Virus record (IMG/VR): IMGVR_UViG_3300046522_000173
Span: 20,274 to 84,273 of that record
Length of the DNA: 64,000 nucleotides
Source of the DNA: a virus
Taxonomy: Duplodnaviria; Heunggongvirae; Uroviricota; Caudoviricetes
Reading direction: 5' to 3' (one strand)
In this document: in pieces, positions 1 through 64,000 of the stretch
How the letters are laid out: each line of letters opens with the position of its first letter
Numbering within the stretch: position 1 is the stretch's first letter
Translations under genes and position numbers: made by a program
The notes under the pieces: generated by a model
What the model saw: the letters and a program-made list of their open reading frames with translations, nothing else
The model's database searches: none
What the model was told of the DNA's origin: nothing

Positions 1-3000
1 TCCAAAATGGAAAGAGAATTCGCAATCGATTCACTCTTTGCACCAACAAGCTCAACTTCACCATTGACGATCACTGTCTGCGAACCGAGTACGCTACCAG
101 TGCCTTGCACTGATTGCTTATCAGCCGAAGACATTCCACCACCACTACCTCCGCTAACAGCAACACCAAGTGCAGCCACAACAGCAGTCATTGCAGCCAT
201 ACGTGCAAATGCCGAATACGGATCACCAGAGCCTTGCGTCAGGATTGCGTTCACACCTTTGACAACGCTCAGGGCCATTTCAGCAGCTTGCAGGATTTGC
301 ACAGCGCTGGTCATTGCTTGGTAGCCACGACTATTCTCGTCAAAGAATCCTTTAGCTGCTTCTGCCATACCTCCGTAGGAGGACAGTTGGGATTGGGCGT
401 TGGAAATCTGAAGCTCCTTGATTTCCTTTGTGCGATCAATGCCGTCTTTATCTTGCGCTTCTTGCAAGCCAGAGATTTGCTTCGTATATTTCAGTTGGTC
501 GGCTTGTCCATCTGCGAACGAGCTAAACATCTTCCCTGCGGCTTCTCCAGCTTTACCGAATGCTTTGGTGAGGGAGTTTTCAATCTCTTTGCCGAGGTCT
601 TTCCACTGATCTACTTGATTCTTGATTGCGATGTTGTCGAGCTTGACTTTGGAGATAGCATCAATAGTGCTGAGTGTCTTCGCGTAGGCTTTCTGTGCAG
701 CGTTGATGTTAGCAACATCTTCAAAGGTTGCCGTACCGTCCATTGCTTTCTCATCGAAGCCCGATTGAGCTTGAGCCAGTTTGAGTGCCGCAATCTTTGC
801 TTGAGAGTCAGCAGCAATACGCACACGCTCAGCTTCGCTTTGACCAAATAATGTCAAACTATCCGCTTGGGCTTTTTCCAATTCAATGTCGAGAGACAGT
901 TGATTCTTCAGCAGGTCGCGGTATGCTTCTGTGAGAGTTTCTGTGGAAGCGGCTTCGAGGAGGTTTTGCTTGATCGCCAAATCACCTGAAGAAGATAGTT
1001 GAGCCTTTGCGATTGCAAGACGCGCCAGTTCCAGAGCAGTTGCTTTGGTCTTGACCCCATACGTTTCCATCGCGTCAATTTCAGCTTGAGCTTGGCCCGC
1101 ATTAGTGATCGAAGAATTCGTTGCAGACTGAATCTTTGCACGAGCATCCTGCGCTTTGTTGATTGCATCTTCTTGCTCAGCCCAATCACGCAGCTTTCCA
1201 ATAAAGTCATCAGCAAGCTTATTATTCTGAATGAAGTATTCAGCTTTACGGCGCTGAGTCCCCAAGTATGCCGCACCTTCCGATTCAGCAGCTTTCTGGA
1301 AAGCCTCTTCACCGGCAATACCCTGCTTCAAATGGTCAACAAACTCTTGGAGCTTCTTGTCATTCTCGTTACGGAATTTTGCAGCATCCGTTTCTTGTGC
1401 CGTTGCAAGCATGTCTTGGTAAACAGGATTGCTCTTGGAGGTGCTGCCATACTTGCCGAGAGCACGATTAACTTCAACAATTGCTGCTTGCGTTTCGGAC
1501 ATTACGCGAAGGTCGGAATTAAACCCTGCTTCGATAGCTGCTGATTTAGCATTGTAAGATGCCGTCAGCTTTTCTAATTCTTCACGCTCTTGCTTAATGA
1601 AGTTGAGTCGTTGGGTTTCTTCTTTTGCAGGTTTCTCCGTCAGCTCACCAGTCCCTGTAGGTTTGACCTGAGAAGCCTTTGCAGCAGCATTTTGTGCAGC
1701 AGCATTCGCTTGACGGGCTTTTACCAACTCCTCTGTGGCGCGAGTCACAACCTTGACTTGATTCGCATGCGTAGTGAGCGCATCGTTGTACTTACCAAGA
1801 GACTCGATGTATGCAGAAGAACCCGCGCGATCCACCGTAGCAACTTCACCCTTTTGGTACAGCGCAATGCGCTTCTTTTGATTGTCGCTGAGTGCGGCAT
1901 ACTGCGAGTCCAGGTCAGACTTCATTGCCTCTAGACCCTTCTGCGACTCCTTAATGGCGGCGGCGGCAGCATCTTTGTCTGCGTTCAGTTGGGCTTTGCG
2001 AGCAACATCAAGTTCACTCATACCCTTCTTGCGCATCTCCAGAGCTTCGCGCTCTTGCTCAGCCGCTGTCATTACACCTTCAGAATACTCCTGTAAGTTT
2101 GATGCGCTTGCGTTATTATTTAATGCACTGTCTTTGTTCGCTTTGTAGATTGCCCAAGCAGCACCCATCGCCATAATCGCAATTGCAATTGGTCCAAGTG
2201 ACGCTGTGAATCCCGCTGCGGCAATCGAAGCTATGTTCATGGCCTGCGCCATCTTCACAATGCCAGCTACAGTTTCGACAAGCTTCCATGCTGCATAGCC
2301 TGCTGCAACCTTTACGATCACATCCAAGTGAGTGACGAGAGATTTGGTGAGGTCTGCAACAAACACAGCGATAGTCTTCAGCCCTTGGGAAAACTCCGGG
2401 GAATTGAACGCTTGTTTCATTGCTCGCGCAACTTCACCAATCTGTGGAGAGATGGAAGCGAATGCTTGCCCCAACACAGTTTGCAGTGTGTTACCAACAG
2501 ACTTAATCTGATTGGATGTAGTCTGTGCCATAGCAATCGCACCGAGAGTGGAAAACGCAGCAGCCTTTTGAATTGCATCCTGCATCTCAACCAGTTTGTT
2601 CGCGTACTTGTTCCCGAATGCGTCAACTTCATCGGATGCCGTGTCGAGCAGCTTAATCAGTGCCGCACCAGTTTTGATGCCGCGCTCACCGAACACTTTG
2701 TCCATTGCTTCAGGACGGGCTTGCTTATTCAAGCGGGAGAATCCATCTTCAAGCTTCTGAATGACCTCCACCAATGGGAGGAATTGCCCGTCCGAGTTCT
2801 TCAGGTCACGCAAGGTGAGGCCCATGTCTTTCAAAGCTTTTGTGGACTTATCCGTACCGGACGAAAGGTCTTTATAGAAGTTCTTGAGCGACGTACCAGC
2901 AGCAGTACCTTGGATACCCAGATTGGCGACGGCAGCAAGGCCCACACCAATGTCATTCAAGGATGCGCCGTACACTTCACCAACAGCAGCAGCAGACATA

Positions 3001-4349
3001 AATGCGCCGGAGATACTCTGCACACTAGACATAGACGCAGCGGCAGTTTTAGCTACAACGTCAGCAACGTGGTTGAACCCTTCTGCTGTATAGCCAAGGG
3101 ATGTGCCAATCTGCACAAGAGTTTCAGCAGAACGCTCAATACTGATATCGCCCATGACAGCAAGGTTAAGTGCTGCACCAACACCTGACATCGCCTCTTT
3201 GGCATTCAGGCCAGCAAGGGTGAGGACAGACAGCGCTTCAGCCACATCACGAGGGCCATTTACACCTTTACCAAGCTCCACAACCTTCAGGCGCATCTGT
3301 TCAATTTCGCCCGTGGTTGCTTGACCCAGCACACGAATCTTTTCAAGCGTTTGCTCAACATCCTTGCCGACTGAGACAATACCTGCCAGGGAAGAGCCGA
3401 TGGCGACACCAACAGCCATGCCTGCGAGGTTGCCGTACGTCATCCACAAAGCGCCGAGAGAGCCGGAGAGGCCACGAGCCATTGCATGCGCCTCATCCAT
3501 TGCTGCTGTTTGCGCTGCCATTGCAGACCTGGAGCGAGTGGCTGCTTGCTGAAGCCTATTGTGTTCGTCAGTAAGTTGTCGAATACCTTGCGAGTTTGCC
3601 AAGGCTGCAACTTCTGAACCGTATTGCGATGCTACGTTACCACCTAATGAACCGTAGGCAGAAGCTTGGCGCGCTGTTGATAGGCGAGAGGAGGAGCTTG
3701 CCGTACTGAACTGTGCGTTGAGCAGTGCCATGCGCTTCGCTGCGGCTTCCGCCTGTGCCAATTGCTGGTCGCGGAGCTTATTCATGCGAGTAGCTTCAGA
3801 CTGCATGTTTGCGTATGCACGTTCAGCAGCAGATTTCCTCTCGGCTTCAGCTTTAGCAAGAGCACTGGTTTCAGCAGCGAGAGCCTTCTCTGCATCTTTA
3901 ATGCGCTGAGCGTTCCACTTGTCAGCTTGGGATTGAAGCTTCACGTAGGAGGCTGCTTGAGCCTTCTGCTCTTGAGCGTAAAACTTGTCAGCTTGTGCTT
4001 GGAGTTTGGCGTAAGAGGCTTGCTCGTCGGAGATGCGTTGGTCGAAGGCTTTGTTCATCGCAGCCGCTTCGCGGAGCATTGCATTTTCAGCAGCTTTGTT
4101 AGCTGCGGTTATGGCCTTCTGCTGCGTGTTCCAAGCCTGCTCTTGTGCTCTCGAAACCTTGTCAACGAAGTCGTACCAAACCTTCATTTCACGCTGGAGC
4201 ATTGCGTCAGCGCTAGAAACCTTATTCAGTTTGCCAGCGCTTTTCTCGGCTTTATCGCCAGCCGTGGCGAGTTTATTGAGGGCGTCAGTAGCGCTTTGGA
4301 CGCCTTGACTCTCCACTTTTATGACTAGGCTGCTAGCTTCTAATGCCAT
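1..4349 (-). CDS. tail tape measure protein (partial; N-terminus at 4349, C-terminal part lies beyond the window start)
   Basis: Continuous minus-strand frame from ATG 4349-4347 to the window edge, not reported by the ORF track because it has no in-window stop. Translation is Ala/Gln/Lys-rich coiled coil with a TP901-type TMP core (EAMDKVFGERGIKTGAALI). It sits directly downstream of the G/T chaperone genes, and the plus-strand ORFs over it are antisense artefacts. Confidence 0.85.
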   Translation of the reverse strand, partial: MALEASSLVIKVESQGVQSATDALNKLATAGDKAEKSAGKLNKVSSADAMLQREMKVWYDFVDKVSRAQEQAWNTQQKAITAANKAAENAMLREAAAMNKAFDQRISDEQASYAKLQAQADKFYAQEQKAQAASYVKLQSQADKWNAQRIKDAEKALAAETSALAKAEAERKSAAERAYANMQSEATRMNKLRDQQLAQAEAAAKRMALLNAQFSTASSSSRLSTARQASAYGSLGGNVASQYGSEVAALANSQGIRQLTDEHNRLQQAATRSRSAMAAQTAAMDEAHAMARGLSGSLGALWMTYGNLAGMAVGVAIGSSLAGIVSVGKDVEQTLEKIRVLGQATTGEIEQMRLKVVELGKGVNGPRDVAEALSVLTLAGLNAKEAMSGVGAALNLAVMGDISIERSAETLVQIGTSLGYTAEGFNHVADVVAKTAAASMSSVQSISGAFMSAAAVGEVYGASLNDIGVGLAAVANLGIQGTAAGTSLKNFYKDLSSGTDKSTKALKDMGLTLRDLKNSDGQFLPLVEVIQKLEDGFSRLNKQARPEAMDKVFGERGIKTGAALIKLLDTASDEVDAFGNKYANKLVEMQDAIQKAAAFSTLGAIAMAQTTSNQIKSVGNTLQTVLGQAFASISPQIGEVARAMKQAFNSPEFSQGLKTIAVFVADLTKSLVTHLDVIVKVAAGYAAWKLVETVAGIVKMAQAMNIASIAAAGFTASLGPIAIAIMAMGAAWAIYKANKDSALNNNASASNLQEYSEGVMTAAEQEREALEMRKKGMSELDVARKAQLNADKDAAAAAIKESQKGLEAMKSDLDSQYAALSDNQKKRIALYQKGEVATVDRAGSSAYIESLGKYNDALTTHANQVKVVTRATEELVKARQANAAAQNAAAKASQVKPTGTGELTEKPAKEETQRLNFIKQEREELEKLTASYNAKSAAIEAGFNSDLRVMSETQAAIVEVNRALGKYGSTSKSNPVYQDMLATAQETDAAKFRNENDKKLQEFVDHLKQGIAGEEAFQKAAESEGAAYLGTQRRKAEYFIQNNKLADDFIGKLRDWAEQEDAINKAQDARAKIQSATNSSITNAGQAQAEIDAMETYGVKTKATALELARLAIAKAQLSSSGDLAIKQNLLEAASTETLTEAYRDLLKNQLSLDIELEKAQADSLTLFGQSEAERVRIAADSQAKIAALKLAQAQSGFDEKAMDGTATFEDVANINAAQKAYAKTLSTIDAISKVKLDNIAIKNQVDQWKDLGKEIENSLTKAFGKAGEAAGKMFSSFADGQADQLKYTKQISGLQEAQDKDGIDRTKEIKELQISNAQSQLSSYGGMAEAAKGFFDENSRGYQAMTSAVQILQAAEMALSVVKGVNAILTQGSGDPYSAFARMAAMTAVVAALGVAVSGGSGGGMSSADKQSVQGTGSVLGSQTVIVNGEVELVGAKSESIANSLSIL

Positions 4350-4350
4350 T

Positions 4351-4812
4351 TTATTTCTTCCTAAACGATTTCATCTGCTCCCTAATTCGTAGGGCTTTTG
4401 CAAGCTTGTCAGCCTCATCTTCCACTTCATCTTCTTTGCGTTCAGGTGTGTAAGGCGCTGGACACCTGATGTCTTTTGCTTTAGAGTACTCAGAACAATA
4501 TGCTTCCGACATTTTGCGGAGCATCTGCTTCTCGAACAGTGTTAGTTCTAGCTCGTTAACTTCTATGAAGCTTTGAATTTCTTGCCAGGACAACGGGATT
4601 AATCCGTAACCTGTTTGAGAACATTGGCCCGACCTAAAAAACAACGCCTGTAGGTGTAAAAAAGCCGGATGAATTTCTGGCAGATTTACCTCTACAGGCG
4701 CTATTGGCGCGCCTGCTGAATCTTCAGGCGAGTCTGAATCAATTTTTTCACGTACTAGAGGCGCACCTGTTCGGATTGCCTCTAGGCGGCTCATCTTTTG
4801 TTTGTCAGGCAC
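4351..4812 (-). CDS. tail assembly chaperone, gpT-like segment (expressed as a G-T fusion by a -1 frameshift)
   Basis: ORF lies in the -1 frame relative to 4863..5264. Its frame stays open upstream through the stop of the gpG-like ORF, and it sits immediately before the tape measure gene. Confidence 0.45.
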   Translation of the reverse strand: MPDKQKMSRLEAIRTGAPLVREKIDSDSPEDSAGAPIAPVEVNLPEIHPAFLHLQALFFRSGQCSQTGYGLIPLSWQEIQSFIEVNELELTLFEKQMLRKMSEAYCSEYSKAKDIRCPAPYTPERKEDEVEDEADKLAKALRIREQMKSFRKK

Positions 4813-4862
4813 ACACCCTAGGTATGCGACCTGACGGCACCACAGGAGGAGCTCTCCTTCAA

Positions 4863-5264
4863 TTATTTCAAAAAAGCGCCGAAGCCCGATCCGATAAGCT
4901 CGCCAATCTGTTCACGAATCCACACAAAACGGTCATCCGAGTACACAGTGCGGAACGCATCAGGCGTGTCAACTTTCTTACCTGCGAAATCCATGTTGGT
5001 AATCTCAACAGAGATAGTGGTCAAGAATTCAACATTCTCTTGACGGGCTTGTTCTGGCGAAGGCTTCTTACCGCCGCGTTGAGCGTCACGCTTCATCATT
5101 GCATTCACGGCGCGTTGATACGAAGGGGAAGCCTTGCCCTTCAGGACAATCTCAACTGGCAGAGTTTCTTCTGCATCTGCAAAGAGAGGCAGGCCAGTGC
5201 CGGGGTGATTCAGTTGAAAGCTGGCTTGTTCTTCGAGGGCGAGGCTGGAAAGATCAAAAGTCAT
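4863..5264 (-). CDS. tail assembly chaperone (gpG-like)
   Basis: 133-aa acidic protein between the tail tube gene and the tape measure gene, with a slippery site at its 3' end. Confidence 0.5.
   Translation of the reverse strand: MTFDLSSLALEEQASFQLNHPGTGLPLFADAEETLPVEIVLKGKASPSYQRAVNAMMKRDAQRGGKKPSPEQARQENVEFLTTISVEITNMDFAGKKVDTPDAFRTVYSDDRFVWIREQIGELIGSGFGAFLK
4866..4872 (-). promoter_or_regulatory. -1 programmed ribosomal frameshift slippery heptamer T_TTT_TTG at the end of the gpG-like ORF
   Basis: Minus-strand sequence GGC GCT TTT TTG AAA TAA; a slip on T TTT TTG enters the gpT-like frame (..R F F E I I E G E..), which has no stop. Confidence 0.45.
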
Positions 5265-5275
5265 GGTAGAGTTCC

Positions 5276-6250
5276 TTAAGTTATGTTAGTGTTGTTAAGT
5301 TGATTGGAGCTATCTTGCTCCTTTGTTTGTGCTGCTATTAATTCTTCGATGCGGTTGAGGGGGGAGGCTAGGTGTACGTCGTAGAAGCATTCTGTGGAGC
5401 CGTCAAAGCGTTCCTGCGGTTGCTTGTGCTGTGAGCGCAACTCTCTAAGAATCTCGGTCTCTATGGCACGAGGAATAAACCCTTCATCAAACACGTATTC
5501 TTTAAGAATATTAAAAGTCTTACCTGACTCGCGGGAGACCGATTGGCAGCGTTCTTTTGCGTCGAAATTTGTTATGCCTACTTTCACCAAATCTCGTTCC
5601 GTGAGAACGTACAACTTGCCGGGGAGGCTATTTTTATAGCCCGCAACCGCACAGTCAGGGCAACCTCTACCTGCGAGATGAGAGGATGGCTCTTGCCAAA
5701 AGAATCCGTGTTTAGTACAGTAGATTTCAACCTTCTTGTGGGTGGTCTCGTACTTTACTCGGGAGTAGTCATACCTCCCTGAGTGAACCCTGTCAGCATC
5801 TTTTATGAACTCTTCGCCGGTCTTCCTGCAATTTTGCCCGTTAATCTCGTGGGCACATTCCTTGCAAATAGTCTTACTGTGGACGTGATTGCTGACAGTC
5901 TGCTTGAACCATCCGTGCTTCTTACAGAATATGTCTATCTTGGACTCTTTATTTTTGTAACCCAAGACATCCTTGTACAGGTAAGTATCTCCATGAACAG
6001 CCCTAATTGCTTCTCTTACTTGCTCTTCAGATTTTCTCGTCTTGCTGTGCGCAGTAATCTTCCCGCACTCGGGACAGCCGCGACCCGTGAGGTGACTCCC
6101 AGGAGTAGTCAACCATGTTTTATGTATAGGGCACGAAATTAGAACTTTTTCATTTACTGCCTTATACACCACATGCTCGTAACTGTACTTGTCTCCGTGT
6201 ATCGCAACAGCTTGCGCAATAAATTCTTCAGTGGTTTTCTTCTTTGCCAT
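5276..6250 (-). CDS. T5orf172 (GIY-YIG superfamily-like) putative homing endonuclease with three N-terminal CxxH/CxxC zinc-ribbon repeats
   Basis: Three approximately 55-aa repeats (HGDKYSYEHV..C..HG.F..P..HL.G.GCP.C) followed by a C-terminal LYVL..VKVGIT....R......F...GSTECF block. Paralog of 19520..20770, inserted inside the tail gene cluster. Confidence 0.6.
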   Translation of the reverse strand: MAKKKTTEEFIAQAVAIHGDKYSYEHVVYKAVNEKVLISCPIHKTWLTTPGSHLTGRGCPECGKITAHSKTRKSEEQVREAIRAVHGDTYLYKDVLGYKNKESKIDIFCKKHGWFKQTVSNHVHSKTICKECAHEINGQNCRKTGEEFIKDADRVHSGRYDYSRVKYETTHKKVEIYCTKHGFFWQEPSSHLAGRGCPDCAVAGYKNSLPGKLYVLTERDLVKVGITNFDAKERCQSVSRESGKTFNILKEYVFDEGFIPRAIETEILRELRSQHKQPQERFDGSTECFYDVHLASPLNRIEELIAAQTKEQDSSNQLNNTNIT

Positions 6251-6357
6251 GTATCCCTTTCTTAAAGACTCTAAAATTTTTAGAACGTTTAAGAGAGGGA
6301 TTGACAGTCCCGTACCTCTTACTACTTCTTTACAGGGGGCGTCTCACGACGTACCTC

Positions 6358-6384
6358 TTCAAACAAGAGGACCGAAGTCCTCCT
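6358..6384 (-). terminator. hairpin (GAGGAC-ttcg-GTCCTC) followed by TTGTTTG after the tail tube gene
   Basis: Stem-loop plus a T-rich tract read on the minus strand; probably a partial terminator. Confidence 0.35.
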
Positions 6385-6391
6385 AAAACTG

Positions 6392-6838
6392 TTACGCTTC
6401 TACAGTAATAATTTCGTCATCAACGTCAATAGTGATGTCCATCTCCAGGATGCTATCGGCTCCCGAAATTGTGGTGCTCGCGGAAGAAATAATGCCCGTT
6501 CCAAAATCAGTCTCGCCAACCAAAGTTGGGTAAACAACCTTGAATGCTCGCGGAGCACGATCTTTGAATGCAGCGCGCAGCGCGTCAATATCGGCACCAG
6601 CATGGCGCGCGACTTTGAGTGTCATTTGACCAAAATCTTGGCTGCCGCCCCGCTTGGTGACTCGGCCCGTGCTCACGTCGGTGAACGAAACCACTTGCGT
6701 CTTGCCACCGAGGCTACCCATATCGGAGACCTCGGCCACTTGAATCCAGCCCGTGATCGCCTCAAACCCAGTTTCATCGTGCGTGGTAGGCAGACTCGGA
6801 GCGATCCACAGCGTTGTCGTAGCAGATGTAAATGCCAT
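6392..6838 (-). CDS. major tail (tube) protein
   Basis: 148-aa protein in the position upstream of the G/T chaperones; the translation has a beta-rich tail tube character. Confidence 0.5.
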   Translation of the reverse strand: MAFTSATTTLWIAPSLPTTHDETGFEAITGWIQVAEVSDMGSLGGKTQVVSFTDVSTGRVTKRGGSQDFGQMTLKVARHAGADIDALRAAFKDRAPRAFKVVYPTLVGETDFGTGIISSASTTISGADSILEMDITIDVDDEIITVEA

Positions 6839-6926
6839 TTGTATTTCCTTTAAAAATTAATTAAGATGCTTGTGATACGACTCACGCCGTATTCGTTGGG
6901 TGAGCGTTAAAGCTCTTGACGAGTTG

Positions 6927-7319
6927 TCAGAGTTCCTGACGATATCTAACTCGTACAGCAGCCACCCTAAAGTTCCCATCACTCATAGCTGGGCTAACAA
7001 TCGGAGGCTGCTCTACCGAGAATGTTTGAAAGAGGCTCTTGCCAGCCACGGGGAAGAGTGCTACGATGGCACTTGTCAGCGCTTCCAACTGCTTCATCCC
7101 TCGACCTTCTGGTACGGCTACATTCACTTGGAAGGTACCGTAGACACGCTGCCTCGTAGCATCCACCGTAGCGTTGATAGCCGTGTTGGAGAGGAATAGC
7201 ACTTCCAGGAAAGGTGCATTGACAGGCTTTGTGAAAGGCACGCCCTCGTATGCTATTGGGAGAGACTCACTTGCTGCGAAGGCTGTAATCCTTGTTTCTA
7301 CTTCTTGTCTGATGTTCAT
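6927..7319 (-). CDS. tail terminator-like protein
   Basis: 130 aa, immediately upstream of the tube gene in the late operon. Confidence 0.35.
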   Translation of the reverse strand: MNIRQEVETRITAFAASESLPIAYEGVPFTKPVNAPFLEVLFLSNTAINATVDATRQRVYGTFQVNVAVPEGRGMKQLEALTSAIVALFPVAGKSLFQTFSVEQPPIVSPAMSDGNFRVAAVRVRYRQEL

Positions 7320-7762
7320 TTCAAGATGGCCTTCATAGCGTTGTACGAAACCTCAACAGGATGATAAGCTTTCCTCATACCTGTCCAAGTCCAACCTGTC
7401 TCAGGGTCTTTGCCAGCAGGCCAAGAAGCATACTCAACCCTGAACGCATAATTTAGATTGTTGGACAGAGATACAAAACCATCCTTCTTGAAGAAGGTAT
7501 TAGCACTCTTGACAATGCTGTCAATCCTAGCTAAGCTGTCACTGCCATCACTCGTGTTAGTCGTAGTAGACGTATCAAACGAGTTGACAGCAGGGAACCA
7601 GTTAGCTACGAAGTGCCCTGCAACATAAGGGCCATCGCCTACGTGCGGAGAGTTATTAACAATCTTGGTGAAGTAGGTGTGAGCTACGTTAGTAATCTTG
7701 AAGTTTACTTCGGTTTGCACTCTTGTGATATTCTTCTTCAGACTATCTAAGAAGCTTCCCAT
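7316..7762 (-). CDS. neck / tail completion-like structural protein
   Basis: 148 aa; assigned from gene order in the head-tail joining region. Confidence 0.35.
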   Translation of the reverse strand: MGSFLDSLKKNITRVQTEVNFKITNVAHTYFTKIVNNSPHVGDGPYVAGHFVANWFPAVNSFDTSTTTNTSDGSDSLARIDSIVKSANTFFKKDGFVSLSNNLNYAFRVEYASWPAGKDPETGWTWTGMRKAYHPVEVSYNAMKAILK

Positions 7763-7782
7763 GTGCTCTCCTTTAGAACAGA

Positions 7783-7811
7783 ATTATAGCATTGAAGGGG
7801 AATGTTGTCAA
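7783..7811 (-). promoter_or_regulatory. sigma70-type promoter (cgtaagaa-TTGACA-N17-TATAAT), internal to the late operon
   Basis: Perfect -35 and -10 hexamers with a 17-nt spacer on the minus strand, preceded by the recurrent CGTAAGAA element. Confidence 0.5.
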
Positions 7812-7814
7812 TTC

Positions 7815-8261
7815 TTACGAAGCTTTCTTGAATACATAAGAATTGCTAATCAGCGTCTGTGCAACGCCCTTTGCGTCAAGCATCTGCACATCGTAATAGA
7901 AGAAACCTGTACGAGACATATTCTCTTCACTTGGAGTGAACGAGACAATCCCTGTTAGGGGGTTGCTCACTACACCAATTAGCTTATACAGGATATTGGC
8001 CTCTTCGTTAGTCGGCTTTGTCGAGTAGAGTGTGAACACAAACTTGCACCGAGTAATATCAGCTACATGCCCAGTTGAGTTGTCAAACACAATGAACGAC
8101 TCAGTGGAAGTGTCTCCTGCCGTCCTTATGAGTTGCTTTGTGCTAGAGTCTTGCGGAACAGTACGCAACACAAGTGTAGGTGGAGGGGGGATAACAGGGA
8201 GGGAAACAACCTCCCTTTCGGGAAGCGCCTCCCTCACAATTACTGTGCAGGGAATTGCCAT
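7815..8261 (-). CDS. hypothetical structural protein
   Basis: 148 aa, translationally coupled downstream of the 1344-aa protein. Confidence 0.4.
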   Translation of the reverse strand: MAIPCTVIVREALPEREVVSLPVIPPPPTLVLRTVPQDSSTKQLIRTAGDTSTESFIVFDNSTGHVADITRCKFVFTLYSTKPTNEEANILYKLIGVVSNPLTGIVSFTPSEENMSRTGFFYYDVQMLDAKGVAQTLISNSYVFKKAS

Positions 8262-11200
8262 TATTGCTGCTCCATATCCAGATACACAGTACGCTCATCA
8301 ACACGTGCCGGAGTAGATGCTGTGGTAATCTTGCAAGTAACTGTTGCTTGACTTCCCGTGCCACCCGACACAAACACTGTTGTCTTATTGCCTGTGGCAT
8401 AACTGCCTGCATCATCCACACCACTCAACGTAAACGTCACGGAAGCAATCGCAGGCGAGCCCATATCAGCGAGCCACGCAGACCAATCGAATGTGATGTC
8501 GATGGTGGAGTTCGGGTCTTTAGAACCGTGAGGCTTCTTAGGGTCGTTGAGATTCCAGAACTTCCCTCCAGTGAACACAGGTGCGATTGCTTGGACGGCC
8601 ACCGTACGTGCTGCACTTGGTGTGAAGCTCGCCGTTGCAGGAGTCGCAGCAGGTGTCGTCACAGTTGCTACACCGCTCTTGCTAGTATCCGCAGTGCTAG
8701 TGGCAGTCACAGTGATTGTTTGCGACGACGATGTAGCAGCCGGTGCTGTGAACAAACCGGAAGAACTTACACTGCCCGCGCTTGCCGTCCATGTAACAGA
8801 TTGCGATGGAGAGTTTGTTCCTACCACTGTTGCTGCGAATTGCTGTGTTGCGCCACCCACCACCGTGGCCGTGCTCGGAGACACACTCACACTAGAGACT
8901 GTTGCCACTGCCGCAGGTACTGTGACAGTAGAAGTGTTCGACTTGGTAGAGTCTTGAACACTCGTTGCGCGCACAGTGACTGTTTGAATACTTGTAGTAG
9001 CTGCCGGTGCGGTAAACAGGCCCGAAGAGTTAATAGTGCCAGCCGTTGTCGTCCAGGTTACACTCTGTGAAGGCGAGTTAGTCCCTGTAACTGTCGCAGA
9101 GAATTGTTGTGTGGCTCCACCATTCACTGTTGCAGAAGTGGGCGAGACACTTACACTTGTCACTGTTGGAACAAGAGCAGCAATCGTTACAGTTGCCGTT
9201 CCAGACTTAGTACTATCTGCTACACTGGTTGCTGTAACTGTAATAGTCTGTGCAGAGGTAGTTGCTGCTGGAGCCGTGAACACACCACCACTTGTAACCG
9301 ATCCTGCGGTTGTGGACCAAGTAACAGATTGCGACGGAGAGTTAGTACCATTAACCGTAGCAGTGAATGTTGTAGAACCTGTCGCCGTACTTGGAGAGAC
9401 TGTGACACTAGATACTATAGGTACGGCTGCTGCAATTGTTACTGTCGCTGTGCCGGATTTAGAAGTATCGAATGTACTCGTCGCCGTAACTGTAATGGTC
9501 TGAGTAGAGCCTGTGGCAGCGGGTGCAGTGAACACACCTCCGCTTGTGATCGTGCCACCTGTCGCAGACCATGTTACACTTTGTGGTGGCGAGTTTGTGC
9601 CGGTTACAGTGGCAGTGAATGTTGTCGATCCGGTTGCTGTTGTGGGTGAAACTGTGACGCCGGAAACTGTGGCACTTGCGCTAGCTGTAACCAACTCGTT
9701 TTCAGCAACCATTGGCAATGGAGTCGCACCATTGCCATAGACAGGAGTGCCAATATCAGGGGCGTTGCCAGGGAGGTACTTGACTACAACGGATGAACCT
9801 AGTGCGCGGTCGCACGTAAGCGTAATATGTGTAGCGTCTGTACGAACAGCGGAGACAACACTTGCAGTCCCTGTAGTGTCCGATACAACAAATCCTGTGA
9901 TACTACTCGTTGGTGTGAAATCAGTACTCGTTCCACGGTGCGCGATAGTGGCTACAACAGTGCTGCCGTTTACTACCAAGGATGTGATCTTCGGGCCGCG
10001 CTGATAAACACCAGAAGCTGCTATTTCACCCCAAACATACCTAATACGTTCAGTGCTTCCGTAGATGCCTGCTGTGTCAAGGTGGATGCCATCACCACCG
10101 ATGGTAAAATCTAGGTTCTGAACATGGTAGACGTTCGGGAGGTCTCCGGCTTCGCTCTCTGCGGTATGCACCCACTCGCACCGCTGCGAGAACTGTTCGG
10201 CGGTCTGCTCAGTCGTGGAATACGCCGTGCGGCGGTTCATGCCGGAAATCAGTACCGGGAGCGTCGTGTTGTTCCCTGCCAGTGTGCGCAGGTTGGAAAT
10301 CAACAGCTTAATACGGTCAAGATGTACGGTTTTAGAGGTGACAATCGTTCCCGCTGTATCGTTCGACCCCAGCGAGATAAATGCGCCAGCAAGGGCGTTT
10401 CCTGCGTTCGCTACCGACGCAACGAGTTTCACCCAAACGTCATCGCCAGAATTGAGCCAGTTGCCGTAAGTGGTTCCGCCAACGCCGCGAGGAAGTGCTG
10501 CTGTTACAACACCTGTCTTCCCTGCGATGTACTCCATCATCATGGAAGCTGGAGTTTTGTAAGCCGCGATAACGGACCAACCGCCCTCGTTAACGTAGCT
10601 GGTGATTTCGTTATTCGGGCCACCTGGGTACTCCCAAGCTTGTCCCATCCAAGCACCTGCCGAGGATGACCCTAGGAAGGCGATAATATCACCAACACCC
10701 CAGCGGTTACTATCCACAGCGGACGTGGAGAGCACAGTGCTAGCGCCGTCCTTGGAGCGAACAGCGATGCGATACTTTTTAGAGCCTTGGGGGATAGAGG
10801 GTGTGGCAGTCCACGTTCCGTCGTTGTTGATGGTTGCACTAACATCAAACCATGCTTTTGCAACAGTGCTGTCCGAGTAGGTAAGCTGTGCCTCAATTTT
10901 AGCTGGCTTCGTGCCAGTGTATGTACCCGACAAAGGAACATTGGCCGAGCCGTTAGCCCGCTGGAAAATACGCTCGTTAACTGGGGGAACAACAGTCACG
11001 GTAGGTGCAACGTTCGCTACAACACCTCCTGCACTGGTGGCAGATGCTGTACCTTGGCCATTCGTCGCGATCTGGCGTACAGCAAGGGTCTTGCCCACGT
11101 CTCCACTTACGGGAGTGTAGGTAGCCGAGGTTGCTCCGGCGATATCCGTCCCATCGAGCACCCATTGCTGTGTGCTGGTGATTGGTGCTGTCCCTGTGAC

Positions 11201-12295
11201 GCTAGCCGGAGTGTAAGCGAGGGGAGTTCCTACCTGGGGCGTTGCAGCAAGAGTGGGTGTGCCAGAAATTGTTGGTGGTGCTGCATTAACTGCTGCCGTA
11301 ACAACGACACCTGCACTAGAAGAACTGACAGTGTTGACAGTACCAGATGTAGTGTTTGTGGCGGTTTGCCTAACCTTGAGGGTTTTTCCGGCATCACCAG
11401 TGACAGGTGTGTATGTGGAGGAAGTCGCTCCGCTGATTGCCACGTCGTCTAGCAGCCACTGTGTAGTAACAGTGGGGGTTGGTGTGCCAGTGACAGTTGC
11501 AGCGGTGAACGACGTGGAAACACCAACCTGGGGCGTTCCGTTGATTACAGGTGCCTGCGTAATAGCTACTGGTGTGTCTGTCGGCGCTACATATCCATAA
11601 CCTGCACTAGGGCCATCCGGCAGCGTCGTGGTATTGGCTATTACTGTCATGGCAGACGGGCCGCGATCTTGGTAATCGGAACCATTACTCATGCGGAGAT
11701 ACCATGCAGGGGTGTAGCCCAAGTCCGCGAGCTGCATGCCGTAGGCCAGCTTAGCGATCTCGAAGTCAGTCAGGGCGCGATCAACACGGAACACACGTTC
11801 CATAGCTTCGTCCATTCTGCGGTCGCCGTTACGGTCGCCTATGACGAAGTAACCGGAGTTACCTGGGCCGTCGAGCGCCGTGGTAATAGCAAAGGAACTG
11901 GTGCTGGTCTTGACTGCAGACCCGTCTGTGGGGGCGGTGGTAAGCACAGGGCAATACTTACACACTAGCGCGTTGTCCTTGCGCTGGAGAATGCAAAGAT
12001 ATGCCTTGTTGGCTTCAATCTGAGGATTGAAAGTGACCGAGGCATTAGGTCCACCAGCCGTATCAATATAAGCGCCGAGAGTAGCGGGAGCGCCTCCCAA
12101 CAGCACGAGGCTTAACGAACCAGCGGATTGGAAACCTCCACTAGATACGATGTACTGAGGACTCGACGTGAACGTGCCGTTCATGATCAGCACAGCACCC
12201 ACCGTGAAGTCCGCATTGGGGTAGGTCAGGGTAGCGTTGTCCGCTATCTTCAGCGTGGAGGCGACAGCAAAAGCGCCTTTAAAATCAATACTCAT
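8261..12295 (-). CDS. 1344-aa multidomain neck/fiber-like protein: N-terminal ConA-like lectin domain, two Ig-like repeats, SGNH/GDSL-type esterase domain, five Big_2 repeats, C-terminal domain
   Basis: Uninterrupted ORF. SGNH esterase blocks are present (GDIIAFLGSSSAG, ISLGSNDTAG, GGDGIHLD), followed by five tandem approximately 85-aa Big_2-like repeats (VTVSP..AT..QF.ATV.GTNSPSQSVTW..). It lies between head-closure and tail-completion genes rather than after the tape measure gene. Confidence 0.8.
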   Translation of the reverse strand: MSIDFKGAFAVASTLKIADNATLTYPNADFTVGAVLIMNGTFTSSPQYIVSSGGFQSAGSLSLVLLGGAPATLGAYIDTAGGPNASVTFNPQIEANKAYLCILQRKDNALVCKYCPVLTTAPTDGSAVKTSTSSFAITTALDGPGNSGYFVIGDRNGDRRMDEAMERVFRVDRALTDFEIAKLAYGMQLADLGYTPAWYLRMSNGSDYQDRGPSAMTVIANTTTLPDGPSAGYGYVAPTDTPVAITQAPVINGTPQVGVSTSFTAATVTGTPTPTVTTQWLLDDVAISGATSSTYTPVTGDAGKTLKVRQTATNTTSGTVNTVSSSSAGVVVTAAVNAAPPTISGTPTLAATPQVGTPLAYTPASVTGTAPITSTQQWVLDGTDIAGATSATYTPVSGDVGKTLAVRQIATNGQGTASATSAGGVVANVAPTVTVVPPVNERIFQRANGSANVPLSGTYTGTKPAKIEAQLTYSDSTVAKAWFDVSATINNDGTWTATPSIPQGSKKYRIAVRSKDGASTVLSTSAVDSNRWGVGDIIAFLGSSSAGAWMGQAWEYPGGPNNEITSYVNEGGWSVIAAYKTPASMMMEYIAGKTGVVTAALPRGVGGTTYGNWLNSGDDVWVKLVASVANAGNALAGAFISLGSNDTAGTIVTSKTVHLDRIKLLISNLRTLAGNNTTLPVLISGMNRRTAYSTTEQTAEQFSQRCEWVHTAESEAGDLPNVYHVQNLDFTIGGDGIHLDTAGIYGSTERIRYVWGEIAASGVYQRGPKITSLVVNGSTVVATIAHRGTSTDFTPTSSITGFVVSDTTGTASVVSAVRTDATHITLTCDRALGSSVVVKYLPGNAPDIGTPVYGNGATPLPMVAENELVTASASATVSGVTVSPTTATGSTTFTATVTGTNSPPQSVTWSATGGTITSGGVFTAPAATGSTQTITVTATSTFDTSKSGTATVTIAAAVPIVSSVTVSPSTATGSTTFTATVNGTNSPSQSVTWSTTAGSVTSGGVFTAPAATTSAQTITVTATSVADSTKSGTATVTIAALVPTVTSVSVSPTSATVNGGATQQFSATVTGTNSPSQSVTWTTTAGTINSSGLFTAPAATTSIQTVTVRATSVQDSTKSNTSTVTVPAAVATVSSVSVSPSTATVVGGATQQFAATVVGTNSPSQSVTWTASAGSVSSSGLFTAPAATSSSQTITVTATSTADTSKSGVATVTTPAATPATASFTPSAARTVAVQAIAPVFTGGKFWNLNDPKKPHGSKDPNSTIDITFDWSAWLADMGSPAIASVTFTLSGVDDAGSYATGNKTTVFVSGGTGSQATVTCKITTASTPARVDERTVYLDMEQQ
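8650..9690 (-). repeat. five tandem approximately 258-bp coding repeats (Big_2 domain repeats inside 8261..12295)
   Basis: Periodic near-identical protein segments. The antisense plus-strand pseudo-ORFs with repeating VAVTVIV motifs are a consequence of the repeats. Confidence 0.7.
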
Positions 12296-12484
12296 TTATA
12301 ATCCTTCTTTAAGCCGCTGCGTAATAAACTGGAAGATTTCGTTATTTGACTTCCCAGTCACATCCTCGGCAAAGATAACAATCGTCTTGTTATTAGCCCG
12401 CACAACAATCATATCAGCGTCAGGGTGCTCAGCTTCCGCTCTAATGTCTACTATCCACTCGTCAATCTCCTGCTTTGTAGTCAT
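12296..12484 (-). CDS. hypothetical small protein (62 aa; ORF track gives 12296..12526, internal ATG at 12484 overlapping the upstream stop as ATGTCA)
   Basis: Start chosen at the ATG coupled to the stop of 12486..12884. Confidence 0.4.
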   Translation of the reverse strand: MTTKQEIDEWIVDIRAEAEHPDADMIVVRANNKTIVIFAEDVTGKSNNEIFQFITQRLKEGL

Positions 12485-12485
12485 G

Positions 12486-12884
12486 TCATTCCCTAACGAA
12501 CAACTCGTACAGCACACATCCTGCATCTGTCATAGATGGGTTATACTGCTTGAGCGTGATAATCTTGTACACCTTGTCGCCAAGTTTGAGTTTGTCACGA
12601 TTGGGGAGCAGATGTGGCAAAGGCAAGCCTGTCTCAGTTTTATGCGGAGGCTGCACAAACACTTGCTTGTCGCCGGATTGAATGAGGCTAGTGCCAGATG
12701 TGCCCAATCCTTGCTTCTTATCGAGATAATCGAAGAACATCGCGTTCACTCTGTAGTCAGTAGTGGAGACAACATTCTGAGAAGTTTCAGGGTCGTATTG
12801 CTCGCTAGTGGCTACAACAATGTACGCTGTAGTGCCGAAGGAAGCCATCATGTCCGCTACAGATTCATCGAACAGGCTAATCAT
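12486..12884 (-). CDS. head closure / connector-like protein
   Basis: 132 aa; assigned from position after the major capsid gene. Confidence 0.35.
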   Translation of the reverse strand: MISLFDESVADMMASFGTTAYIVVATSEQYDPETSQNVVSTTDYRVNAMFFDYLDKKQGLGTSGTSLIQSGDKQVFVQPPHKTETGLPLPHLLPNRDKLKLGDKVYKIITLKQYNPSMTDAGCVLYELFVRE

Positions 12885-13270
12885 AGCGGTTTAATCCATT
12901 CGTCAAAGCACAGTTCCTTGTCCCAGTTCTTAGTGAAGCGTACAATTGGGGAAGGTTCACCAGTGCCGCTGTAGGGGAGGGGGCTGATGTCGCTGATATT
13001 CGGGTCCTTCAGAAGCATCTCTACATACTGGCGGTATTGCGAGAATTGCTGATTGCCATAAACCGTAAGAGTGTTCAAAGATTGCTGACTCTTGAAGGCA
13101 AGCTGTCCAAGAATGTACATTGCGCAAATCCTGGTTGCTTTCTTGAGATTGCCGTTTGCTTCGGTGAGAGCTTGTTCGTACACTTCGTCAGAGAGTAGTT
13201 GGAGGTCTCTGGTGTCTCCTACGCGGATTCGAAGTAGGCCGGTTGGTGTTGAGAGGTCAAGAATTGCCAT
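12881..13270 (-). CDS. head-tail adaptor-like protein
   Basis: 129 aa, first gene after the major capsid gene. Confidence 0.35.
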   Translation of the reverse strand: MAILDLSTPTGLLRIRVGDTRDLQLLSDEVYEQALTEANGNLKKATRICAMYILGQLAFKSQQSLNTLTVYGNQQFSQYRQYVEMLLKDPNISDISPLPYSGTGEPSPIVRFTKNWDKELCFDEWIKPL

Positions 13271-13294
13271 GCTTACTCCTTTTAGTATTCTTAC

Positions 13295-13322
13295 TAAAAC
13301 ACCCTCCGAAGAAGGTGTTTCG
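13295..13322 (-). terminator. hairpin (AAACACC..ttcg..GGTGTTT) immediately after the major capsid gene
   Basis: 7 to 9-bp stem with a TTCG loop; weak U tract; probably an attenuator. Confidence 0.35.
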
Positions 13323-13339
13323 ATCAGAATGCTATCTGA

Positions 13340-14383
13340 TTAGTTGCTCGACGTAACTTTGATGATCGATGCAGGGCGGGTTGCGAAGAACAGTGGTGCT
13401 GCTTCAAGTTCCAGCTCTACGTACTCATCTTTAGGATCGACGTAAGTTTTCATGTACAGCTCTTGTCCAGGCTGGTTCGCGCCAGACATCTTAGCCGAAG
13501 GGCCGTTGAAGCCACGGAACAGGTCGTTCACGCCGCGAGCAAAAGCGATACCAGTGCTATCAGCGAAAGCAACTTCCGACGAGCCGGTTGGCAGATTGAA
13601 CGTTGCGTCGTACGACACGAACTTGATGCCCCGATGCTCAAACACGTCCATGATGCCCCACTTCATGTAGTCGGTCAGGTCGTCGCGCAGTACTTGTTTG
13701 CCGCTGTTCACGTAGAACTGGTAAGCATTCTTGATGCTTGCATGCGAAATCAACTTGTCGAAGAACACTGGATCGACCAGCACTTCCACACCAGAGATCG
13801 CGCCGCCGTTCATGACGTTCTTAGCAATCTTGGTCTTCAGTTGACGGATGATAGCGTCAACGTTAGTGGTAGAGGTGCCCAGCAGGAAGTCACTAGTATC
13901 TTGTGTGATACCAAACTCCGAATACATGTCAGCCATCACAGTACCGTCTGGGGTCTTGAACACGCCCTTCAGTGCTTGCAGCTTCATGTACTCTTGGGTT
14001 TGATCCCAAGCCATGCGCATATCGCCCAGCTTCTCAGCAGTGGCGTGTGCAATGGTTTCTTCATCGGTACGACCAACTTGACGATGGCCCTGGATGTCGT
14101 CGCCGGTCAGACGGTCTTCGTGTTTGAAGTAAGCCAGTTTCAGGGCGAAGGTATCGGCCTTGCGCTCTTTACCTTGAGTAGCAGCTTTACCGCCACGATT
14201 CACCTGCGGCAGCAGAGTGGTGGTGTTGTAGTCGCGGTCGAAGATGATAGCGGTTTGGCTGGTCGATTTGACGTTGAACAGGTTCAGGCTGTTGATGTAG
14301 CCGTATTGCAGAGGCATTTGGGTGATGCCATCAACAAACTCAGTGGTCTTGAAACTGTTGAAATAGTCGCGGATGATAGTCAT
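13340..14383 (-). CDS. major capsid protein (HK97-fold type)
   Basis: 347 aa, in the protease-scaffold-decoration-capsid gene order, followed by a hairpin. Confidence 0.6.
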   Translation of the reverse strand: MTIIRDYFNSFKTTEFVDGITQMPLQYGYINSLNLFNVKSTSQTAIIFDRDYNTTTLLPQVNRGGKAATQGKERKADTFALKLAYFKHEDRLTGDDIQGHRQVGRTDEETIAHATAEKLGDMRMAWDQTQEYMKLQALKGVFKTPDGTVMADMYSEFGITQDTSDFLLGTSTTNVDAIIRQLKTKIAKNVMNGGAISGVEVLVDPVFFDKLISHASIKNAYQFYVNSGKQVLRDDLTDYMKWGIMDVFEHRGIKFVSYDATFNLPTGSSEVAFADSTGIAFARGVNDLFRGFNGPSAKMSGANQPGQELYMKTYVDPKDEYVELELEAAPLFFATRPASIIKVTSSN

Positions 14384-14401
14384 TGTAGTGTTCCTTACTT
14401 A

Positions 14402-14797
14402 TTAAACTTGTGCACGGATGTGGATGTTCTTAGCGCGCAGGGCGTTTTGAACGATGGTCTGGTTAGCACCGGAGACGACATCCTTGTAGACCAGGCCTTT
14501 ATCGACAACACCTGCGTGACCAGTGCGCAGCACAACCAGTTGGTAATCACCAGCAGCCAGCGACGGCACATCAACAACGGTGTCGATCAGAACAACAACG
14601 TCAGCATTCAGAGTAGCCACATCAGCATTGGCAACCCACTTGTATTTGCTAGTGCCGTCATATTGCAGCACAGCACCCACATCCATGCCAGCCGAAACCG
14701 TGACGGTAACAACCTTACGGCACACACCCTTGTCAGCCATTTCTTCAAAAGCCAGAACGCCCGACAGCTTATTCCCACGCGAAGCAATTTTGCTCAT
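14402..14797 (-). CDS. head decoration-like protein
   Basis: 131-aa beta-rich protein between the scaffold and major capsid genes. Confidence 0.4.
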   Translation of the reverse strand: MSKIASRGNKLSGVLAFEEMADKGVCRKVVTVTVSAGMDVGAVLQYDGTSKYKWVANADVATLNADVVVLIDTVVDVPSLAAGDYQLVVLRTGHAGVVDKGLVYKDVVSGANQTIVQNALRAKNIHIRAQV

Positions 14798-14810
14798 TTC
14801 AATTCCTTAT

Positions 14811-15317
14811 TTACTTAGTCTTGATAAATTTGTTGAAATGCACAGGCTTCTTCTCCTCTTGGGGTTTGGCTTGGGCATCTACACCAGTTTCCGTGAACAG
14901 TTCCGACTTAGCTTCTGCTTCCATGTTGGTTGCCATAGCACCCAGCACAGCGTCAAATGCTACGTCGTTCAGTTCCTTCGTTGCTTCCATCAGCGCAGTA
15001 GCCTTCACGTCACCAACAGTCTCAACAATCTTTGCCATACGGGCATCCATCTTTGCTTGCAGAGCAGCAGCTTCAACAGTAGCTTTCTCTTCAGCGACAG
15101 CAGCCAGCTTGGCGGTGGCTTCTTCCAGTGCCTTGTTAGTGGCTTCCAGGTTCTCGGACATAGAGGCCACCAGAGCAGTTTGTTCTGCGAAAGAGGCTTT
15201 CAGTTCCGAGAGTTCTGTAGCCATTGCTTGCACTTCCAGCGCCGGGGCGTTGATAGTTCCTTCAATAGTCATTTCGACCTCTTCCTTGTTAAAATACTTT
15301 TGCAATTGCTTCAGCAT
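14811..15317 (-). CDS. scaffolding protein
   Basis: 168 aa, Ala/Glu-rich coiled coil, downstream of the protease gene. Confidence 0.55.
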   Translation of the reverse strand: MLKQLQKYFNKEEVEMTIEGTINAPALEVQAMATELSELKASFAEQTALVASMSENLEATNKALEEATAKLAAVAEEKATVEAAALQAKMDARMAKIVETVGDVKATALMEATKELNDVAFDAVLGAMATNMEAEAKSELFTETGVDAQAKPQEEKKPVHFNKFIKTK

Positions 15318-16159
15318 TACGATTTTCCTTTATGCTTTTCGGCTACGTATGCCGAGAATTGTTTGTGATCCATAACTTTGTTCACGAGGCCGGTTTCCAG
15401 GGCAGCATCTGCATGGAACATCTTTGCATCCCAAGACAGAATGTCGGCTACAGGGATGCCTGTGTACGAGTGAACGTGCTGGGCGAACAGGTTGCCAAGG
15501 CGGGTCACTTCGTCCTGCATCTCAGCAAGGAACTCTTTGGAGAACGAGCCGTCTTCTGCGAAAGGGGTTTTGCCAGGAGTGCTGGAAATGTAGATTGGCT
15601 TGAGGCCAGCCATTTCCATTGCTTTGGAGCGGTCTAGCAAACTTACGACGCAACCCACCGAGCCGGTTTGAGCGTCAGGATGGATAATCACTTCGTCAGC
15701 AGCGATGTTGAGTGCCAGAGAGGCAGAGGCAGACATCGTGTCAATGTACGAGTACCAAGTAACACCAGCTTCGTCACACATTGCGCGAAGGTCGTTCGCG
15801 GTGGAGAAGCAGTGACTCGCTTGTCCGCCAGGGCTGGAGTGCACAGTGATGAGCGTTGTGATACCATCGTCAATCAGCATCTGCGCTTGTTCAAGGATGC
15901 CTTGATAGCTACAGCCAGTGATGCCGCCACATGCACCGAGGATTGGCTTATAGGACAAGGCTCCATCGACTTGAAGCTCCCCAATCTTTTCAAGCTTCTG
16001 AGGCTTGACAGGCTCCTTATCCTTCACTACAATCGTAGACGAGAACTCAGGAGAGTTACGAGCGTTGATGTAGTCTAGAAGGTTAGTGGCAGCTTCGGCT
16101 GTGATGAGGTGCGGAGTGTTGTATAGTGACGATGCAAAACGAAAAAGGCTATGTGCCAT
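15317..16159 (-). CDS. prohead protease, peptidase S49 (SppA/ClpP-like) family
   Basis: 280 aa with S49-like motifs (TVHSSPGGQAS, MSASASLALNIAADEV), between the portal and scaffold genes. Confidence 0.65.
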   Translation of the reverse strand: MAHSLFRFASSLYNTPHLITAEAATNLLDYINARNSPEFSSTIVVKDKEPVKPQKLEKIGELQVDGALSYKPILGACGGITGCSYQGILEQAQMLIDDGITTLITVHSSPGGQASHCFSTANDLRAMCDEAGVTWYSYIDTMSASASLALNIAADEVIIHPDAQTGSVGCVVSLLDRSKAMEMAGLKPIYISSTPGKTPFAEDGSFSKEFLAEMQDEVTRLGNLFAQHVHSYTGIPVADILSWDAKMFHADAALETGLVNKVMDHKQFSAYVAEKHKGKS

Positions 16160-16169
16160 ATGTGTGTCC

Positions 16170-17654
16170 TTACGCGGCGTTTTCTGAATTTTGAGTGCTG
16201 CTGTCCTTACCTGTTGGCTTCTTCGCTGTTCCGTCGAAAGGCGTTTTCATGCCCTCCCCGGCATTACTAGACTCCATGGTGAACTCCAGATCAGCTATGT
16301 TTGTATCGTCAGGTAGTTGCGTGACACCCATAGACTTACGAACACGATTGACAGTCGGGATATCTTTTACAACAACGCCAACAGATGCTGTACGCTGGAA
16401 AAGCTTGCCCAGTTCATCTGCACTCATGGAAGTTATATCGCCGGGTACAAACTTGGGAAGATTCTCCAAGCCCCACCCATTCAAGCGATATAGTTGTGGA
16501 ACTAGATCATGATTCAGCACGTCCGCAATTTCGTTGAGCCTGTGCCCAACAGCAAGGGCGAGAACGTTAGTGTCGCTATCGGCCAAAGAAAAGCTGCCTT
16601 CGTGGCTGCCAGTTTTGAGGATATCAACGCCAAGCGTGGACAAGATTTCATCTTGATAGCGCCTTGCGGCTTGGTCTACGTTAGCAATGCTGCTACCACC
16701 GCTGCCCTTCATAAACTCGACATCGAACATGTCTTTCTTAGACTCAGGGTCGATGAAGGTGGGGAAGACAATACCTTCGCTAGTGCCATTGGCAAGATTG
16801 GTCAGAATCTGCTTACATGTCTCGTATACCGCCTTTTCTTCGTCGCTGGCGTCTGCTGCCATGAACTTGGCAGGGATACGGATGAGTGGAAGGCCAGCGG
16901 ACTCTTTCGCAATAGACAACAGCTCTTTTTCTTTGAGGAGGGTAAGCTGCTTGTGTGATAAATAGACGCCCTTTAAAATCGAGTGCCCAAGAGGGTTGCC
17001 TCGTGTTGCGTCTGCTGTAAACAACAAGAATTTCTCACGTGGGATGCGAATCAAGCCTTCGTCATCAGTGAGGTTTTGATACAGATAACCATGCTCAAGA
17101 TTTGCAATCGATTGGCACACGGCGACGAGTTCACGACCATCTTCCGAGAACTCCCATTTCTGGAGAGTTTCTTGCGGGCGAGGTGTAAGCTTGCGAATTC
17201 CCACGAGACCGTCACTAAATTTGGAGCCATTCTTTGCAAGGCGGCGGCGATAAACTTTCTCTTGCACGCCGTGTCCGTAGACGATGAACTCACTAACGTC
17301 AGCAATGAACTGGCCCCAGCTAATCTCCATATCGTCACGCATAGAATCAATAGCCTTGGCGCGCTGTTTGTCTTGCTCACTTGCGCCGATGGGCGGTTCT
17401 ACGCTCCAGGGGACGCGGCACATCAGTGTTCGGTAGGCGTTTAGTGCGGAAGCGATGATTGCTGTTTTACGCATCTCATCGATTGTGCGGAAGAAATGCT
17501 CGGGGCGGAATGCCCTGTTAGCTTCCTCGTAAATTCGCCCGTTGGCTACTTTCAGAGCGCCGAAGCCGACTTCTCCTAGGCCAATACGAGGAACAGCAAC
17601 CCCTTCATCAGCCGCCAGAGCAGCCGTATCTTTTTTAGGCTTCTTAGCTGCCAT
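16170..17654 (-). CDS. portal protein
   Basis: 494 aa, between the terminase large subunit and the protease. Confidence 0.65.
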   Translation of the reverse strand: MAAKKPKKDTAALAADEGVAVPRIGLGEVGFGALKVANGRIYEEANRAFRPEHFFRTIDEMRKTAIIASALNAYRTLMCRVPWSVEPPIGASEQDKQRAKAIDSMRDDMEISWGQFIADVSEFIVYGHGVQEKVYRRRLAKNGSKFSDGLVGIRKLTPRPQETLQKWEFSEDGRELVAVCQSIANLEHGYLYQNLTDDEGLIRIPREKFLLFTADATRGNPLGHSILKGVYLSHKQLTLLKEKELLSIAKESAGLPLIRIPAKFMAADASDEEKAVYETCKQILTNLANGTSEGIVFPTFIDPESKKDMFDVEFMKGSGGSSIANVDQAARRYQDEILSTLGVDILKTGSHEGSFSLADSDTNVLALAVGHRLNEIADVLNHDLVPQLYRLNGWGLENLPKFVPGDITSMSADELGKLFQRTASVGVVVKDIPTVNRVRKSMGVTQLPDDTNIADLEFTMESSNAGEGMKTPFDGTAKKPTGKDSSTQNSENAA

Positions 17655-17761
17655 TGGTACTCCTTTTATTTACTAAGCAGGATTGTAGCATAAGATATGA
17701 TTGTTGTCAAATCTTATGCAGACAAGGCTGCTTAGGTGTGTTATGATGGGTAGGATGTGGG

Positions 17762-19177
17762 CTAGACGGTGGGGATGGGGGATTTGCCGGAGAAGACTGG
17801 GAGGGAGAATTGGGGCATTCCCTGATTCTTCATTAGGTAGTTCGCGGCATCGGCAATGCAATCTACCTGATCATTTTTTTCATTACGCCCACCAGTGAAG
17901 TATTCCAACTCCATCAGCATGTTTTCAATGAATCTGTCGTCATCCTTGTCCCTAACAATCTTAACTAAGCCAGCTTCCGCCATTGCAAAGAAAGGTTGAG
18001 CACGTTGTAGCTTGCCTGCGTGTCCGCTCACTTTAATTGTCTTAACAGAGATGCCTGCCTCAGAGAGATGGCGGACAAAGAAAAGATTTGCCGCTGCCCC
18101 GCCAGCTCCAGGGTCTTTCGGGATGAGCACAGGTATGTCGAGTCCGTCATCTCGTGCTGTCTCCACAACGTCCTTGAGAACGCCGTCTGTCAGTTTCCTG
18201 TACCTGCGCATATGCTCAATGTACAAACAACCGTCATCTGCTCCACGACTCATAAGGCAACCCGCTGTATAGTCAGGGTCCCTTGCAGAACCTGCGTGAC
18301 TGGGCTCTTCGGACGCTGCAAAATCGTAAGCACGGACCTTGCCAGTTACTCGCAGTGGTGGCCTATCAACAATCTCAACCCAGGACCTTCGGAAGAAGCT
18401 TTCCCCAGCCTCACGAGCTGTCCAGGAACCATGCAAAAATCTTAACTGATTAACATATGGCTGGGACAGGAGGTTCGCCAAGTAGCTGTTGTTTCGCGGG
18501 GGGAGTAAATACGGGTTGTCCATCACTCCGGTCGGCACAAAGCGGAAGCTCTTAGGCATGAATAGTTTATCAGCAGGAAGCTTCTTAATCTCTTCCTCAC
18601 CCATGCCACGAGCGTATATCATGTTGCGTGGCTTGCCGTGCAACTCAAAACACTCTTCTGGGGAATCTGCCCACAAGACTTGGTTCTCGATAGTTACGAA
18701 CCAACGAATCCTGTTTTCAGTCCCTGGAAGGGGTACACCGTCATCCCCTAAACTGTACTCCACCCATTTCTTCAAAAAGCTATTGATGTCAGGGTTGCAC
18801 GATAAGTACATCTGTGGGTAAATCTTGCTGTGGGCCGAACGAATACGGGATAACAAAAATAGGACCTGCTTCTCTGTCCATTTATCACCTGCCTCATCGA
18901 TCAGCACGCGGGTTAATTGGGAACCCTGCCAGGAACCTAAATCATCGTCCGAGGCGATTGCTGAGAAAGCGATGCTCGCCCCGCTGGGGAAACGCCACAC
19001 CATGGCCTGTGATTTATATTCCCCACCAAACTCTTTGTACAATTGGCTCTCATCGATCAAACCACCTTGACGCTTCAATTCCGGTGCCGTTCTACGGAAG
19101 ATCGTACAGCGGAAATGCGGATCGTTAATACCGTCTAGGTTGCGAATCAAGCAAGTCGCAGATTTGCCTCCACCTGC
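17762..19177 (-). CDS. terL: terminase large subunit, exon 2
   Basis: Walker A (AGGGKSAT), Walker B (LIDEAG) and a nuclease domain. The ORF-track start (GTG at 19198) lies inside the putative intron; the true 3' exon is proposed to begin at GCA 19177. Confidence 0.8.
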   Translation of the reverse strand, partial: AGGGKSATCLIRNLDGINDPHFRCTIFRRTAPELKRQGGLIDESQLYKEFGGEYKSQAMVWRFPSGASIAFSAIASDDDLGSWQGSQLTRVLIDEAGDKWTEKQVLFLLSRIRSAHSKIYPQMYLSCNPDINSFLKKWVEYSLGDDGVPLPGTENRIRWFVTIENQVLWADSPEECFELHGKPRNMIYARGMGEEEIKKLPADKLFMPKSFRFVPTGVMDNPYLLPPRNNSYLANLLSQPYVNQLRFLHGSWTAREAGESFFRRSWVEIVDRPPLRVTGKVRAYDFAASEEPSHAGSARDPDYTAGCLMSRGADDGCLYIEHMRRYRKLTDGVLKDVVETARDDGLDIPVLIPKDPGAGGAAANLFFVRHLSEAGISVKTIKVSGHAGKLQRAQPFFAMAEAGLVKIVRDKDDDRFIENMLMELEYFTGGRNEKNDQVDCIADAANYLMKNQGMPQFSLPVFSGKSPIPTV

Positions 19178-19424
19178 CATTAGAGGCTTGTTCAGCACAG
19201 GTCGTTAGTCTGTGCCCGCTTATCAAGCTGCCCCGTATCGCTACGGGGGTCAGGCTATATCTTCCACTACAAAGTAGCTGAACCCTGTTTCCACTCACTT
19301 GAGCGTACTTCCTTTCGGAATAGCCGTCACACGTTCCCTTTCGGGCTTCGCTCGGTGTTGTCTACTAGAGATATTCACCGAATTAAGGGTTTGTTTTTAA
19401 GGCGGAGGCACAGGTATCTCAACC
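19178..19424 (-). other. putative ORF-less group I intron (about 245 nt) interrupting terL at the P-loop
   Basis: Stops in all frames. The minus strand has an R-like element GGTTCAGCTAC (plus 19274-19283) and an S-like element GAAGATATAGCCTGAC (plus 19250-19263) that can form P7 (GCTA/TAGC). Two GAAA tetraloop hairpins lie at plus 19310-19319 and 19336-19345. The 5' exon ends in U and the intron ends in G. Confidence 0.55.
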
Positions 19425-19523
19425 ACCGCCAAGCAAAATAACATCCGTAGTTTTATCTGTAAGGATAAGGCGTTGTTTCTCGCTTGCTGGCCCGTAGACC
19501 TTTTTTTGTTTCTTATCTGTCAT
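19425..19523 (-). CDS. terL: terminase large subunit, exon 1 (34-codon ORF MTDKKQKKVYGPASEKQRLILTDKTTDVILLGGG ending in TGA)
   Basis: ATGA-coupled to the upstream T5orf172 gene stop. Ends as the P-loop glycines begin; splicing to exon 2 gives LLGGAGGGKSAT. Confidence 0.55.
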
Positions 19524-20770
19524 AACTCCCCTATTAAACAGTCGAGCATCTCAATAAGGTTGTAACTCGACAGGTCAACGAAGCACTCCGTGTATCCATC
19601 GAATTTAATATCAGGGTTTCTGTACTCAGCCCTCAACATCCTCAGAAATGCACTCTCGACATAAGCACACTGCGTGCCATGCATCTTGTACTCTTTCGCC
19701 ACAACAAACTTATTGTCAGTTGTTCTGTTGATTTCCTTGGCGCGGTGTGTAGCACTTTTGTTGGTAATTCCGATTTTTGTGACGCCAGATGCCTTGAGCA
19801 CGTATAACGTCCCACCTTTACTGGTATTAAACCCTGCCTTGTTGCACAATGAACAACCCTGTCCCGTAAGGTGCTTCTCGGGTGTCTGCTTAAAACTTTT
19901 CCCGCAAACTCCACACGAGATTGAAATCTTAGTGTTTCGGTTCTTGTAATCGCTGAGCGTGTAAACATACCTTTCACCATGAATCACCTTGGCTTGGTCT
20001 ACAAACAGAGAAGCATCTAGTGTCCTTGCTCTGGCTCCTGCATCAATGGCGCATTTCCTACAACCAGACGGCGCGGCGCCATGTGCAGAGTTTACATGGT
20101 TGTCGAACGAAATTTCAAACACTCCGTGGTCGTAACACCGAACCTTTACCTTATTCTTAACACCCTTGAACTCCACAAGGCTGTAGTCGTAGCGGGTTCC
20201 GTGAACAGCTTTCATTGCAGCTACTGCCTCTTCTTGTGTGTAGCTGCAACTCCCCTTTAGAAATCTACCACTCTTAAGTGCCGCAATCCCAACATTTTTA
20301 ACAGTGCCGTCTTCAAACTCAACATCAAAACGTGAGCCAAGGTGTACTGCCTTTACTGTGGCTGCAAACCCCTCGTTGTTCTTGTAAGCTGTTCCAATTT
20401 CCACTCGTTCACACTCATCCCTGTCTGATGCTGTACCGACCAGAAGTTGCGAACTGTTTGTCCACTTTTGCTTGCCGCTGGCAGCAAACTGCACTAGAAT
20501 TCTCTTGGCGTGCACGTACTCCACAACTTTACAAATCCCTGAGTGGCTGGTTTGGAACTCTTGGCCGACTTGTATCCCATACAGCCGAATAGAGTCATCT
20601 TTAAGTATGCCACTCTTAACTTGTGAGGAATTCGTCCTCTTAACACTGGCTGTGTCTAAGAACCTTACAACGATGTTTGTACTATTGGTGTACTCAAGGA
20701 TTTCGATGTTGCCGTAATTTTGTGTTGGGAGTATATCTCCGACTCGAATTGATGGAGCGTTGATGCCCAT
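19520..20770 (-). CDS. T5orf172 (GIY-YIG superfamily-like) putative free-standing homing endonuclease, paralog of 5276..6250
   Basis: N-terminal Zn-ribbon repeats (HGTRYDYSLVEF..C..HGVFEISF..H..GAAPSGCRKC) and a C-terminal LYVLKASGVTKIGIT..R..E..FDGYTECF block, immediately upstream of terL exon 1. Confidence 0.6.
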   Translation of the reverse strand: MGINAPSIRVGDILPTQNYGNIEILEYTNSTNIVVRFLDTASVKRTNSSQVKSGILKDDSIRLYGIQVGQEFQTSHSGICKVVEYVHAKRILVQFAASGKQKWTNSSQLLVGTASDRDECERVEIGTAYKNNEGFAATVKAVHLGSRFDVEFEDGTVKNVGIAALKSGRFLKGSCSYTQEEAVAAMKAVHGTRYDYSLVEFKGVKNKVKVRCYDHGVFEISFDNHVNSAHGAAPSGCRKCAIDAGARARTLDASLFVDQAKVIHGERYVYTLSDYKNRNTKISISCGVCGKSFKQTPEKHLTGQGCSLCNKAGFNTSKGGTLYVLKASGVTKIGITNKSATHRAKEINRTTDNKFVVAKEYKMHGTQCAYVESAFLRMLRAEYRNPDIKFDGYTECFVDLSSYNLIEMLDCLIGEL

Positions 20771-21921
20771 TGACGTTCCTCTCTACTAGGTTAAATGGTG
20801 TGGCTAGGCGAAGAGTAGAGCTTCGCCAGGAGGATCAATCCGTTCGCCACGTTGAACTTATAACAAACAACAAAAAGCCTGCCAGCATCCCTGCCGACAA
20901 GCCTCATAAGAATTGGTGACGCACCAGCACTCAACCATCCGTACGTCTTAGTGACCTTAGAGCCACCCTCTCCGCTCTTGCCGCTTTCGCAGCTATTGCT
21001 CAATGGAGCTTGAGTCCCGCGAGCAAATTCTATGTACGAATGACTAGGACTATCCTAGAACTTTGGGCTTGTCACCTTGCGTCTAATTCCGCCACCATTC
21101 GTTTGTTACGAGTGTTTGTGTCAGCCCTCGTCGGCTTTTGTGACCTCGACAGTAGTGCTACAACCAGTAAGCTTGTCTTACAACCAGTGAATTCTGTTCG
21201 GCCTGGAATTCCACCAGACTCATTAGCCTCTTCTCGAAGCCTCGTCAGCAGCAACGCTAACAATCCGCAGGTAGGGGATTCTTTAAAATTCCTATTGACA
21301 GCATCTGCTGCCCTTGCTATGATTCTTCACATGAACTGCTAAGACGTACTTGGCCCTGTCTTAGAAAACTTAACCTGCAACAATAAAGGAATAGCGATTG
21401 TTTGCCGGGGGAATTTCTTTGAGAGAAACTTCTGCCTAATGAAGAACAGTTCTGCCAGAGGCCGCCGAAAAGCGGCTTTTGTGCTGGTGCTCTCTGTTGG
21501 ATTTTAACCAACGCGGGATTTCTCCTCCGGGTTACAAAGCCGGTGCAATCGGACGGACTATGCGAAGAGAGCAGATACCCAAACCGTGCAAACAATGCAG
21601 AGGGTTTGGGCGTATGTTTTCAAGGCGGCTCAACTCGTACAAGCGTCAGAGAGGAGGGGCAATGGCCCTGTAGAGGAACCGCCTTGAAAACAGCCTCGTA
21701 AGAAGCTGTGTGCCAATTTTTGGACAGGCGTGGCTTGCCTGAAAGTTGGTGCAGGAGAATCCCCGCTAGAGCTATGTCGTAGTCTTCTTATAGCGGAAAA
21801 TTCAGGTAGGTCTCATGGACCCTGCTCTCCCGTCACTCTCCCTTCCCACAACACCGCAGTCTTCTGCGCACTACCAACAAAAGAATTGTAGCAGAACTTG
21901 TGCTTCTTGTCAACTCTTACG
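20771..21921 (-). other. 1.15-kb ORF-poor structured region (candidate leader, ncRNA or packaging-site region)
   Basis: Only short low-complexity ORFs. Contains a 13-bp long-range inverted repeat GTTTTCAAGGCGG/CCGCCTTGAAAAC (21616-21628 and 21679-21691), a 9-bp stem ACCCAAACC/GGTTTGGGT, tandem 10-bp direct repeats TACAACCAGT at 21159-21168 and 21179-21188, and a plus-strand terminator-like hairpin GCCGC-cgaaaa-GCGGC-TTTT at about 21461-21480. Confidence 0.4.
21884..21912 (-). promoter_or_regulatory. consensus sigma70 promoter cgtaagag-TTGACA-N17-TACAAT firing into the ORF-poor region and the endonuclease/terL genes
   Basis: -35 TTGACA and -10 TACAAT with a 17-nt spacer on the minus strand, directly after the terS-like stop codon. 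Confidence 0.55.
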
Positions 21922-22290
21922 TCAAATCTTGTTCACGTCGCCCAAGTCGATTACCTCAGCGTCTTTAAAATCGGGGTGGATATCGTCAAAGTTCAGCATA
22001 GGAGTGTTATCATCCTCAGCCGTACTCCCATGCCCGATCATACCTGACGACTTCACGTCCAAAAGTAAACGTGCCAACTCATCCTGATTGACTTCCTTAC
22101 TAGAGTCGAGATAGTACTTTAGCAACTTCTCAGCAGCCATCATACGAATCTTCTCATCTTCGCTGTCAAGACCCCTCTCCAACGTCTCGATAGCCTTCTT
22201 ACTCAGCTTCTTCAGATCACGTACGAGCTTGGCTAACTCATGTGTCTTCTTAAAAATTGGCTTGGGTGTTGCGCTCACCAAGTCTGTCAT
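21922..22290 (-). CDS. terminase small subunit-like HTH protein (ORF track 21922..22332; likely start MTDLVS.. at about 22290 behind AAGGAG)
   Basis: N-terminal HTH-like segment (LAKLVRDLKKLSKKAIETLERGLDSEDEKIRMMAAEKLL) resembling terminase small subunit DNA-binding domains; first gene of the minus-strand late transcription unit. Confidence 0.35.
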   Translation of the reverse strand: MTDLVSATPKPIFKKTHELAKLVRDLKKLSKKAIETLERGLDSEDEKIRMMAAEKLLKYYLDSSKEVNQDELARLLLDVKSSGMIGHGSTAEDDNTPMLNFDDIHPDFKDAEVIDLGDVNKI

Positions 22291-22322
22291 GTTACGCTCC
22301 TTAAAAATTCTTAACTGACCGA

Positions 22323-22351
22323 AGTGTAACATTGTGCACCCATCTTGTCAA
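22323..22351 (-). promoter_or_regulatory. sigma70-type promoter cgtaagaa-TTGACA-N17-TACACT for the terS-like gene
   Basis: Minus-strand hexamers with a 17-nt spacer; overlaps the divergent plus-strand promoter. Confidence 0.45.
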
Positions 22352-22379
22352 TTCTTACGAATTTTGTGCAATTTAGTGC

Positions 22380-22408
22380 TTGACAGAATACTTTCCGTAC
22401 CCTAAGAT
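22380..22408 (+). promoter_or_regulatory. sigma70-type early promoter TTGACA-N17-TAAGAT
   Basis: Located upstream of the first plus-strand gene; CTTACGAATTTTGTGC element upstream. Confidence 0.55.
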
Positions 22409-22437
22409 GCACTCACACAACAACTTTCCAAGGAGGA

Positions 22438-22638
22438 ATGATGAAGCTTTACCTAGTAGTGTCAATCTCACCCAGTGGTGCGAAAGGGCTTGTGGGCCAT
22501 TACCCATACGAGGACAGTCCTGAGTGGCGTTCTGAAGTGTACGATACGGAGGAGGATGCCATTATACAAGCCGAGTTTATGTCACATAAATTCTCTGCTC
22601 GTGACATGCGTTACGAAGTGCGTGAGATTGAAATTTAA
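22438..22638 (+). CDS. hypothetical protein (66 aa)
   Basis: Strong RBS AAGGAGG 6 nt before ATG. Confidence 0.5.
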   Translation: MMKLYLVVSISPSGAKGLVGHYPYEDSPEWRSEVYDTEEDAIIQAEFMSHKFSARDMRYEVREIEI

Positions 22639-22648
22639 GGAGAAGCCC

Positions 22649-22822
22649 ATGCTACAAAACGTCAAAATGTACTTCCGCGATGCCGGGAAGCTCGCCTGCA
22701 TCAGCATTGACAGTGCAGACACCTACCGCGATGCCATCTGGGCCGTCCGCAACCGAGTGCTTCTAGAGGAGAACCCGTGGTTTGAAGTGAAAGCCCCTGT
22801 CATGGCGATTGTACAAAAATGA
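22649..22822 (+). CDS. hypothetical protein (57 aa; internal start of ORF 22475..22822)
   Basis: ATG preceded by AAGGAGAAG; the longer ORF would overlap the previous gene. Confidence 0.4.
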   Translation: MLQNVKMYFRDAGKLACISIDSADTYRDAIWAVRNRVLLEENPWFEVKAPVMAIVQK

Positions 22823-22995
22823 AAGAACTTATGAACATCATCGAAGACTACGAACGCCAGGAACGCAACTTGGCAGACATGGACGACAGCCGCTTTGCAG
22901 AAATCTACCTGGAGGACATCACGCCGGCCCGTAAAGAGAACAAGCAGAAGATTCGTAAAATGAAGAAGGAGAGCAAATATGACCGAAATTATTGA
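22819..22995 (+). CDS. hypothetical protein (58 aa, MKELMNIIEDYERQERNLADMDDSRF..)
   Basis: ATGA overlap with the previous stop; open frame to TGA at 22993; not in the ORF track (under 60 aa). Confidence 0.4.
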   Translation: MKELMNIIEDYERQERNLADMDDSRFAEIYLEDITPARKENKQKIRKMKKESKYDRNY

Positions 22996-23332
22996 ACAAC
23001 ACACCGAAACCCGCAACGAAGAAACCAAGATTCTTCGCACGCCTAACTTTTACACTGTTGTTCTTGAAATCGAACGACACGTGCTCCTTGGATGGCAAGT
23101 TGAAAAAATTATCACTCCCCCAAACTTTGATTTCTTCTTGTACGAGGTGTGCTTTGTCAAGAATGCCCACACACTAGCTAACGTCAAGGCTAGTGCAGAC
23201 GCTGCTAACGAAGGCAAGGAAGTGATTACGAAGGAGAAGCGCCAGGAGAATATGGCTAAGGCCCGTAACACTCGTATGGCTAAGATTGCTGCTGAAAGGC
23301 TGGCTGCGGAGGGTGGTGGAGATGAAAGTTAA
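22979..23332 (+). CDS. hypothetical protein (117 aa)
   Basis: ORF track entry; tight gene packing. Confidence 0.5.
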   Translation: MTEIIEQHTETRNEETKILRTPNFYTVVLEIERHVLLGWQVEKIITPPNFDFFLYEVCFVKNAHTLANVKASADAANEGKEVITKEKRQENMAKARNTRMAKIAAERLAAEGGGDES

Positions 23333-23543
23333 GTTTGCCAACACTGACGTAGACCTCTGGAGACTTCGTGTAGGTGAAGTTGTCGTGCTTATGTACGATG
23401 ACGGTGTGATGGACCCTCTGCACATCAAAAGCTTCCACAACCGTAGCATTCTTAACAAGCACGAAATGACGATTATCGCTGGTGACGAGGAAGGAGATTA
23501 CGAGTTTAAGCCAGAATGGCTTACTTGGGTTGGTAGCCACTAA
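23322..23543 (+). CDS. hypothetical protein (73 aa; ATG inside ORF 23286..23543)
   Basis: GGAGGG 9 nt upstream of ATG. Confidence 0.45.
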   Translation: MKVKFANTDVDLWRLRVGEVVVLMYDDGVMDPLHIKSFHNRSILNKHEMTIIAGDEEGDYEFKPEWLTWVGSH

Positions 23544-23545
23544 CA

Positions 23546-23574
23546 TTGACAGAATGCATCTCAGATGCTACATT
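23546..23574 (+). promoter_or_regulatory. sigma70-type promoter TTGACA-N17-TACATT with palindrome GCATCtcaGATGC in the spacer
   Basis: Hexamers plus a possible operator palindrome, upstream of the PhoH-like gene. Confidence 0.45.
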
Positions 23575-23631
23575 GGGGTGTCTAGCTTTAACCTGCAAGG
23601 CATTCCATTAACATTTTTACGAGGATTCTTA

Positions 23632-24417
23632 ATGTCCAATAAGGCCCGTCGCCATGAACGTCTCTCCCGCAGGAAGCGAGCAGAGGAACCTGTTGCAGAA
23701 TTACCAACAGAAAGTATTGTACAGCCTACACAAACCCGTCTTATGAAGCTTGAGCCTGCGAATCCTCGGCAAAAGCAGCTTCTAGCAATGTTACGAGAGG
23801 GACGTGCTGCCTTGTTTGCACAAGGATCGTCTGGGACCGGGAAAAGTTTGATTGCTGCCTACCGGGCGGCAGAACTCCTACGCGAGAAGAAGATTGAGAA
23901 AGTTTACCTCGTGCGTGCGAACGTTTCTACGGGTAAATCATCAGGTAGTCTGCCTGGAACGTTAGAGGAAAAGCTTATGCCGCTATTCAAGCAGACGCTG
24001 ACGCATCTCGGTAAGTTCATGGGGCAAGGGTTCCTCACCTACTGCATGAACAACAAGGTTATTGAGTTCCAGAGCGTCGAGTACATCCGTGGTATGAGTA
24101 TCGAGAATGCATTCGTCATTATTGAAGAGTCGCAGAACCTGCTCGCACACGAGCTAGAGGCAATTCTCACACGGATTGGAGAAGGCTCACAGTTCGTATT
24201 TACCGGCGACCAGAAGCAAAATGACCTTCGGGGTAACAGTGGGCTCGTGCAAACCATCGGCCTCATTGAACGGATGCTGGACGAGCAACCAGACTACCTC
24301 GCTGACGACGATATCGATTGCTTGGAACAGAACGTTGGTGTCGTAACGTTCTTGCCTACAGATGTTGTCCGGTCAGGCCTGTGCCGCGCGTTCGTGAAAA
24401 TGTACTATCATAATTAA
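23632..24417 (+). CDS. PhoH-like ATPase
   Basis: Walker A (GSSGTGKS), a PhoH-family conserved block (IIEESQN) and a GDQKQNDL block; RBS GAGGA. Confidence 0.75.
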   Translation: MSNKARRHERLSRRKRAEEPVAELPTESIVQPTQTRLMKLEPANPRQKQLLAMLREGRAALFAQGSSGTGKSLIAAYRAAELLREKKIEKVYLVRANVSTGKSSGSLPGTLEEKLMPLFKQTLTHLGKFMGQGFLTYCMNNKVIEFQSVEYIRGMSIENAFVIIEESQNLLAHELEAILTRIGEGSQFVFTGDQKQNDLRGNSGLVQTIGLIERMLDEQPDYLADDDIDCLEQNVGVVTFLPTDVVRSGLCRAFVKMYYHN

Positions 24418-24427
24418 GGAGAAACCG

Positions 24428-25081
24428 ATGTCAGACATTCTTAAACTTCTCAAACGAGAAATCGAGCCATTCAAAGTGGTGGCAGCACCTCTAAACCAAG
24501 TGTACCAAGTGACGATTGATGATGGCTTTGAAGACGTTGCACAGTTCGCAGAACTAGTTGACTATCTCAACAATGCCGTAGAGGGCGACATCGCACACAT
24601 CAAGATTTCTACCCCTGGCGGTGCACTGCATAGCATCATTCCTCTGATTGAGGCCATGCGCAACACTGATGCTCACATTGCAATGCACGTGGAGTCAGAC
24701 ACTGCTAGCGCCGGAACGATTCTCATGATGCTTGCTGATGAGGTGTATATTAACCCGTACACTTCCATCATGATCCACTCGGCATCCTATGGCTACTACA
24801 ACCACTCTGGCAATATGGAAGCACATGTGAACCACAGCACTGTTGCGATTAAGAAGCTTATTGGGGAGATTTATAGTGGCTTCTTAACCCCAGACGAAAT
24901 CTTGCGCGTCCAAGACGGCCTAGAAGTGTACCTCACTGACGAAGACTGCTACGACCGCTTCAAGCGCCGTAACGACATCCGTATGAAGCAAATCGCAGAC
25001 GCCAACAAGCCTCCCAAGAAACCCCGCAAGACTGCTAAGAAGCTGCCCGTAGAAGCTCCTACCGAAGACATGCCGCTGTAA
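24428..25081 (+). CDS. ClpP-like (S14 family) serine protease homolog encoded in the early region
   Basis: ClpP-like core (ISTPGGALHSIIPLIEAMRN, TASAGTILMMLADEVYINPYTSIMIHSASYG) and a basic C-terminal tail; distinct from the S49 prohead protease. Confidence 0.55.
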   Translation: MSDILKLLKREIEPFKVVAAPLNQVYQVTIDDGFEDVAQFAELVDYLNNAVEGDIAHIKISTPGGALHSIIPLIEAMRNTDAHIAMHVESDTASAGTILMMLADEVYINPYTSIMIHSASYGYYNHSGNMEAHVNHSTVAIKKLIGEIYSGFLTPDEILRVQDGLEVYLTDEDCYDRFKRRNDIRMKQIADANKPPKKPRKTAKKLPVEAPTEDMPL

Positions 25082-25127
25082 GAATCGCCCTGGCTTCGGC
25101 TGGGGCATTTTTATTTGTAGAAAGCGC

Positions 25128-25451
25128 TTGCATTCTTACGGGACATGTCCTATGATGAACTCACTAACCCCTCAGGAGACTAACATGACGCACCACAGTG
25201 CTACCACCTTTCAAGCCACTCGCTTCAACCCCAATCGTGAATTCTGTGGAGGCGAACCTGCTTCCGAGATGCACCGTCAACGCCAATTTGAAATCTGCCG
25301 AGCAATCGACCTCATCAGCCTGGGCAACGTACTAGAAGCAATGGTGGAGAAGGGCCACATGAAGGAAAGCCAAGCAAGGCTGTTCAAAGCGCAAGCAGCA
25401 ATCTTGCAAGCGCATTTGCTCACTGAGAATAACAGGTCGTTGAACTTTTAA
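25128..25451 (+). CDS. hypothetical protein (possible start MTHHSATTF at about 25186 behind AGGAG)
   Basis: ORF track entry. Confidence 0.45.
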   Translation: MHSYGTCPMMNSLTPQETNMTHHSATTFQATRFNPNREFCGGEPASEMHRQRQFEICRAIDLISLGNVLEAMVEKGHMKESQARLFKAQAAILQAHLLTENNRSLNF

Positions 25452-25461
25452 AGGAAACCAA

Positions 25462-25746
25462 ATGGAAGAGTATAAAATTTCAGATGTGCTCGCTGATGCA
25501 ACTCACCCTGCACACGAAGCAACAACAAAGATGATGGATGATCTACGCTCAGGTAAGATTAGTATGTGCGCTTGTATGGGTCCAGGTTACGGCGAGCCTT
25601 ACTGTCCTTGTGAAATGAGCCGAAGAGGTCTTGACGAGCAGATGAAGAATAACCCGCTTCGCATCGAGGCGAATAAGCGCTCGGCGGAAATGTGGAAGAA
25701 GTTTATGGACGAAGGTGGATTTGGTCAATTCGAGAGTGAAGAATGA
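25462..25746 (+). CDS. hypothetical Cys-rich protein (CACMGPGYGEPYCPCE)
   Basis: Good RBS; possible metal-binding motif. Confidence 0.5.
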   Translation: MEEYKISDVLADATHPAHEATTKMMDDLRSGKISMCACMGPGYGEPYCPCEMSRRGLDEQMKNNPLRIEANKRSAEMWKKFMDEGGFGQFESEE

Positions 25747-25829
25747 AAGACGCTTTCTACGGAGCTGTGCTCATGATTGTTATGCTGCTTGTTAAAGTTG
25801 GATTGATTGAAGATATGGGAGAAGAATGA
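25743..25829 (+). CDS. small hydrophobic peptide (28 aa)
   Basis: ATGA-coupled; under 60 aa so absent from the ORF track. Confidence 0.3.
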   Translation: MKDAFYGAVLMIVMLLVKVGLIEDMGEE

Positions 25830-26005
25830 TGATTTTTACTTGTATGGTCGCCACCATGGCGGCGCTGGGATTTCTACTAACACTTCTTGGTATTTGTGGA
25901 GAGGGAGATATTGGAGAAAAGACTGCTACAAAATGCTTTGAGGTGGGAGTTGCTATGCTGGTGGTGAGTTTCTTATCCTCTTTCGCTATATACGTGAGGG
26001 GATAA
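25826..26005 (+). CDS. small membrane protein (59 aa, 2 predicted TM segments)
   Basis: ATGA-coupled; translation hydrophobic. Confidence 0.4.
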   Translation: MMIFTCMVATMAALGFLLTLLGICGEGDIGEKTATKCFEVGVAMLVVSFLSSFAIYVRG

Positions 26006-26007
26006 CC

Positions 26008-26166
26008 ATGCTAGAACTTACATGTTGGATATTGTGCGGATTCGGCTTGTTTGAAATTATGTGCGGGCTTGCAAATGACAACGATTGGTCGTTCGTCAAA
26101 GGCTTCTGCCTCGTGTTCGCAGGACTGATGTTTGGGATTGCACTGAAATGCATGGCTACTTTATAG
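26008..26166 (+). CDS. small membrane protein (52 aa)
   Basis: Hydrophobic translation (MLELTCWILCGFGLFEIMCGLANDNDWSFVKGFCLVFAGLMFGIALKCMATL). Confidence 0.4.
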   Translation: MLELTCWILCGFGLFEIMCGLANDNDWSFVKGFCLVFAGLMFGIALKCMATL

Positions 26167-26228
26167 CATTCTTACTAGGCTACACACTTGGTAAAATTTT
26201 AATTTGTATTTATTGTTAAGGAGAGAAC

Positions 26229-26486
26229 ATGGAAATTTCCGTATTGCAGAGCTTGATTGATCGTACGAGTAACCAGATTGCAGAGTATGAAGCCGCCATC
26301 AAGTACGAGAAGGAACAACTGGCAGGCTGGTGTGACATGGATTACGAGCGGGTGCAACGTAAGTACACGATTCACTACTACAATCAGAAGTTGCCTAAAC
26401 TGCGTAAGATTCAGAAGGCACTGAAGAAAGAGGTTGCACAAGAACTGGCGAAAGCTGCCAAACAACGTTTCTACGACAGCATGTGA
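26229..26486 (+). CDS. hypothetical protein (85 aa)
   Basis: RBS AAGGAGAG. Confidence 0.5.
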   Translation: MEISVLQSLIDRTSNQIAEYEAAIKYEKEQLAGWCDMDYERVQRKYTIHYYNQKLPKLRKIQKALKKEVAQELAKAAKQRFYDSM

Positions 26487-26492
26487 GGGCGC

Positions 26493-26753
26493 ATGAAAAC
26501 AACTCTTAGAGGACTCCACAAACAACACGTCGAAATTGAGCTTGACGAGCGTGATGTGCTGGACAAGGCTGTTGAGATTCTTATGTGCGCCCACGCATTG
26601 CAAGCAGAGGACTGGTTGGTGGACGGGGAGAAAATCTTCCGAGATGTAGGAGGGCAAGGGTTGCTAGTGCACTATGCTGACGACACCGACAAGGCCTTAT
26701 TTGATGTTGTTGACTTTATCAAACATGTCCGCTACTACAAACTGAAGGAGTAA
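26493..26753 (+). CDS. hypothetical protein (86 aa)
   Basis: ORF track entry. Confidence 0.5.
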   Translation: MKTTLRGLHKQHVEIELDERDVLDKAVEILMCAHALQAEDWLVDGEKIFRDVGGQGLLVHYADDTDKALFDVVDFIKHVRYYKLKE

Positions 26754-26754
26754 C

Positions 26755-26916
26755 ATGACAGTCTACATCGTAACAATCCAATACCCTAGCGCGCACAAAG
26801 TGGTGGCGAGTGACTGCACATGGACTAGCAGGGTGAGTGCTGAAGCGTATAGGGAAAGCTTGGATGGTATTTATGCGGGAGTGGCTGAGGTTGTTCTGCA
26901 TGAAATTGATTTATAA
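26755..26916 (+). CDS. hypothetical protein (53 aa)
   Basis: GAAGGAG 6 nt before ATG; under 60 aa. Confidence 0.35.
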   Translation: MTVYIVTIQYPSAHKVVASDCTWTSRVSAEAYRESLDGIYAGVAEVVLHEIDL

Positions 26917-26928
26917 CAAGGAGAAAGA

Positions 26929-27921
26929 ATGATAGTGTTAAGTTTGTTTGACGGGATGTCGTGCGGGCGTATTGCCCTGGAACGTGCGGGTATCAAAGTG
27001 ACGAAGTATTTCGCCAGCGAGATTGACAAGAATGCTGTTACGGTTAGCAAGGCAAACTGGCCTGACATCGTACATATTGGGGACGTTACAAAAATCAGCT
27101 ACTCAAATGGCGTGTTGTACACAGAAACAGGTGAATATAATGTTGGGAGTATTGATCTTCTGATTGCAGGAAGCCCTTGCCAGGGGTTCTCTATGGCAGG
27201 TAAGCAATTGGCGTTTGATGACCCTAGGAGTATGCTGTACTTCAAGTTTGAAGAAATCTTGAATCAATGTAGCCCAACTTATTGGCTTCTTGAGAATGTC
27301 AAGATGAAGCAGGAGTTCAAGGATGTTATTTCTGGGCGAATTGGCGTAGAGCCGATTGCTATTAATTCCAACTTAGTGAGCGCTCAAAATCGTTACAGGC
27401 TGTACTGGACAAACATTCCAGGCGTGACCGCCCCGAAAGACAGGGGGATTACTCTTCAGGACATTCTTCAAGACATTTTTGACGACAAGTATCGAATCAA
27501 GGAAGGTCGTCTGAAGTGGCTACAGAATTTCGGGGAAGTAAAGGAAAAGGGCGGGTACGTCGCATTCAACCCGACGAAGGCAAAGTGCCTGACGGTTCGC
27601 CGCGAACCGTCTTGGAACACCACATACATTTTGCAGTGGCCTCATGGTACGAATACTGGTGGGCTACGCGCCCTTGACGGGAAGACGCCAACACTGACTA
27701 CGAGTTCTTGGGAGTTCAACAACTACCTGCTGCATAATGGCTAGGTGAGGAAGCTAACTCCTGAAGAGTGCGAAACCTTGCAAACTGTTCCTTCTGGGTA
27801 CACAAAGCACGTACCTGAAGGTCAGCGGTACAAGATGTTGGGCAATGGTTGGACAGTGGACGTGATTGCACACATCTTCCAAGGAATTGTCAATGCAGAA
27901 AAGATGAAAGAAGCTGCTTAA
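26929..27921 (+). CDS. DNA (cytosine-5)-methyltransferase interrupted by an in-frame TAG at 27742-27744 (271-aa N-terminal part plus a 59-codon C-terminal continuation in the same frame)
   Basis: Motif I LFDGMSCG, motif IV GSPCQGFS and ENV are before the TAG. Immediately after it, in frame: VRKLTPEECETLQTVPSGYT..YKMLGNGWTVDVIAHIF (motifs IX-X), then TAA at 27919-27921. Confidence 0.7.
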
Positions 27922-28003
27922 ATACACAAGGACAAGGTTCGCAACGTCCGAGAGGATTTGAGAGGAAATTGGGCTTAAACGTCAATTGAATTAAGGATGA
28001 AGT

Positions 28004-28222
28004 ATGGAATACAAGGATATGTGGCCGCATCAACAACGTGTGGTAGACGAAATGCTTGAATTGAACCACAAGATTGCTAAACTGAACGACTTTATTGGCT
28101 ATTCGCCTTTGTTTGTAAAACTAGATGGGTGCGAGCAAAGTAGGTTGCACCGACAGATTAAGTTCATGTGCGAGTACAGTGATGTGCTGCAAGAGCGTAT
28201 TGATGCCTTCAAGGTGCTCTGA
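28004..28222 (+). CDS. hypothetical protein (72 aa)
   Basis: RBS AAGGATGAAG. Confidence 0.5.
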   Translation: MEYKDMWPHQQRVVDEMLELNHKIAKLNDFIGYSPLFVKLDGCEQSRLHRQIKFMCEYSDVLQERIDAFKVL

Positions 28223-28572
28223 TGACCTTCGGACAACAAACACCAGAGCAGCGTACAGAGAACATGGAGAAGGCTCGCATTGCACGAGCAGAGCAGGCCG
28301 CGCAGAATAAGGCTAATGAACATCTTCTAAAGCTTGAGTATATGGACAGCAATCATTGGCAGGAGCTTGCAAGCAAGTACAAAGTGAGGATGCCACCTTA
28401 CAACGAGCCATGCACAGCCAAAGGTATGCGTAAGTACATGAAGCGTGTGGGCATTACGAATGACCAGTGGAAGGAGCATTACACGAGCATGGAGTATTTT
28501 ATGGCTAATAATCCTAGGTTCACGTTGCTCGCGTGTGCTGGGCTTATGTTGGAGATGAGGGAGGGGTTGTGA
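28222..28572 (+). CDS. hypothetical protein (116 aa)
   Basis: ORF track entry. Confidence 0.5.
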   Translation: MTFGQQTPEQRTENMEKARIARAEQAAQNKANEHLLKLEYMDSNHWQELASKYKVRMPPYNEPCTAKGMRKYMKRVGITNDQWKEHYTSMEYFMANNPRFTLLACAGLMLEMREGL

Positions 28573-28793
28573 GATTCCACAATGAAGCGCTGCACAGGTT
28601 TATGGAAGAAGCCAAAGCGCATCATGAGCAACGAGAGGCGGCGAAAGCCACGCCCACATACAAGTTCGAGTGCCACGAGTACGTGACGTTGGAATATCAC
28701 GAGGAAGTGGTTGCGAAGCTTAAGCAGGAGATTACTAAGGCTTACAGCCAAGGTAAGAGTGATGGTGGTCCAGAATATTCTTGGAGGCTGTGA
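28533..28793 (+). CDS. hypothetical protein (possible GTG start at about 28569 behind GGGAGGGG)
   Basis: ORF track entry. Confidence 0.45.
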   Translation: MCWAYVGDEGGVVRFHNEALHRFMEEAKAHHEQREAAKATPTYKFECHEYVTLEYHEEVVAKLKQEITKAYSQGKSDGGPEYSWRL

Positions 28794-28993
28794 TGATTAA
28801 ACGACAATGTGTTATTACGTACGAGAAGTGGGTTGATGGGCATGCAGAACGCTGGGGCACTCAAACATTCACCACAAAGAGTTGGTGTGCCCCAGATGCT
28901 AGTAAGCTTGTTACGGATTCACAGGTGTTGGCTACGGAGATGAGCGGTGGAGAGCCTAATCAAATTCGTATTACAGGAGTGTTCAAGTTATGA
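28793..28993 (+). CDS. hypothetical protein (66 aa; ATG inside ORF 28781..28993)
   Basis: GGAGG 6 nt before ATG; ATGA coupling. Confidence 0.4.
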   Translation: MIKRQCVITYEKWVDGHAERWGTQTFTTKSWCAPDASKLVTDSQVLATEMSGGEPNQIRITGVFKL

Positions 28994-29250
28994 CAGACAT
29001 CAAACGTTACAGCCCTGTAGTCGCCTACGGCAACAGTTATAACGATGTTGCTGCGGAGATGGATGAGCGGGAGGATGGTGAGTGGGTTAGGTGGGGTGAG
29101 TTTGAGAAGCTGAAGGCTGAGAACAAGGAATTGGCGGGTAAGCTCACTTGGTGGGAATACAAGGCGAGAGACTTGCACGCCAATATTGTTGAGTGGAAGA
29201 CTAGGGCTAACAAGTTTGAGTCTGCGCTGATTGATAAGATGAGTGAGTAG
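28990..29250 (+). CDS. hypothetical coiled-coil protein (86 aa)
   Basis: ORF track entry. Confidence 0.5.
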   Translation: MTDIKRYSPVVAYGNSYNDVAAEMDEREDGEWVRWGEFEKLKAENKELAGKLTWWEYKARDLHANIVEWKTRANKFESALIDKMSE

Positions 29251-29337
29251 TGGCACGGGCCTGCTGATGAAGCTGCACATGATAGTGCGCTTTGTTGGCG
29301 GGCTTTTGTTTTGTGGAGACGTAAGAATGCGTAAGAG

Positions 29338-29366
29338 TTGACAAGATAGCTCTGCAATGCTATAAT
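29338..29366 (+). promoter_or_regulatory. consensus sigma70 promoter gcgtaagag-TTGACA-N17-TATAAT
   Basis: Perfect hexamers 30 nt upstream of the HTH gene. Confidence 0.6.
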
Positions 29367-29395
29367 TAGTACGTTAGAGATAAGAAAGGAATTGG

Positions 29396-29614
29396 ATGGC
29401 AAACGTTAAAAAATTTAGCAGGGAAGAAGCACTTGAGCTTAGGGCCAAGGGTTACTCGCACAAACAAATTTCCATCGCACTCGGCTGCTCTAAAGCTTGG
29501 GTGGCGAAGGAGCTTATGGGTGTGGAGAAAGGTGAAGGGAACGAGGTAGATGGCACGAAGGTGCAGGCTATTGCAATCCTGGAGGAAGCGCTGGCGAAAG
29601 TGCGGTCACTATGA
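29396..29614 (+). CDS. small HTH DNA-binding protein (candidate transcription regulator)
   Basis: Helix-turn-helix signature (SHKQISIALGCSKAWVAKEL). Confidence 0.5.
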   Translation: MANVKKFSREEALELRAKGYSHKQISIALGCSKAWVAKELMGVEKGEGNEVDGTKVQAIAILEEALAKVRSL

Positions 29615-30036
29615 AAACTAATTATGCAGAAATCCTCGGGGAAGAACTGCTGAAGAAGATGGAGACAAGGTACAAAGGAAAGATCGCAAGTACAAGGGGT
29701 AGGGTTGACAAGGCTGGAAATCCGATTGAGATGAGGTTATCTTTTGACGAATGGCTCACTATTTGGATGGACTCGGGTAAGATTGACAGTATGGGTTCTG
29801 GTCGCGGTGGTTATGTACTCTGTAGGGTGGGTGATCTAGGGCACTACGAGGTAGGGAACGTTTTTGTAGCTTCGGGCCTTGACAACGTGTTGGACGCTTA
29901 CGAGGGGCTAGATGAGATGGCAAAGAACATCAATGAAATCTGCCTGCGGACAGGGTACAAAAGAAGCGCAGTAAAGGGTCTGATAAAGCGGGGGCTTATT
30001 TCAATAGAGAGCGATGGTTCGGTTACAGTACATTAA
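29611..30036 (+). CDS. hypothetical protein (141 aa)
   Basis: ORF track entry. Confidence 0.45.
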   Translation: MKTNYAEILGEELLKKMETRYKGKIASTRGRVDKAGNPIEMRLSFDEWLTIWMDSGKIDSMGSGRGGYVLCRVGDLGHYEVGNVFVASGLDNVLDAYEGLDEMAKNINEICLRTGYKRSAVKGLIKRGLISIESDGSVTVH

Positions 30037-30049
30037 AGTAGGACACCAC

Positions 30050-30078
30050 AGGGAGCCTTTGTGCTCCCTTTTTGTTTT
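30050..30078 (+). terminator. rho-independent terminator (AGGGAGC-ctttgt-GCTCCCT followed by TTTTTGTTTTG)
   Basis: 7-bp GC-rich stem plus a T tract at the end of the plus-strand early operon. Confidence 0.65.
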
Positions 30079-30194
30079 GTAGGGAAGGAATATATGACAG
30101 CACCGCATGAGCAACCAAAAGAAAGTTCGACGGATACACTGAGTCATTCTACGATGTAGACCTTAACACACTTCTGGGCGATCTGCTGGGAAGC

Positions 30195-30890
30195 TCATTG
30201 AATTGGATGCTGAGTCGGTTGCTTCCACCGCTGCTGAATGTTCGACACAGATTTCGCAGTCCAGTCCTTGCCCCTCTGAGTCTTGTAGCTGCGAGAGTTG
30301 AGCGTAGTCGCAATCTTATTCAAGGAAAGCCCGCACGTAACCATGCTCTCAATGATGGGCCTCATCTCTGCTGCATAAATATTCGCCATGCGTTTGAGCG
30401 TGACGCGGCCCTTCTCACGGGCTTCAGTCATATCCGAGTTGTGCCCAGGCTTCCAGTGCGGCTCACGCTTCTTTTTTGCAGCAAGAGCAGCTTTGGTGCG
30501 AGCACCGATAGCAGCCCTCTCGGCCTCGCTAATGACGCAATAAATATGCAGCATAAATGGGGTGATGTTCTCCCCAAGCTCCGCGATGATGAACTTCAGG
30601 TCGGTATCCATCAGATTCATAATGAAGGATGCTTTCCTGGAGAGTCGGTCTAGCTTGGAGCAGACGAGAGTGGCCTTACGCTTCTTGCAAAGCTCAATGG
30701 CTCTCTTGAGTTCAGGGCGGTAGTCCAAGCCATACTTGCCGCTGACAGCCTCCTCAAAAATCTCAATGATTTGATAGCCGTTAGCTTGTGCAAAACGCTC
30801 GATTTCTTCACGCTGCGCCTCTGCACCATTGCGGGCCACTTGCTGTTTTTCAGTCGAGATTCGAATGTAGGCTACAAGAAGTTTGCTCAC
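30195..30890 (-). CDS. small serine recombinase (resolvase/invertase family), GTG start
   Basis: N-terminal catalytic block (YIRISTEKQ) and SKLDRLSR, with a C-terminal HTH; a single minus-strand gene between plus-strand units. Confidence 0.75.
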   Translation of the reverse strand: MSKLLVAYIRISTEKQQVARNGAEAQREEIERFAQANGYQIIEIFEEAVSGKYGLDYRPELKRAIELCKKRKATLVCSKLDRLSRKASFIMNLMDTDLKFIIAELGENITPFMLHIYCVISEAERAAIGARTKAALAAKKKREPHWKPGHNSDMTEAREKGRVTLKRMANIYAAEMRPIIESMVTCGLSLNKIATTLNSRSYKTQRGKDWTAKSVSNIQQRWKQPTQHPIQ

Positions 30891-31736
30891 AGTGTGCCCC
30901 AGAAAGATTGATTAGATGCTTTGAGTGTATCTGAACAGGGAGCTGTTTACAAGCGAATTTTCTTAAAAATTAAAATTTGAAGTGAGTATTTAAGTTTTAT
31001 TATAGCAACAAACATTGCAAATATATCTATCTAGTCAAATTTCAAGTTTTCAAAGGGAAAGTTCTGAAAAGTGGTCAATAGCGCTTGTGCCAATTAACGC
31101 ACCCAGATGGTGCAGAAAAAGGGCCCGCCAGCCCAAAATAAAGTATCCCGAAGGGCTTTGTAAAGGGAATACGTTCGTTGAAGGGATGCGATTCAGCCCC
31201 AAAAGCATACCCTCTTCCGCACCCCCACGTCGCAAGCTATCACGCCACCCTCCGCACCAACCCTACCGCATCCTCTCCCGTCATCCCGCCAGGGCACCTC
31301 TGACGCCCCTATCAGCCCCTCTGCGCTGCCATCTCCCACCACTGGCTATGCCCCTACACAGATTGCCCTCTCACGTCTCTGAGCGTCTCTGAGCGTCTCT
31401 ATTCCGCTGTCATGCTGTAGCTGATCGATACTTCGCTGTTGTGAACACTTGAATACCTGTTCATATGTTGCATAGAAAGCATCATTCACGGATGCTCACA
31501 GCTACCTATAGGTGAGACTGTACAGGGACCATTTGATGCGACATTTGTCACACGTGCGCTAAGAAGGAAGAAGGTAGGGATTGTGGTGTAGCACTCTGTC
31601 CCCATTTAATACCCTGTCCATTATACTAGACAGCAATTCCACTATACTGCACAGACCACTGCCCATGCTAGAAAGCGTTCGCCCAATAGCAAAAGGACGC
31701 CAAAGCGTCCCTGTTATGCACTACTGTTTAGCCTAC
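30891..31736. other. about 850-bp non-coding region: AT-rich segment, 210-nt pyrimidine-only tract (about 31190-31400) and GAGCGTCTCT tandem repeats (about 31372-31396)
   Basis: No credible ORFs; strong strand compositional asymmetry; candidate recombination site or origin region next to the recombinase. Confidence 0.4.
31688..31711 (-). terminator. rho-independent terminator (GGACGC-tttg-GCGTCC followed by TTTTGCTATTG) ending the minus-strand early operon
   Basis: Perfect 6-bp stem plus a T-run 15 nt after the stop of 31737..31973. Confidence 0.6.
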
Positions 31737-31973
31737 TTAGACAAACTTGACCTCCCAGGCGTCCTGCTTAGGGTAGATCATGGAGAACGCTTCTCCGAAC
31801 TCTTTACGCTTCTGTGCGATGTACTCACTAGCCATCTGCTTTGCTTCTTCGTCAGTCTTGACGTACAGAGTAGGCCCCTGCTTGCGTCCTTCATATGTAA
31901 TGAAAGCTTGCTGTACATAAGTGCCTACGATACTGCCTGATACATCATCTGTGAAGTCTTTGTATGATTGCAT
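31737..31973 (-). CDS. hypothetical protein (78 aa; ATG inside ORF 31737..32042, RBS AGGAGAAC)
   Basis: ORF track entry with a better-supported internal start. Confidence 0.45.
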   Translation of the reverse strand: MQSYKDFTDDVSGSIVGTYVQQAFITYEGRKQGPTLYVKTDEEAKQMASEYIAQKRKEFGEAFSMIYPKQDAWEVKFV

Positions 31974-32189
31974 GTTGTTCTCCTGGTGGGTTATCTGTTC
32001 CAATGACTTCATAATAACACATCCACACAACATTGCAAGCACATTCTTAATCTTTCTTACTATCCCTCACCTTCTCGCCCCTCCTCTCAGCCCTCAGCGC
32101 CTTTCTAGCATCTCTGACAAACCTGTATATATCGTAGACAACAACTAGGGCTAGCACTACAAGGAGCGCCGTATAAGCTTGTAGCTCAG

Positions 32190-32393
32190 TCATTTACGCA
32201 CCCTCTCAACCAACACAATCCAGCCGAATGCACCTGCTACAGCGCCACACATAACAGTCATCAGGAAGAACAACACAGAGACGAACACGGCCGATGCATA
32301 GGAAAGGGAAGCACTCCAGAACATTAAGTTAATCATCATCACAGCCATGACTGCGGAGATGATGGCGCCGAATGTTTCAAATTTGTTGTTCAT
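32190..32393 (-). CDS. small membrane protein (67 aa, 2 TM segments)
   Basis: Internal ATG behind AGGAG; the longer ORF would overlap the promoter. Confidence 0.45.
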   Translation of the reverse strand: MNNKFETFGAIISAVMAVMMINLMFWSASLSYASAVFVSVLFFLMTVMCGAVAGAFGWIVLVERVRK

Positions 32394-32433
32394 GTTTAGG
32401 CTCCTGGTTTGTGTTGTTTGCTTCAATGAACAC

Positions 32434-32462
32434 ATCATAACAAAGCTTCTTAAGCAATGCAA
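32434..32462 (-). promoter_or_regulatory. sigma70-type promoter TTGCAT-N17-TATGAT
   Basis: Minus-strand hexamers upstream of the membrane protein gene. Confidence 0.4.
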
Positions 32463-32468
32463 GCAATT

Positions 32469-32765
32469 TTAAGAATGTTGTTCGTTCATCTCCAGCGCAC
32501 AATTCAGTCCCCTAATGTACGCATGCATCAACTCCGCTAGTTCCCTCTTTGGCATATGTCCCCTGTCTAGAACATCTACGGCGCCGCCTGTAGGGCTCAT
32601 CCTCTTAAGAGCTACGCCACCGTATGCACTGCTGAGGTGGTAGCATCCGGCTTGCGGAACGTACTTGCCTGCTACGTCTTCATAAGGCCTAAGAGGGGAA
32701 TTGGTGAGCATGTTGATGCGTGCAATGATTGCTTCGAGGGTTGCTGTAGTGATGCGTTCGGACAT
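32469..32765 (-). CDS. hypothetical protein (98 aa)
   Basis: ORF track entry. Confidence 0.5.
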   Translation of the reverse strand: MSERITTATLEAIIARINMLTNSPLRPYEDVAGKYVPQAGCYHLSSAYGGVALKRMSPTGGAVDVLDRGHMPKRELAELMHAYIRGLNCALEMNEQHS

Positions 32766-32779
32766 GGCTGTATCTCCTC

Positions 32780-32995
32780 TTAAGCGTAGTAGCGCAAGCC
32801 ATCATCTTCCGCAACGAACCACTTCTTTTTGATGCGGGTTCCCTTGTGGCAAACTTCTTCCACTGGAAAGTCCCTATAGTGCGTTGCCCCGTATCCGAAC
32901 TTAATCTCTGCTGGAGTAGGTGGGCGATGATAGGTGCATTCCGTTACATCGTCGCGTACTGGCAAGCCGTTGATCTTTTTCATGATATTCCTCAT
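32780..32995 (-). CDS. hypothetical protein (71 aa)
   Basis: ORF track entry. Confidence 0.45.
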   Translation of the reverse strand: MRNIMKKINGLPVRDDVTECTYHRPPTPAEIKFGYGATHYRDFPVEEVCHKGTRIKKKWFVAEDDGLRYYA

Positions 32996-33017
32996 AGTGA
33001 TTAACAGTAGCTACTAC

Positions 33018-33455
33018 TTAGCCGTAATGGTGAGACTTGACGACGCCCGCCTCAAAGTCACCATATAGATAGAACTCACCATATGGCTTGCATGCGTCAG
33101 ACAGCTTGTCTCCTACTTCGCAACCGCTTTTCTCATCCCAAAAGCCCGATCCGTGCCCGCTGCGATTCAGCCAGAAAAGGAAGCCTAAGCGCCAATCATC
33201 CGCACCTGTTTCTTCTTTGAATTGAAACAATGCCGCTTTGTTAGCTTCAATGAAATCTTGGCAATCGGACAGCATGGCTTTCTTGCATGCTTCGGACACA
33301 TCTGAGAATTCATCATCAAGCTGAAAGCCATTACTGTCTTCTTCGTTCCTGTAATCGTGAGTAGACCACAGGGCAGCACCAATGTACCCTTGAAGGAATT
33401 GATGCACGATGATGGTGTTTAACACCGTGCCGCTGCGATTGTCGATGAAAGACAT
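33018..33455 (-). CDS. hypothetical protein (145 aa) with conserved-looking motif LNRSGHGSGFWDE
   Basis: ORF track entry; first gene after a terminator/promoter gap. Confidence 0.5.
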   Translation of the reverse strand: MSFIDNRSGTVLNTIIVHQFLQGYIGAALWSTHDYRNEEDSNGFQLDDEFSDVSEACKKAMLSDCQDFIEANKAALFQFKEETGADDWRLGFLFWLNRSGHGSGFWDEKSGCEVGDKLSDACKPYGEFYLYGDFEAGVVKSHHYG

Positions 33456-33828
33456 GATGTTTCTCCAGGCTATGCACCCTTGCGGGTTGCTGTGTTTGTT
33501 TCGATGGAAGAATCATCTCATAAGCTTTTTACTGAGTCAACAGAAACAATGAAGAAATCTGTCTATACAAATTCTATACAGGTTTATTTCTCCTGATACA
33601 ACTATTCGCCTAAGCATCCTGGCGCTACTATGTAAGCCATACGACATACACTCACAGGAGCGTTACAAGCTACAGGTGATAGACATTCTTATATAGAACG
33701 GCATCTACTAGGGCAAGCGCGAAGCTTCCAGGGTCATCGCCAGCATTCGATAGACATCTACCATCTCAGCAATGAATTGTTCATCTTTGAATCATTCAGC
33801 ATTGTATCCTTCAGCCCTGAACCATCCC

Positions 33829-33878
33829 CACAAACGACAAAGCGCCCCCTCTGCTACAACACAGAGAAAGCGCCTATA
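33829..33878 (-). terminator. imperfect GC hairpin followed by TTTGTCGTTTGTGG after gene 33958..34389
   Basis: Extended stem (GCGC..CTCTG..CAGAG..GCGC) plus a T-rich tract on the minus strand. Confidence 0.4.
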
Positions 33879-33957
33879 GGCATTGCAAATAAATTGTTGG
33901 AAGCTCTCTATAAGGAGGATGCCTGTAGAATCTGGACATCCTTAGACAATTCCTCTT

Positions 33958-34389
33958 TTACATTCCATTTCCTAGCTCCAGCACAGACAGCTTCCCCTTC
34001 CCATCCTGCCTCACCACAAGCTCCACCTTCCCAGCCATCTCAAGCCCTTTCTCCTGCATGCTGAAGTGTAGCCCTCCCTGGCTTGTCAGCAGCTTATAAG
34101 CCTTGCTGTCAGGATTGAGCATAATTCGCCTTGTCAGCTTCTTGATGATGTCCTCTCTCACGCTCTGCTTTGTTGTCCCTACACCCCAGAGGCAATTCTT
34201 TGTAAGGTTGTTTGTGTGTAGCTTGGGGGAATGTACAGAGGCGTCACCTGAATCGAAGCAGAAAACGAGTTCACGCTGTACATTGTCGTCTTTGTGCTGT
34301 GCTTGGTGGCTCTGTGCATAGGGGATGCTTATGAGCATGGCTGCTAGGCTAGCTGTGCAGAGGGACACTAGGAGGATGCCTTTGTTCAT
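33958..34389 (-). CDS. secreted/periplasmic protein (N-terminal signal peptide MNKGILLVSLCTASLAAMLISIPYAQS)
   Basis: Cleavable signal peptide; ATGA-coupled to the upstream gene. Confidence 0.5.
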   Translation of the reverse strand: MNKGILLVSLCTASLAAMLISIPYAQSHQAQHKDDNVQRELVFCFDSGDASVHSPKLHTNNLTKNCLWGVGTTKQSVREDIIKKLTRRIMLNPDSKAYKLLTSQGGLHFSMQEKGLEMAGKVELVVRQDGKGKLSVLELGNGM

Positions 34390-34392
34390 GGC

Positions 34393-34653
34393 TCATGCTT
34401 TCACAACAAACCGACTCTCAATCAATTCTTCGCACACATACTCTTTCAAGTCGTCAATGCTTCTGTTGTCCTGATAGAACCCTATACGTACTGCTTTCTC
34501 TTTTGCCAGTTTAGTATAGATGCCCACCTTACCGGTGCGACACTCTGAAGGAGATTGCTTGATATACACAACTCCCTCTATACCAACAACACGAAGTTTC
34601 AGGAGGTCTGCCTTGTAATTGTTTGATATGAGTACGGTTGCAACGCTAGTCAT
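34393..34653 (-). CDS. hypothetical protein (87 aa; ATG inside ORF 34393..34719)
   Basis: Start placed after the promoter at 34692-34719. Confidence 0.4.
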   Translation of the reverse strand: MTSVATVLISNNYKADLLKLRVVGIEGVVYIKQSPSECRTGKVGIYTKLAKEKAVRIGFYQDNRSIDDLKEYVCEELIESRFVVKA

Positions 34654-34691
34654 GCTCTCTGCTCCTGTTGTGTTGTGCTCCAATGATTCCC

Positions 34692-34719
34692 ATTCTACAC
34701 GCTCTACAGGAACATGCAA
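34692..34719 (-). promoter_or_regulatory. sigma70-type promoter TTGCAT-N16-TAGAAT
   Basis: Minus-strand hexamers. Confidence 0.4.
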
Positions 34720-34736
34720 GGGAATTCTTAAGAATG

Positions 34737-34958
34737 TTATGCTTTATTTCCTCTGTTCTGGAACCAATCCAACGCAGCACAGATTAATGGATTCTCCCAC
34801 CACTCATCTATTTGTCGTAAGGCGTTCTTGTCCCTGTAGAACGTAGGTCCGCAGTAGTGGTGCCAGTCCATGAACACATGTGTACCATCTTCGATTGGTA
34901 GCCGATAGAATGGAGAAACACACATGATGCCGCCAGGGATACGAATACATGTCATCAA
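34737..34958 (-). CDS. hypothetical protein
   Basis: ORF track entry. Confidence 0.4.
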   Translation of the reverse strand: MMTCIRIPGGIMCVSPFYRLPIEDGTHVFMDWHHYCGPTFYRDKNALRQIDEWWENPLICAALDWFQNRGNKA

Positions 34959-35054
34959 TCAGCCCTCCTCAATTGGTTATTCCTCACGTAGAACAGCCTG
35001 TCTCGCATTGATATACTTTCTCCTCTCCTCGGCCCTTGTAGCCTACATGCTCTT

Positions 35055-35273
35055 TCACAACTCGTCTTTAGCACGTTGTAGGTATGCGATACGTTCATCG
35101 ATAACCTCGATTAAGGCAAGCTTTGCTTCTTCCTCAAGGAAGAAGTAACGGTAGTGCCCATCACCCAACATGACAGGTAGCCAGTAGTCGAAAGGCGTAT
35201 TATCCGCCAGGTTGTCTTTATTCACTGCAACACAAGTTAGTAGCCCTGTGTCTACTCGCCAAACGTTATTCAT
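35055..35273 (-). CDS. hypothetical protein
   Basis: ORF track entry. Confidence 0.45.
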   Translation of the reverse strand: MNNVWRVDTGLLTCVAVNKDNLADNTPFDYWLPVMLGDGHYRYFFLEEEAKLALIEVIDERIAYLQRAKDEL

Positions 35274-35282
35274 ATCATTCCC

Positions 35283-35471
35283 TCAAACAAACTTAACCAA
35301 TTCCGAATTAAAGAACAAATAAGCATGGTCATTCCAATGCATCCCATTATACACAACTTGGAATGCTTCATAGGCTAACAAGCTGCTGTCATAGACGCTT
35401 GTGTGTTTGGTGCCTGTTGATGTGTAGTGGATTAGTTGGTACATGTTAGCTCCTGTCTCCAAACATATCAA
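35283..35471 (-). CDS. hypothetical protein
   Basis: ORF track entry. Confidence 0.4.
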   Translation of the reverse strand: MICLETGANMYQLIHYTSTGTKHTSVYDSSLLAYEAFQVVYNGMHWNDHAYLFFNSELVKFV

Positions 35472-35751
35472 TCATGCTGAATAGATACTTAAGTGCTTCG
35501 GCAGTGGCGGAACATGTACCTCCTTGTACCCAAAACTGGCTTGTTACGTCTGTATTGTCATAGTCTCGGAATACCCTGATATTACTGCGGCCGTAAGTGT
35601 CGAGCACGCCACAGTTGTCATCCATTGCAATACTGATTTCGTAGCCCTTGTAAGGGATTTTGCAGCATGCGCTGCGTACCATACCTTTAGGTGACCAGAT
35701 TGATTCGTTCATTTCATTCCCCTTAATCAAAACCCAACTTGCCCATTGCAC
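35446..35751 (-). CDS. hypothetical protein (likely start MNESIWSPKG)
   Basis: ORF track entry. Confidence 0.45.
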   Translation of the reverse strand: MQWASWVLIKGNEMNESIWSPKGMVRSACCKIPYKGYEISIAMDDNCGVLDTYGRSNIRVFRDYDNTDVTSQFWVQGGTCSATAEALKYLFSMIDMFGDRS

Positions 35752-35933
35752 AACTCATGCGAAGCCCTAGCAATTTCCCAGGCTTGTTGTTCTGTGCGTG
35801 CTACTGCTTGAATGTGGTATCCGATAGCACGTGATACGTTAAAGGTTGCTTTGATTTCTTTGCAAGTCCAGCGCTCAGCACGCATCCAATCGAAACGGAA
35901 AGAGTTGCCAGTGAAAGGGTTCTTGAGGGACAT
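35727..35933 (-). CDS. hypothetical protein
   Basis: ORF track entry. Confidence 0.45.
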   Translation of the reverse strand: MSLKNPFTGNSFRFDWMRAERWTCKEIKATFNVSRAIGYHIQAVARTEQQAWEIARASHELCNGQVGF

Positions 35934-35981
35934 GCTAGCTCCTGTTAGTGTGCCTGTCGGCGTGCTCTGTTCAATGACCCT

Positions 35982-36010
35982 AGAATACTCTCTACAGGGG
36001 TGGCTGTCAA
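35982..36010 (-). promoter_or_regulatory. sigma70-type promoter TTGACA-N17-TATTCT
   Basis: Minus-strand hexamers between the helicase stop and the next gene. Confidence 0.45.
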
Positions 36011-36028
36011 TAGGGATTTTTAAGAATG

Positions 36029-37516
36029 TTATGCCACTTTAATATGCTTACTCTTCATATATTGCATTGCTTCGTGTACACTGTTGTTGATCGTAAGAAC
36101 AAGCTTTGCACGAGTGACAGCCACATACAACAAGTTTTCTTCCATCTCATTCAAACCTACCCATTTACCATTCTTGTCTTTATGGCTAGGGAAATCATCA
36201 GCTAACACAACTTGGTCCCACTCTCGACCTTTAGCCTTGTGTGCTGTGGTGAATGTCGTATCAGGTACGCTCGGCTTCCTGTAGTTCTCAAGTGTCTTAA
36301 TCATACGCTGGCTCTGTCCATCTTTGACAAGCTTTACGATCCTGTTCAGATCGGGCTCTTCCTTGGCCTCTTCGCACAGACTCCACCAAGATGCAAAAGG
36401 TAGGATACGGTCATGCTTGACGTTCTTCATATCGTCAGCGTACAGCGCCTCGACACTCTGCAACAGTTTCACAAAGTCTTTTGTGTCAATCTCAATGTTC
36501 ACCTTTACACCCTTGTTCATTGCTTTCACGGCCTCACCAAGCAATGCACTATTCGTACGGAATAGCTTTGCATAATGTTGTGTCTCTTCAATGTCTCCAA
36601 TGCGGCTGTTCAGTTTGTCAAAGCCTTCAATCTGCATCGATCCCTTTAACACATCCATTGCAACGTCAGCCACCGCCTGACCATAGCGGAAACTCTGCCC
36701 TAACACTGCTTCGTTGCCTTCCACAACCTTCATGGCATTGACACTCCCACGCCATTGATAAATACTCTGCCTTGCATCTCCTACCAACACAATCTTGCAA
36801 TGCTCTTTCTGCTGTAGCACGATGTCGAGAACACACGGAGTACTGTCCTGCGCTTCGTCCAGATAGATTAGCTTATACGGTAGCTTAGGCCCTGAAAGCT
36901 GATACATCTTAAGGTATGTGTCATGTGTGGCCAACACGTTGCTATTCTGGTTAATACGGTCCTGCCAGAGCTTCTTAGCATTCGTGAGCACAACACTCTT
37001 CAACTTCTTAGCGCCGGAGTTGATAGCGTCAGCCATTATCTTAGACACTGGAAGATGCTTGGTCGAAAGTTTCTTGTCTGCGCTCTGCTCAAACTTGGCT
37101 ACACACTCTTTCACTAGTTGCCCGATACCTGCTGCTGTAATGATTACTACGTCTTCATCATCCACGATGGAATCAATCTTGTAATACTTGGCAATCTCGC
37201 CACCTGTACCAGCAACATTGACATACTTGTGTGTTGGGCGAGACAACTTGTGCTGAATCTCACTACCACACTTACTGTACGCTAGGCTGTGAGTAGTTTT
37301 GCACACAACATGCATAGGGAACTTCTGTGCTGCTTCATCAGCCGTAACCTTATTGAATGCAAGGTAGATGCTAGGACACTCAAGCTCTTGTGCTATCATA
37401 CTCAGAGTTGTTGTCTTAGCACCGCCAGCACAGGCTGAAATTTTAAGCAGGTTGTGCGCCTTAGCAGCATCGATGCAAGCAAGTTGTTGTTTAGTAGGGT
37501 TCATAGTTTGGCTCAT
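36029..37516 (-). CDS. compact UvrD/PcrA-like superfamily 1 DNA helicase (495 aa)
   Basis: Walker A (SACAGGAKTT), motif II (LIYLDEAQDS), motif III (GDARQSIYQWRGS), motif V (TTFTTAHKAKGREWDQVVL), motif VI (VAVTRAK). Confidence 0.7.
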   Translation of the reverse strand: MSQTMNPTKQQLACIDAAKAHNLLKISACAGGAKTTTLSMIAQELECPSIYLAFNKVTADEAAQKFPMHVVCKTTHSLAYSKCGSEIQHKLSRPTHKYVNVAGTGGEIAKYYKIDSIVDDEDVVIITAAGIGQLVKECVAKFEQSADKKLSTKHLPVSKIMADAINSGAKKLKSVVLTNAKKLWQDRINQNSNVLATHDTYLKMYQLSGPKLPYKLIYLDEAQDSTPCVLDIVLQQKEHCKIVLVGDARQSIYQWRGSVNAMKVVEGNEAVLGQSFRYGQAVADVAMDVLKGSMQIEGFDKLNSRIGDIEETQHYAKLFRTNSALLGEAVKAMNKGVKVNIEIDTKDFVKLLQSVEALYADDMKNVKHDRILPFASWWSLCEEAKEEPDLNRIVKLVKDGQSQRMIKTLENYRKPSVPDTTFTTAHKAKGREWDQVVLADDFPSHKDKNGKWVGLNEMEENLLYVAVTRAKLVLTINNSVHEAMQYMKSKHIKVA

Positions 37517-37631
37517 TTTCGTGGTTCATTTGATCGATTTTGATAGGGTGAAAACGGGAATCCTCTTAAGGGGGAACCCCGTCAGCGCCCCTTTCAGGTG
37601 GCTTGTCTGTTCAGTAGAACAATAGCACAGA

Positions 37632-38360
37632 TTAGGATTGAACATCCTTCCTCATACGTTTTAGGGTGCTTCTAGAGATATCGAAGAACCTACAGGCATC
37701 ATCGTCAGAACAAGAGTGTTCATTCTTATACTCGTCTACTGCCTTAAGTATGTCAAGCTTATCTTTCTTACCTTTCAGTGGTTCATCATACAACTTAGTG
37801 ATTTCAGACAACATTCTTGTCTTTTCTTCTAGTTCTAGTCTCAACCTCTCGTTCTCTTCTAGTAGCTGTTCATACGTAGCCACTTCATAGGATATCTTGT
37901 CTTGCTTGTTGGTGAGTTCTCTGTGCATTTTTAACGGTCCTATCATGGCTCTAACGTTTTGCCTCAGTTCATGCAATGTCGAGGAATGCTCTATAGCACT
38001 ACGTTGCACTGAAAGAGAATCAATCTTGAACGATTGTTCACTGAAAGGAGATTGTTGTACACAAGCCTTAATGATGTGTTTCCACCATGTAAGATGTTGT
38101 GCTTCAATCAAGTTTGGATTTGCTGAAAGTTTGGTTTGCTTTAGGCTATACCCAGCTTCTAAGATGTCCTGTACATAGTGCATAACCTCGGCATCATCGT
38201 AGTCGTGCTCTTTAGTGGATGTCTTTCCTAGTGCTTCCTGGCACTGCTTAGACAGCTTTAGGATTCTCTTCCGGTGTGCTGTAAGCTGTTCCTCTGTTAG
38301 TTGCTGTGCATTGATGTCTGTCAGTTGTGCTAAGTGTATTGAGAGTGTATCAAAGTCCAT
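37632..38360 (-). CDS. coiled-coil protein with C-terminal HTH (242 aa), candidate DNA-binding regulator
   Basis: C-terminal HTH-like segment (DACRFFDISRSTLKRMRK); long helical repeats. Confidence 0.5.
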   Translation of the reverse strand: MDFDTLSIHLAQLTDINAQQLTEEQLTAHRKRILKLSKQCQEALGKTSTKEHDYDDAEVMHYVQDILEAGYSLKQTKLSANPNLIEAQHLTWWKHIIKACVQQSPFSEQSFKIDSLSVQRSAIEHSSTLHELRQNVRAMIGPLKMHRELTNKQDKISYEVATYEQLLEENERLRLELEEKTRMLSEITKLYDEPLKGKKDKLDILKAVDEYKNEHSCSDDDACRFFDISRSTLKRMRKDVQS

Positions 38361-38363
38361 ACA

Positions 38364-38582
38364 TCAATCCTTACTCTCACTTGGCAATGCACGTATAGAA
38401 TCTCTAATACTCTTAACTAAGGCCTCTGCCATCTCTAGCTTTTGAAGCATGACAGTGTTGTTGCTCGTTTTGTAATAGCTCTTTTGTACCCTGAAAGGAG
38501 TTGTGTTGCCTTGTTGCTCAAGCTTAATAAGTAGTTGTGCAATCTCGTCTACCGTCATAAGTTGCCAGTTGCGTTTGGTCAT
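38364..38582 (-). CDS. hypothetical protein
   Basis: ORF track entry. Confidence 0.45.
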   Translation of the reverse strand: MTKRNWQLMTVDEIAQLLIKLEQQGNTTPFRVQKSYYKTSNNTVMLQKLEMAEALVKSIRDSIRALPSESKD

Positions 38583-38718
38583 AGAATGTCCTAGTTGGCT
38601 TGATGTATGAACATTCTAACAGATAAGATGCTCCCTGTCAAGTCTTGTGCACATACAACAAAGCCCGCTTGCGCGGGCCTGTAGCAATCCTCTGATATCC
38701 GTGACGCATCACATTAAA

Positions 38719-38976
38719 TCATGAGGCATCATCGAAACCACAAGCTATAATGTTAGCAACATCATTATAAGCAGTGTCCCAATTGATTTTATTACCCTTG
38801 CTGTTGATATAACCGTGCCCCTCAATTCCGCTGTCTATTTCACAGCCTGATGAGTTAAAGATTTTCCCTTCAGGTGCTTCCATTGTTATTTCCCATGTTC
38901 CGCCGCTATTGTCAATTTCCAAAGTACAGCCGTGTTTCTTAGCAAGTGCCAGCAGGTCGGATTTCTTCTTCTTCAC
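38719..38976 (-). CDS. hypothetical protein (GTG start)
   Basis: ORF track entry. Confidence 0.4.
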   Translation of the reverse strand: MKKKKSDLLALAKKHGCTLEIDNSGGTWEITMEAPEGKIFNSSGCEIDSGIEGHGYINSKGNKINWDTAYNDVANIIACGFDDAS

Positions 38977-39109
38977 GATTATGCCCTTTCAATCGTTGTG
39001 TTTCAGCATCTTCTACCTGCCTCTCCAGTTTCACATACTTCCAACTGAGCCAACCTATAAGTAGGCCAAATGCAAGTATCAGTAAGGTGTGAATGTCAGA
39101 GACAGCCAT
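38936..39109 (-). CDS. possible small TM protein (57 aa) tightly coupled to the lipoprotein gene stop
   Basis: ATG 2 nt after the lipoprotein TGA; hydrophobic N-terminus, charged C-terminus; overlaps the next ORF out of frame; approximate coordinates. Confidence 0.25.
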
Positions 39110-39111
39110 GC

Positions 39112-39408
39112 TCACAGCCCCGCCAGCGCATCTTTCGATGCTACAACATTGCCCTTCTTCACCAGCTTATGCCCCATCTGCACCAAGCAATCCACTTGAT
39201 TGGGGAATTGCTCCTGTGTGCGTACAATGTGCCGCTGCGACGTTTGCGACTTGCAAGCATTCACATCGTTCTGATATTGGCGCTCGTTGTTGTCTTTCGG
39301 CACAACAACGTAGGTTGCTGCCGGATCGTATTCAGGGGCCGTGCTAGCACACCCCGTTACAACTACAGCGAAAGCAACCAGGGAAGCAGCTTTAAAGAAT
39401 TTGTTCAT
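39112..39408 (-). CDS. lipoprotein (signal peptide with lipobox VVTGC), early expressed
   Basis: Signal peptide with lipobox (MNKFFKAASLVAFAVVVTGCAS); RBS TAGGAG; own promoter upstream. Confidence 0.6.
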   Translation of the reverse strand: MNKFFKAASLVAFAVVVTGCASTAPEYDPAATYVVVPKDNNERQYQNDVNACKSQTSQRHIVRTQEQFPNQVDCLVQMGHKLVKKGNVVASKDALAGL

Positions 39409-39465
39409 GGCAAGGCTCCTAAGAATGTTGGACATCAGATTTGTTTGTTTCTACAGCGTGATTCC

Positions 39466-39494
39466 AGTGTATCTCTGCAATGTTCACGTGTCAA
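39466..39494 (-). promoter_or_regulatory. sigma70-type promoter TTGACA-N17-TACACT
   Basis: Minus-strand hexamers upstream of the lipoprotein gene. Confidence 0.45.
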
Positions 39495-39497
39495 GCT

Positions 39498-39680
39498 TTA
39501 TTCTTTGATATTCTTCGACACATCTACAGCTTCCCAATATCCGCCAAACACATCCTCGACTAGTGTCTCATGCCTTCCGCATGTCCTGCATTGCCGCTCT
39601 AGCTTGGAAGGCCCAAAGTAGCGCCACTTATGCAGAATGTGCATGGATTGCAAGGCGTCTTTAAAGCGTTCGTACAGCAT
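39498..39680 (-). CDS. small Cys-containing protein (possible zinc ribbon)
   Basis: Paired-Cys motif (CRTCGRHE). Confidence 0.4.
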   Translation of the reverse strand: MLYERFKDALQSMHILHKWRYFGPSKLERQCRTCGRHETLVEDVFGGYWEAVDVSKNIKE

Positions 39681-39739
39681 GTGAGGGCTCCTGTTGTGTT
39701 GGTGGCTCTAGATTACGCCTGCGTACGTCGCTGTCAAGC

Positions 39740-39961
39740 CTAGAACAGAGTAGTTCTGCGCTTGTCACTCTTCGGGAAGAACACAAGGTCTGTCACAGGG
39801 AACGTTACACTGTCGTTCCAATCTGGACACATTCCGTTTATGCGGATTGCCTTGTTCTTAAACCAGCGCCTAATTTCGCTGTTGGTTGCTTCCATGCAGG
39901 CCTTCTCAATGGAGAATGGCACAGCGGGACGCATGGACAGAATGAATTCTAATGCTTGCAT
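39740..39961 (-). CDS. hypothetical protein (possibly S4-like RNA-binding)
   Basis: Weak resemblance to S4 domain proteins (RRWFKNKAIRINGM). Confidence 0.35.
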   Translation of the reverse strand: MQALEFILSMRPAVPFSIEKACMEATNSEIRRWFKNKAIRINGMCPDWNDSVTFPVTDLVFFPKSDKRRTTLF

Positions 39962-40098
39962 GATTTTCCTTGTTAGAATGCCTCAGAAAGCCAGTTCTTG
40001 CGCCAGATTCAGAGGCAATTAAGCGCGAACGTACAGAATGAGTAATCCGCGACGTGCCGTTGCCGTGCGCAGGATTTAGGGTTCAAACTCCAATAGAA

Positions 40099-40332
40099 TT
40101 AGTGTCCATGCCTCTTCGCAATACCTTCCCTCAGCAATGCATGCCAAGCTTCGTCAAATGGCAGTCGCTTCGTATCCATCATGCCATTACGCCAGCCATG
40201 CCAATAGCTTTTGCTCTTGTCGCTTCCTGGCTCTGGTTCTCCGTTCCATCCTGCTCGATAGCCCTCTACACAATCGTCCATGTCTAGCAGGTCTAGCTCT
40301 GCATGTGTGCTTAGTGGTTTGTATTCGCTCAT
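40099..40332 (-). CDS. ribosome modulation factor (RMF)-like small protein
   Basis: EGYRAGWNGEPEPGSDKSKSYWHGWRNGMMD matches the RMF pattern RGYQAG.AG......W.GGWR.AMAD; paralog of 41220..41360. Confidence 0.4.
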   Translation of the reverse strand: MSEYKPLSTHAELDLLDMDDCVEGYRAGWNGEPEPGSDKSKSYWHGWRNGMMDTKRLPFDEAWHALLREGIAKRHGH

Positions 40333-40850
40333 TTGTTGTTCTCCTGTTGTGCAAGCTCACTTGCAATAGTATGCAAGCGCCTGTCAGCCTTCGTCAACAC
40401 TTCCAGCAATAGGCGTTTCTCTTCAAGATACACTTTTGCAAAGTCTGGATCGTGCTGGACAATGCTTGACGTATTAGAAATCAGGTCCGCACATTTGATT
40501 GTCTGTACCCATCCTGGGGCTTGTGCTAGACGTTCTCGTGACAGACGTTTGCGGGTTGCTCTGTTGCCTTGTTCCATATCGGATAAGAAAAACACACCTT
40601 CAGCAACCTGTGTACCAAACTTAGAGCAAATCTCTGCCAGCCTGATGTCTTGATCCTCCACACAATCATGCAGCCATGCTACAGCCATGAACGTATCCGG
40701 GTGAACTTGTGGAGCGTGCCAACCAACAGACATAGCAACACCCACTACCTCCGCGAGATGGTCAAAGTAAGGAGCATTCGTGTATTTCCTGCGCTGTGTA
40801 GCATGCACCTTACGAGCAAATTCCATTGCTTCATATGCGAGATTAGTCAT
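40329..40850 (-). CDS. HD-domain small alarmone hydrolase (SpoT/RelA hydrolase-domain homolog; putative (p)ppGpp/(p)ppApp hydrolase)
   Basis: SpoT/Rel N-terminal HD-domain blocks: AMEFARKVHATQRRK..PYFDHLAEVVGV....AVAWLHDCVEDQDI; KCADLISN. Confidence 0.65.
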   Translation of the reverse strand: MTNLAYEAMEFARKVHATQRRKYTNAPYFDHLAEVVGVAMSVGWHAPQVHPDTFMAVAWLHDCVEDQDIRLAEICSKFGTQVAEGVFFLSDMEQGNRATRKRLSRERLAQAPGWVQTIKCADLISNTSSIVQHDPDFAKVYLEEKRLLLEVLTKADRRLHTIASELAQQENNK

Positions 40851-41029
40851 TCCTCAAGCCCTCCGTCATTCTCCTTAGCCCAATCAATACACCAATTCCT
40901 CCCGCCCGAATACTGCACACAATTGGCATTGCTCTTGAGCACTACAGCAAAGCTCCCGCTAGGACGCTTGATAACGGCATATAGTGCACTCTCGTAGAGA
41001 GGCTTGCTAGCTGGCTGTTGTGTGTTCAT
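40847..41029 (-). CDS. hypothetical protein
   Basis: ORF track entry. Confidence 0.4.
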   Translation of the reverse strand: MNTQQPASKPLYESALYAVIKRPSGSFAVVLKSNANCVQYSGGRNWCIDWAKENDGGLEE

Positions 41030-41223
41030 TTCCTGGCCCTCGCCTGCTTAAACCCTTCAAGTGTAATCAACGTCATCGTGACTGCTTTGCGCGTAATCTC
41101 AAACGGTGGACCAAGCTTGAATAATGCTGTTTGTGCCGCTCTGTAGTCTTCAATAGCTTGTGCAATCTTTGCGTCACTAATAGAATCACCATTGCAAACT
41201 TTGGTGTAGATGTCTCGGCTCAT
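41026..41223 (-). CDS. hypothetical protein
   Basis: ORF track entry. Confidence 0.45.
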   Translation of the reverse strand: MSRDIYTKVCNGDSISDAKIAQAIEDYRAAQTALFKLGPPFEITRKAVTMTLITLEGFKQARARK

Positions 41224-41360
41224 TCCCCATCCTCCTCATCAGCACTATCAAGCCATCCCCGCATCCACAGAGAGTAATCCTCCGTCCCACCCTCATACGT
41301 CACGCTATGCAGCGGCAAGCCCTTTGTGAATGCTTCCTGGCCTTCTTTGTATGCGTTCAT
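41220..41360 (-). CDS. second RMF-like small protein (46 aa, MNAYKEGQEAFTKGLPLHSVTYEGGTEDYSLWMRGWLDSADEEDGE)
   Basis: ATGA-coupled on both sides; shares the EG..A..G...W.RGW..S.D pattern with 40099..40332 and RMF. Confidence 0.35.
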   Translation of the reverse strand: MNAYKEGQEAFTKGLPLHSVTYEGGTEDYSLWMRGWLDSADEEDGE

Positions 41361-41542
41361 TTCCAATCCCTAACCTCACGGTCATTCTTGTCTCGGAAAG
41401 GACAAGAATCGCCACAGTATCCACACACATGCCCGTCTAGTACAGGCCAAGCACACTTACCGCAAGGGTAAGTATGTGGAAGGTGACGAGACATTGTATC
41501 AATCTCTGCCTGCCTATATTGTGCTGCTGTTGGCTTCTTCAT
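41357..41542 (-). CDS. zinc-ribbon protein (CGKC...CGYCGDSC)
   Basis: Two Cys pairs. Confidence 0.45.
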   Translation of the reverse strand: MKKPTAAQYRQAEIDTMSRHLPHTYPCGKCAWPVLDGHVCGYCGDSCPFRDKNDREVRDWK

Positions 41543-41718
41543 CCATCAAGCCCTCCCATCAAAACTATATTGATAAACGCCGTCTTTCTTGACAACTACG
41601 AAATACCCTTGCTTGCTCATCGCTACAGCATATTCCATGGCTTCCTCTAGCAGCATGAATGTTTGAGTGTCTTTCGGGACTTCTGAATCAGGACGCTCTA
41701 GGCTAATCACTTCGTACA

Positions 41719-41925
41719 TTATTCCTCCGTAGCCTCGTCCAACATATTATAAAGTTTATTCCTCTCAGCCGCCACCCTGGCAATCTGTGCCTCAAGCTCT
41801 AGCGGCGGCTTATTCTTCGCATATTCCAGCATGGCGCACGCTTCAGCGAAGAGGGATGATTGGAGTTTGAGGGCATGGGCTTGTTGGGCAGTCACTCTGA
41901 GTCCTCTTGCGCCATGCCTCGGCAA
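41719..41925 (-). CDS. hypothetical protein (possible GTG start at about 41897 coupled to the upstream stop)
   Basis: ORF track entry. Confidence 0.35.
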   Translation of the reverse strand: MPRHGARGLRVTAQQAHALKLQSSLFAEACAMLEYAKNKPPLELEAQIARVAAERNKLYNMLDEATEE

Positions 41926-42064
41926 AGCTCCACAGGGACATGAACAAACACAGGGGGAGGAGGAAGCATTTCAGGTTCGGCAATCCACTCGTGTGCGAAA
42001 ATCAGAAGTGTTTCGTGTTCTTCAGACATGCTGTTCTCCTGTTAAGTTGTCCTGCCACGCTTCC

Positions 42065-42093
42065 AATATAACCGCTGCCAATTTCGCTGTCAA
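42065..42093 (-). promoter_or_regulatory. sigma70-type promoter cgtaagaattttgtgc-TTGACA-N17-TATATT
   Basis: Carries the recurrent upstream element. Confidence 0.5.
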
Positions 42094-42271
42094 GCACAAA
42101 ATTCTTACGTCTTCTTATACTGTATGACGACAATGCCATCCACCAGGAGATACACTTCTGACACAAATACATCATTAGCCTTCATGTTGTACATTTGCCC
42201 TGCTTCGATGCTGTCGCGGCACGTGTGTTCAAATTGTGCGCCAGATACGTAGGTCCACTTTAGAGTTAGTT

Positions 42272-42481
42272 TCATTTGTAGCACCTTTGACGATTCACTT
42301 TGCAATCTTTCCCGTACGTGTGCAGCACATGTCCAAGAGGGCCGCACCACACGACATAGATTTGATTCTGCTCGGACCAGTACGCATCCTGTACAGGCTC
42401 CCAATGGTTTGACAGAGGGTTAAACACATAATCGCCCTTGGTGAGAGTGTCAGGGCGCACCGATTCAGTTTTGATATTCAT
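42272..42481 (-). CDS. hypothetical protein
   Basis: ORF track entry. Confidence 0.45.
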   Translation of the reverse strand: MNIKTESVRPDTLTKGDYVFNPLSNHWEPVQDAYWSEQNQIYVVWCGPLGHVLHTYGKDCKVNRQRCYK

Positions 42482-42484
42482 GGA

Positions 42485-42733
42485 TTACCCTTTCGGCTGG
42501 ATAGCGACGATTGCCAGGATATCCTCTTCCGGAATCGCACATTGGCGAAGCTGGGAAATTAGTGTTGCGCGTTCTTCTGACAGCAGGTTGTTGCGCACAC
42601 GATTGATGGGCTTGGTGTATGGCGAATGCAATTTCGCACAGATTGCCCCTTCAGGTGTGCGGACAGTGACGCTGCCTTGCTGTTTCTTAGAGGAAGAGCT
42701 AGTAGTGATGCGATAGCCGCGAATGATTTCCAT
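42485..42733 (-). CDS. hypothetical protein
   Basis: ORF track entry. Confidence 0.45.
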   Translation of the reverse strand: MEIIRGYRITTSSSSKKQQGSVTVRTPEGAICAKLHSPYTKPINRVRNNLLSEERATLISQLRQCAIPEEDILAIVAIQPKG

Positions 42734-42745
42734 GTTGGTTACTCC

Positions 42746-43228
42746 TTAGCGGCTCAGAAAGTAGTGACCGTTCGACTCAAAGAACTCGTGTCGAAGTTCA
42801 CCGTTCCAATAGTGTTCCCAATCAATGTACGAAAACATCGGATGGTTGCTGTCAATCGTCCCCATCTCGACAGCAAATTCCTCCGCGAATTCCTTCCCTG
42901 AGTCGTATTTACCACGGTAGTTTTCTTTAGCATCGTCCAATGTCACAGGCTCATGAAAATTCGCTTGGTAAGCTTCCAGAATCTCGCGGTCATCCTCATC
43001 CATTGCAGCAAGTTCGAAAGCACCTTCCTCGATAGAAGATTCACTAACCAGAGCATCAGGGATGTTTTCCCAATCTTGAAACATAAGCTCTGGGTCTTCC
43101 TCGTCTGAGTGGAGTTCCTTGCAAGCCTCGTAAAACTCGTCTTTGTCGCTGTAGTCTTCCAGGTCCAGCCAAGCGCCCTTCAGATTGCCCGAGTTGTATT
43201 TAGCGTAAGTTCCAACGTAGATTCTCAT
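42746..43228 (-). CDS. ardA: ArdA-family anti-restriction protein (DNA mimic)
   Basis: N-terminal MRIYVGTYAKYNSGNLKGAWLDLEDY and C-terminal YIDWEHYWNGELRHEFFESNGHYF resemble the ArdA family; highly acidic, 160 aa; first gene behind its own promoter. Confidence 0.6.
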   Translation of the reverse strand: MRIYVGTYAKYNSGNLKGAWLDLEDYSDKDEFYEACKELHSDEEDPELMFQDWENIPDALVSESSIEEGAFELAAMDEDDREILEAYQANFHEPVTLDDAKENYRGKYDSGKEFAEEFAVEMGTIDSNHPMFSYIDWEHYWNGELRHEFFESNGHYFLSR

Positions 43229-43295
43229 GTCTAGCTCCTAGTAAGTGCCTTCCGGCTTGTCGTCTTCGGCCTGTGTTGCGCCGTCCATGAGAAGC

Positions 43296-43323
43296 ATCTT
43301 ATCACGTACAAAAGCCATGTCAA
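43296..43323 (-). promoter_or_regulatory. sigma70-type promoter TTGACA-N16-TAAGAT for the ArdA-like gene
   Basis: Minus-strand hexamers. Confidence 0.5.
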
Positions 43324-43534
43324 GCAATTTTCAGAAACTTTCGTAAATTTATAAGCGTGGATAAGACCGAATACAGAATAGGGCGCGACAGACACAAGAA
43401 CGCTATATAGGATGCCTCTCATGCGCTGCGTTGTGCAAAGCACGACAGACCGGGCAGCGACACCAGTAAGACGCCTTGCCAGAACGCGCCAGGGTAGCAC
43501 TAGATAAACTCTTTAAACTTCTTGCGAAATGTTG

Positions 43535-43564
43535 TTGACACACTGTCGAAAAACGCGATATAGT
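43535..43564 (+). promoter_or_regulatory. plus-strand sigma70-type promoter TTGACA-N18-TATAGT embedded in 8-bp inverted repeat GACACACT/AGTGTGTC, inside the minus-strand block
   Basis: Hexamers plus a flanking palindrome (operator-like); no convincing protein gene downstream. Confidence 0.45.
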
Positions 43565-43569
43565 GTGTC

Positions 43570-43913
43570 TAACGGCAGTCCGGTCTGGTCGTCTAATCCG
43601 CTCCTGCCCGCTCACAAGGTAGTTCATAAATGAACCTTCCACATCTGAACTCTTCATAAATGTACAATTCAGCCCTGAACAATTCACTAGAAAACCATTC
43701 GCAAGCAAAGCTTTCACATGCCAGCCAACAGGCTGCTATGCTTTGTCGTGGGATGCAGAAAAGCTCCTTAAGAAGAGGCCCGTAGAATCCTGGAAGCGCT
43801 GGTCAAAACGAAAATTAAGATTCAAATGTGCCTTACAACTTGTGGGATGTGTCTACAAATTACAACTCAGAGATTGTATCAGCAGACGTAAAAAGAGCCG
43901 CTATAAGCGGCTC
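43570..43913 (+). ncRNA. candidate non-coding/antisense RNA between the plus-strand promoter and the bidirectional hairpin terminator
   Basis: Inference only: promoter at 43535-43564 and hairpin at 43895-43913 delimit an ORF-poor approximately 340-nt segment containing TTCAtaaaTGAA-type motifs and a GAACAATTCAC motif. Confidence 0.2.
43889..43913 (-). terminator. rho-independent terminator (GAGCCGC-ttata-GCGGCTC followed by TTTTTA), possibly bidirectional
   Basis: 7-bp stem, T5 tract on the minus strand, directly after the 39-aa peptide gene. Confidence 0.6.
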
Positions 43914-43916
43914 GTG

Positions 43917-44036
43917 TTATTTCTTAATCCAATATACGATTGACCCTTGCACTACGCTTACCAGTACGACCATCAACCAAAACACAGGGTCGCTTATCGC
44001 GGACATGTACAGTTGAAGGAGGTTGTCTGCATTCAT
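43917..44036 (-). CDS. small membrane peptide (39 aa MNADNLLQLYMSAISDPVFWLMVVLVSVVQGSIVYWIKK)
   Basis: ATGA-coupled; RBS GGAGGAATGGGA; TM helix; followed by a terminator. Confidence 0.4.
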   Translation of the reverse strand: MNADNLLQLYMSAISDPVFWLMVVLVSVVQGSIVYWIKK

Positions 44037-44299
44037 CCCATTCCTCCATATTCAATTCTTCCAACTTTCTGGTACAACTGCCCTATTGCTGAGGAAATCG
44101 CTTGTACGTCTCCGCTCACAAGGACTGATGCAGGGTGGTTGACAACAGACTCCTCGAACATCACCAGCGTGATGTGCAGGCGGTCAATCAACTCGTGCAT
44201 ATGAAATTCATCAATGGACTGCTCGACACCATTACAATCTGTGTATTTCCCGTAAGTTTTCACTCCACCCTCCCCATCTCTTCCAAATACTTCCGCCAT
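44033..44299 (-). CDS. hypothetical protein
   Basis: ORF track entry. Confidence 0.5.
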   Translation of the reverse strand: MAEVFGRDGEGGVKTYGKYTDCNGVEQSIDEFHMHELIDRLHITLVMFEESVVNHPASVLVSGDVQAISSAIGQLYQKVGRIEYGGMG

Positions 44300-44487
44300 T
44301 TCCTCTTGCGTTCCTCAGCCTGCTCATCAGCCCACAGCGCCCCGAGAAAGAACGCTATAACGAATGTGACGAGGATGGCTGCAACGATGTCCAATAAGCT
44401 ATATCCCATTTGGGGCTCCACAAATTGCACATTCAGTTGGAAGAGGCTGGCAAGTACACAGCATATCCTCTCGCTTAATTGCTGCAT
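44260..44487 (-). CDS. small membrane protein (possible start MGYSLLDIV at about 44409)
   Basis: TM helix plus a basic C-terminus. Confidence 0.4.
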   Translation of the reverse strand: MQQLSERICCVLASLFQLNVQFVEPQMGYSLLDIVAAILVTFVIAFFLGALWADEQAEERKRKWRKYLEEMGRVE

Positions 44488-44565
44488 TGTGCGCCCACAG
44501 AAAGCCGATGAGAAACAGGCTCATGTGGGAGAGGAAGAGGGCCAGAGGGAGGAACCAGTGGTGCA

Positions 44566-44778
44566 TTATTTCTTCTCCGTGTAACGCGCCGCTGCGCAAT
44601 AATCCACCACCATGCCTCGTGGTAATATCCAGCACCCTTCAAATGTGTACAGCACACCTTCATGCTCAAGAGTGCCGGCAAAGTCCTTCCCACAAGCTTC
44701 ATTAACAGCCCACACGTAAAGCTCCCCTTGAGCTACGCTTTTAACATGCATTTCATCGGGAGACATTACATCTGACAT
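44566..44778 (-). CDS. hypothetical protein (70 aa; start placed downstream of the promoter at 44806-44834)
   Basis: Internal ATG of ORF 44566..44868. Confidence 0.4.
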   Translation of the reverse strand: MSDVMSPDEMHVKSVAQGELYVWAVNEACGKDFAGTLEHEGVLYTFEGCWILPRGMVVDYCAAARYTEKK

Positions 44779-44805
44779 GGGTGCTTTCTGTTGATTAATG
44801 TGTTC

Positions 44806-44834
44806 AATATATACAGAAAAGCAAGCCATGTCAA
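44806..44834 (-). promoter_or_regulatory. sigma70-type promoter TTGACA-N17-TATATT
   Basis: Minus-strand hexamers. Confidence 0.5.
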
Positions 44835-44871
44835 TAACGTTCATAAGAATTTTATGTTGGTCTTTCACAGA

Positions 44872-45108
44872 TCATTTGAATGCCTCCTTCGAAAAGCACC
44901 GATTTGGGCCAGTGCGCAGATGGACATACACCCCGCCGCGATCCTCACACAGTTGCTGGTCGCTCTTAGTTGGCGGAGGCATCGTTAGTTGCGGCGCAAT
45001 GCTGAACACAAAGCCGACCGTGCAAGTGAACAGGATCAAGCCTACCGAAATGGCCAACAGGGCGGCGAACGCGTCATTGGCGCGGCTCATGCTTCGCCTC
45101 GCTCGCAC
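44872..45108 (-). CDS. membrane protein (78 aa)
   Basis: TM segment (AFAALLAISVGLILFTCTVGFVF). Confidence 0.45.
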   Translation of the reverse strand: MRARRSMSRANDAFAALLAISVGLILFTCTVGFVFSIAPQLTMPPPTKSDQQLCEDRGGVYVHLRTGPNRCFSKEAFK

Positions 45109-45145
45109 GGAATATTCATAAGTGCGCTGTACAACTTGTCTTTAT

Positions 45146-45370
45146 TCATTTGTCACTTTCCTTGTAAGCTTCTTCAACAGGCATTTCCAAAATGTAGTAC
45201 AGCAAACTATCACTATACCCTTCCTCTCGCGCCATCACTGTGTGGAACGCTGCCCATCTCTCTGCAAGTTCTTTTGTGGCGCAGATGTGTATGAGGGTGC
45301 TGGAGAGGTCGTCAGGGTCGGGGGAGCCTGATGGGTATTTGTAACGCTCCATCACGCAAAATACGTTCAT
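45146..45370 (-). CDS. hypothetical protein
   Basis: ORF track entry. Confidence 0.45.
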   Translation of the reverse strand: MNVFCVMERYKYPSGSPDPDDLSSTLIHICATKELAERWAAFHTVMAREEGYSDSLLYYILEMPVEEAYKESDK

Positions 45371-45492
45371 GATTGCTCCTTGGTGGGCTGTCAGTGAGAC
45401 TATTATAGGATAAGATTCTTACGAATGCAAGGAATTTCGTAAAGAATAAATAGGGACAGGGTAAATATGTACCGGTAACAATGCCATAAGAG

Positions 45493-45521
45493 TTGACAAA
45501 TAGCAAGCTTAATGGTACTAT
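45493..45521 (+). promoter_or_regulatory. sigma70-type promoter TTGACA-N17-TACTAT for the inserted plus-strand HNH cassette
   Basis: Hexamers; the cassette lies inside the minus-strand operon. Confidence 0.5.
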
Positions 45522-45603
45522 ACCGTTGTTGGGTAGTGCAACGCTACCTGAGTAAGTCTGTTTCAAATTCCCTCTACAAACCAATCCAACACAGGAGTCT
45601 CCT

Positions 45604-45828
45604 ATGTCGCGTTCGTTCGACTATCGTAAAGCCACGCTTGAAGAAGCTGCACACCATCTTAATACTGTCCAGCTTCAAGCGTACTCTAAACTCGTCTCAT
45701 ATTACCAGAAAAAGGAGGACACTGCAATGCTAGCAAAGCTGGAGCAAGCGAAGCGGTTGTCGAAGATTCTCAAACTCACGCAGGAGTATGACGCACAGTA
45801 CGGGAAGGCCCTGGAGGGTGGGGTCTGA
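45604..45828 (+). CDS. hypothetical protein (74 aa) co-transcribed with the HNH endonuclease
   Basis: RBS ACAGGAG; ATGA-coupled to the HNH gene. Confidence 0.5.
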   Translation: MSRSFDYRKATLEEAAHHLNTVQLQAYSKLVSYYQKKEDTAMLAKLEQAKRLSKILKLTQEYDAQYGKALEGGV

Positions 45829-46940
45829 TGGATTACGCAAGGATTTACAATGAGTTGATTGAACACAGGAAGATGATGCCGAAGGTGGAGGACGAGGTTT
45901 ACGAGGAACATCATATTATTCCAAAGTCCCGAGGCGGCACTAACGACCCAGAGAACCTAATCAACTTGACCCTAGCCGACCACTTCGTTGCACATCTCCT
46001 GCTTGCACATATTTACGGAGGTAGTTTGTGGTACGCGGCCCAACTTATGGGTGCTACCAGGGAGATAGAAGGGGTTCGTAATAGGCGAACGTATGCGATC
46101 GCGCGCAGGAAGTTGCGGGAGACAATGGGTAAGCATGTTATGGACCATACGGTTTATGAGTTTAAAGACATCAAAACTGGAGAGATAATCAAGGCCACTC
46201 AACTTCAATTGCAACAAGAGCAAGGTCTTCGCCCTTCCAGCACCAGTGCACTCGTGACAGGAGCAAGCAAACATGCACAAGGGTTTTGCTTGGCTTCGAC
46301 GGATGTTGAGGTGAAATTGCTTGACCCTGTTAAGTACGCGTTCCGCCATATCGAAACAGGGACAGTGTATCACATGACAAGGAAGGAGTTCACCGACACC
46401 TTCAACTTGGATCGATCTGTAGCACACAAGATTGTAGAAGGCCGGCAGAAACACAGTTCTGGATTTTGTCTAGATTGCGTTACCGACTTCGGAGGTGTCA
46501 AAGGGACCGGAGAAAAGCTGGAATTTAAGGATGTCAAGACGGGCGAAGTTCTCGTCAAATCCTGCAGGGAAATGGTGGAACTATACGGCGGTTGTCAAAC
46601 GGAATGGAGGGCCGCTGCAAAAGGTTTTGGGGTTGTCCGCCATGGGTTTTGCTCCGCGTCCACACCTCTAGATCATCCAGCGATCATCAACCCTCGAAAC
46701 AGCCAATACATCTTGAGAAACACGGTTAGTGGTGAATTAGTAAGCGGGACAATGCAAGAGTTAGCAATCATCTGTGGTGCTCACAAAAGCAACGTAGCAA
46801 AGGTCTTGGTGGGGAGGAATAAAACCTGTAAAGGTTACGAATTTGTAGGGATTGCCCCGCCCGGAGGCGGGGCTGCCTTCATCACAGAACGCCATGCCCC
46901 TTTAAAATCTTCGCGAGGGCCATTGCAAGATCAAGTGTAG
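45828..46940 (+). CDS. HNH homing endonuclease with three C-terminal DNA-binding repeats
   Basis: HNH core (EEHHIIPKSRGGTNDPENLINLTLADHFVAHLL) followed by three approximately 55-aa repeats (YEFKDIKTGE..). Confidence 0.75.
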   Translation: MDYARIYNELIEHRKMMPKVEDEVYEEHHIIPKSRGGTNDPENLINLTLADHFVAHLLLAHIYGGSLWYAAQLMGATREIEGVRNRRTYAIARRKLRETMGKHVMDHTVYEFKDIKTGEIIKATQLQLQQEQGLRPSSTSALVTGASKHAQGFCLASTDVEVKLLDPVKYAFRHIETGTVYHMTRKEFTDTFNLDRSVAHKIVEGRQKHSSGFCLDCVTDFGGVKGTGEKLEFKDVKTGEVLVKSCREMVELYGGCQTEWRAAAKGFGVVRHGFCSASTPLDHPAIINPRNSQYILRNTVSGELVSGTMQELAIICGAHKSNVAKVLVGRNKTCKGYEFVGIAPPGGGAAFITERHAPLKSSRGPLQDQV

Positions 46941-47628
46941 CTTGGTCTACCTGCTCTTTGGAGGCGTTAGTCTTAGCTGGCTCAAGCAGCGTTGGAGACT
47001 CTGAGGCAACCTGTCCAAGCTCGGAAAGGTAGCGCTTCATAGCTGCCTCCGAACGCTTGTTCGAGCGCTTTTCATACTTCCTGCGAGCACGCTCCACAGT
47101 TGCGCCTTCTGGACTAGCAGCAGAGGCAGTATTCTCCGTCTTCTTTTCCTCTTGTTTAAACTCCTTAGCCAACGCCTCCAACGGCTTGACAGCATCTTCC
47201 ACAGACTTCTCACGAGACTTCTTTTTGTTGTGTTCGTTCTGCATAGCCTGCGCAGCAGCGGCGAGTTCGTCCTTCGAGCGATAGTCTTGGTTGCTCTCTT
47301 GGCCTTTCTCAGATTTGTTGCTGTCAACAAGAACCAGATTTGCATCGTTTGTTTTACGTGCCTTCTTGCCAGGGCTGGTCTTCGGACGACGAACCTTCAC
47401 AATCAAGTCATGCTCGGCGATGCCAGCTTGTTTAGCGTATGCCTGAGCGATCTTGCGCGATTGTTCGACATCAAGAGGAGCCGAAGCGTTGTAGTAGTCC
47501 AGGCCGAGGCGGACACGCTTGCCTTCAGTGTAGCCATCCAAAGCACCTTGTGCAAAAGTTTCTGGGAAGAAGACCACAGGTTTCTGCGTGATAGGCGAGA
47601 TGCGGATAATTACGGGGGTCAGTGCCAT
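46882..47628 (-). CDS. hypothetical protein (248 aa; 90-aa folded N-domain plus long charged low-complexity tail)
   Basis: Own consensus promoter and a CA-rich leader. Confidence 0.5.
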   Translation of the reverse strand: MALTPVIIRISPITQKPVVFFPETFAQGALDGYTEGKRVRLGLDYYNASAPLDVEQSRKIAQAYAKQAGIAEHDLIVKVRRPKTSPGKKARKTNDANLVLVDSNKSEKGQESNQDYRSKDELAAAAQAMQNEHNKKKSREKSVEDAVKPLEALAKEFKQEEKKTENTASAASPEGATVERARRKYEKRSNKRSEAAMKRYLSELGQVASESPTLLEPAKTNASKEQVDQATLDLAMALAKILKGHGVL

Positions 47629-47731
47629 GATGTTGCTCCTATATAGTGTTCAAATTTGCGGGTGGCTGTTACCAGCTGTTTGTCTACTGTTTGCTTCGCT
47701 ACGTTGTTCTGTTTGCGCTGCTGATGTCTGA

Positions 47732-47760
47732 ACTATAGCGCTGTTACTTCAGCTTGTCAA
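47732..47760 (-). promoter_or_regulatory. consensus sigma70 promoter TTGACA-N17-TATAGT
   Basis: Minus-strand hexamers, 100 nt upstream of 47628. Confidence 0.55.
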
Positions 47761-48468
47761 CGGCACCACCTCAAATTTCTTTACTAATTTTCTTGGCCGT
47801 GCTAGTGAAGTGACTATTGGAAACAATTCACGCCAACTTTGTCAAGTCTGTTCACAATCACGTAACACTCACTACTTAGGTGTGAGATTTCGAGCCTTTC
47901 TCACCAAAATACACAGAATGTTGTGTACAGACGGAAATCTTAGGCGTAGTGTTGTGAACATTCGGAACAAAGTAACAGGCACAACATTCATACTCACTTT
48001 AACCGCATAGCATCAGCCCGTTAGTGCGCTGGCTCACACTGAGGAGAGAAATCGCCTTGAACTTATCCAGGAAGGTGCGACACTCAGATTAGGCGTAATA
48101 TGTAGAAGCCCTCCAAGCTGAGGGAAAGGGTGCCTTATTGCCCGCACATAGGCAAGCCAGCTTGAAAGCCACGTTCTAGCGTGGGTTGGGGCAGTTATCG
48201 CCCGGAGATTTGAGGAGAGAGCCTGTGGAGAACAGGAATGGGCAGCGCTTTGCCTGGAGCTTTGTAGGGGACGCCAGGAGGGCGGGTGGGCCTGGAGGAA
48301 TGGGGTGGCTGGAACAGACACATCCCTCTGCGTGGACACTGTGGAGTGTGCTTGGCAGAGGGTTTGGTGAGGCTGTACGGGGAGTTGAAAAGCTCCCTTA
48401 GAAGAGGCTCTGAAAATTCGGTGGGCCTCTAGAAGAATCGTCATTTTGGACTGAGAGTGACGAACGGT
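47761..48468. other. about 700-bp ORF-free, purine-rich (plus strand) region with G-tract clusters
   Basis: Only low-complexity pseudo-ORFs; G-tract cluster GGGGACGCCAGGAGGGCGGGTGGG at about 48258-48281; GGAACAATTCAC motif; several hairpins. Confidence 0.35.
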
Positions 48469-48918
48469 TTAGTCGTCAGTTTTGATGTTACTGAAATCTA
48501 GGTAGGGTTCGGCTTTCAAATCACTCCACTCTTCATACATCTCCACAGCACGCTTGGCCGAAGCAAGAATGTCGCGCAGGTCTTCGCCAAGGTCTTTGTG
48601 CCCACGTTGACCTCCCGCTAACGCCTTCTTTGTAAGATGACTCAGACAAGGATCTGTTACATTGAACGCACGGAGCACATCGTACACGTCCACGAAGACA
48701 CCCTGTTTAATCTCGCGGGAGTATTTGTTGCGAGTAGGTTGCTCAGCCACAACATCCTCAACAACCACACAATCACCTACCTCGATCATGCTTGGGATAC
48801 CTTCATAGATTAGGTTGTAGTCTGTTGTGTATTTACTCTCTACGACATCGAAAATCTCTCCAATCTTGTTGCTGTACCAGTACGTTGGCAGTGTACTCTT
48901 CACAATCTTCACACGCAT
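48469..48918 (-). CDS. DUF3310-like phage protein (149 aa), first gene of the minus-strand early operon
   Basis: Resembles the DUF3310 family (VLRAFNVTDPCLSHLTKKALAGGQRGHKDLGEDLRD). Confidence 0.4.
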   Translation of the reverse strand: MRVKIVKSTLPTYWYSNKIGEIFDVVESKYTTDYNLIYEGIPSMIEVGDCVVVEDVVAEQPTRNKYSREIKQGVFVDVYDVLRAFNVTDPCLSHLTKKALAGGQRGHKDLGEDLRDILASAKRAVEMYEEWSDLKAEPYLDFSNIKTDD

Positions 48919-48949
48919 ACATCCTCCTTAAGAATCATATTGAGACACC

Positions 48950-48979
48950 ATACTAATCCACGCCCAGCCTCCCGTCAAG
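48950..48979 (-). promoter_or_regulatory. sigma70-type promoter TTGACG-N18-TAGTAT (divergent pair with 49014-49042)
   Basis: Minus-strand hexamers; RBS AAGGAGG before ATG 48918. Confidence 0.45.
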
Positions 48980-49013
48980 CATCTTGTGCGAAGAATGCTT
49001 AAGAATTTTGTGC

Positions 49014-49042
49014 TTGACAGGGGCTGTGGAAGGGGATACTAT
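49014..49042 (+). promoter_or_regulatory. sigma70-type promoter cttaagaattttgtgc-TTGACA-N17-TACTAT
   Basis: Start of the plus-strand replication module; RBS AAGGAGG before ATG 49076. Confidence 0.55.
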
Positions 49043-49075
49043 GTGCAGCGTTGAATAACAATTTAAGGAGGAACC

Positions 49076-49372
49076 ATGAAAGAGTACCCTGTGGGGAGCG
49101 TCTGCGTAATTGTGCAAAGCAAGTATCATCCAGAGAATGTAGGCAAGGAGTGCACTATCCTTACTGGACTACACTCTGTAGAGTTTGGCAGGATCGGAGT
49201 AGCAGAAGTCTACAAGATTGACCTGCAAGGTTGTTACAGTGATGAGTGGGCGTTCCATGACAGCCTTCAACTTAAGCGTTTCCCGCCAGACACCGAATCT
49301 TGGCTCCGCGAGAAAATGGACGACATCCTGTCGCTTGTGCCTAACAACATTAACGTGAAGGAAACTGTATGA
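49076..49372 (+). CDS. hypothetical protein
   Basis: ORF track entry; strong RBS. Confidence 0.5.
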   Translation: MKEYPVGSVCVIVQSKYHPENVGKECTILTGLHSVEFGRIGVAEVYKIDLQGCYSDEWAFHDSLQLKRFPPDTESWLREKMDDILSLVPNNINVKETV

Positions 49373-49776
49373 AATTCGAGACTGCATTTAACATCGGTGA
49401 CAAAGGTTGGGTGATGTACAACGACTGGAAACATCCCCAACAAGTGACGGTTGGGCAGATTCGCATTGAGCATACAGACAGCAAGGGAGACTCTTCCTAC
49501 AGCTTTGGTGACAATTACAAGCCACAAAAGAAGCATCTTGAGCAGTACATGTGTGAAGAGACCGGCATTGGGTCGGGCACTGTCTACACTCTTGGTAAGA
49601 CAATCTTCGCTACGAAAGAAGAGTGCTTAGAAGCGTTTGAGGAGCGTATTCGTGAGTTAGAAGAATACGAGCGTGCCGAGAAAGAACGTAAGAAGCAGGA
49701 AAAGCTACGTCAAGAGGCTTCTTTGCGGGCACAATTGGACGAGATTGAACGGATTAAGGCAGAGGACTCTGTATGA
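49369..49776 (+). CDS. hypothetical protein (coiled-coil C-terminus)
   Basis: ORF track entry. Confidence 0.5.
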   Translation: MKFETAFNIGDKGWVMYNDWKHPQQVTVGQIRIEHTDSKGDSSYSFGDNYKPQKKHLEQYMCEETGIGSGTVYTLGKTIFATKEECLEAFEERIRELEEYERAEKERKKQEKLRQEASLRAQLDEIERIKAEDSV

Positions 49777-50000
49777 ACAAATTCAACCACAAGAAATTTG
49801 CTTTCGAGCATGCTTGGAACAACATCTGCGAGGCATCTTGCGAGGAGCACAAAGGTAAGTGTAAGGTTGTACACGTCACACGTCCTGGACAGGTTCCGCT
49901 AGACTGCTGGCACTTCTCATACTGTGATGAAGCTATTGCAGAGGATCGCCGTAGGGGCTTTAACGTAGAAGTGCTGAATATTGTGGAGGAATCTGTATGA
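49773..50000 (+). CDS. hypothetical Cys-rich protein
   Basis: ORF track entry. Confidence 0.45.
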   Translation: MNKFNHKKFAFEHAWNNICEASCEEHKGKCKVVHVTRPGQVPLDCWHFSYCDEAIAEDRRRGFNVEVLNIVEESV

Positions 50001-50131
50001 CATACGACAACAGCCACAACGACATGAGGGACCACCTGCATTATGGTGAAACCTATCAATACATCCCTACGGAGGTTGATAGGGAGCTTGGCAGGATTGA
50101 GTGGATGGAACAACAAGGGGAAGAGGGATGA
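49997..50131 (+). CDS. hypothetical small protein (44 aa)
   Basis: ATGA-coupled ORF under 60 aa. Confidence 0.3.
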   Translation: MTYDNSHNDMRDHLHYGETYQYIPTEVDRELGRIEWMEQQGEEG

Positions 50132-50406
50132 AATACAAGTTCAACATTAACAACTCTGTTGAAGTGAGGCTGACAGAGAAAGGAGCCAACATCTACAATA
50201 ACTGGTACGGGCGATACGCACAGTATGGGATTGTGCAAGAGCCTGTACAGGAGGGTCATTTGCTGAGGGCACAGTTGTGGCATCTGTTCCAAGTGTTTGG
50301 TGAGCACATTCATCTTGGGGGCGAGGTGCCGTTTGAGATGTGCAATATGTACATAGATGAGAAAGATTTGGAGGAAGAAGGTCGGACCGTCAAGGGACGA
50401 GCTTGA
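50128..50406 (+). CDS. hypothetical protein (ATG inside ORF 50101..50406)
   Basis: ORF track entry. Confidence 0.45.
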   Translation: MKYKFNINNSVEVRLTEKGANIYNNWYGRYAQYGIVQEPVQEGHLLRAQLWHLFQVFGEHIHLGGEVPFEMCNMYIDEKDLEEEGRTVKGRA

Positions 50407-50816
50407 CCGGAGGGGCAGAAGCCCTTCTACTTGCCTTGCTCATTGCTGCTGGGCCTGTGGAGGGTGCTTCTAATGACACTTGCACGAAAGCCATCACGTA
50501 CCTGGAAGCTCGCGGAGAGGGTGTACGGGGTATTGCGGGAGTCAGACAAGTGATTCGCAATCGCGCCAGGAAGAGTGGTGAAACTACTTGCAAGGTTGTT
50601 AAGCGCAGAGGCCAGTTCAGCAGTTACAGGCACGGCATGAATCTTACGAAGGTAAAAACTGACAAGATGTTCTTGACGGCGTGGAAGAAGTCTGTCAAGA
50701 TACAACCACTGACTGGCGAATACACTCACTTCTACCGCAAGGGTAGTACGCCGAAGTGGGCTAGGGAGCTTGAGTGTGACAGGGTTATTAAGAATCATGT
50801 GTTTTGTAAGGCTTAA
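50403..50816 (+). CDS. SleB-like cell wall hydrolase (endolysin candidate) with N-terminal hydrophobic signal/anchor
   Basis: Hydrolase_2/SleB motifs (TKAITYLEARGEGVRGIAGVRQVIRNRA, RGQFSSY); N-terminal LLLALLIAAGPVEGA. Confidence 0.6.
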   Translation: MTGGAEALLLALLIAAGPVEGASNDTCTKAITYLEARGEGVRGIAGVRQVIRNRARKSGETTCKVVKRRGQFSSYRHGMNLTKVKTDKMFLTAWKKSVKIQPLTGEYTHFYRKGSTPKWARELECDRVIKNHVFCKA

Positions 50817-50827
50817 AGGAGAATAGA

Positions 50828-51109
50828 ATGTACGGCGAAGAACAAGAAATCTTGGGCTACCGACTTGTGATGACGTGCAGCGGCTGTCCAGAGCAGTACA
50901 TCGTACTCGATAGCGCAGATATCCCGATGGGATATCTGCGCTTGCGTCACGGGTTCTTCTATGCAAACTACACTCTCAACGACGCTGTGACAGTGTACGA
51001 AGCAAGTCCAAAAGGCGATGGAGGGTTCTACGACGATGAGCGCGAGTATTATCTGACGGAAGCTGTTAAGGCTCTGGATGCACGGCATAAGAGTGTTGTG
51101 ACGATTTAA
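50828..51109 (+). CDS. hypothetical protein
   Basis: RBS AAGGAGAA. Confidence 0.45.
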   Translation: MYGEEQEILGYRLVMTCSGCPEQYIVLDSADIPMGYLRLRHGFFYANYTLNDAVTVYEASPKGDGGFYDDEREYYLTEAVKALDARHKSVVTI

Positions 51110-51129
51110 ATTTTAACAAGGAGAGGGTA

Positions 51130-51345
51130 ATGACTAAGATTTTTGGTATATTAGATACAACAACTAACGAGTTCGTGTCCTACAATTCTAAATGTGCATG
51201 GACAAAAGTAGGCAACGCAAAGAATGCTTGGGCCAATGCACACAACGGGTATGGCCGAGAGTTCACACGATTTGACGAGCAGGAACGTTGCAAGATTGTT
51301 GACTTGACAGAAGCCTATTATCGATTGGAGGGGCTGCTGAAATGA
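51130..51345 (+). CDS. hypothetical protein
   Basis: RBS AAGGAGAGGG. Confidence 0.45.
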   Translation: MTKIFGILDTTTNEFVSYNSKCAWTKVGNAKNAWANAHNGYGREFTRFDEQERCKIVDLTEAYYRLEGLLK

Positions 51346-51623
51346 CTATCACTGTTGAGCAATTCAAAGAGAAACACATGGAAGACGGCGAAGTGTTTGA
51401 CGCGAAGGAAGTTTATCGCGGGCCACGAGAGATTGAGCACAAGAGTGTTCTTCAAACTTCTGTGTACCAAGTCACATCTGGCGCTGTTGAACAGTATTTT
51501 GAAGTGACCACTTGCCAAGATAATTCAGGCTATTGGTCCGATGGTGAAAGCTACGAACCTGAAGTAAACGAAGTCAAGCCACGTAAGATCGTTGTAGAGC
51601 AAACTGTTTGGGATGCTGTATGA
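51342..51623 (+). CDS. hypothetical protein
   Basis: ORF track entry. Confidence 0.45.
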   Translation: MTITVEQFKEKHMEDGEVFDAKEVYRGPREIEHKSVLQTSVYQVTSGAVEQYFEVTTCQDNSGYWSDGESYEPEVNEVKPRKIVVEQTVWDAV

Positions 51624-51781
51624 AGCCGCGTTATCTCTTCGGCCTAACCATGCTCATTCCAATGCTGCCTGTTGTCCTGCTTGGATTTGTGGCGTATTGG
51701 CTCCAACTCTATGCAAGCACAGGCTACGAATTGGGTGAGGCCACGTATGAGTGGATTTGTGAGAAATTGGGAGGGGTGTGA
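51620..51781 (+). CDS. small membrane protein (53 aa), holin-like candidate
   Basis: TM helix (MKPRYLFGLTMLIPMLPVVLLGFVAYWLQLY); ATGA coupling. Confidence 0.3.
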   Translation: MKPRYLFGLTMLIPMLPVVLLGFVAYWLQLYASTGYELGEATYEWICEKLGGV

Positions 51782-52095
51782 TGAAGAAAATTGTACGAGT
51801 GGTAATCGAGAAAGAGTATGAGATTGAGCTCAAAGACTTTCTGCTCACACAAGAATCCGTAAGCGCGTTTGAAGAGGGCTTTTGGGAGCTTGATGGTGAC
51901 AGCCTAGACGAGAAGATTGGTGACTTGTTCAAAGTGGCAGCACATCAACTCGCTATTGGCGAGGAACGCTTTATCGAAGGTCTGGGGCCGTGTGCGAGTG
52001 TCCGTACTGTAGAGTACAAGGAGAAAAGCGGCGAGCGGGTTAATGTCGTTTGGAATGACACGTACGAGGATATTGAGACGGAGGTTGTCAAATGA
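51778..52095 (+). CDS. hypothetical protein
   Basis: ORF track entry. Confidence 0.45.
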   Translation: MMKKIVRVVIEKEYEIELKDFLLTQESVSAFEEGFWELDGDSLDEKIGDLFKVAAHQLAIGEERFIEGLGPCASVRTVEYKEKSGERVNVVWNDTYEDIETEVVK

Positions 52096-52337
52096 CTAGC
52101 GACGAACGTAATTTCATCATCGAGTTGGAAGCGCTCTCCCGCAAGTACAAATTGCAGATTGCTGGTTGTGGCTGCTGTGGTAGCCCCAGGGTGGAGAAGA
52201 TCGCTGAGGTTGATCTTGAACCAGAGGCAGGATACGTCCTCGTAAATCATCTTGAATGGGCTAGCTCAGACCACGTTTACTGGGACTGCGAAGACAGTAT
52301 GTACAAGAATATTGTGATTGGTAAGGAAAAAGGATGA
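52092..52337 (+). CDS. hypothetical protein (CGCCGS motif)
   Basis: ORF track entry. Confidence 0.45.
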   Translation: MTSDERNFIIELEALSRKYKLQIAGCGCCGSPRVEKIAEVDLEPEAGYVLVNHLEWASSDHVYWDCEDSMYKNIVIGKEKG

Positions 52338-52498
52338 CTAGATTCCTTATCGGCCTACTCGCATGTACTGTCATCGGAGCTGTGCTAGTCTCACTTGGTG
52401 TGCCTGTGTTTAGTTGGCAATATGTGCTGGTCATGGTGATGCTGATTGTTATCGCGCAGAATGAAATTTATTGGGAGAGGAAGAAGCGTAATGGTTGA
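52334..52498 (+). CDS. small membrane protein (54 aa)
   Basis: Two hydrophobic segments plus a basic tail; ATGA coupling. Confidence 0.3.
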   Translation: MTRFLIGLLACTVIGAVLVSLGVPVFSWQYVLVMVMLIVIAQNEIYWERKKRNG

Positions 52499-53498
52499 GG
52501 TGAAGGGTAAGGCTAACATTGTTGCACGCATTCTTGCAGACAGCATCAGTGAGCAAGGCCATCGGCTGACGACATGGGAAGTGGAATATCCACGTATCAT
52601 CCATAGCGAGCTGATGACACACCGAATGTTCTCACGTAACGCTGCCAGTAGCCGTGCTATTCCGTTTGCTAAGATGGTTGAGCAGCTTACGGGGCGTCCT
52701 GTACGGTTTGGGGCAAATCAGGCCGGGATGCAGGACGCGGGCGAGGATTTTAATGCAAGTGTAGAAGTGCCAGAGTATGAGGATATGTCATGGGAAGCTT
52801 GCGCCCAGGCATTACCCGAACAAGCATGGGAAGGGGCTAAGTACAGTGCTATGACATTTGCTAGTGCGTTTGCCGAAGCAGGGTACCACAAACAGATTAC
52901 AGGTCGCTTGACGGAACCGTTCCAGATGATGAAGACGATTATCTCTGCTACGGAGACATCGAATTTCTTCTGGTTGCGGGATGACGAAGCAGCTGATCCG
53001 ACAATCGCGGAGTTGGCACGTTGCATGAAGCAGTCTTACGACGAAAGTGCGCCAAGAACTTTGTTCAGTGGTGAATATCATCTGCCGTACATCGCTTCCA
53101 AGTGGAATGGTATTGTCTGCGAACGCACATACTACCTGGACGAAGAGTGCACTCAAGAGATTGCTCTAGAAGACGCTATCAAAGTTTCTTGCGCTCGTTG
53201 CGCCGCAGTTTCCTACCGAAACAATGGGTATGGGCTGGAGAAATCACTAGAGGTTTATGAGCGGTTACTTGGCAGCGATAAGAAGCATGCCAGCGCATTC
53301 GAGCACGTTGCTACACCCATGGGGAACCCTCGCGGCGTTAGTGAGTGCAGAGGCTCATGCTACGGTTTCGACGTTGATGCAGAATGGGGAGCTGGTGTCT
53401 CGCACATGGATCGAGAAGGCAACCTCTGGTCGGGCAACTTCAAAGGCTGGGTTCAGTATCGCAAGACTATTGACGGTGAGAACTACACAGATTCGTAG
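52491..53498 (+). CDS. thyX: flavin-dependent thymidylate synthase ThyX-like
   Basis: ThyX-type motif HRMFSRNAASSR (xHR-X7-S-X-R); RBS GGGAGAGGAAGAAG; start placed at the internal ATG of ORF 52446..53498. Confidence 0.55.
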   Translation: MVEVKGKANIVARILADSISEQGHRLTTWEVEYPRIIHSELMTHRMFSRNAASSRAIPFAKMVEQLTGRPVRFGANQAGMQDAGEDFNASVEVPEYEDMSWEACAQALPEQAWEGAKYSAMTFASAFAEAGYHKQITGRLTEPFQMMKTIISATETSNFFWLRDDEAADPTIAELARCMKQSYDESAPRTLFSGEYHLPYIASKWNGIVCERTYYLDEECTQEIALEDAIKVSCARCAAVSYRNNGYGLEKSLEVYERLLGSDKKHASAFEHVATPMGNPRGVSECRGSCYGFDVDAEWGAGVSHMDREGNLWSGNFKGWVQYRKTIDGENYTDS

Positions 53499-53535
53499 CA
53501 ACATTCTATGCACAGTGAATTCTTAGAAATTCTTG

Positions 53536-53564
53536 TTGACAGCGTTCAATTTTCACAATATAAT
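53536..53564 (+). promoter_or_regulatory. consensus sigma70 promoter TTGACA-N17-TATAAT of a moron cassette
   Basis: Perfect hexamers 50 nt upstream of ATG 53617. Confidence 0.6.
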
Positions 53565-53616
53565 TCTTCTTGTGCTCACTACCGAGCACACTAACAAAAC
53601 TAAGAAAGGCAACACA

Positions 53617-54027
53617 ATGAAAAACGCAATCTTCGCCGCAGCTCTGGTTATCACTGCTAACATCGCTATCGCAGCTACTCCTGCTAGTGCCATCCCTCCG
53701 GGCGATGTCTCGGCACAGGCTACGGCTTCGGGTATTCCCCCAGGTGACGTGTCCGCTCATGTAGCTGCTTCGGGTATTCCTCCGATTGATGTCTCTGCGC
53801 ACGCTGAAGCAAATGTACAAGCAAGCGCAATCCCACCAATCGACGTGTCGGCACATGCTGAAGCTGCTCCGATGCAAGTTAGCGCAATTCCCCCTAGCGA
53901 TGTGTCGTCTCCGAAGCCTTTTGTGCCGGAAGCTGGCAGCGAGGTTGCTACGGCGGCTATGGGCTTCGGTCTGCTGGGGCTGATTGGCGGTATGAAGGTG
54001 ATGGGTCGTCGTCGTAAGCAGAAATAA
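53617..54027 (+). CDS. secreted repeat protein with PEP-CTERM-like C-terminal sorting signal
   Basis: Signal peptide (MKNAIFAAALVITANIAIAATPASA); five tandem IPPGDVSAH-type repeats; C-terminus VPEAGSEVATAAMGFGLLGLIGGMKVMGRRRKQK (PE motif, TM helix, Arg/Lys cluster); followed by a hairpin. Confidence 0.55.
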   Translation: MKNAIFAAALVITANIAIAATPASAIPPGDVSAQATASGIPPGDVSAHVAASGIPPIDVSAHAEANVQASAIPPIDVSAHAEAAPMQVSAIPPSDVSSPKPFVPEAGSEVATAAMGFGLLGLIGGMKVMGRRRKQK

Positions 54028-54085
54028 TTAAGTAGTGTAGAGGGAGGGGCGAAAGCTCCTCTATAAATTAAACTAAGGAGAGAAT

Positions 54086-54961
54086 ATGGAATTCAACACC
54101 AAATACGTGAAGTACTCGGCAATCGGTTTTGCTAGCCTGATCGCGGCTCTGTGGGCCAACCCTTTCAACTCTGTGCCTACGGGCTCTCGTGGCGTAGTGA
54201 CTAGCTTTGGTAAGATTGCTGGCATTGAAGACGAAGGCTTGGTGTTACTCCCTCCGTGGAAGAAGCTCACTATCTTCAACATCCGCGCAGAGAAGGCTGA
54301 CATCGAGAACGCTGAAGGCAGCACTAATGACCAACAACCTGTCAAGGTGAGTATGACTGTTCGCTACAGCGTAGCCACCAACAAGGTGAGCGAAGTGTAC
54401 GAGAAGTATTCGCACGACGGTGATCTGTCCAGCTACGTTCAAACTGCAACACAAGAAGTGTTTAAGGCTGTCACTGCACAATACTCTGCACCAGACCTGA
54501 TTGCACAACGCGCTAAGGTGAGCGGGGATATCCGTATTCAACTGTCCAAGAAACTTGAGATGTATGGGGCGCAAGTGATTGCAATTGACATGCGCAGCTT
54601 CTCTTTCAGCCCAAGCTACATGGCTGCTATCAACGAAAAGGTGACGCAAGAGCAGCTTCGCCTGGGTGCTGAGAACAAGCTGAAAACTGTTGAGGCTGAG
54701 CAGAAGCAGAAAGTGGCTATTGCAGAAGCTGAGGCGAACGCACTGAAGGCGTCCTCTGACGGTAAGGCCTACGCTGCGCTTAAAATTGCTACTGCTGAAG
54801 CAGATAGCTTGAAAGTACAATCGCAGGCACTTGCACAGAATCGTGACGTGCTGGAGCTGCGACGTATCGAGGTCGAGCAGACTAAGGCAAGCCGTTGGAA
54901 TGGTGTGCTGCCAACGAGTGTGTATGGCTCTGCCCCGATTCCTTTTCTGAATACTAAGTGA
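54086..54961 (+). CDS. SPFH/band-7 (prohibitin-like) domain protein
   Basis: N-terminal TM then an SPFH core with a long Ala/Glu-rich coiled coil; RBS AAGGAGAGAA. Confidence 0.6.
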   Translation: MEFNTKYVKYSAIGFASLIAALWANPFNSVPTGSRGVVTSFGKIAGIEDEGLVLLPPWKKLTIFNIRAEKADIENAEGSTNDQQPVKVSMTVRYSVATNKVSEVYEKYSHDGDLSSYVQTATQEVFKAVTAQYSAPDLIAQRAKVSGDIRIQLSKKLEMYGAQVIAIDMRSFSFSPSYMAAINEKVTQEQLRLGAENKLKTVEAEQKQKVAIAEAEANALKASSDGKAYAALKIATAEADSLKVQSQALAQNRDVLELRRIEVEQTKASRWNGVLPTSVYGSAPIPFLNTK

Positions 54962-54967
54962 GGGCGT

Positions 54968-55189
54968 ATGTTTGTATTCATCTTTGGAGTATTAGGTATT
55001 TGTTTAGGAGTTTTGGCGTTTATTCGCATTGAGGTAATCGACCGTGCAATTGGCAAGCGCATTGAGGAAGTGTTTGCGTCAGAGCACTGGTACAAATACG
55101 ATATTCAGGTTAGCGGCACCTACGCGGAGTGCATGTGGGATTTGCGCAAGTGGAAGTATAGGGACATCTTTCCAGAGGTGGTGAAATGA
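54968..55189 (+). CDS. small membrane protein (73 aa), possible partner of the SPFH protein
   Basis: N-terminal TM helix; gene adjacency. Confidence 0.4.
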   Translation: MFVFIFGVLGICLGVLAFIRIEVIDRAIGKRIEEVFASEHWYKYDIQVSGTYAECMWDLRKWKYRDIFPEVVK

Positions 55190-55326
55190 GACAGACATTC
55201 CTAGAACTGGTAATGTACCTTCGTGACAACGTAGACAGTTTCTACTACGACGACACATTGGACGAGGATAGCCTAGCGGCTGAGGTGATGGCTTTCGCAG
55301 ATGCTTTTGAGGCGCAAATTCAATGA
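55186..55326 (+). CDS. hypothetical small acidic protein (46 aa)
   Basis: ATGA-coupled ORF under 60 aa. Confidence 0.3.
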   Translation: MRQTFLELVMYLRDNVDSFYYDDTLDEDSLAAEVMAFADAFEAQIQ

Positions 55327-55490
55327 GCATTGCTGTCCACATAATTGACACGGAGGAGCAGATTGTTGTGAGCCATCTCGATTGCGTGGTTGCGCGGTTT
55401 GACAGGAGTTGGCTGCGGAGTGAGGCTGAGTTTGTGTGCGGCTTGGAGGATTTGTTGCGGGGGTTGGGGTTTGTGGTGAGTTTGGATTAG
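55323..55490 (+). CDS. hypothetical small protein (55 aa)
   Basis: ATGA-coupled ORF under 60 aa. Confidence 0.3.
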   Translation: MSIAVHIIDTEEQIVVSHLDCVVARFDRSWLRSEAEFVCGLEDLLRGLGFVVSLD

Positions 55491-55501
55491 GGGTTATTCA
55501 A

Positions 55502-57154
55502 ATGGGTTATTGGAAAAAACAAGATTCATACGAAGAGGGAACACGAGTGACTGAATTTAAAAAAGAGAGTATCAAGGACGTTCTTGAGTACCCAGTTCTG
55601 GCTATCCCTGAACGCGGTATTCGCCAGGAAACTGCGGAATTGTTCGGCATTAGGACGGCCGTATCCGAAATCGATGGCCGCACGCCTATTGCTCATTACT
55701 TCCCGTATTACAACCAAAAGAAAGAGCTGTGCGGCTTCAAGCGCCGCGACATCACCTTACCGAAAGAAGATAAGCACCACTTTAGCGTGGTCGGGCAGGT
55801 TAATATTGGCTGTTTGATGTTCGGCCAGCAGGTAGCCGAGACAATTCCGCGAAAGCACACTAAGATATACGTCCTCGAAGGTGAATGGGAAGTTCCCAGC
55901 TTACATCAGGCTATGTGCGACGATGTGGCAGGCACACAGTATGCAACCCTAAAGCCGTTCGTAGTTAGTGTGGGACTTGGCACTAAAAACAGTGTCGAGA
56001 ACATCCTGCACAACAAAGACTTCATAACATCATTCACCGATGCTGTTGTCCTCGGATTCGATAACGACGAGTGCACTCCTGCTGAAAAGCAGAAGGGTAT
56101 GATGCGTGGCAAAGAAGCCCGTGAGGCAGTTGCTAATGCACTGATGGGTGCACCACTGTTCTACCTGCCCTATGGTGTGGACAAGAAAGACCCGTCAGAC
56201 TACCTACAAGCAGGGCAGTCCAAGGAGTTGGCAAAACTGGCATCGTTCGGGGCTAAACCGTACGTAGCGGAGAAAATCCTTAAAGCTGGCGATGTTACGT
56301 TTGATGAGATTGTTACACAGAGACCGCTCGGCATTATGGTCCCTGAGTTTCCGAAGCTGATGAATCAAATAAAAGGTTTTAGAACAAGGGAGCTGACCCT
56401 GCTCTGTGCCCCTTCAAATGTTGGCAAAAGCACAATATCTGCTATCTTCGCTAACGCTTTTATGTCCGCTGGTGAACGTGTGGGTATGATCTACCTAGAG
56501 GAGCGTCCAGTAGAAACACTTCAGCGCATGATTGCTTCACAGCTTAAAGTCAACTATCTCGAATTTAAGAATAATCCTACGAGTGTTGCAACCCGTGAGG
56601 ATATCGAGCGTGTGTACCGGGACATCGTGGACAACAACAAAGTTGTGATGCTTGACCACTTCGGCTCTCTGCCGCTGTCAGAGTTCATGAGTAAAGTGAA
56701 GCACATGCATTTTGTTGAGGGCTGTCGTTATATTGTTGTCGATCATATCACAGTCTTGACCAGCCCAGACGTTGGAGATGAGCGCAAGGAACTTGACTTG
56801 ACGATGACTACTCTGGCTGCATTCTGCGCAGCAAACGACATTTGTGTGATAATCATTAGCCACATCAATAGGACGAACGCGGATGCGTTCAAACCACCGA
56901 AAGGCAAGGAAGATCAACCGTTTTGGGTGCGTGTTACGAAGGAAAGTCTGCGTGGGTCTAGCAGTCTTGAAGCGCTTAGCTGGAATATCTTGGCCCTGGA
57001 GCCTGAAATTCTCCCGGACAGGTCTCGCGGGCGTTGCCGTGTTGTAACCTTGAAGAACCGTACGTGGTCTTATTTGGGTTGTGCCGACACATTCAAACTG
57101 GATAACGAGACTTGGGAGGTTGTTACTGAAGATGACGAGGTTCATGAGTTTTAA
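55502..57154 (+). CDS. DNA primase/helicase (TOPRIM primase domain plus DnaB-like helicase, T7 gp4-like)
   Basis: TOPRIM (YVLEGEWEV, VLGFDNDE); helicase Walker A (CAPSNVGKST); start at the internal ATG of ORF 55436..57154. Confidence 0.75.
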   Translation: MGYWKKQDSYEEGTRVTEFKKESIKDVLEYPVLAIPERGIRQETAELFGIRTAVSEIDGRTPIAHYFPYYNQKKELCGFKRRDITLPKEDKHHFSVVGQVNIGCLMFGQQVAETIPRKHTKIYVLEGEWEVPSLHQAMCDDVAGTQYATLKPFVVSVGLGTKNSVENILHNKDFITSFTDAVVLGFDNDECTPAEKQKGMMRGKEAREAVANALMGAPLFYLPYGVDKKDPSDYLQAGQSKELAKLASFGAKPYVAEKILKAGDVTFDEIVTQRPLGIMVPEFPKLMNQIKGFRTRELTLLCAPSNVGKSTISAIFANAFMSAGERVGMIYLEERPVETLQRMIASQLKVNYLEFKNNPTSVATREDIERVYRDIVDNNKVVMLDHFGSLPLSEFMSKVKHMHFVEGCRYIVVDHITVLTSPDVGDERKELDLTMTTLAAFCAANDICVIIISHINRTNADAFKPPKGKEDQPFWVRVTKESLRGSSSLEALSWNILALEPEILPDRSRGRCRVVTLKNRTWSYLGCADTFKLDNETWEVVTEDDEVHEF

Positions 57155-57167
57155 GAATTCATAAGAT

Positions 57168-57196
57168 TTGACAAGGCGGCCTTGTAATGTTAGAAT
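57168..57196 (+). promoter_or_regulatory. sigma70-type promoter TTGACA-N17-TAGAAT with palindrome ACAAGGcggCCTTGT in the spacer
   Basis: Hexamers upstream of HNH gene 57227. Confidence 0.5.
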
Positions 57197-57226
57197 ATTC
57201 TTCTAAACACTCTAAGAAGGATAAAT

Positions 57227-58309
57227 ATGAAGAGCAAGTATAATGTCAAGGTTGGGGATCGGTTCCAGAATAATGCAGGCGAGTGGTTCACTGTGAAACA
57301 ATACAACAATGTGGAGGATGTTCTTGTAGAGTTTGACAAGAACGGGCACCAGAAACGAACAACGATCTATTCAGTGGTTCGTGGTGCTATCCGCTTGCCG
57401 AATTTTTGTGTCGGAGATGTTTTGGTGGACAGAGACGGTCTGCCTGCGAAAATCGTGAAAGTCCAGGGGATAAATGCCATTACTTTGGAATGGGAGGATG
57501 GTGTGCAGAGGGTGCATCGATCTTCAAATTTGGGGAGCGGGCAGTTCATGCACCCGTTGAAATCTAAGTACGACAACCCAGAGATAAAAGTGGGCCAAAA
57601 GTGGGAAACGAACCAAGGGTGTATAGTAGAAGTTGTTGGTTACGAAACGTCGAAACGCATCACTGTTCAGTTCTGCGACCCTCACAAGTTTACAGTCGTA
57701 ACCACCCAAGCTAACCTGAAGAGTGGCGCGATCCGTAACAGATATCTGCCCACTTTTTGTGGCGTTGGCGTAATTGGTGACGCAGTGTTTGATCCACGCG
57801 GAAGGATGTACAGAAAGTGGTCACAAATGTTGATGAGGGTTTACTACGAGCCAGCAAGGGCTAAATACAAGACCTACGCGGATTGTTCAGTTTGTTCGGA
57901 ATGGCACGTTTTGGGACAATTTAACGACTGGTATATTAGGCAGATTATTGAACCTGGGTGGCAGATCGACAAAGATTTGTTAGTGAAAGGGAACAAAGTT
58001 TATGGGCCTACATATTGTGTGTTCCTTCCGCGCGAGTTGAACTCCTTCTTAACGAAAAGGCAGAATTGTAGAGGGGAGCAACCGATTGGTGTCAGTAGGG
58101 TACAGGAGACCGGCAGGTATCTGGCACAGATGACTAAAGGGGGGAGGTCCCTCCATATCGGCAGTTATAATACGCCGGAAGAGGCATTCCAAGCATATAA
58201 GAAATGCAAAGAGGGGTACGCACGTGAGCTTGCAGCCAAATGGCGCGACAAAATTGACCTACGTGCGTACAACGCTCTTATGAACTACACTGTAGAAATC
58301 ACAGATTAA
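57227..58309 (+). CDS. HNH-AP2 homing endonuclease with three N-terminal tandem repeats
   Basis: C-terminal AP2-like domain (GVSRVQETGRYLAQMTKGGRSLHIGSYNTPEEAFQAYK); N-terminal triple repeat (VGDRFQNNAGEWFTVKQY..); inserted between the helicase and polymerase genes. Confidence 0.6.
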   Translation: MKSKYNVKVGDRFQNNAGEWFTVKQYNNVEDVLVEFDKNGHQKRTTIYSVVRGAIRLPNFCVGDVLVDRDGLPAKIVKVQGINAITLEWEDGVQRVHRSSNLGSGQFMHPLKSKYDNPEIKVGQKWETNQGCIVEVVGYETSKRITVQFCDPHKFTVVTTQANLKSGAIRNRYLPTFCGVGVIGDAVFDPRGRMYRKWSQMLMRVYYEPARAKYKTYADCSVCSEWHVLGQFNDWYIRQIIEPGWQIDKDLLVKGNKVYGPTYCVFLPRELNSFLTKRQNCRGEQPIGVSRVQETGRYLAQMTKGGRSLHIGSYNTPEEAFQAYKKCKEGYARELAAKWRDKIDLRAYNALMNYTVEITD

Positions 58310-58388
58310 ACCCAACAAACCCCTTGCACTCTTCACCCAACCCCTCTACAATATAACCCACAGCACAACAATCTTAAGGAGAAAACTA

Positions 58389-58889
58389 ATGAGCAATTTC
58401 GTAGCGATGAAGATAAAAGTGGAAGACCCTACTCACTCCAAAGCCATCCAAGAAAAGCTGTTTGAGATGGGACACAAGTGGGCGTGTGGGCAAACATCTG
58501 TTCTGCATACAGATGCACCGTGCTTGTACCTGGATAAATTCGGTATCGGCTATAGCTATGGTAACTATGGCACTTATAGCTTTTTCAACAGTGATTCGGC
58601 TGAAGAACACTTTCTAGTCAACGGGCAGTTTGTCACCAAAAAGTACTGGACCCAGCCCGCAACAGCGTTTGGAGGCTACTCCTTCAAGCTGGGCGAACTC
58701 TCGACATGCATTGGCAAGCTGGATGCACGCCCTGCCCCACTACCCCTCCAGCCAATTGCCCAATGGCTGACAGATCGCATGAAGAATGTTACTGAGCACA
58801 TCTCTCAAGCTCTCGCTGAGGGATGCTCGCCAGATAACAAGCTTACGAGGGAGCTGCATGCGCTGAGCTTTTTGATGCGTGAATTTTAG
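58389..58889 (+). CDS. hypothetical protein (166 aa)
   Basis: RBS AAGGAGAAAA. Confidence 0.5.
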   Translation: MSNFVAMKIKVEDPTHSKAIQEKLFEMGHKWACGQTSVLHTDAPCLYLDKFGIGYSYGNYGTYSFFNSDSAEEHFLVNGQFVTKKYWTQPATAFGGYSFKLGELSTCIGKLDARPAPLPLQPIAQWLTDRMKNVTEHISQALAEGCSPDNKLTRELHALSFLMREF

Positions 58890-58900
58890 GAGAATAATTG

Positions 58901-59353
58901 ATGAAAGAACTAATCGGTAAAACTGTTAAACAGATGTTAGTCAACGAGAACCAGCACATCCTAAAATTCGTTCTGTCTGACGACACGGCGATGTACTACG
59001 AAGCAGAGGGCGACTGCTGTTCTGAAACATGGTTCGCTGACATTATTTTCAATGTTCAACATGGTTGGAAACAGGGATTGTTCCCTCTAACTGTAGAAAA
59101 TGTTGAAGATATCGAAGTCCCAGGTTGGGTGGAGTCATTGCTCACTAATGATGGGCGAGGCCGACAGGACTACGACCAAGTATATGGTGAGAAACTTGTT
59201 GTGAGCGGTGGCACTGTTGACATTATCTACCGCAACAGCAGCAACGGTTATTACGGCGGCTGGTGCAACTTCCTTGATGTCACGCATGGGTATGCGCAGG
59301 AGTGGATTTCTAAGTGTGAATGGACTGAAATTACCGAAGATTGGAGGGCTTAA
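58901..59353 (+). CDS. hypothetical protein (151 aa)
   Basis: RBS AGGAGAATAA. Confidence 0.5.
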   Translation: MKELIGKTVKQMLVNENQHILKFVLSDDTAMYYEAEGDCCSETWFADIIFNVQHGWKQGLFPLTVENVEDIEVPGWVESLLTNDGRGRQDYDQVYGEKLVVSGGTVDIIYRNSSNGYYGGWCNFLDVTHGYAQEWISKCEWTEITEDWRA

Positions 59354-59817
59354 TGAAACCGCAACTTATCCAGCGCCTCCTGCGCTCCCAGGCACTCACC
59401 CTGCAAGCCCTCTACGCAGAGCAAGCTGATGCACGAGCTAATCGTAAAAAGCTTAACGCTGCTAGTGACAAGTATGCTGTGAAGGCTCAAGAGTGCGACG
59501 CTGAGCTTGATTTCGACAAGGCGTACGATTTGCGCAAGGTGGCACGAGCGTATGTTGAAACAGTTAGTGGGTACACGCCAGAGATTAACAAACTCAAGAA
59601 GCGCATTCGCGGCCTGGAAGAGATTCAACGCGCATTAAAACATGAGTTGAAATGCGTGGCGTGCTTGGAAGCGTGGACACAGGAAGATGATGAGTTTTGG
59701 CTTGATGAGCAATATGCTTGGACACGCACACCTCCTGTACTGGACCCTAATGTTGTGACGCACGCTGTCTACAACTGGGAGACGGGGCTGTGGAAGAATG
59801 CGGAGGATGTGCAATGA
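59353..59817 (+). CDS. hypothetical coiled-coil protein (ATG inside ORF 59341..59817)
   Basis: ORF track entry. Confidence 0.45.
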   Translation: MKPQLIQRLLRSQALTLQALYAEQADARANRKKLNAASDKYAVKAQECDAELDFDKAYDLRKVARAYVETVSGYTPEINKLKKRIRGLEEIQRALKHELKCVACLEAWTQEDDEFWLDEQYAWTRTPPVLDPNVVTHAVYNWETGLWKNAEDVQ

Positions 59818-60014
59818 AGAGCACTCTCAGCAACATCGGCTTCGGAGCGTTGCTCCTCGCCTGGATTGGCCCTTGGCTTCTACTTATTGTGGAGGGCTTC
59901 TGGCTGTTCTGCACAGGGCATGTGCTGACAGGGATTCCTTGGGATCAGACTAGGGTTGGGATAGCGATTGCCTGGCCTGTGTTTGTTGGGATGATTATGG
60001 CGGGGCTTTCGTGA
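59814..60014 (+). CDS. small membrane protein (66 aa)
   Basis: Two TM helices; RBS GGAGGATG. Confidence 0.45.
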   Translation: MKSTLSNIGFGALLLAWIGPWLLLIVEGFWLFCTGHVLTGIPWDQTRVGIAIAWPVFVGMIMAGLS

Positions 60015-60060
60015 AGCACAATTTGCTGCTGGAGCTTGGTGGCAAATTGGCGAAGATGAT

Positions 60061-62508
60061 TTGATAGGGAGGGATATGCGGCTGTATTGGGATATTGAAG
60101 CGACAAACCTTTTGAATTCGGATTCAGTGGACTATACGCAGTCGCCGTATCAACTGAAGCCTGATTTCAAAGTGCATTGCGCAGTGTTCATCGATGTGGA
60201 CACGGAGAAGGAGTACGAGTTCGTAGGGCATGAAGAGCTTCTGAAGGTGAAGGACTTCATTGTAGAGAATGCCACGGAGCTTATTGCACAGAATTCCATC
60301 TCTTACGACCATATGGTGATGATGGCGATGTACGGGATTGATTTTGAGATTGGCGTGAACGAGGGTGAACCGGGTAAGCAATACAGCTTAAAGGTGGACT
60401 CTGTGCGCGGCGTGCCAATGACGATCACGGACACCCTAGTAATGAGCAAAACGCTCAACCCGACGAGGGCAGCGCACAGCATTGATTACTTCGGCAGGTT
60501 GCTCGGGCTGGAGAAGATTGACTGGCGAGGCAAGGCCATTGAGTTGGGCCTGATTCAAGCGAATGACCCTCCAGGAGCTGAGTTTAAAACGTACCACCCT
60601 GAGATGCTTGTCTACTGCAAACGAGACTGCTACGTTGGCATCAAGGTTTGGAAGTTCTTGATGAACGAGTGGGGCACATGGAATTGGGATGATGCATACC
60701 AGCTTGAGAAGGCAGTGGCTGAAATCATCACGCATCAAGAGCACCGTGGCTTTTACTTCCACAAAGAGAAGGCTATTGAACTTGTTAAAGACCTTGACGA
60801 GAAGATGGAAAAGCTGCGAGCGATTGTCGAGCCTCTGATCCCACCAAAACCAATCGGCAAGACTGCGGCAAAAGAGTTCATCCCTCCGAAGAATCAGTTC
60901 AAGAAGGATGGCTCACTGAGTGCAAACATCATCAAGTGGGTGGAGAAGCACGGCGGCAAGATCGAGGAAGGGCCAATCGGATTTATTGCGACAGTGTTTG
61001 ATAAGCAGTATGCGCTCCCTATTCCGCAAGAGCCAATTGTGACGCATGTGCCGTCGAACATTGAAGACACCACGCATATCAAGGGATGGCTGGTCGGCAT
61101 GGGCTGGAAGGCTTCGCAGTATAAGGAGCGTGATCTGACAGTAGACAGCCGGAAGCAGAAATTGTCGCTGGAGAAGTACGTTGAGACTGTTGAGCGCTAT
61201 ATTGCACAAACGATGGAGAGCCCATTTAAGCGTGATCGGATGGAACACCTGGAAGTGAGGACTGAGAAGGCCATGCGAGACAAGCTGCTAAAGCATGACC
61301 ACATCAAGCGTCCGATGAAGGTTTATACCAATCCTACACTGACAGTTGGCGTCGAGAAGGAAATTGACCCAAAGCTGCTGGAGATGCAGGATAAGTTCGC
61401 CCATGCTCAGGATGTGTCGAATTATCTGACGTATCGGCACAGGCGGAATAGCATTCTCGGCGGCGGAATTGATCCTGACGATGATGATGAGGAAATGCAG
61501 AAGGGCTGGATGTCGGTTGATCGGATTAATCAGGATCACAGGATTCCCACGCCTGCGGATACTTGCGGTGCTGCCACGAGTCGTTTCAAGCATAGATTGG
61601 TAGCGAATATTCCGCGTATCACATCCCTGTATGGCGAACAAATGCGAAGTCTGTTTGGAGTGGATGTCGATGCAGGATATTATCAACTTGGTTACGATTT
61701 TTCGAGCTTAGAGGCGATGATTGAAGCGTCCTACTGCTGGCGGTACGATGGCGACGAGAAGTCTTACTGCATGTCGCTAATTAGACCCAAGCCTGACGAT
61801 GTGCATACGATCACCGCTACGAAGATTTCTGCCGCTATTAAGCGAGCATTCGGTAGGACGCCTGCTAAATCGGTTAAATACTGTTGTGCATATGGTGGTC
61901 AGCCTCCACGGGTGGCTAAAACTGTAGGTTGTAGCTTGGAAGAAGGTAAGCTGATCTTTGATGCCTATTGGGAAGCCGCCGCACCTCTCGGAGCGCTGGG
62001 AAGCAAGGTGAAGGCATTCTGGGAAACTTCGGGCGGCAAGAAATTTGTCCCAGGTTTGGATGGTAGGAAAGTGCCAACCCGATCCGCAAGTGCCCTTATT
62101 AACAGTCTATTTCAATCCGCAGGGGTTATCTGTGCAAAGCGTGCGATGGTGATTCATGACCGGATGATGAAAGCTGAGGGGCTTAAGGTCAACTTCTGGA
62201 AGGAAGATTGGCGAAACAAGAAGTTTTCTCAACAGCTAATCGCCTACCACGATGAGGCCCAAATTGAAGTTCACAAGAGTCTTATCAAGTGGAAGGTGTT
62301 TGCTGCCGAAGAAGATGCAAAACTGTTCAAGCGGGATAATCCGGGGTGGTCTGAAATTGGACACTCAGATAAGGGCTTCTATATTGGTTGGTGTAAAGTT
62401 GGAGAACTTATCCAGCAAGCGGTTAAGGAGACTAGCAGGTACTACAAGCTTAACGTTGATCTGTCTGCGGACTACATCCTAGGGCGTAACTGGGGCGAAT
62501 GCCATTAA
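60061..62508 (+). CDS. DNA polymerase, family A (T7-like) with 3'-5' exonuclease domain
   Basis: Exo I (DIEATNL); motif A (LGYDFSSLE); motif B (RTPAKSVKYCCAYGG); motif C (YHDEAQ). Confidence 0.85.
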   Translation: MIGRDMRLYWDIEATNLLNSDSVDYTQSPYQLKPDFKVHCAVFIDVDTEKEYEFVGHEELLKVKDFIVENATELIAQNSISYDHMVMMAMYGIDFEIGVNEGEPGKQYSLKVDSVRGVPMTITDTLVMSKTLNPTRAAHSIDYFGRLLGLEKIDWRGKAIELGLIQANDPPGAEFKTYHPEMLVYCKRDCYVGIKVWKFLMNEWGTWNWDDAYQLEKAVAEIITHQEHRGFYFHKEKAIELVKDLDEKMEKLRAIVEPLIPPKPIGKTAAKEFIPPKNQFKKDGSLSANIIKWVEKHGGKIEEGPIGFIATVFDKQYALPIPQEPIVTHVPSNIEDTTHIKGWLVGMGWKASQYKERDLTVDSRKQKLSLEKYVETVERYIAQTMESPFKRDRMEHLEVRTEKAMRDKLLKHDHIKRPMKVYTNPTLTVGVEKEIDPKLLEMQDKFAHAQDVSNYLTYRHRRNSILGGGIDPDDDDEEMQKGWMSVDRINQDHRIPTPADTCGAATSRFKHRLVANIPRITSLYGEQMRSLFGVDVDAGYYQLGYDFSSLEAMIEASYCWRYDGDEKSYCMSLIRPKPDDVHTITATKISAAIKRAFGRTPAKSVKYCCAYGGQPPRVAKTVGCSLEEGKLIFDAYWEAAAPLGALGSKVKAFWETSGGKKFVPGLDGRKVPTRSASALINSLFQSAGVICAKRAMVIHDRMMKAEGLKVNFWKEDWRNKKFSQQLIAYHDEAQIEVHKSLIKWKVFAAEEDAKLFKRDNPGWSEIGHSDKGFYIGWCKVGELIQQAVKETSRYYKLNVDLSADYILGRNWGECH

Positions 62509-62529
62509 CTTGACAAATGTGGCAATCAG

Positions 62530-63138
62530 GTGTACAATAAGAATTTTATGGAGACTTGTATGCCTCAACCATTGGACACCTCCCACATGCAGTGGTCAGA
62601 CTATTTTCACTATGACGAAAGCAGCCCCACGTTTCTACGGTGGGCCACCGATATCTTAGACACACGCGGTCAAGTCACGGCTCACGCACAGCGTGGGAAA
62701 GTTGCAGGCAAGAAGAACAAGGACAGGTCCACTGTCCTGCTGCATGGTAAGCGGTACAAGGTTCACCGCATCATTTGGGAAATTTTTAATGGTCCTATCC
62801 CGTCCGGCATGGTCATCGACCACATAGATGGCGACTACCTCAATAATGCTGTTAACAACTTGCGGCCTATCACGCAGGCAGAAAACAATAGGAATGCTAC
62901 CCGCCGTAGGGACAATGCAAGCGGTGTGGCAGGCGTGTCGAGGGGTAACAACGGGAGGGGCACATACTACTGGACGGCAAGGTGGCAAGATTGTGACGGT
63001 AAGTCCTGTCAAGAACGCTTTTCGATTAACAAACTAGGTGAGCAAGAAGCCTTCCGTTTAGCATGTGAGTACCGCGCTAAGACGCTCGAAGAACTCAACA
63101 AACAAGGTGCCGGTTACTCGGATAGGCACGGAACTTAA
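62530..63138 (+). CDS. HNH-AP2 homing endonuclease
   Basis: HNH_3-like core (HRIIWEIFNGPIPSGMVIDHIDGDYLNNAVNNLRPITQAENNRN) and AP2 domain (SGVAGVSRGNNGRGTYYWTARW), directly after the polymerase gene. Confidence 0.65.
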   Translation: MYNKNFMETCMPQPLDTSHMQWSDYFHYDESSPTFLRWATDILDTRGQVTAHAQRGKVAGKKNKDRSTVLLHGKRYKVHRIIWEIFNGPIPSGMVIDHIDGDYLNNAVNNLRPITQAENNRNATRRRDNASGVAGVSRGNNGRGTYYWTARWQDCDGKSCQERFSINKLGEQEAFRLACEYRAKTLEELNKQGAGYSDRHGT

Positions 63139-63149
63139 GGAAACCAAAC

Positions 63150-63368
63150 ATGGTTGAACTAACCCTCAAAATTGACACATCCGCAATCCAACCGACCATC
63201 GACGCTGCCAAGGCTGAAATGGAGACTTTCTACAGCGAGCTTGAATTCTTACGCTTCTTCCACAAAACAGCAACCGAGTGGTACAGCAACGGTAGCACTG
63301 ACGAGGAATTCTGGATTAAGGAAATGTACGAGGAAACTGGCAACACTGTGCCGGAGGAGTATTACTAA
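63150..63368 (+). CDS. hypothetical protein
   Basis: ORF track entry. Confidence 0.45.
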   Translation: MVELTLKIDTSAIQPTIDAAKAEMETFYSELEFLRFFHKTATEWYSNGSTDEEFWIKEMYEETGNTVPEEYY

Positions 63369-63393
63369 TGCAGCGGAATGATAAGGAGGAATG

Positions 63394-63567
63394 ATGGAAT
63401 TGTTTAGTGAGAGTCTAGTGGAGTATGGGCAGCTCGGATATCAGATTGTCTTTGATCCGAGGGGTATCAGGGTTTGGTATCTTCCAGCAGACGGCAATCT
63501 GAAGCTCTACGAGGGTCACAGCATGGAATGCGCAATATCTGCTATTGATCTGCACTTAGAGCTGTAA
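63394..63567 (+). CDS. hypothetical protein (57 aa)
   Basis: RBS AAGGAGGAATG; under 60 aa. Confidence 0.3.
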   Translation: MELFSESLVEYGQLGYQIVFDPRGIRVWYLPADGNLKLYEGHSMECAISAIDLHLEL

Positions 63568-63645
63568 AATGACCGATCTGGCCTGTAACGGAGCCACGTG
63601 GCAGACGATTCCTGAGAAACTTTACACTGACAACAAGGAGCAACA

Positions 63646-63858
63646 ATGAGAGTCAAAGACCTAATCGCAGCACTGAAGATATTCGACGGCAACCTGGAAG
63701 TGTACGGCTACTGCGACCACGGCCAGAGTCCTGAGAAGGTTTCCATTCCGTCAATTATCTATGTAGAAAACACGGACCACAACCTGTATGACGAGTGGAC
63801 TTCGGACGGGGTGGACGCGATTGACTATGGGTACACGGCGAAAGCTGTTTTGCTGTAG
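63646..63858 (+). CDS. hypothetical protein
   Basis: ORF track entry; RBS AAGGAG. Confidence 0.45.
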   Translation: MRVKDLIAALKIFDGNLEVYGYCDHGQSPEKVSIPSIIYVENTDHNLYDEWTSDGVDAIDYGYTAKAVLL

Positions 63859-63860
63859 AG

Positions 63861-64000
63861 ATGGTGACTCGCTACAAGCCCACACTAGAAGCCCGCTCAA
63901 CCACACACCCCGCTCAAGCCCTAGACTACGAAAAGCTTGCCTCAGCAGTCGTCCAGGCCATCGTGAAGAAGCAACGTGACGTGATAATCCGAATCGCTTA
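63861..64000 (+). CDS. hypothetical protein (partial, runs off the window end)
   Basis: Open frame from ATG to the window edge. Confidence 0.3.
   Translation, partial: MVTRYKPTLEARSTTHPAQALDYEKLASAVVQAIVKKQRDVIIRIA

What the first reader, a model, noticed from the sequence alone, without database searches (positions are those of the whole stretch)
8261..12295. 1344-aa lectin/SGNH-esterase/Big_2 protein encoded inside the head-tail connector gene cluster
The largest protein after the tape measure protein is not downstream of the tape measure gene, where fibres usually lie. It sits between head-closure genes (12296-13270) and tail-completion/terminator genes (6927-8261), the position occupied by neck passage structure (collar or whisker) genes in some siphophages. 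It combines an N-terminal ConA-like lectin domain, two Ig-like repeats, an SGNH esterase domain with intact blocks I, III and V (GSSSAG, GSND, DGIH), five tandem Big_2 repeats and a distinct C-terminal domain. A neck-attached carbohydrate esterase suggests receptor deacetylation or glycan binding by a collar structure rather than by tail-tip fibres.
Basis: partly seen in the sequence, partly recalled or inferred. Interest (0 to 1): 0.55.

Follow-up and report, generated by a model that had tools for sequence, protein, structure and literature searches.

The report
Phage appendage carrying a sugar-deacetylating enzyme
This uncultured phage encodes a 1344-residue virion appendage with a sugar-binding-type tip, a sugar-deacetylating enzyme, a stalk and a small ring-forming anchor, and it most likely hangs from the neck rather than the tail tip; the parts are all known kinds, but this combination and position have not been described.

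Summary
The ORF is real: 8261-12295, minus strand, 1344 aa.

- **Residues 1-238:** ConA/LamG/pentraxin-type jelly roll, shown by fold only.
- **239-432:** two Ig repeats.
- **433-874:** three-domain carbohydrate O-acetylesterase of the SASA/CE20/SIAE type. Its catalytic blocks are invariant in 15 relatives of 35-53% identity.
- **875-1215:** four Big_2 repeats, not five.
- **1231-1344:** the "distinct" C-terminal domain belongs to Pfam Gp77. This is the small Ig-like fibre-tail adaptor that rings the head-to-tail adaptor of podophage GP4.

Relatives carry the same parts as separate adjacent genes (head, stalk, anchor). I therefore read the Gp77-like end as the virion anchor and the lectin-like/esterase end as distal.

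In every siphophage locus examined the gene lies in the head-connector module and never after the tape measure gene. In HK97-like phages the Gp77-like module abuts the adaptor gene. This supports a neck appendage (about 0.5) but does not prove it: actinophage Gp77-like genes lie among tail-tip genes.

The family is small and known only from metagenomes. I rate it a new variant of a known kind, of moderate interest.

The parts
8261..12295 (-). Whole gene: 1344-aa appendage protein, called X in this report
   Evidence: ORF list and translation. Identical protein P0001 occurs on two metagenome contigs. SD-like AGGA lies upstream of the ATG. The stop overlaps the next ATG.
11582..12295 (-). Residues 1-238: ConA/LamG/pentraxin-like jelly-roll domain, a putative carbohydrate-binding tip
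   Evidence: AF2 model, pLDDT 89.5. Foldseek PDB hits to pentraxins, LamG modules, the NanA CBM40 and CBA120 TSP2, E 2e-8 to 1e-4. No Pfam or PDB sequence hit. In 64 of 66 long relatives it is coupled to the esterase; permuted esterase-LamG-LamG forms exist.
11000..11581 (-). Residues 239-432: two Ig-like repeats (SCAB-Ig type)
   Evidence: Pfam PF16709 and phrog_1407 hits. Self-alignment of the two repeats. Most relatives have one repeat or none.
9674..10999 (-). Residues 433-874: three-domain carbohydrate O-acetylesterase module (beta-sandwich, SGNH/SASA catalytic domain at about 531-765, beta-sandwich)
   Evidence: Pfam SASA, 25.8 bits against a cut-off of 24.8. Profile hits to 2apj and 1zmb. 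AF2 model, pLDDT 92.6. Foldseek hits: XAC1771 CE20 acetylesterase E 2e-20 with TM 0.65, mammalian SIAE, the cyanopodophage Pan3 tailspike.
10664..10666 (-). Codon of Ser544, predicted nucleophile (block I, G542-S543-S544-S545)
   Evidence: G-S-S is invariant in 15 relatives. In the model it sits between strand 532-542 and helix 544-551. Coordinates checked.
10358..10369 (-). Block III G643-S644-N645-D646 (Asn645 predicted oxyanion-hole residue)
   Evidence: Invariant in 15 relatives. Aligned to GESD of 2apj and 1zmb.
10082..10093 (-). Block V D735-G-I-H738 (predicted catalytic Asp and His)
   Evidence: Asp and His are invariant in 15 relatives. Aligned to the D-x-x-H of 2apj and 1zmb.
8651..9673 (-). 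Residues 875-1215: four tandem Big_2-type Ig repeats (the stalk)
   Evidence: Pfam Big_2 and I-set hits. A repeat HMM finds exactly four copies, E 1e-38 to 1e-45. No DNA-level tandem repeat. The homologous stalk is a separate gene after X in L007, L010, L018 and L021.
8264..8605 (-). Residues 1231-1344: Gp77-like Ig-like domain (putative ring-forming virion anchor)
   Evidence: Pfam PF23148, E 1.6e-13, 51.4 bits against a cut-off of 27. The family profile hits PDB 8jou_D, which is the GP4 93-aa protein. Stand-alone homologues lie next to X in L003, L009 and L010.
12881..13270 (-). Neighbour: 129-aa head-to-tail adaptor of Ounavirinae type
   Evidence: phrog_1732. Homologous to the gene after the capsid gene in Pseudomonas phage M1 and Felixounavirus SP116, which is the gp9 adaptor position in Bas63 (PMC12609058).
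12486..12884 (-). Neighbour: 132-aa head closure protein (Hc1)
   Evidence: phrog_161, E 2e-8. Homologue in L010.
7815..8261 (-). Neighbour: 148-aa orphan, translationally coupled to X, role unknown
   Evidence: TAATG overlap. Only itself found among 5.8 billion proteins. Weak phrog_1084 and sub-threshold BppU_N hits. No relation to the Gp77 profile.
7316..7762 (-). Neighbour: 148-aa tail completion / Neck1 protein
   Evidence: phrog_169. Homologue in L010.
6927..7319 (-). Neighbour: 130-aa tail terminator
   Evidence: phrog_179 and Pfam PF13554, E 2e-19.

Best explanation
X is a structural appendage of the virion built as head, stalk and anchor.

- **Anchor.** The C-terminal Gp77-like Ig domain is the anchor. 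By analogy with GP4 gp77 and the Bas63 collar, about 12-15 copies would form a ring round the head-to-tail adaptor / head-closure junction, that is, a neck collar.
- **Stalk.** Each copy projects outward a stalk of four Big_2 domains.
- **Head.** At the end sit a SASA/CE20-type O-acetylesterase and, beyond two Ig domains, a LamG/ConA-like domain that probably binds carbohydrate.

The whiskers would make reversible first contact with an O-acetylated surface polysaccharide (capsule, EPS or O-antigen). They would then remove acetyl groups. That would either release the virion so it can move inward, or prepare the polymer for a partner enzyme. This is a receptor-binding plus receptor-destroying pair, working like the viral haemagglutinin-esterases.

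**Shown here:** the domain identities, conservation of the catalytic residues, the fusion/fission of head, stalk and anchor, and the gene position.

**Inferred:** incorporation into the virion, ring formation, neck location, copy number, substrate and role in adsorption.

The confidence of 0.5 is for the whole statement including neck location. That X is a virion-borne carbohydrate esterase appendage I put at about 0.85.
For: 1. **Esterase.**
   - The Pfam SASA hit is above its cut-off.
   - The family profile hits 2apj and 1zmb with blocks II, III and V aligned.
   - A high-confidence model (pLDDT 92.6) matches the whole three-domain architecture of XAC1771/CE20 and mammalian sialate O-acetylesterase (E 2e-20 to 1e-18, TM about 0.6-0.65).
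   - GSS, GSND and D..H are invariant across 15 relatives at 35-53% identity.
2. **LamG-like fold.** The domain is tightly coupled to the esterase: 64 of 66 long representatives have both, and permuted domain orders exist. This fits a carbohydrate-binding partner, not an anchor.
3. **Anchor.**
   - Pfam Gp77, E 1.6e-13; the profile hits GP4 chain 8jou_D.
   - GP4 gp77 encircles the head-to-tail adaptor and holds the fibres (PMC11445570). The Bas63 collar is its structural homologue, sits at the adaptor/head-completion interface, and sends its N-terminus outward (PMC12609058). X has the same topology.
   - The domain is always at the extreme C-terminus, in 26-27 of 66-80 representatives.
   - Where it is absent, a stand-alone Gp77-like gene lies beside X in 3 of the 6 unfused loci searched (L003, L009, L010).
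   - The stalk is likewise a separate gene in L007, L010, L018 and L021.
4. **Position.**
   - X lies in the head/connector module in the window and in L001, L003, L005/6, L009, L010, L018, L019 and L020. It is never after the tape measure gene.
   - In HK97-like loci the Gp77-like module directly abuts the Phage_connect_1 adaptor gene.
   - L010 shares connector genes with the window and carries its cassette at the same site, between Hc1 and Neck1.
5. **Partner enzyme.** A PcRGLX-like, polysaccharide-lyase-like protein lies directly upstream of X in 7 loci. This points to polysaccharide processing.
6. **Precedent.** Virion-borne esterases of this fold are common in phage tailspikes.
Against: - No structural, proteomic or imaging data exist for this phage or for any family member, and no cultured phage carries the protein.
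- Gp77-like small genes of Mycobacterium and Gordonia siphophages lie among minor tail genes downstream of the tape measure gene. In GP4 the gene abuts tail-fibre genes. The domain therefore marks a fibre adaptor, not specifically a neck.
- In most relatives X follows the capsid gene, which also fits a capsid appendage.
- Three loci (L007, L018, L021) have no detectable Gp77-like module.
- The C-terminal profile shows no sequence relation to the presumed Felixounavirus collar gene.
- Carbohydrate binding by the LamG-like domain is untested.
Confidence: 0.5

Rival explanations
1. Capsid appendage. X is a Hoc-like or head-fibre decoration bound to the capsid shell. It would display Ig domains, a lectin-like domain and an esterase over the whole head, to hold the virion in polysaccharide-rich matrices.
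For: - In most relatives X lies directly after the major capsid gene, or between the portal and capsid genes.
- The head genes of the window are Ounavirinae-like. Ounaviruses carry a Hoc-like hexon decoration with Ig repeats (PMC12609058).
- Strings of Ig domains are typical of decorations (phrog_215).
Against: - No capsid-binding domain like that of Hoc or Hex-Dec is present. The N-terminus is a LamG-like jelly roll and the C-terminus is a Gp77-family domain.
- The only Gp77 member with a structure sits on the adaptor, not on the capsid (PMC11445570).
- In the window and in L010 the cassette sits between Hc1 and Neck1, not next to the capsid gene.
Confidence: 0.2
2. Tail-tip or lateral tail fibre encoded out of place. 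X joins the distal tail or baseplate through its Gp77-like domain and acts as an ordinary receptor-modifying side fibre.
For: - Gp77-like genes of actinobacteriophages lie among minor tail protein genes after the tape measure gene.
- In GP4 the gene abuts tail-fibre genes.
- Esterases of this fold are usually tailspikes.
Against: - In no siphophage locus examined is X downstream of the tape measure gene.
- The position in the head/connector module recurs across phages with unrelated connector genes.
- In HK97-like loci the Gp77-like module is contiguous with the head-to-tail adaptor gene.
Confidence: 0.15
3. Non-structural enzyme. X is a soluble or lysis-released esterase that strips acetyl groups from host or debris polysaccharide. 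It could limit superinfection or trapping of progeny, as proposed for the prophage NanS-p esterases. It would not be part of the virion.
For: SASA-type esterases also occur as non-virion prophage proteins (general knowledge; not tested here). No direct evidence of incorporation into the virion exists.
Against: - X is embedded in, and translationally coupled within, the structural operon.
- It carries a long Ig stalk and a domain homologous to a virion fibre adaptor.
- The N-terminal sequence shows no obvious signal peptide (by inspection).
Confidence: 0.07

Closest known systems
GP4 fibre-tail adaptor gp77 (Pfam PF23148, PDB 8JOU) and the structurally related collar/whisker complex of Felixounavirus Bas63 and Sf14
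   Same: The C-terminal 100-115 residues of X belong to the same Pfam family. In GP4 and Bas63 this small Ig-like unit forms a ring round the head-to-tail adaptor and carries fibres or whiskers. In Bas63 the outward extension leaves from the N-terminus of the ring domain, as it would in X (PMC11445570, PMC12609058).
   Different: In GP4 the adaptor is a separate 93-aa protein and the fibres are other proteins. In Bas63 the whiskers are small separate proteins threaded on a 'rope'. In X the adaptor is fused to a 1230-residue chain of folded domains that includes an enzyme. No sequence relation to the Felixounavirus collar gene was detectable. The host phage is a siphophage.
Neck passage structure (NPS) proteins of lactococcal 936-group siphophages
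   Same: These are neck collar-and-fibre structures encoded among head-tail connector genes. Their distal modules are carbohydrate-binding or esterase-like; groups F and G resemble the CE2 esterase 2waa (PMC6669499). The proposed role is the same: auxiliary glycan binding from the neck.
   Different: The NPS anchor is an N-terminal BppU-like beta-sandwich followed by a trimeric coiled coil. X has neither. X has its anchor at the C-terminus, Ig-domain stalks, and an esterase of the SASA/CE20 type with an intact triad. It is not homologous to NPS.
Phage tailspike and tail-fibre SGNH esterases (cyanopodophage Pan3 tailspike 9vyh; the Vi-phage, Pectobacterium-phage and Shigella-phage proteins listed in BFVD)
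   Same: They share the catalytic fold and sit on the virion to modify an acetylated surface polysaccharide.
   Different: They are encoded in tail modules, usually have N-terminal anchors and are often trimeric. X is encoded in the head/connector module, with a Gp77-like C-terminal anchor and a LamG-like partner domain.
Cellular carbohydrate O-acetylesterases XAC1771/CE20 and mammalian sialate O-acetylesterase SIAE
   Same: They have the same three-domain architecture (beta-sandwich, SASA-type SGNH core, beta-sandwich), TM about 0.6-0.65. The catalytic blocks are equivalent.
   Different: Sequence identity is about 11-15%. Block I reads GSSS rather than GQSN. The substrate is unknown. The module is embedded in a phage structural protein.
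Viral haemagglutinin-esterases (influenza C HEF, coronavirus/torovirus HE)
   Same: The functional logic matches: a lectin-type domain paired with an SGNH O-acetylesterase on the virion surface, acting as receptor binder and receptor destroyer (general knowledge; an analogy only).
   Different: No homology was tested or claimed. Domain order, fold of the lectin part, oligomeric state and host are all different.

Membership tests
SGNH hydrolase, SASA/CE6-CE20 clade (Pfam PF03629) | Sequence match above the curated cut-off | tested here: met
   25.8 bits against a cut-off of 24.8, so marginal. The family profile hits 2apj at E 3.5e-7 and 1zmb at 0.005. Precomputed PF03629 hits are listed for 13 of the relatives.
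SGNH hydrolase, SASA/CE6-CE20 clade (Pfam PF03629) | Conserved blocks I (Ser), II (Gly), III (Asn) and V (Asp-x-x-His) | tested here: met
   G542-S-S544, G604/G607, G-S-N645-D and D735-x-x-H738. All are invariant or nearly invariant in 15 relatives.
SGNH hydrolase, SASA/CE6-CE20 clade (Pfam PF03629) | Alpha/beta/alpha SGNH fold with flanking beta-sandwiches, as in CE20 and SIAE | tested here: met
   AF2 model, pLDDT 92.6. Foldseek: 7kmm E 2e-20 with TM 0.65; 8f9q/p/o/r at about 1e-18.
SGNH hydrolase, SASA/CE6-CE20 clade (Pfam PF03629) | Triad geometry and esterase activity | not testable with these tools
   Model coordinates are not exposed. No assay is possible.
Gp77 fibre-tail adaptor (Pfam PF23148) | Sequence match above the curated cut-off over the full domain | tested here: met
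   51.4 bits against a cut-off of 27, profile positions 1-83 of 84. The family profile hits GP4 chain 8jou_D at E 0.007 against the whole PDB; this is the 93-aa GP4 ORF.
Gp77 fibre-tail adaptor (Pfam PF23148) | Genetic linkage to fibre genes | tested here: met
   The domain is fused to X, or encoded beside it, in L003, L009 and L010. It lies beside fibre genes in GP4 and beside minor tail genes in actinophages.
Gp77 fibre-tail adaptor (Pfam PF23148) | Forms a ring round the head-to-tail adaptor | not testable with these tools
   Known only for GP4 (PMC11445570). No multimer modelling or imaging is available here.
Concanavalin A-like lectin/glucanase (LamG, pentraxin) fold | Jelly-roll beta-sandwich fold | tested here: met
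   AF2 model, pLDDT 89.5. 95 PDB matches at E<=0.001, including pentraxins, LamG modules and the NanA CBM40.
Concanavalin A-like lectin/glucanase (LamG, pentraxin) fold | Sequence membership of a curated family (for example Laminin_G_3) | tested here: not met
   No Pfam hit at E<=1. No PDB sequence hit with the family profile.
Concanavalin A-like lectin/glucanase (LamG, pentraxin) fold | Carbohydrate binding | not tested
   Needs a binding assay or a liganded structure.
Big_2 (Pfam PF02368) | Sequence match above the cut-off; tandem repeats | tested here: met
   25.5 bits against a cut-off of 22.8. Four repeats found by a repeat HMM.
Lactococcal neck passage structure (NPS) | N-terminal BppU-like collar domain followed by a trimeric coiled coil | tested here: not met
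   X has no BppU_N hit and no long helical segment. Only the neighbouring orphan has a sub-threshold BppU_N hit, E 0.036.
Hoc / Hex-Dec capsid decoration | Dedicated capsid-binding domain at one end of an Ig string | tested here: not met
   Both ends are assigned to other folds, LamG-like and Gp77-like. There is no Hoc-type hit in Pfam or PHROGs beyond generic Ig.

The most novel reading that the evidence does not exclude
X represents a portable three-part appendage cassette: a Gp77-like ring anchor, an Ig/FN3 stalk and a lectin-like/esterase head, often with a lyase-like partner. The cassette moves between unrelated phage lineages (Ounavirinae-headed, HK97-like and lambda-like siphophages, and SU10-like podophages). 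It can do so because a symmetry-mismatched ring round the connector needs few specific contacts. It would give siphophages a second, neck-located organ for binding and remodelling polysaccharide, working like a haemagglutinin-esterase. The same parts occur as one, two or three genes, which would document fibre evolution by fusion and fission.
Probability: 0.35. Interest if true: 0.65.

Novelty: new variant of a known kind. Interest (0 to 1): 0.5.

Why it matters
Host recognition by siphophages is normally sought at the tail tip. This family would put a catalytically competent sugar esterase and a lectin-like domain at the neck. Host-range prediction and phage engineering that look only after the tape measure gene would then miss a determinant.

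The family also gives a sequence-level rule: a Gp77-like domain, fused or adjacent, marks the virion-proximal end of a fibre. That rule can be applied to annotate uncharacterised large proteins in head/connector modules.

The head, stalk and anchor occur as one gene or as separate genes, which makes a clean natural series for studying how modular fibres assemble.

All of this rests on inference. No cultured phage carries the protein.

Tried and rejected
- **DNA search, X against 50,697 phage records:** no match.
- **tblastn of X against the same records:** only the Ig repeat hit Stenotrophomonas phages. No cultured relative exists.
- **Scan of 185,579 reference genomes with the esterase alignment:** no confirmed relative. 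The 15-sequence alignment was too divergent for the locus finder. A 4-sequence alignment found 5 viral contigs.
- **PDB sequence searches:**
  - The single C-terminal sequence gave only noise; the family profile was needed.
  - The N-terminal family profile gave only noise; the fold search was needed.
- **Major tail protein split by the HNH gene?** Rejected. The 148-aa protein covers the whole Phage_tail_3 profile.
- **Orphan 148-aa downstream gene as a collar protein?**
  - No PDB hit.
  - No homologue in 5.8 billion proteins (this spent one capped search for nothing).
  - No relation to the Gp77 profile.
- **Gp77-like profile against the presumed Felixounavirus collar gene:** no relation.
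- **DNA-level tandem repeats in the Big_2 region:** none.
- **Literature:** no paper under "fiber-tail adaptor" and none on the Pan3 tailspike. The GP4 paper itself (J Mol Biol 2023, 435:168258) is not in the library; it is known here only through PMC11445570 and PMC12609058.
- **Triad geometry:** model coordinates are not exposed, so it could not be measured.
Full report
**1. The observation**

The window holds an uninterrupted ORF at 8261..12295 on the minus strand, 1344 codons, starting with ATG.
- The chance of 1344 stop-free codons is about 1e-28.
- The ATG directly follows the stop of the upstream gene and has an AGGA 8-11 nt upstream.
- The TAA stop overlaps the ATG of the next gene as TAATG. 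The gene is therefore embedded in an operon and translationally coupled.
- The identical protein (P0001) occurs on two public metagenome contigs.

On one of those contigs (L004) the tape measure protein is 2011 aa. In the window it runs off the start (1-4349, minus strand).

**2. Surroundings**

Gene order on the minus strand is as follows.

| Window coordinates | Product | Basis |
|---|---|---|
| 16170-17654 | portal | |
| 14402-14797 | lambda gpD-like decoration (weak hit) | |
| 13340-14383 | major capsid protein | |
| 12881-13270 | 129 aa, phrog_1732 | |
| 12486-12884 | head closure Hc1 | |
| 12296-12484 | 62-aa unknown | |
| 8261-12295 | X | |
| 7815-8261 | 148-aa orphan | |
| 7316-7762 | Neck1 / tail completion | |
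| 6927-7319 | tail terminator | |
| 6392-6838 | major tail protein, full Phage_tail_3 | |
| 5276-6250 | HNH/DUF723 endonuclease | |
| 1-4349 | tape measure protein | |

The 129-aa protein is the head-to-tail adaptor. It is homologous to the gene that follows the capsid gene in Pseudomonas phage vB_PsaM_M1 and Felixounavirus SP116. That position is gp9, the adaptor, in the Bas63 structure (PMC12609058).

The head module is Ounavirinae-like: the capsid protein is 67% identical to M1, and the portal, protease and decoration proteins are also related. The tail is siphovirus-type.

**3. Anatomy of X**

(a) *Residues 1-238.* There is no Pfam or PDB sequence hit. A confident model (pLDDT 89.5) is a ConA/LamG/pentraxin-type jelly roll. 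It has 95 PDB matches at E<=0.001, including pentraxins, LamG modules and the sialic-acid-binding CBM40 of NanA.

(b) *Residues 239-432.* Two Ig repeats.

(c) *Residues 433-874.* An esterase module.
- Pfam SASA is just above its cut-off.
- The family profile hits the SASA/CE6-like structures 2apj and 1zmb, with blocks II, III and V aligned.
- The model (pLDDT 92.6) matches the entire three-domain architecture of the CE20 acetylesterase XAC1771 (E 2e-20, TM 0.65) and of mammalian sialate O-acetylesterases. It also matches the cyanopodophage Pan3 tailspike.
- The predicted catalytic residues are Ser544 (block I, GSSS), Gly604/607 (II), Asn645 (III, GSND) and Asp735/His738 (V, DGIH). All are invariant or nearly so across 15 relatives of 35-53% identity.
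- Such conservation argues for an active enzyme. The geometry itself could not be measured.

(d) *Residues 875-1215.* Exactly four Big_2 repeats, not five.

(e) *Residues 1231-1344.* Pfam PF23148 "Gp77, podophage GP4 fibre-tail adaptor" (E 1.6e-13, 51.4 bits, full profile length). A profile of this domain finds PDB chain 8jou_D. I verified that this chain is the 93-aa GP4 ORF lying next to the GP4 tail-fibre genes.

**4. The family and its modular logic**

X has full-length relatives only in metagenomes (P0002-P0016). No cultured phage carries it.

A profile of the N-terminal domain, searched against 1.84 billion representative proteins, found 81 clusters at E<=1e-30. Local HMMs on those hits gave the following.
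- 64 of the 66 long ones also carry the esterase.
- A few proteins have the permuted order esterase-LamG-LamG.
- The lectin-like domain and the esterase therefore form a functional pair. The N-terminal domain is unlikely to be a virion anchor.
- 26-27 representatives carry one or two Gp77-like domains, always at the extreme C-terminus.

Where the Gp77-like domain is missing from the protein, a stand-alone gene of about 100 aa often lies beside it:
- L003 12399-12722, directly downstream;
- L009 10065-10382, directly downstream;
- L010 10919-11215, one gene further on.

The stalk is likewise a separate gene in L007, L010, L018 and L021. For example, L007's 308-aa protein is 60% identical to X residues 1044-1126.

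X therefore equals head + stalk + anchor fused in one chain, and L010 encodes the same three parts as three genes. Such fusion/fission indicates that the parts assemble together. The Gp77-like part is the piece known elsewhere to sit on the virion.

**5. Where on the virion?**

*Published structures.* In GP4, 15 copies of the 93-aa Ig-like adaptor encircle the dodecameric head-to-tail adaptor and hold three sets of fibres (PMC11445570). [quoted passage not shown] The authors describe it as homologous to the GP4 fibre-tail adaptor. Its N-terminal extension leaves the ring outward and carries the whiskers (PMC12609058). X has the same polarity: ring domain at the C-terminus, everything else N-terminal to it.

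*Gene position.* Position was examined in 11 distinct loci.
- Between the capsid gene and the connector genes in HK97-like phages: L001, L005/6, L009, L018, L019, L020.
- Between Hc1 and Neck1 in the window and in its distant relative L010, which shares adaptor, Hc1, Neck1 and terminator homologues.
- Between the portal and protease-capsid genes in the lambda-like L003.
- After the capsid gene in L007.
- Upstream of the terminase gene in the SU10-like podophage L021.
- Never downstream of a tape measure gene.

In L005, L009, L019 and L020 the Gp77-like module is immediately contiguous with the Phage_connect_1 adaptor gene. Together these results favour a neck collar with whiskers.

*Counter-evidence.* Bona fide Gp77-like small genes of Mycobacterium and Gordonia siphophages (HMM E 8e-15 to 8e-9) lie among minor tail genes after the tape measure gene. 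The domain as such therefore marks "fibre adaptor", not "neck". L007, L018 and L021 have no detectable Gp77-like module. No sequence link to the Felixounavirus collar gene was found. I put neck location at about 0.5, capsid at 0.2, tail at 0.15 and non-structural at under 0.1.

**6. Likely mechanism**

The most probable function is auxiliary adsorption to an O-acetylated surface polysaccharide. The LamG-like tip would bind it and the esterase would deacetylate it. This is the logic of a receptor-binding plus receptor-destroying pair, as in haemagglutinin-esterases (an analogy from general knowledge).

Two results support polysaccharide processing.
- A PcRGLX-like, polysaccharide-lyase-like protein of 750-890 aa lies directly upstream of X in seven loci.
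- Esterases of this fold are common in phage tailspikes.

The substrate is unknown. The closest folds act on acetylated xyloglucan and on sialic acids.

**7. Comparison with what is known**

The nearest concept is the lactococcal 936-group neck passage structure. It has a BppU-like collar, a coiled coil and distal CBM or esterase-like modules (PMC6669499). X shares the idea but none of the defining anchor features, so it is not a member.

X is a member of the SASA-type SGNH esterases and of the Gp77 family. It has a ConA-like fold without sequence membership of any curated family.

The combination is undescribed: a LamG-Ig-CE20-like esterase-Big_2-Gp77 chain, anchored at its C-terminus and encoded in the head/connector module of siphophages.

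**8. Verdict**

I rate it a new variant of a known kind (virion-borne carbohydrate esterase appendage; collar/whisker-type anchoring) and score interest at 0.5.

Noticed in passing
window 1-7762 versus 12881-17654: Mosaic virion module. The portal, protease, decoration, capsid and adaptor genes are Ounavirinae-like: the capsid protein is 67% identical to the myovirus Pseudomonas phage vB_PsaM_M1. The tail genes are siphovirus-type (148-aa Phage_tail_3 tube protein, 2011-aa tape measure protein, no sheath).
   Followed up: partly
window 5276-6250 (-): A 324-aa HNH/DUF723 homing-endonuclease-like gene sits between the major tail protein gene and the chaperone and tape measure genes. It does not split the tail protein, which is full-length.
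   Followed up: partly
window 7815-8261 (-): A 148-aa orphan gene whose ATG overlaps the stop of X. It has a proline-rich N-terminus and a beta-rich C-terminus. It has no homologue among 5.8 billion proteins, only weak phrog_1084 and sub-threshold BppU_N hits, and no relation to Gp77. It could be a partner of X at the neck.
   Followed up: partly
L007 7394-9988; L009 4709-6979; L010 4113-6785; L018 6379-8985; L019 6409-8970; L020 5462-7885; L021 1193-3829: A conserved protein of 750-890 aa with a PcRGLX-like N-terminal RIFT-barrel domain (polysaccharide-lyase-like) lies directly upstream of the esterase gene in seven related loci. This suggests a two-enzyme cassette. The window phage lacks it at this site.
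   Followed up: partly
L015 6968-7264 (Mycobacterium phage Aegeus gp22); L016 6989-7276 (Gordonia phage Moosehead gp27); L017 7022-7294 (Gordonia phage Stultus gp36): Small 'hypothetical proteins' of actinobacteriophages belong to the Gp77 fibre-adaptor family (HMM E 8e-15 to 8e-9). They sit among minor tail protein genes, which offers an annotation for them.
   Followed up: partly
window 21485-21572 (-): A single tRNA-Thr (anticodon TGT) lies near the strand switch between the structural and early regions.
   Followed up: no
window 14402-14797 (-): A 131-aa protein upstream of the capsid gene is 47% identical to the annotated lambda gpD-like head decoration protein of phage M1. Its own Pfam HDPD hit is only weak. 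The capsid therefore probably already has a cementing decoration.
   Followed up: no

Follow-up and report, generated by a model that had tools for sequence, protein, structure and literature searches.

The gene for the terminase large subunit (terL) lies in two open reading frames (ORFs) on the minus strand of the window, the 64,000-nt stretch of viral DNA analyzed here, and the Walker A motif (P-loop) of the protein is divided between them. This raises the question of whether the spacer is a group I intron, as a preliminary description of the locus had proposed, and how it is related to the endonuclease gene that abuts terL. The features identified are collected in Table 1.

Exons of terL and Their Junction

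The first ORF of terL is closed by a TGA at 19421..19419 of the minus strand, and the larger ORF runs from an ATG at 19180 to 17762, reading M-AGGGKSAT.... Protein comparison showed that uninterrupted TerL homologues of approximately 500–506 aa read TDVILLGGGAGGGKS continuously, and that exon 1 is colinear with their N-termini (for example, 87% identity with P0002). At the DNA level, exon 1 exhibited 85% nucleotide identity to the relative L005 in blastn, and six intronless IMG/VR relatives (83–87% identity) were colinear with the joined exons over 1515 nt, their blastn homology picking up again precisely at 19177. Translation of the joined exons gave a TerL of 505 aa, in which Walker A reads LLGGG/AGGGKS (the slash marks the insertion point). 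The alignment to TerL homologues that had been suggested earlier was hence colinear, with identity of up to 87%; the split of the P-loop was correctly recognized, but the junction LLGG/AGGGKS is replaced by LLGGG/AGGGKS on the evidence of the homologues. As also claimed, the 5′ exon ends in U (U19422) and the intron in G (G19178). An alternative junction, GGUGGUU/...AAUGG/CAGG, which would give GGGSGGGKS, fits the same U...G rule and is disfavored by the conserved Ala of the homologues and by the register of P1 and P10. These comparisons confirm at the sequence level that the division of terL by an intron, with its exact junction and homology, is not a chance pattern.

Table 1. Features of the terL locus, with pairing and compensatory changes in the 14-sequence covariation set.
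Feature	Position	Strand	Sequence or content	Paired	Compensatory pairs
Free-standing homing-endonuclease-like gene	20770..19520	minus	416 aa; TGA overlaps terL ATG (19523) as ATGA		
terL exon 1	19523..19422	minus	34 codons MTDKKQKKVYGPASEKQRLILTDKTTDVILLGGG; ATG 19523; ends ...LLGGG (GGC GGT GGT)		
ORF-less group I intron, subgroup IA-like	19421..19178	minus	244 nt; in-frame UGA first, G19178 last		
terL exon 2	19177..17762	minus	AGGGKSAT... through stop codon; Pfam Terminase_6N and Terminase_6C		
P1	19409..19401 and 19430..19422	minus	internal guide GCCUCCGCC and 5′ exon GGCGGUGGU	97.6%	
P10	19415..19410 and 19177..19172	minus	guide ACCUGU and first six bases of exon 2, GCAGGU	92.4%	3/5
P3	19391..19386 and 19286..19281	minus	AACCCU and AGGGUU	97.6%	5/6
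P4	19381..19352	minus	UCGGUG/CACCGA; encloses short P5 hairpin 19371..19361	100%	5/6
P6/P6a hairpin	19351..19331	minus	GAAA tetraloop, GC...CCC-GAAA-GGG...GU; by covariation and single-sequence folding		
P7	19325..19321 and 19257..19253	minus	GGCUA and UAGCC; pseudoknot with P3	98.6%	3/5
P7.1	19320..19309	minus	UUCC-GAAA-GGAA	93.9%	3/4
P7.2	19305..19292	minus	CGCUC-AAGU-GAGUG	100%	5/5
P8 hairpin	19278..19266	minus	GCUAC-UUU-GUAGU		5/5
J8/7	19265..19258	minus	conserved GGAAGAUA; joins P8 to 3′ strand of P7		
P9	19248..19231	minus	CCCCGUA-GCGA-UACGGGG	94.9%	6/7
P9.1	19228..19218	minus	GCUU-GAU-AAGC	86.0%	3/4
P9.2	19216..19194	minus	GGCACAG...CUGUGCU	93.9%	6/7

Identification of a Group I Intron

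The spacer contains stop codons in all three frames, in agreement with the preliminary description, and the strings picked out there (GGTTCAGCTAC, GAAGATATAGCCTGAC, cccGAAAggg, and tccGAAAgga) are all found in it. A search of 801 nt with the Rfam Intron_gpI model (RF00028) gave a full-model match at 19450..19231 of the minus strand with E = 6e-8; the check proposed earlier was hence successful in this respect, but the score of 37.7 bits falls below the gathering threshold of 50 bits. Whole-window Rfam scans, at either the gathering threshold or an E-value threshold, left the intron unreported, and it was seen only in the short-window scan. Relatives carry homologous introns in the TerL P-loop, and these scored 54.6–89.6 bits against the same model, all above the cut-off, including the nearest relative intron (L007, 61.3 bits), which exhibits 76% nucleotide identity to that of the window. 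The intron of Vibrio phage ICP1, for which splicing was shown experimentally, is also below the threshold, with 42.1 bits. Since the relatives pass and a spliced intron scores 42.1 bits, the threshold is too strict for this branch of introns. A terminal G (omega-G) was found in 17 of the 18 introns of the family, and the intron core resembles group I introns already known from phages, with blastn similarity to those of Twort-like Staphylococcus phages and to a T4-like DNA polymerase intron annotated as Intron_gpI, as well as a Drulisvirus terL. The full-model match, the homologous introns above the cut-off, and the covariation presented below bear out the division of terL by a compact ORF-less group I intron; on these comparative grounds, it is confirmed that terL carries such an intron, IA-like in subgroup, inside its Walker A codons.

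Secondary Structure and Covariation

A full structure including P7, P8, and P10 was drawn by hand and evaluated on 14 sequences, with a slid partner and 500 shuffles used as controls. Pairing was observed in 93.2% of cells, versus approximately 40% with the slid partner, and double (compensatory) changes occurred at 52 of the 71 pairs; these values were reached in none of the 500 shuffles. An independent RNAalifold run recovered P1, P3, P4, P5, P6, P7.1, P7.2, and P9, with compensatory changes at 35 of 47 pairs, and P4 was also found by single-sequence folding. The splice-site pair of P1 (U19422·G19409) is an invariant U·G in all 14 sequences, and in L073 the guide reads GCCCCC where the exon reads GGGGGU. 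Compensatory changes in P10 track synonymous substitutions in the Ala codon as well as the switch between the insertion sites denoted A and B. The invariant G-C pair of P7 is likely the guanosine-binding site. P7.1 and P7.2 follow the 5′ strand of P7 and precede the 3′ strand of P3, a placement that is the mark of subgroup IA, and the fold lacks P2. The string GAAGATATAG is almost invariant among the 18 introns.

This structure changes several helix assignments made previously. The P7 proposed earlier (GCTA/TAGC, taken from the “R” string) exhibited 52% pairing, no better than shuffles, and the true P7 is GGCUA/UAGCC. The string GGTTCAGCTAC, formerly regarded as the R/P7 element, is actually the 3′ strand of P3 together with the 5′ strand of P8, while the two GAAA hairpins that had been ascribed to P5 and P9 are P6a and P7.1. 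A GCUUG/CAAGC helix closing the 3′ domain (19228..19224 with approximately 19189..19185) was rejected; it is not kept in L007, and P9.1 is the local GCUU/AAGC hairpin.

Proposed Splicing of the terL Transcript

In the terL precursor transcript, the intron would separate the Walker A codons of Gly34 and Ala35, and its RNA is predicted to fold as a subgroup-IA-type ribozyme comprising P3–P9, the P3/P7 pseudoknot, P7.1, P7.2, P9.1, and P9.2. The guide GCCUCCGCC would form P1 with the end of exon 1, placing the U·G wobble at the splice site, and ACCUGU would form P10 with the start of exon 2. An exogenous guanosine would attack after U19422 in the first step, and the free 3′-OH of exon 1 would then attack after the terminal G19178. 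Ligation of the exons at GGUGGU/GCAGGU is expected to generate an mRNA for the 505-aa TerL with the intact P-loop GGGAGGGKS, for which the predicted cDNA reads ...GGCGGTGGT/GCAGGTGGAGGC.... Translation of unspliced RNA would halt at the UGA formed by the first three intron bases, so that a working terminase would be obtained from spliced RNA only.

A different explanation is that the 244 nt are not an intron and are either passed by a translational bypass of the T4 gene 60 type or represent a non-splicing insertion, leaving a pseudogene or a gene split into two polypeptides. Consistent with this idea, the window copy lies under the Rfam cut-off, and splicing and catalysis in this phage are inferred from sequence, which itself establishes the organization of the gene, its precise junction, its homology, and the conservation of the RNA structure. 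It is nevertheless extremely improbable: the gap folds as a complete group I core with the compensatory changes described above, the ends of both exons are matched by its guides and change in step with them, inserts homologous to it exceed the Rfam cut-off, and the counterpart in ICP1 is spliced. Moreover, a Walker A motif shared between two polypeptides would form no P-loop. The bypass of T4 gene 60 spans 50 nt, and we know of no precedent for one of 244 nt; the earlier dismissal of a bypass is upheld by the group I core, the covariation, and the splicing in ICP1. We hence consider it very probable that terL carries a group I intron whose splicing restores the P-loop and that a free-standing homing endonuclease gene lies upstream of it. 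The group I introns of Bastillevirinae terL self-splice, as observed in vitro for one terL intron, and certain other phage introns splice in vivo only (PMC11878797), so that strict self-splicing is not guaranteed for the window intron.

Endonuclease Gene Upstream of terL

The 416-aa protein encoded upstream of terL consists of N-terminal repeats, CxxC zinc-finger repeats, and a C-terminal MUG113/T5orf172-like domain of the GIY-YIG clan. It was matched by the PHROG family phrog_681 “endonuclease” with E = 1.9e-47. Against Pfam MUG113 (PF13455; cut-off 22.3), the full protein scored 21.7 bits and the isolated C-terminal 106 aa scored 25.0 bits; weak zinc-finger matches (DUF723, DUF4379, and CapR) were also detected by Pfam, which gave no match to T5orf172 (PF10544) in the 416-aa protein. 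NCBIfam gave no match for the endonuclease or for a 136-aa ORF upstream. The gene had been described as a free-standing T5orf172 gene; the free-standing endonuclease is corroborated, but Pfam points to MUG113, a sister family within the GIY-YIG clan. Zinc-finger repeats followed by a C-terminal nuclease domain are, on the other hand, the layout described for T5orf172 endonucleases. The motifs LYxL...KIGIT...R...E...GYTExF are kept in eight homologues of approximately 35% identity.

Of the intronless relatives whose upstream flank is long enough, the closest (L001, L005, and L006; 83–87% TerL identity) lack this gene, which appears relative to them as an insertion of approximately 1.3 kb with both flanks aligning. 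Homologues occupy the same position in L003, L007, L009, L053, L054, L059, and L089. Patchy occurrence of this kind, at one constant position in closely related phages, is what is expected of a free-standing homing endonuclease gene. On insertion, the gene came to separate the terL start codon from the intergenic region upstream of it, and it most likely spreads by cleaving endonuclease-free relatives near the 5′ end of terL.

Insertion Sites and Inteins in Relatives

Introns were found at four positions within 15 nt of the TerL P-loop (GG/G, GGG/A, GGGAG/G, and GGGxGGG/K), and the P1 and P10 guides co-vary with the local exon at each of them. The similarity of the introns is not sorted by site; for instance, the introns of L024 (site B) and L072 (site A) are 83% identical. 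One compact intron family might have been repeatedly re-targeted within these 15 nt by RNA-level mobility, such as reverse splicing into Gly-codon repeats (e.g., GGUGGU), beside or instead of endonuclease homing, a scenario that we advance tentatively. Inteins are present after GGGK in TerL relatives (P0026, P0027, P0030, and others), and an intein and an intron occur together in L031, L090, and L099. They hit the same Walker A codons as the window intron, but inteins are removed at the protein level, whereas the stops in all frames and the RNA structure indicate removal of the window element at the RNA level. The terminase P-loop is hence a common target of introns, inteins, and several endonuclease families. 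Should the neighboring endonuclease also cut the P-loop site, the locus would offer a naturally occurring case of competition among intron, intein, and endonuclease for a single motif.

Relation between the Intron and the Endonuclease

Collaborative homing is a plausible hypothesis for terL. The endonuclease would cut intronless terL at or near the P-loop insertion site, the intron would split this site and thereby protect its own genome, and both would be copied together. A distance of 102 nt separates the end of the endonuclease gene from the site of the intron, and like arrangements in ICP1, T7-like phages, and cyanophage S-PM2 have been discussed in these terms in the literature. Furthermore, when relatives with a sufficiently long upstream flank were compared, the terL start was abutted by an endonuclease gene in 9 of the 15 loci with the intron and in 7 of the 35 without it (odds ratio 6, Fisher p = 0.009, uncorrected for shared ancestry). 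This association is unexpected under strict independence of the two elements, though it could also arise from a common hot spot or common ancestry. The remaining six intron-bearing loci are without an adjoining endonuclease gene, and endonucleases of the same class lie upstream of intronless terL in L003, L009, L053, L054, and L059, both of which argue against collaborative homing. Between L003, which has the endonuclease gene, and L005, which lacks it, a 48-nt stretch is identical save for the final base and the P-loop codons are identical, indicating that immunity to the L003 homologue does not come from the P-loop. In addition, the endonucleases of the window and L007 are approximately 35% identical versus 76% nucleotide identity for their introns, which suggests turnover of the endonuclease rather than co-inheritance. 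We hence regard collaborative homing as possible but rather doubtful.

An even chance is given to the explanation that the intron and the endonuclease gene are independent neighbors. The endonuclease would then target the intergenic or terL-start region and be immune through its own insertion or nearby polymorphisms, while the intron would spread on its own, e.g., through reverse splicing or recombination of co-infecting phages; they would be adjacent only since mobile elements are drawn to the conserved terL 5′ end. The evidence consistent with this includes the occurrence of three unrelated endonuclease classes at the same position, one zinc-finger/T5orf172-like and two HNH/AP2-like, and of loci with the intron alone or the endonuclease alone. 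The inteins in the same P-loop and the spread of one intron family over four P-loop positions, with matching guides and without sorting by site, also point to independence.

Comparison with Known Systems

The terL intron of ICP1 and its T5orf172 homing endonuclease gene, Gp130, were reported with splicing detected by RNA-seq and RT-PCR (Barth et al. 2023, doi 10.1101/2023.03.23.533998). That locus (NC_015157 ORF128-130) is similar to the window in its endonuclease of approximately 400 aa with zinc-finger repeats and a C-terminal GIY-YIG-clan domain, its ATGA overlap, its exon 1 of 33 codons (34 in the window), its ORF-less intron of approximately 250 nt, and its exon 2, which is annotated as terL and begins with MAGGGKS. 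Both introns are inserted between Gly and Ala of Walker A (YGG/AGGGKS in ICP1 and GGG/AGGGKS in the window), are alignable in their 5′ half and J8/7, and score below the Rfam threshold. The phage lineages are different, however: the TerL proteins are 27% identical, the endonucleases are weakly similar (23% over the zinc-finger repeats), and splicing is experimental for ICP1 whereas we infer it for the window. Since this arrangement also occupies the corresponding site in ICP1, where splicing was verified by RT-PCR, the element is of an already known kind.

Phage introns of subgroup IA (T4 td/nrdB/sunY, Twort, SPO1, and Bastillevirinae terL/DNA polymerase; PMC11878797, PMC3984707) share with that of the window the P1–P10 core, P7.1 and P7.2 between P7 and the 3′ strand of P3, the J8/7 sequence AAGAUAUAGUC, a stop in frame at the intron start, and an insertion site within a conserved motif of a gene for DNA metabolism or packaging. 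The window intron differs from them in being very compact, with neither P2 nor an ORF; among Bastillevirinae introns, 32 of 45 contain an endonuclease ORF in a loop, and the mean length is approximately 800 nt (PMC11878797).

Collaborative homing pairs comprise F-CphI with the psbA intron of cyanophage S-PM2 and the DNA polymerase introns of T3/T7-like phages with a free-standing endonuclease (PMC3984707, PMC6083498). In these pairs, cleavage by the endonuclease has been demonstrated at the site where the intron is inserted, whereas the window case is known from sequence and its endonuclease class also occurs beside intronless terL; F-CphI, moreover, contains an Endo VII motif in contrast to the MUG113/T5orf172-like domain. 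T-even phages in general had been named as the precedent; arrangements of the collaborative-homing type are indeed known elsewhere, but the precedents are T7-like phages, S-PM2, and ICP1. To these few ORF-less introns with a neighboring endonuclease gene, the present locus adds an uncultured phage lineage of approximately 84 kb. The most similar TerL of a cultured phage exhibits 37% identity (Pseudomonas PAK_P5/KPP10-like phages), and megablast of the 3.1-kb region gave no match among cultured phages, indicating that this phage has no close cultured relative.

Detection and Annotation in Metagenomes

A strict DNA pattern of the intron core retrieved two contigs only from IMG/VR, and a protein-anchored search worked better; the metagenome scan added three intron-bearing loci (L099, L104, and L115). 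Gene callers overlook this intron, as do whole-contig Rfam scans. The public gene call of TerL for this contig starts with MAGGGKS, by which half of Walker A is missing. The same truncation affects approximately 33 of the best 120 TerL homologues, which indicates that many metagenomic terminases are mis-annotated.

Structure of the terL Gene

On the minus strand, a 34-codon ORF and a large ORF (M-AGGGKSAT...; Pfam Terminase_6N and Terminase_6C), which is followed by a portal gene, are assigned from their sequences to one terL gene. They are separated by 244 nt carrying stop codons in all three frames. A search with the joined TerL protein retrieved 813 homologues; the uninterrupted ones are approximately 500–506 aa long and contain an unbroken ...TDVILLGGGAGGGKS.... 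The joined exons were colinear with the uninterrupted homologues, as for P0002 (87% identity over all 505 residues), and with six IMG/VR contigs over exactly 1515 nt (83–87% identity). In blastn, four of these six related loci (L001, L003, L005, and L006) showed a homology restart exactly at 19177, and exon 1 was 85% identical to the L005 DNA. Because of this colinearity and restart, the junction was placed at GGC GGT GGT/GCA GGT GGA GGC AAA, which encodes LLGGG/AGGGKS and gives a predicted spliced TerL of 505 aa. A junction shifted by one base fits the U...G rule and gives GGGSGGGKS, which contradicts the conserved Ala and the P1/P10 register.

Coordinates of the features in the window and in related loci
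Locus	Feature	Position	Strand	Remark
Window	416-aa ORF	20770..19520	-	stop overlaps next start codon as ATGA
Window	34-codon ORF MTDKKQKKVYGPASEKQRLILTDKTTDVILLGGG	start codon 19523; TGA 19421..19419	-	
Window	predicted intron	19421..19178	-	
Window	Intron_gpI match	19450..19231	-	
Window	P10 strand ACCUGU	19415..19410	-	
Window	P7 GGCUA/UAGCC	19325..19321/19257..19253	-	
Window	large terL ORF	ATG 19180; end 17762	-	
Window	public TerL call P0001	17762..19180	-	472 aa
Window	tRNA gene	21485..21572	-	88 nt
ICP1	ORF130 'endonuclease'	74753-75943		
ICP1	33-codon ORF129	74655-74756		
P284	terL, two CDS	1292-3950		
L031	intron with intein	1187-1462		
L090	intron with intein	1198-1474		
L091 (= L118)	intron with intein	1020-1296		
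L099	intron with intein	1198-1465		
L066	second-site intron	2755-2997		Rfam 83.3 bits
L071	second-site intron	2767-2995		Rfam 81.5 bits
L037	site GGG/A intron	2249-2521		

The public TerL call for the window contig starts MAGGGKS. About 33–35 of the best 120 TerL homologues are likewise cut inside the P-loop (MAGGGKS, MGAGGGKS, MGGKS, and similar), and intron-split terL is therefore common in this clade and systematically mis-annotated.

Identification of the Group I Intron

The preliminary description, of which all coordinates and strings were correct, proposed a terL gene split by a group I intron, and this main interpretation is supported by the junction with homologues, the Rfam match, and the covarying fold. 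The minus-strand comparison with Rfam Intron_gpI that it suggested gave a whole-model match (E = 6e-8, 801-nt search), although the 37.7 bits lie below the curated cut-off of 50 bits; Rfam did not report the intron in a scan of the whole 64,000-nt window. Seventeen further inserts of 226–259 nt were located in the same TerL P-loop codons of related loci, all plainly homologous to the window insert (76% identity for L007). Nine of them passed the cut-off (in bits, L024 89.6, L026 85.9, L072 83.1, L083 74.2, L056 70.2, L073 63.7, L007 61.3, L031 61.0, and L090 54.6). The 244-nt insert is hence identified, at the sequence level, as a group I intron.

RNAalifold predicted P1, P3, P4, P5, P6/P6a, P7.1, P7.2, P9, and P9.2 from 18 sequences, with 35 of 47 pairs retained via two-sided changes. 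The full structure, including P7 (a pseudoknot with P3), P8, P9.1, and P10, was written out by hand on 14 sequences aligned with their splice sites as anchors. In these, 93.2% of cells were paired versus approximately 40% when the partners were slid by 1–3 columns, and compensatory changes occurred in 52 of 71 pairs; no measure of pairing or covariation was matched in 500 shuffles. The 5' splice-site U·G was invariant (14/14), and P10, to which exon 2 contributes its initial six bases, co-varied with synonymous substitutions in the Ala codon. Local hairpins were recovered in single-sequence folding (z = −2.5). The intron has neither P2 nor an ORF, and the presence of P7.1 and P7.2 places it in subgroup IA, to which phage introns usually belong. 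Several labels given earlier need revision: GGTTCAGCTAC, read as the R element, is instead the P3 3' strand (AGGGUU) followed by J3/8 and the P8 5' strand, and the P7 pairing proposed with it was at chance level (52% paired; 53 of 500 shuffles as high). In the structure derived here, P7 pairs GGCUA with UAGCC. The two GAAA hairpins, earlier likened to P5 and P9, are P6a and P7.1. GAAGATATAGCC had been recognized properly, and comprises J8/7 and the P7 3' strand.

Comparison with Known terL Introns

Among 52 terL genes of Bastillevirinae, 5 contain group I introns, and that of SIOphi was shown to self-splice (PMC11878797). The closest match to the window locus is Vibrio phage ICP1, in which ORF130 overlaps ORF129 as ATGA, and ORF128 ('terminase large subunit') starts MAGGGKS approximately 250 nt after ORF129. 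This gap is an intron whose splicing was demonstrated by RNA-seq and RT-PCR by Barth et al., who called the neighbor a T5orf172 homing endonuclease and discussed collaborative homing (doi 10.1101/2023.03.23.533998). The ICP1 intron is likewise under the Rfam cut-off (42.1 bits), and its 5' half can be aligned to the window intron. The two TerL proteins share 27% identity; therefore, the window phage represents a different lineage that carries this kind of element at the position known from ICP1. The terL intron is confirmed as real, and its kind is already known. The terL insert of the cultured Klebsiella phage P284 (Drulisvirus; L097, PP934444.1) contains a 'hypothetical protein' ORF, and its 5' part is 76% identical to the window intron over 90 nt. 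Most likely, this insert is a group I intron with an internal ORF that has escaped annotation, situated elsewhere in terL.

The Upstream Endonuclease-like Gene

The 416-aa ORF matched PHROG phrog_681 'endonuclease' (E = 1.9e-47), which agrees with the proposed adjoining endonuclease gene; in Pfam, its isolated C-terminal domain exceeds the cut-off of MUG113 (25.0 versus 22.3 bits), a sister family of T5orf172 in the GIY-YIG clan. In the mid-protein, CxxC zinc-finger modules recur, with weak matches to DUF723, DUF4379, and CapR; T5orf172 homing endonucleases have been described with this layout, in which the nuclease domain is C-terminal. L001, L005, and L006 lack the gene, which in the window is inserted (approximately 1.3 kb) between the terL start codon and the intergenic region preceding it. 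The same slot in relatives holds three unrelated endonuclease-like classes: zinc-finger/T5orf172-like (window, L007, L089, L003, L009, L053, L054, and L059) and two HNH/AP2-like (L024, L026, L071, and L066; L032, L056, L072, and L015). As the TerL proteins of the window and L007 are 84% identical and their endonucleases only ~35%, endonuclease turnover at a fixed site is pointed to.

Of the unique loci whose upstream flank was long enough, 15 carry the intron and 35 do not; an endonuclease gene abuts terL in 9 of the former and 7 of the latter, giving an odds ratio of 6 (Fisher p = 0.009) with kinship among loci ignored. We consider collaborative homing of the two elements doubtful. A strict partnership is opposed by the occurrence of each element alone, by the divergent endonucleases beside the intron common to the window and L007, and by the identical P-loop DNA of L003 (endonuclease, no intron) and L005 (neither), whose 48-nt comparison differs solely at the final base, two codons past the P-loop. 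The two elements may instead have settled independently at a hot spot, perhaps with replacement of endonucleases as suggested for ICP1; in our judgment, this reading has an even chance of being correct.

The sole tRNA gene in the window is for Thr (anticodon UGU); its CCA end is encoded and its variable arm is apparently long, an unusual shape for tRNA-Thr. In relatives, tRNA genes cluster upstream of terL.

A Wider Intron Family in the P-loop

More unusual than the window itself are the four-site intron family, the joint presence of intron and intein, and the three endonuclease classes. Members of a single intron family are found at four sites, all within 15 nt of the P-loop codons: GGG/A (window and ten others), GG/G (L024, L030, L031, L071, and L083), GGGAG/G (L026), and GGGMGGG/K (L073). 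At each site, the P1 and P10 guide sequences fit the local exon. Core similarity is not sorted by site, as L024 (GG/G) and L072 (GGG/A) are 83% identical, which suggests repeated re-targeting, possibly via reverse splicing into GGUGGU repeats.

In L031, L090, L091, and L099, the P-loop is interrupted after GG or GGG by a group I intron and, 12–15 nt beyond it, by an intein that starts after GGGK (ALRHGE.../ALAHGE...); RNA-level and protein-level intervening elements thus share one motif. A second group I intron lies deeper in terL of L066 and L071, so that the terL of L071 contains two introns. Assuming a junction colinear with those of the other GGG/A introns, the last base of the L037 intron is A, where all other introns have G. 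Moving both junctions by one base regains the terminal G, but the 5' exon then ends in G. Either a variant splice site or decay of this copy might account for the difference.

Follow-up and report, generated by a model that had tools for sequence, protein, structure and literature searches.

RESULTS

Genome setting of the methyltransferase gene

The window, that is, the whole stretch of 64,000 nt analyzed here, is part of the genome of a tailed phage. The minus strand carries a structural and packaging module, with genes for the large terminase (positions 17762 to 19198), a major capsid protein (PF03864), the tail terminator, the tail tube proteins, and a tape-measure protein of 2,011 amino acids (aa) that runs off the left end of the window. 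An early block on the plus strand (22475 to 30036) contains the genes for PhoH and a ClpP-like protease, many small genes, and the C5 cytosine methyltransferase gene studied here. At the junction between this block and a minus-strand block lies the gene for a 231-aa serine recombinase of the invertase or resolvase type (30195 to 30890, minus strand). The minus-strand block also encodes a UvrD-type helicase, and the right part of the window carries, on the plus strand, the genes for DnaB (55436 to 57154) and for an 815-aa open reading frame (ORF; 60061 to 62508). The Pfam calls for the neighboring genes include no restriction-enzyme partner of the methyltransferase. The only tRNA gene in the window, according to both ARAGORN and Rfam, encodes a tRNA-Thr with the anticodon UGU (21485 to 21572, minus strand). 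This tRNA is 85 to 88 nt long, with a variable arm of 11 to 12 nt and an encoded CCA end, and its score with the Rfam tRNA model was 45.9 bits; such a long variable arm is unusual for a tRNA-Thr.

Stand-alone nuclease-like or homing-type genes are scattered among the essential genes. An HNH endonuclease gene (19520 to 20770, minus strand) is found beside the large terminase gene, a gene for a DUF723 protein (5276 to 6250, minus strand) inside the tail module, and an ORF with a putative HNH-like motif, recognized by eye, directly after the 815-aa ORF (62530 to 63138, plus strand). The serine recombinase has a counterpart of the same length and 36% identity in a related locus, L002 (8574 to 9269), where the gene is on the other strand relative to the shared flanks. 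An invertible segment at the recombinase gene was considered and set aside, as only short and weak inverted repeats were present nearby.

A consensus promoter of the window, TTGACA-17 nt-TATAAT (29338 to 29366), has been conserved in L002. Downstream of it, L002 has a gene for a 229-aa methylase of the D12 class (Dam-like; 7048 to 7800). This gene is absent from the window, in which the same promoter directly precedes a 72-aa gene (29396 to 29614). GATC is strongly underrepresented in the whole window, with an observed/expected ratio of 0.45; CCGG (0.68) and GGCC (0.74) are depleted as well, and CCCGGG does not occur at all. Judged by composition, the depletion of GATC, CCGG, and GGCC looks like restriction-site avoidance in a phage without a Dam-like gene and with a disrupted C5 methylase, and it would fit a lineage relying on site avoidance rather than on methylation.

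The methyltransferase gene is interrupted by a single amber codon

The methyltransferase gene is located on the plus strand. It opens with an ATG at position 26929, with the Shine-Dalgarno sequence AAGGAG, as read from the sequence, 5 nt upstream (26918 to 26923), and its reading frame is stopped by a TAG at 27742 to 27744. Translation of positions 26929 to 27921 gave 271 residues, one stop, and 58 further residues in the same frame, ending at a TAA (27919 to 27921). The letters around the stop are CAT AAT GGC TAG GTG AGG AAG CTA ACT CCT GAA GAG, so that the amber codon, codon 272, stands in the context GGC TAG GTG. The truncated ORF (26929 to 27744) encodes a product of 271 aa with a computed mass of 30.5 kDa, compared with 37.1 kDa for the full-length protein. 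The same-frame continuation (27745 to 27921) starts with the GTG, has no Shine-Dalgarno sequence, and would give a 6.5-kDa peptide if made.

All six motifs that were checked are present in the canonical order between 26947 and 27876. The N piece contains motifs I to VIII and the target-recognition region, with motif I (F.G.G) at 26947 to 26967, motif IV (PCQ) at 27169 to 27192, motif VI (ENV) at 27292 to 27300, and motif VIII (Q.R.R) at 27385 to 27399. Beyond the TAG lie motif IX (R.LT..E; 27748 to 27792) and motif X (GN..; 27841 to 27876). The profile PF00145 matched residues 3 to 126 of the N piece at profile positions 3 to 113 (E = 5e-29, 102.1 bits) and residues 2 to 49 of the C piece at profile positions 276 to 323 (E = 8e-9, 35.7 bits). 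The two pieces thus match the profile in the right order, and the joined reading scored 142.9 bits against a cutoff of 22. Such a two-piece methyltransferase pattern is far beyond chance. The methyltransferase gene is therefore a disrupted member of the PF00145 C5 methyltransferases; it does not encode a single unbroken polypeptide with all ten motifs, as 118 of the 119 nearest homologues do.

These results confirmed, by translation and by the PF00145 matches on both pieces, the initial annotation of this gene as a methyltransferase interrupted by an amber codon with motifs IX and X downstream. The continuation that it reported beyond the TAG is there as well, but its length is 58 codons; the figure of 59 given earlier includes the stop codon.

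The stop is found in no homologue

The search for homologues covered 5.8 billion protein clusters, and the best 120 matches were taken. The 271-residue product is on record exactly, as P0002, and this sequence of the window itself is the sole 271-residue protein among the 120 matches listed. The nearest homologue, P0001, has 330 residues and aligns without gaps to the joined reading with 87% amino acid identity; its codon 272 is GTT (Val). The other 118 of the best 120 matches are 283 to 562 residues long. At least 40 residues follow the stop column in every one of the 119 homologues except a 283-aa protein on a contig of only 1,099 bp. Therefore, the comparison with homologous phages suggested in the initial annotation revealed no natural gene end at this column. 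The column itself is occupied by Leu in 47 homologues, Met in 26, Val in 15, Ile in 8, Phe in 6, Arg in 4, and Gln in 3, with eight rarer residues in the remainder. These 15 residue types among 119 homologues agree with the earlier description of the position as tolerant of substitution. The TAG is one base away from TTG, a codon for Leu, the commonest residue of the column.

The TAG is the sole lesion of the gene, and the residues invariant in the family are all retained on both sides of it. In comparison with the P0001 gene, pN was 0.079 for codons 1 to 271 and 0.053 for codons 273 to 317, while synonymous sites were saturated (pS of 0.72 to 0.83). The downstream piece has thus not decayed, which suggests either that the stop is recent relative to the divergence from the phage carrying P0001 or that the piece is still used.

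Closer relatives were sought at the DNA and peptide levels. Megablast searches against the INPHARED phages, with the gene and with 20 kb around it, found no near-identical DNA. Searches for the exact sequence surrounding the codon, in which the stop itself was left open as NNN, gave no match among IMG/VR and JGI metagenome contigs, the source contig included. A peptide-pattern search of GTDB genomes yielded no close relative, and the same kind of search in IMG/VR yielded relatives at 48 to 62% identity only. The best tblastn matches, about 50% identical, came from Roseobacter and Pelagibacter phages. The members from Pelagibacter phage HTVC309P (L005, 1501 to 2937) and from uvMED (L006, 1501 to 2934) are single ORFs of about 478 aa, in which an insertion of about 150 residues divides the tblastn match in two.

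Stops do occur elsewhere in this methyltransferase family. Vibrio phage ICP1_2006_E (MH310934.1; L007, 1001 to 1999) carries a member with about 44% identity and the C-terminal block RKLTP.ECERLQTVP...GWTVDVI, in which codon 78, inside motif IV, has changed from TGG to TGA. In the sister isolate ICP1_2006_D, this codon is TGG and the gene is intact; the TGA is the sole difference between the two isolates in the 91-nt stretch aligned around codon 78. The ICP1_2006_E member is annotated as two pieces, ORF229.2 and ORF229.1. This case resembles the window in having a single-base in-frame stop in an otherwise undamaged frame, while the gene is kept intact in sister isolates of ICP1_2006_E. It differs in the position of the stop (codon 78 in motif IV, compared with codon 272 before motif IX in the window) and in that the sister shows the ancestral codon to be TGG. 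We further examined 85 related loci from IMG/VR and GTDB genomes. Only one internal in-frame stop was found among them, at codon 239, in the target-recognition region, of a member from an Acutalibacteraceae metagenome-assembled genome (L060, 2001 to 3008), together with two frame breaks. The stops in this family are thus sporadic and fall at different positions; therefore, they look like random knockouts, unlike a programmed site.

Predicted effect of the truncation on the enzyme

In the AlphaFold model of P0001 (mean pLDDT of 77.5), residue 272 lies in a loop that leads from a helix (residues 261 to 269) to a strand (residues 273 to 275). According to this model, a product of 271 residues would lack the strand from 273 to 275 and the helices from 278 to 284, 297 to 304, and 310 to 329. 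The closest solved structures are those of the catalytic domain of DNMT3A/3B, both by sequence (best E = 2e-21) and by fold (best Foldseek matches of the P0001 model, with E = 5e-19 and TM scores of 0.6 to 0.7). Identity to these proteins is only about 25%; the phage protein, of 330 residues, has its own longer target-recognition insert and does not contain the eukaryotic regulatory domains. In the structures of M.HhaI and M.HaeIII, the motif X helix completes the large domain that binds AdoMet. A protein ending at residue 271 should almost certainly be inactive, because it would be devoid of both motif IX and the motif X helix of the AdoMet-binding domain; therefore, the phage DNA would not be methylated by this methyltransferase.

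The amber codon is present in two assemblies

The 271-residue product is recorded from two sources, the 84,273-bp JGI contig and the Logan assembly of SRR26076530. Four Logan contigs from this run are identical to the window across 34,183 compared bases, the TAG included, and the TAG lies inside an unbroken Logan contig of 20 kb, on which the gene caller also predicted the 271-aa ORF. Because this identity is perfect, both assemblies are almost certainly derived from the same reads. Since a second assembler arrived at the identical base, an assembler error is unlikely, and a read error or a minority variant is still compatible with the data. The amber stop is thus real in the assembled sequence, unique to one genome, and the only lesion of the gene.

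DISCUSSION

Alternative explanations for the amber codon

Four accounts of this codon can be given, three of which were listed in the initial annotation. The stop could be a sequencing or assembly artifact, or a minority variant that entered the consensus, in which case the real population would have a sense codon such as TTG and an intact gene. Only one sample has yielded the phage (one member sequence and one contig). Rightward of 55 kb, the Logan assembly breaks up into pieces (3.0 and 3.2 kb), for which low depth or microdiversity is a possible reason, and low-coverage contigs often contain broken copies of genes from this methyltransferase family, for example, L010 (2.77x) and L011 (1.8x). 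The agreement of the JGI and Logan assemblies at all 34,183 compared bases, however, makes an error of this kind unlikely even though the same reads were apparently used, and the location of the TAG within a continuous 20-kb Logan contig speaks in the same direction. In addition, the change is a substitution, not an indel as is typical of assembly or long-read errors, and no other gene of the window has a comparable lesion. We consequently consider an artifact unlikely.

If the stop is genuine, it could still be functional, either through a suppressor tRNA encoded by the remaining part, about 15 kb, of the phage contig or by the host, or through reinitiation at the TAG-GTG sequence giving a two-piece enzyme, but on the whole we find a functional role very doubtful. 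The switch envisaged in the initial annotation, amber suppression or programmed read-through at a tolerant position, would make the level of the methyltransferase dependent on suppressor status. The downstream piece is intact, as such a mechanism would require, and the 15 residues found in the stop column include Leu, Gln, Ser, Trp, and Lys, which are those inserted by common amber suppressors. Phages that read TAG as Gln with suppressor tRNAs of their own are described in bioRxiv 10.1101/2021.08.26.457843 and PMC9523058, and phAss-1, as presented in PMC10607447, carries in-frame TAGs in 41 ORFs. TAG-recoded phages (code 15: crAss-like, Lak, and others) share with the window an in-frame TAG in a gene whose downstream part is coding. 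In the accounts given of them, however, many in-frame TAGs go together with a suppressor tRNA, whereas the window has one such TAG and uses TAG codons elsewhere as normal stops. No amber-suppressor tRNA with the anticodon CUA was found by ARAGORN and Rfam in the 64-kb window, whose sole tRNA is the tRNA-Thr(UGU), and a Logan contig that extends 5.1 kb past the left end of the window has no tRNA in this extension. TAG terminates 3 of the 30 called genes near the locus; the large terminase gene and three further long ORFs end with it too, and extensions by read-through past these TAG gene ends would span only 3 to 31 codons. When codon usage was scored on both sides of all 192 stops that have 40 or more open codons in either direction, coding-like sequence was found on both sides at seven of them. 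Six of these are TAA or TGA, and the stop in the methyltransferase gene, an early gene, is the only TAG. Its 64 kb contain a single TAG of this kind as well as intact ORFs of up to 1,344 aa, so the window does not have the appearance of a genome in which TAG is recoded throughout. RNA structure gives no indication of stimulated read-through, as the folding of the 119 nt that begin with the TAG is no better than that of shuffled sequences (z = -0.73), and the stop site is conserved in no relative. A suppressor-dependent switch thus gains no positive support from these results and appears highly improbable.

The fourth account, which was not on the initial list, is that ribosomes reinitiate at the GTG (27745) abutting the TAG, and that the resulting 6.5-kDa peptide with motifs IX and X forms an active methyltransferase together with the 30.5-kDa N piece. 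The position of this GTG immediately 3' of the TAG and the undecayed state of the C piece are compatible with such a process, and in the P0001 model the break falls in the loop between the target-recognition region and motif IX. C5 methyltransferases with two natural subunits are documented, and so is fragment complementation, in M.BspRI, M.BsuRI, M.HhaI, and M.SssI (PMC3404938). As represented in that source, M.AquI and M.EcoHK31I (Karreman and de Waard 1990; Lee et al. 1995) are natural enzymes of this type, divided between motif VIII and the C-terminal motifs, with a small piece that carries motif IX, plus motif X in M.AquI. Their subunits, both needed for activity, are encoded by dedicated, separately initiated genes, whereas the C piece of the window has no ribosome-binding site. 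The break in the window also comes later than theirs, right where the variable region ends; M.SssI had no or barely detectable activity when it was broken in the distal part of this region, adjacent to motif IX (PMC3404938). The missing Shine-Dalgarno sequence stands out locally, since a match of 4 nt or more precedes 27 of the 30 genes called around the locus, and ATG is the start codon of 28 of them. Furthermore, the presence of the GTG is explained simply by the Val that it encodes, which is nearly invariant (117 of the 119 homologues), and no relative is split at the stop column. When 1.84 billion representatives were scanned exhaustively by HMMER with the 58-residue piece, none of the best 150 matches started at the GTG residue; the 14 short matches that were read start 9 to 29 residues upstream of the position equivalent to VRKL. 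A stand-alone family of motif IX-X proteins was also considered and rejected, as two short matches checked in their contigs were fragments of broken genes, at 2.77x and 1.8x coverage. Neither separate start signals for the second piece nor a split conserved among relatives, as expected for an enzyme of the M.AquI type, is thus seen here, and a two-piece enzyme seems very unlikely to us.

A nonsense mutation as the probable origin of the stop

We think it likely that the amber codon arose recently by a nonsense mutation of one base in an orphan methyltransferase gene of this phage, and that it represents an ordinary loss-of-function allele. The initial annotation had listed this possibility, and it is supported by the uniqueness of the stop, its distance of one base from a Leu codon, the undecayed C piece, and the stops found elsewhere in the family. 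According to this explanation, an orphan gene for a DNMT3-like C5 methyltransferase, located among the early genes of a tailed phage, would have been hit at codon 272, most simply by a change from TTG (Leu) to TAG. Translation would then halt at the TAG and give a 30.5-kDa protein instead of the 37.1-kDa enzyme. The mutation would be recent because the downstream piece is without decay. The ancestral codon can only be inferred, because the P0001 gene, the nearest relative, is just 75% identical in DNA. A change from TTG to TAG is a transversion; one from CAG to TAG would be a transition, but Gln is found in only 3 of the 119 homologues. The TAG stands in the sequence CTAGG (27741 to 27745), which would arise if the inner 5-methylcytosine of a CCAGG site (Dcm-type) were deaminated. 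Such a self-inflicted origin was considered but set aside as at most a speculative idea, because the observed/expected ratios of CCWGG (0.90) and CTAGG (0.97) are unbiased and Gln is rare in the column. Two points weigh against a simple knockout. The 58 downstream codons are perfectly preserved and a GTG follows right after the TAG, which would fit continued use too, and the phage is found in one sample only, a single snapshot that, unlike a population or time series, cannot show the allele to be a dead end.

Implications

Were the stop used after all, DNA methylation, and hence evasion of host restriction, would be tied to suppressor status. If the two-piece enzyme were true, it would provide a new natural split point for C5 methyltransferases, directly before motif IX, a position not known from any natural enzyme of this class, which would be of interest to split-enzyme engineering. 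The nonsense mutation that we favor would be a known kind of event, another phage losing an orphan methyltransferase by point mutation. In annotation, the gene should be marked as disrupted and not as a methylase of 271 residues. For the phage, the loss may reflect neutral drift or may have been selected, for example, as an escape from a modification-dependent nuclease.
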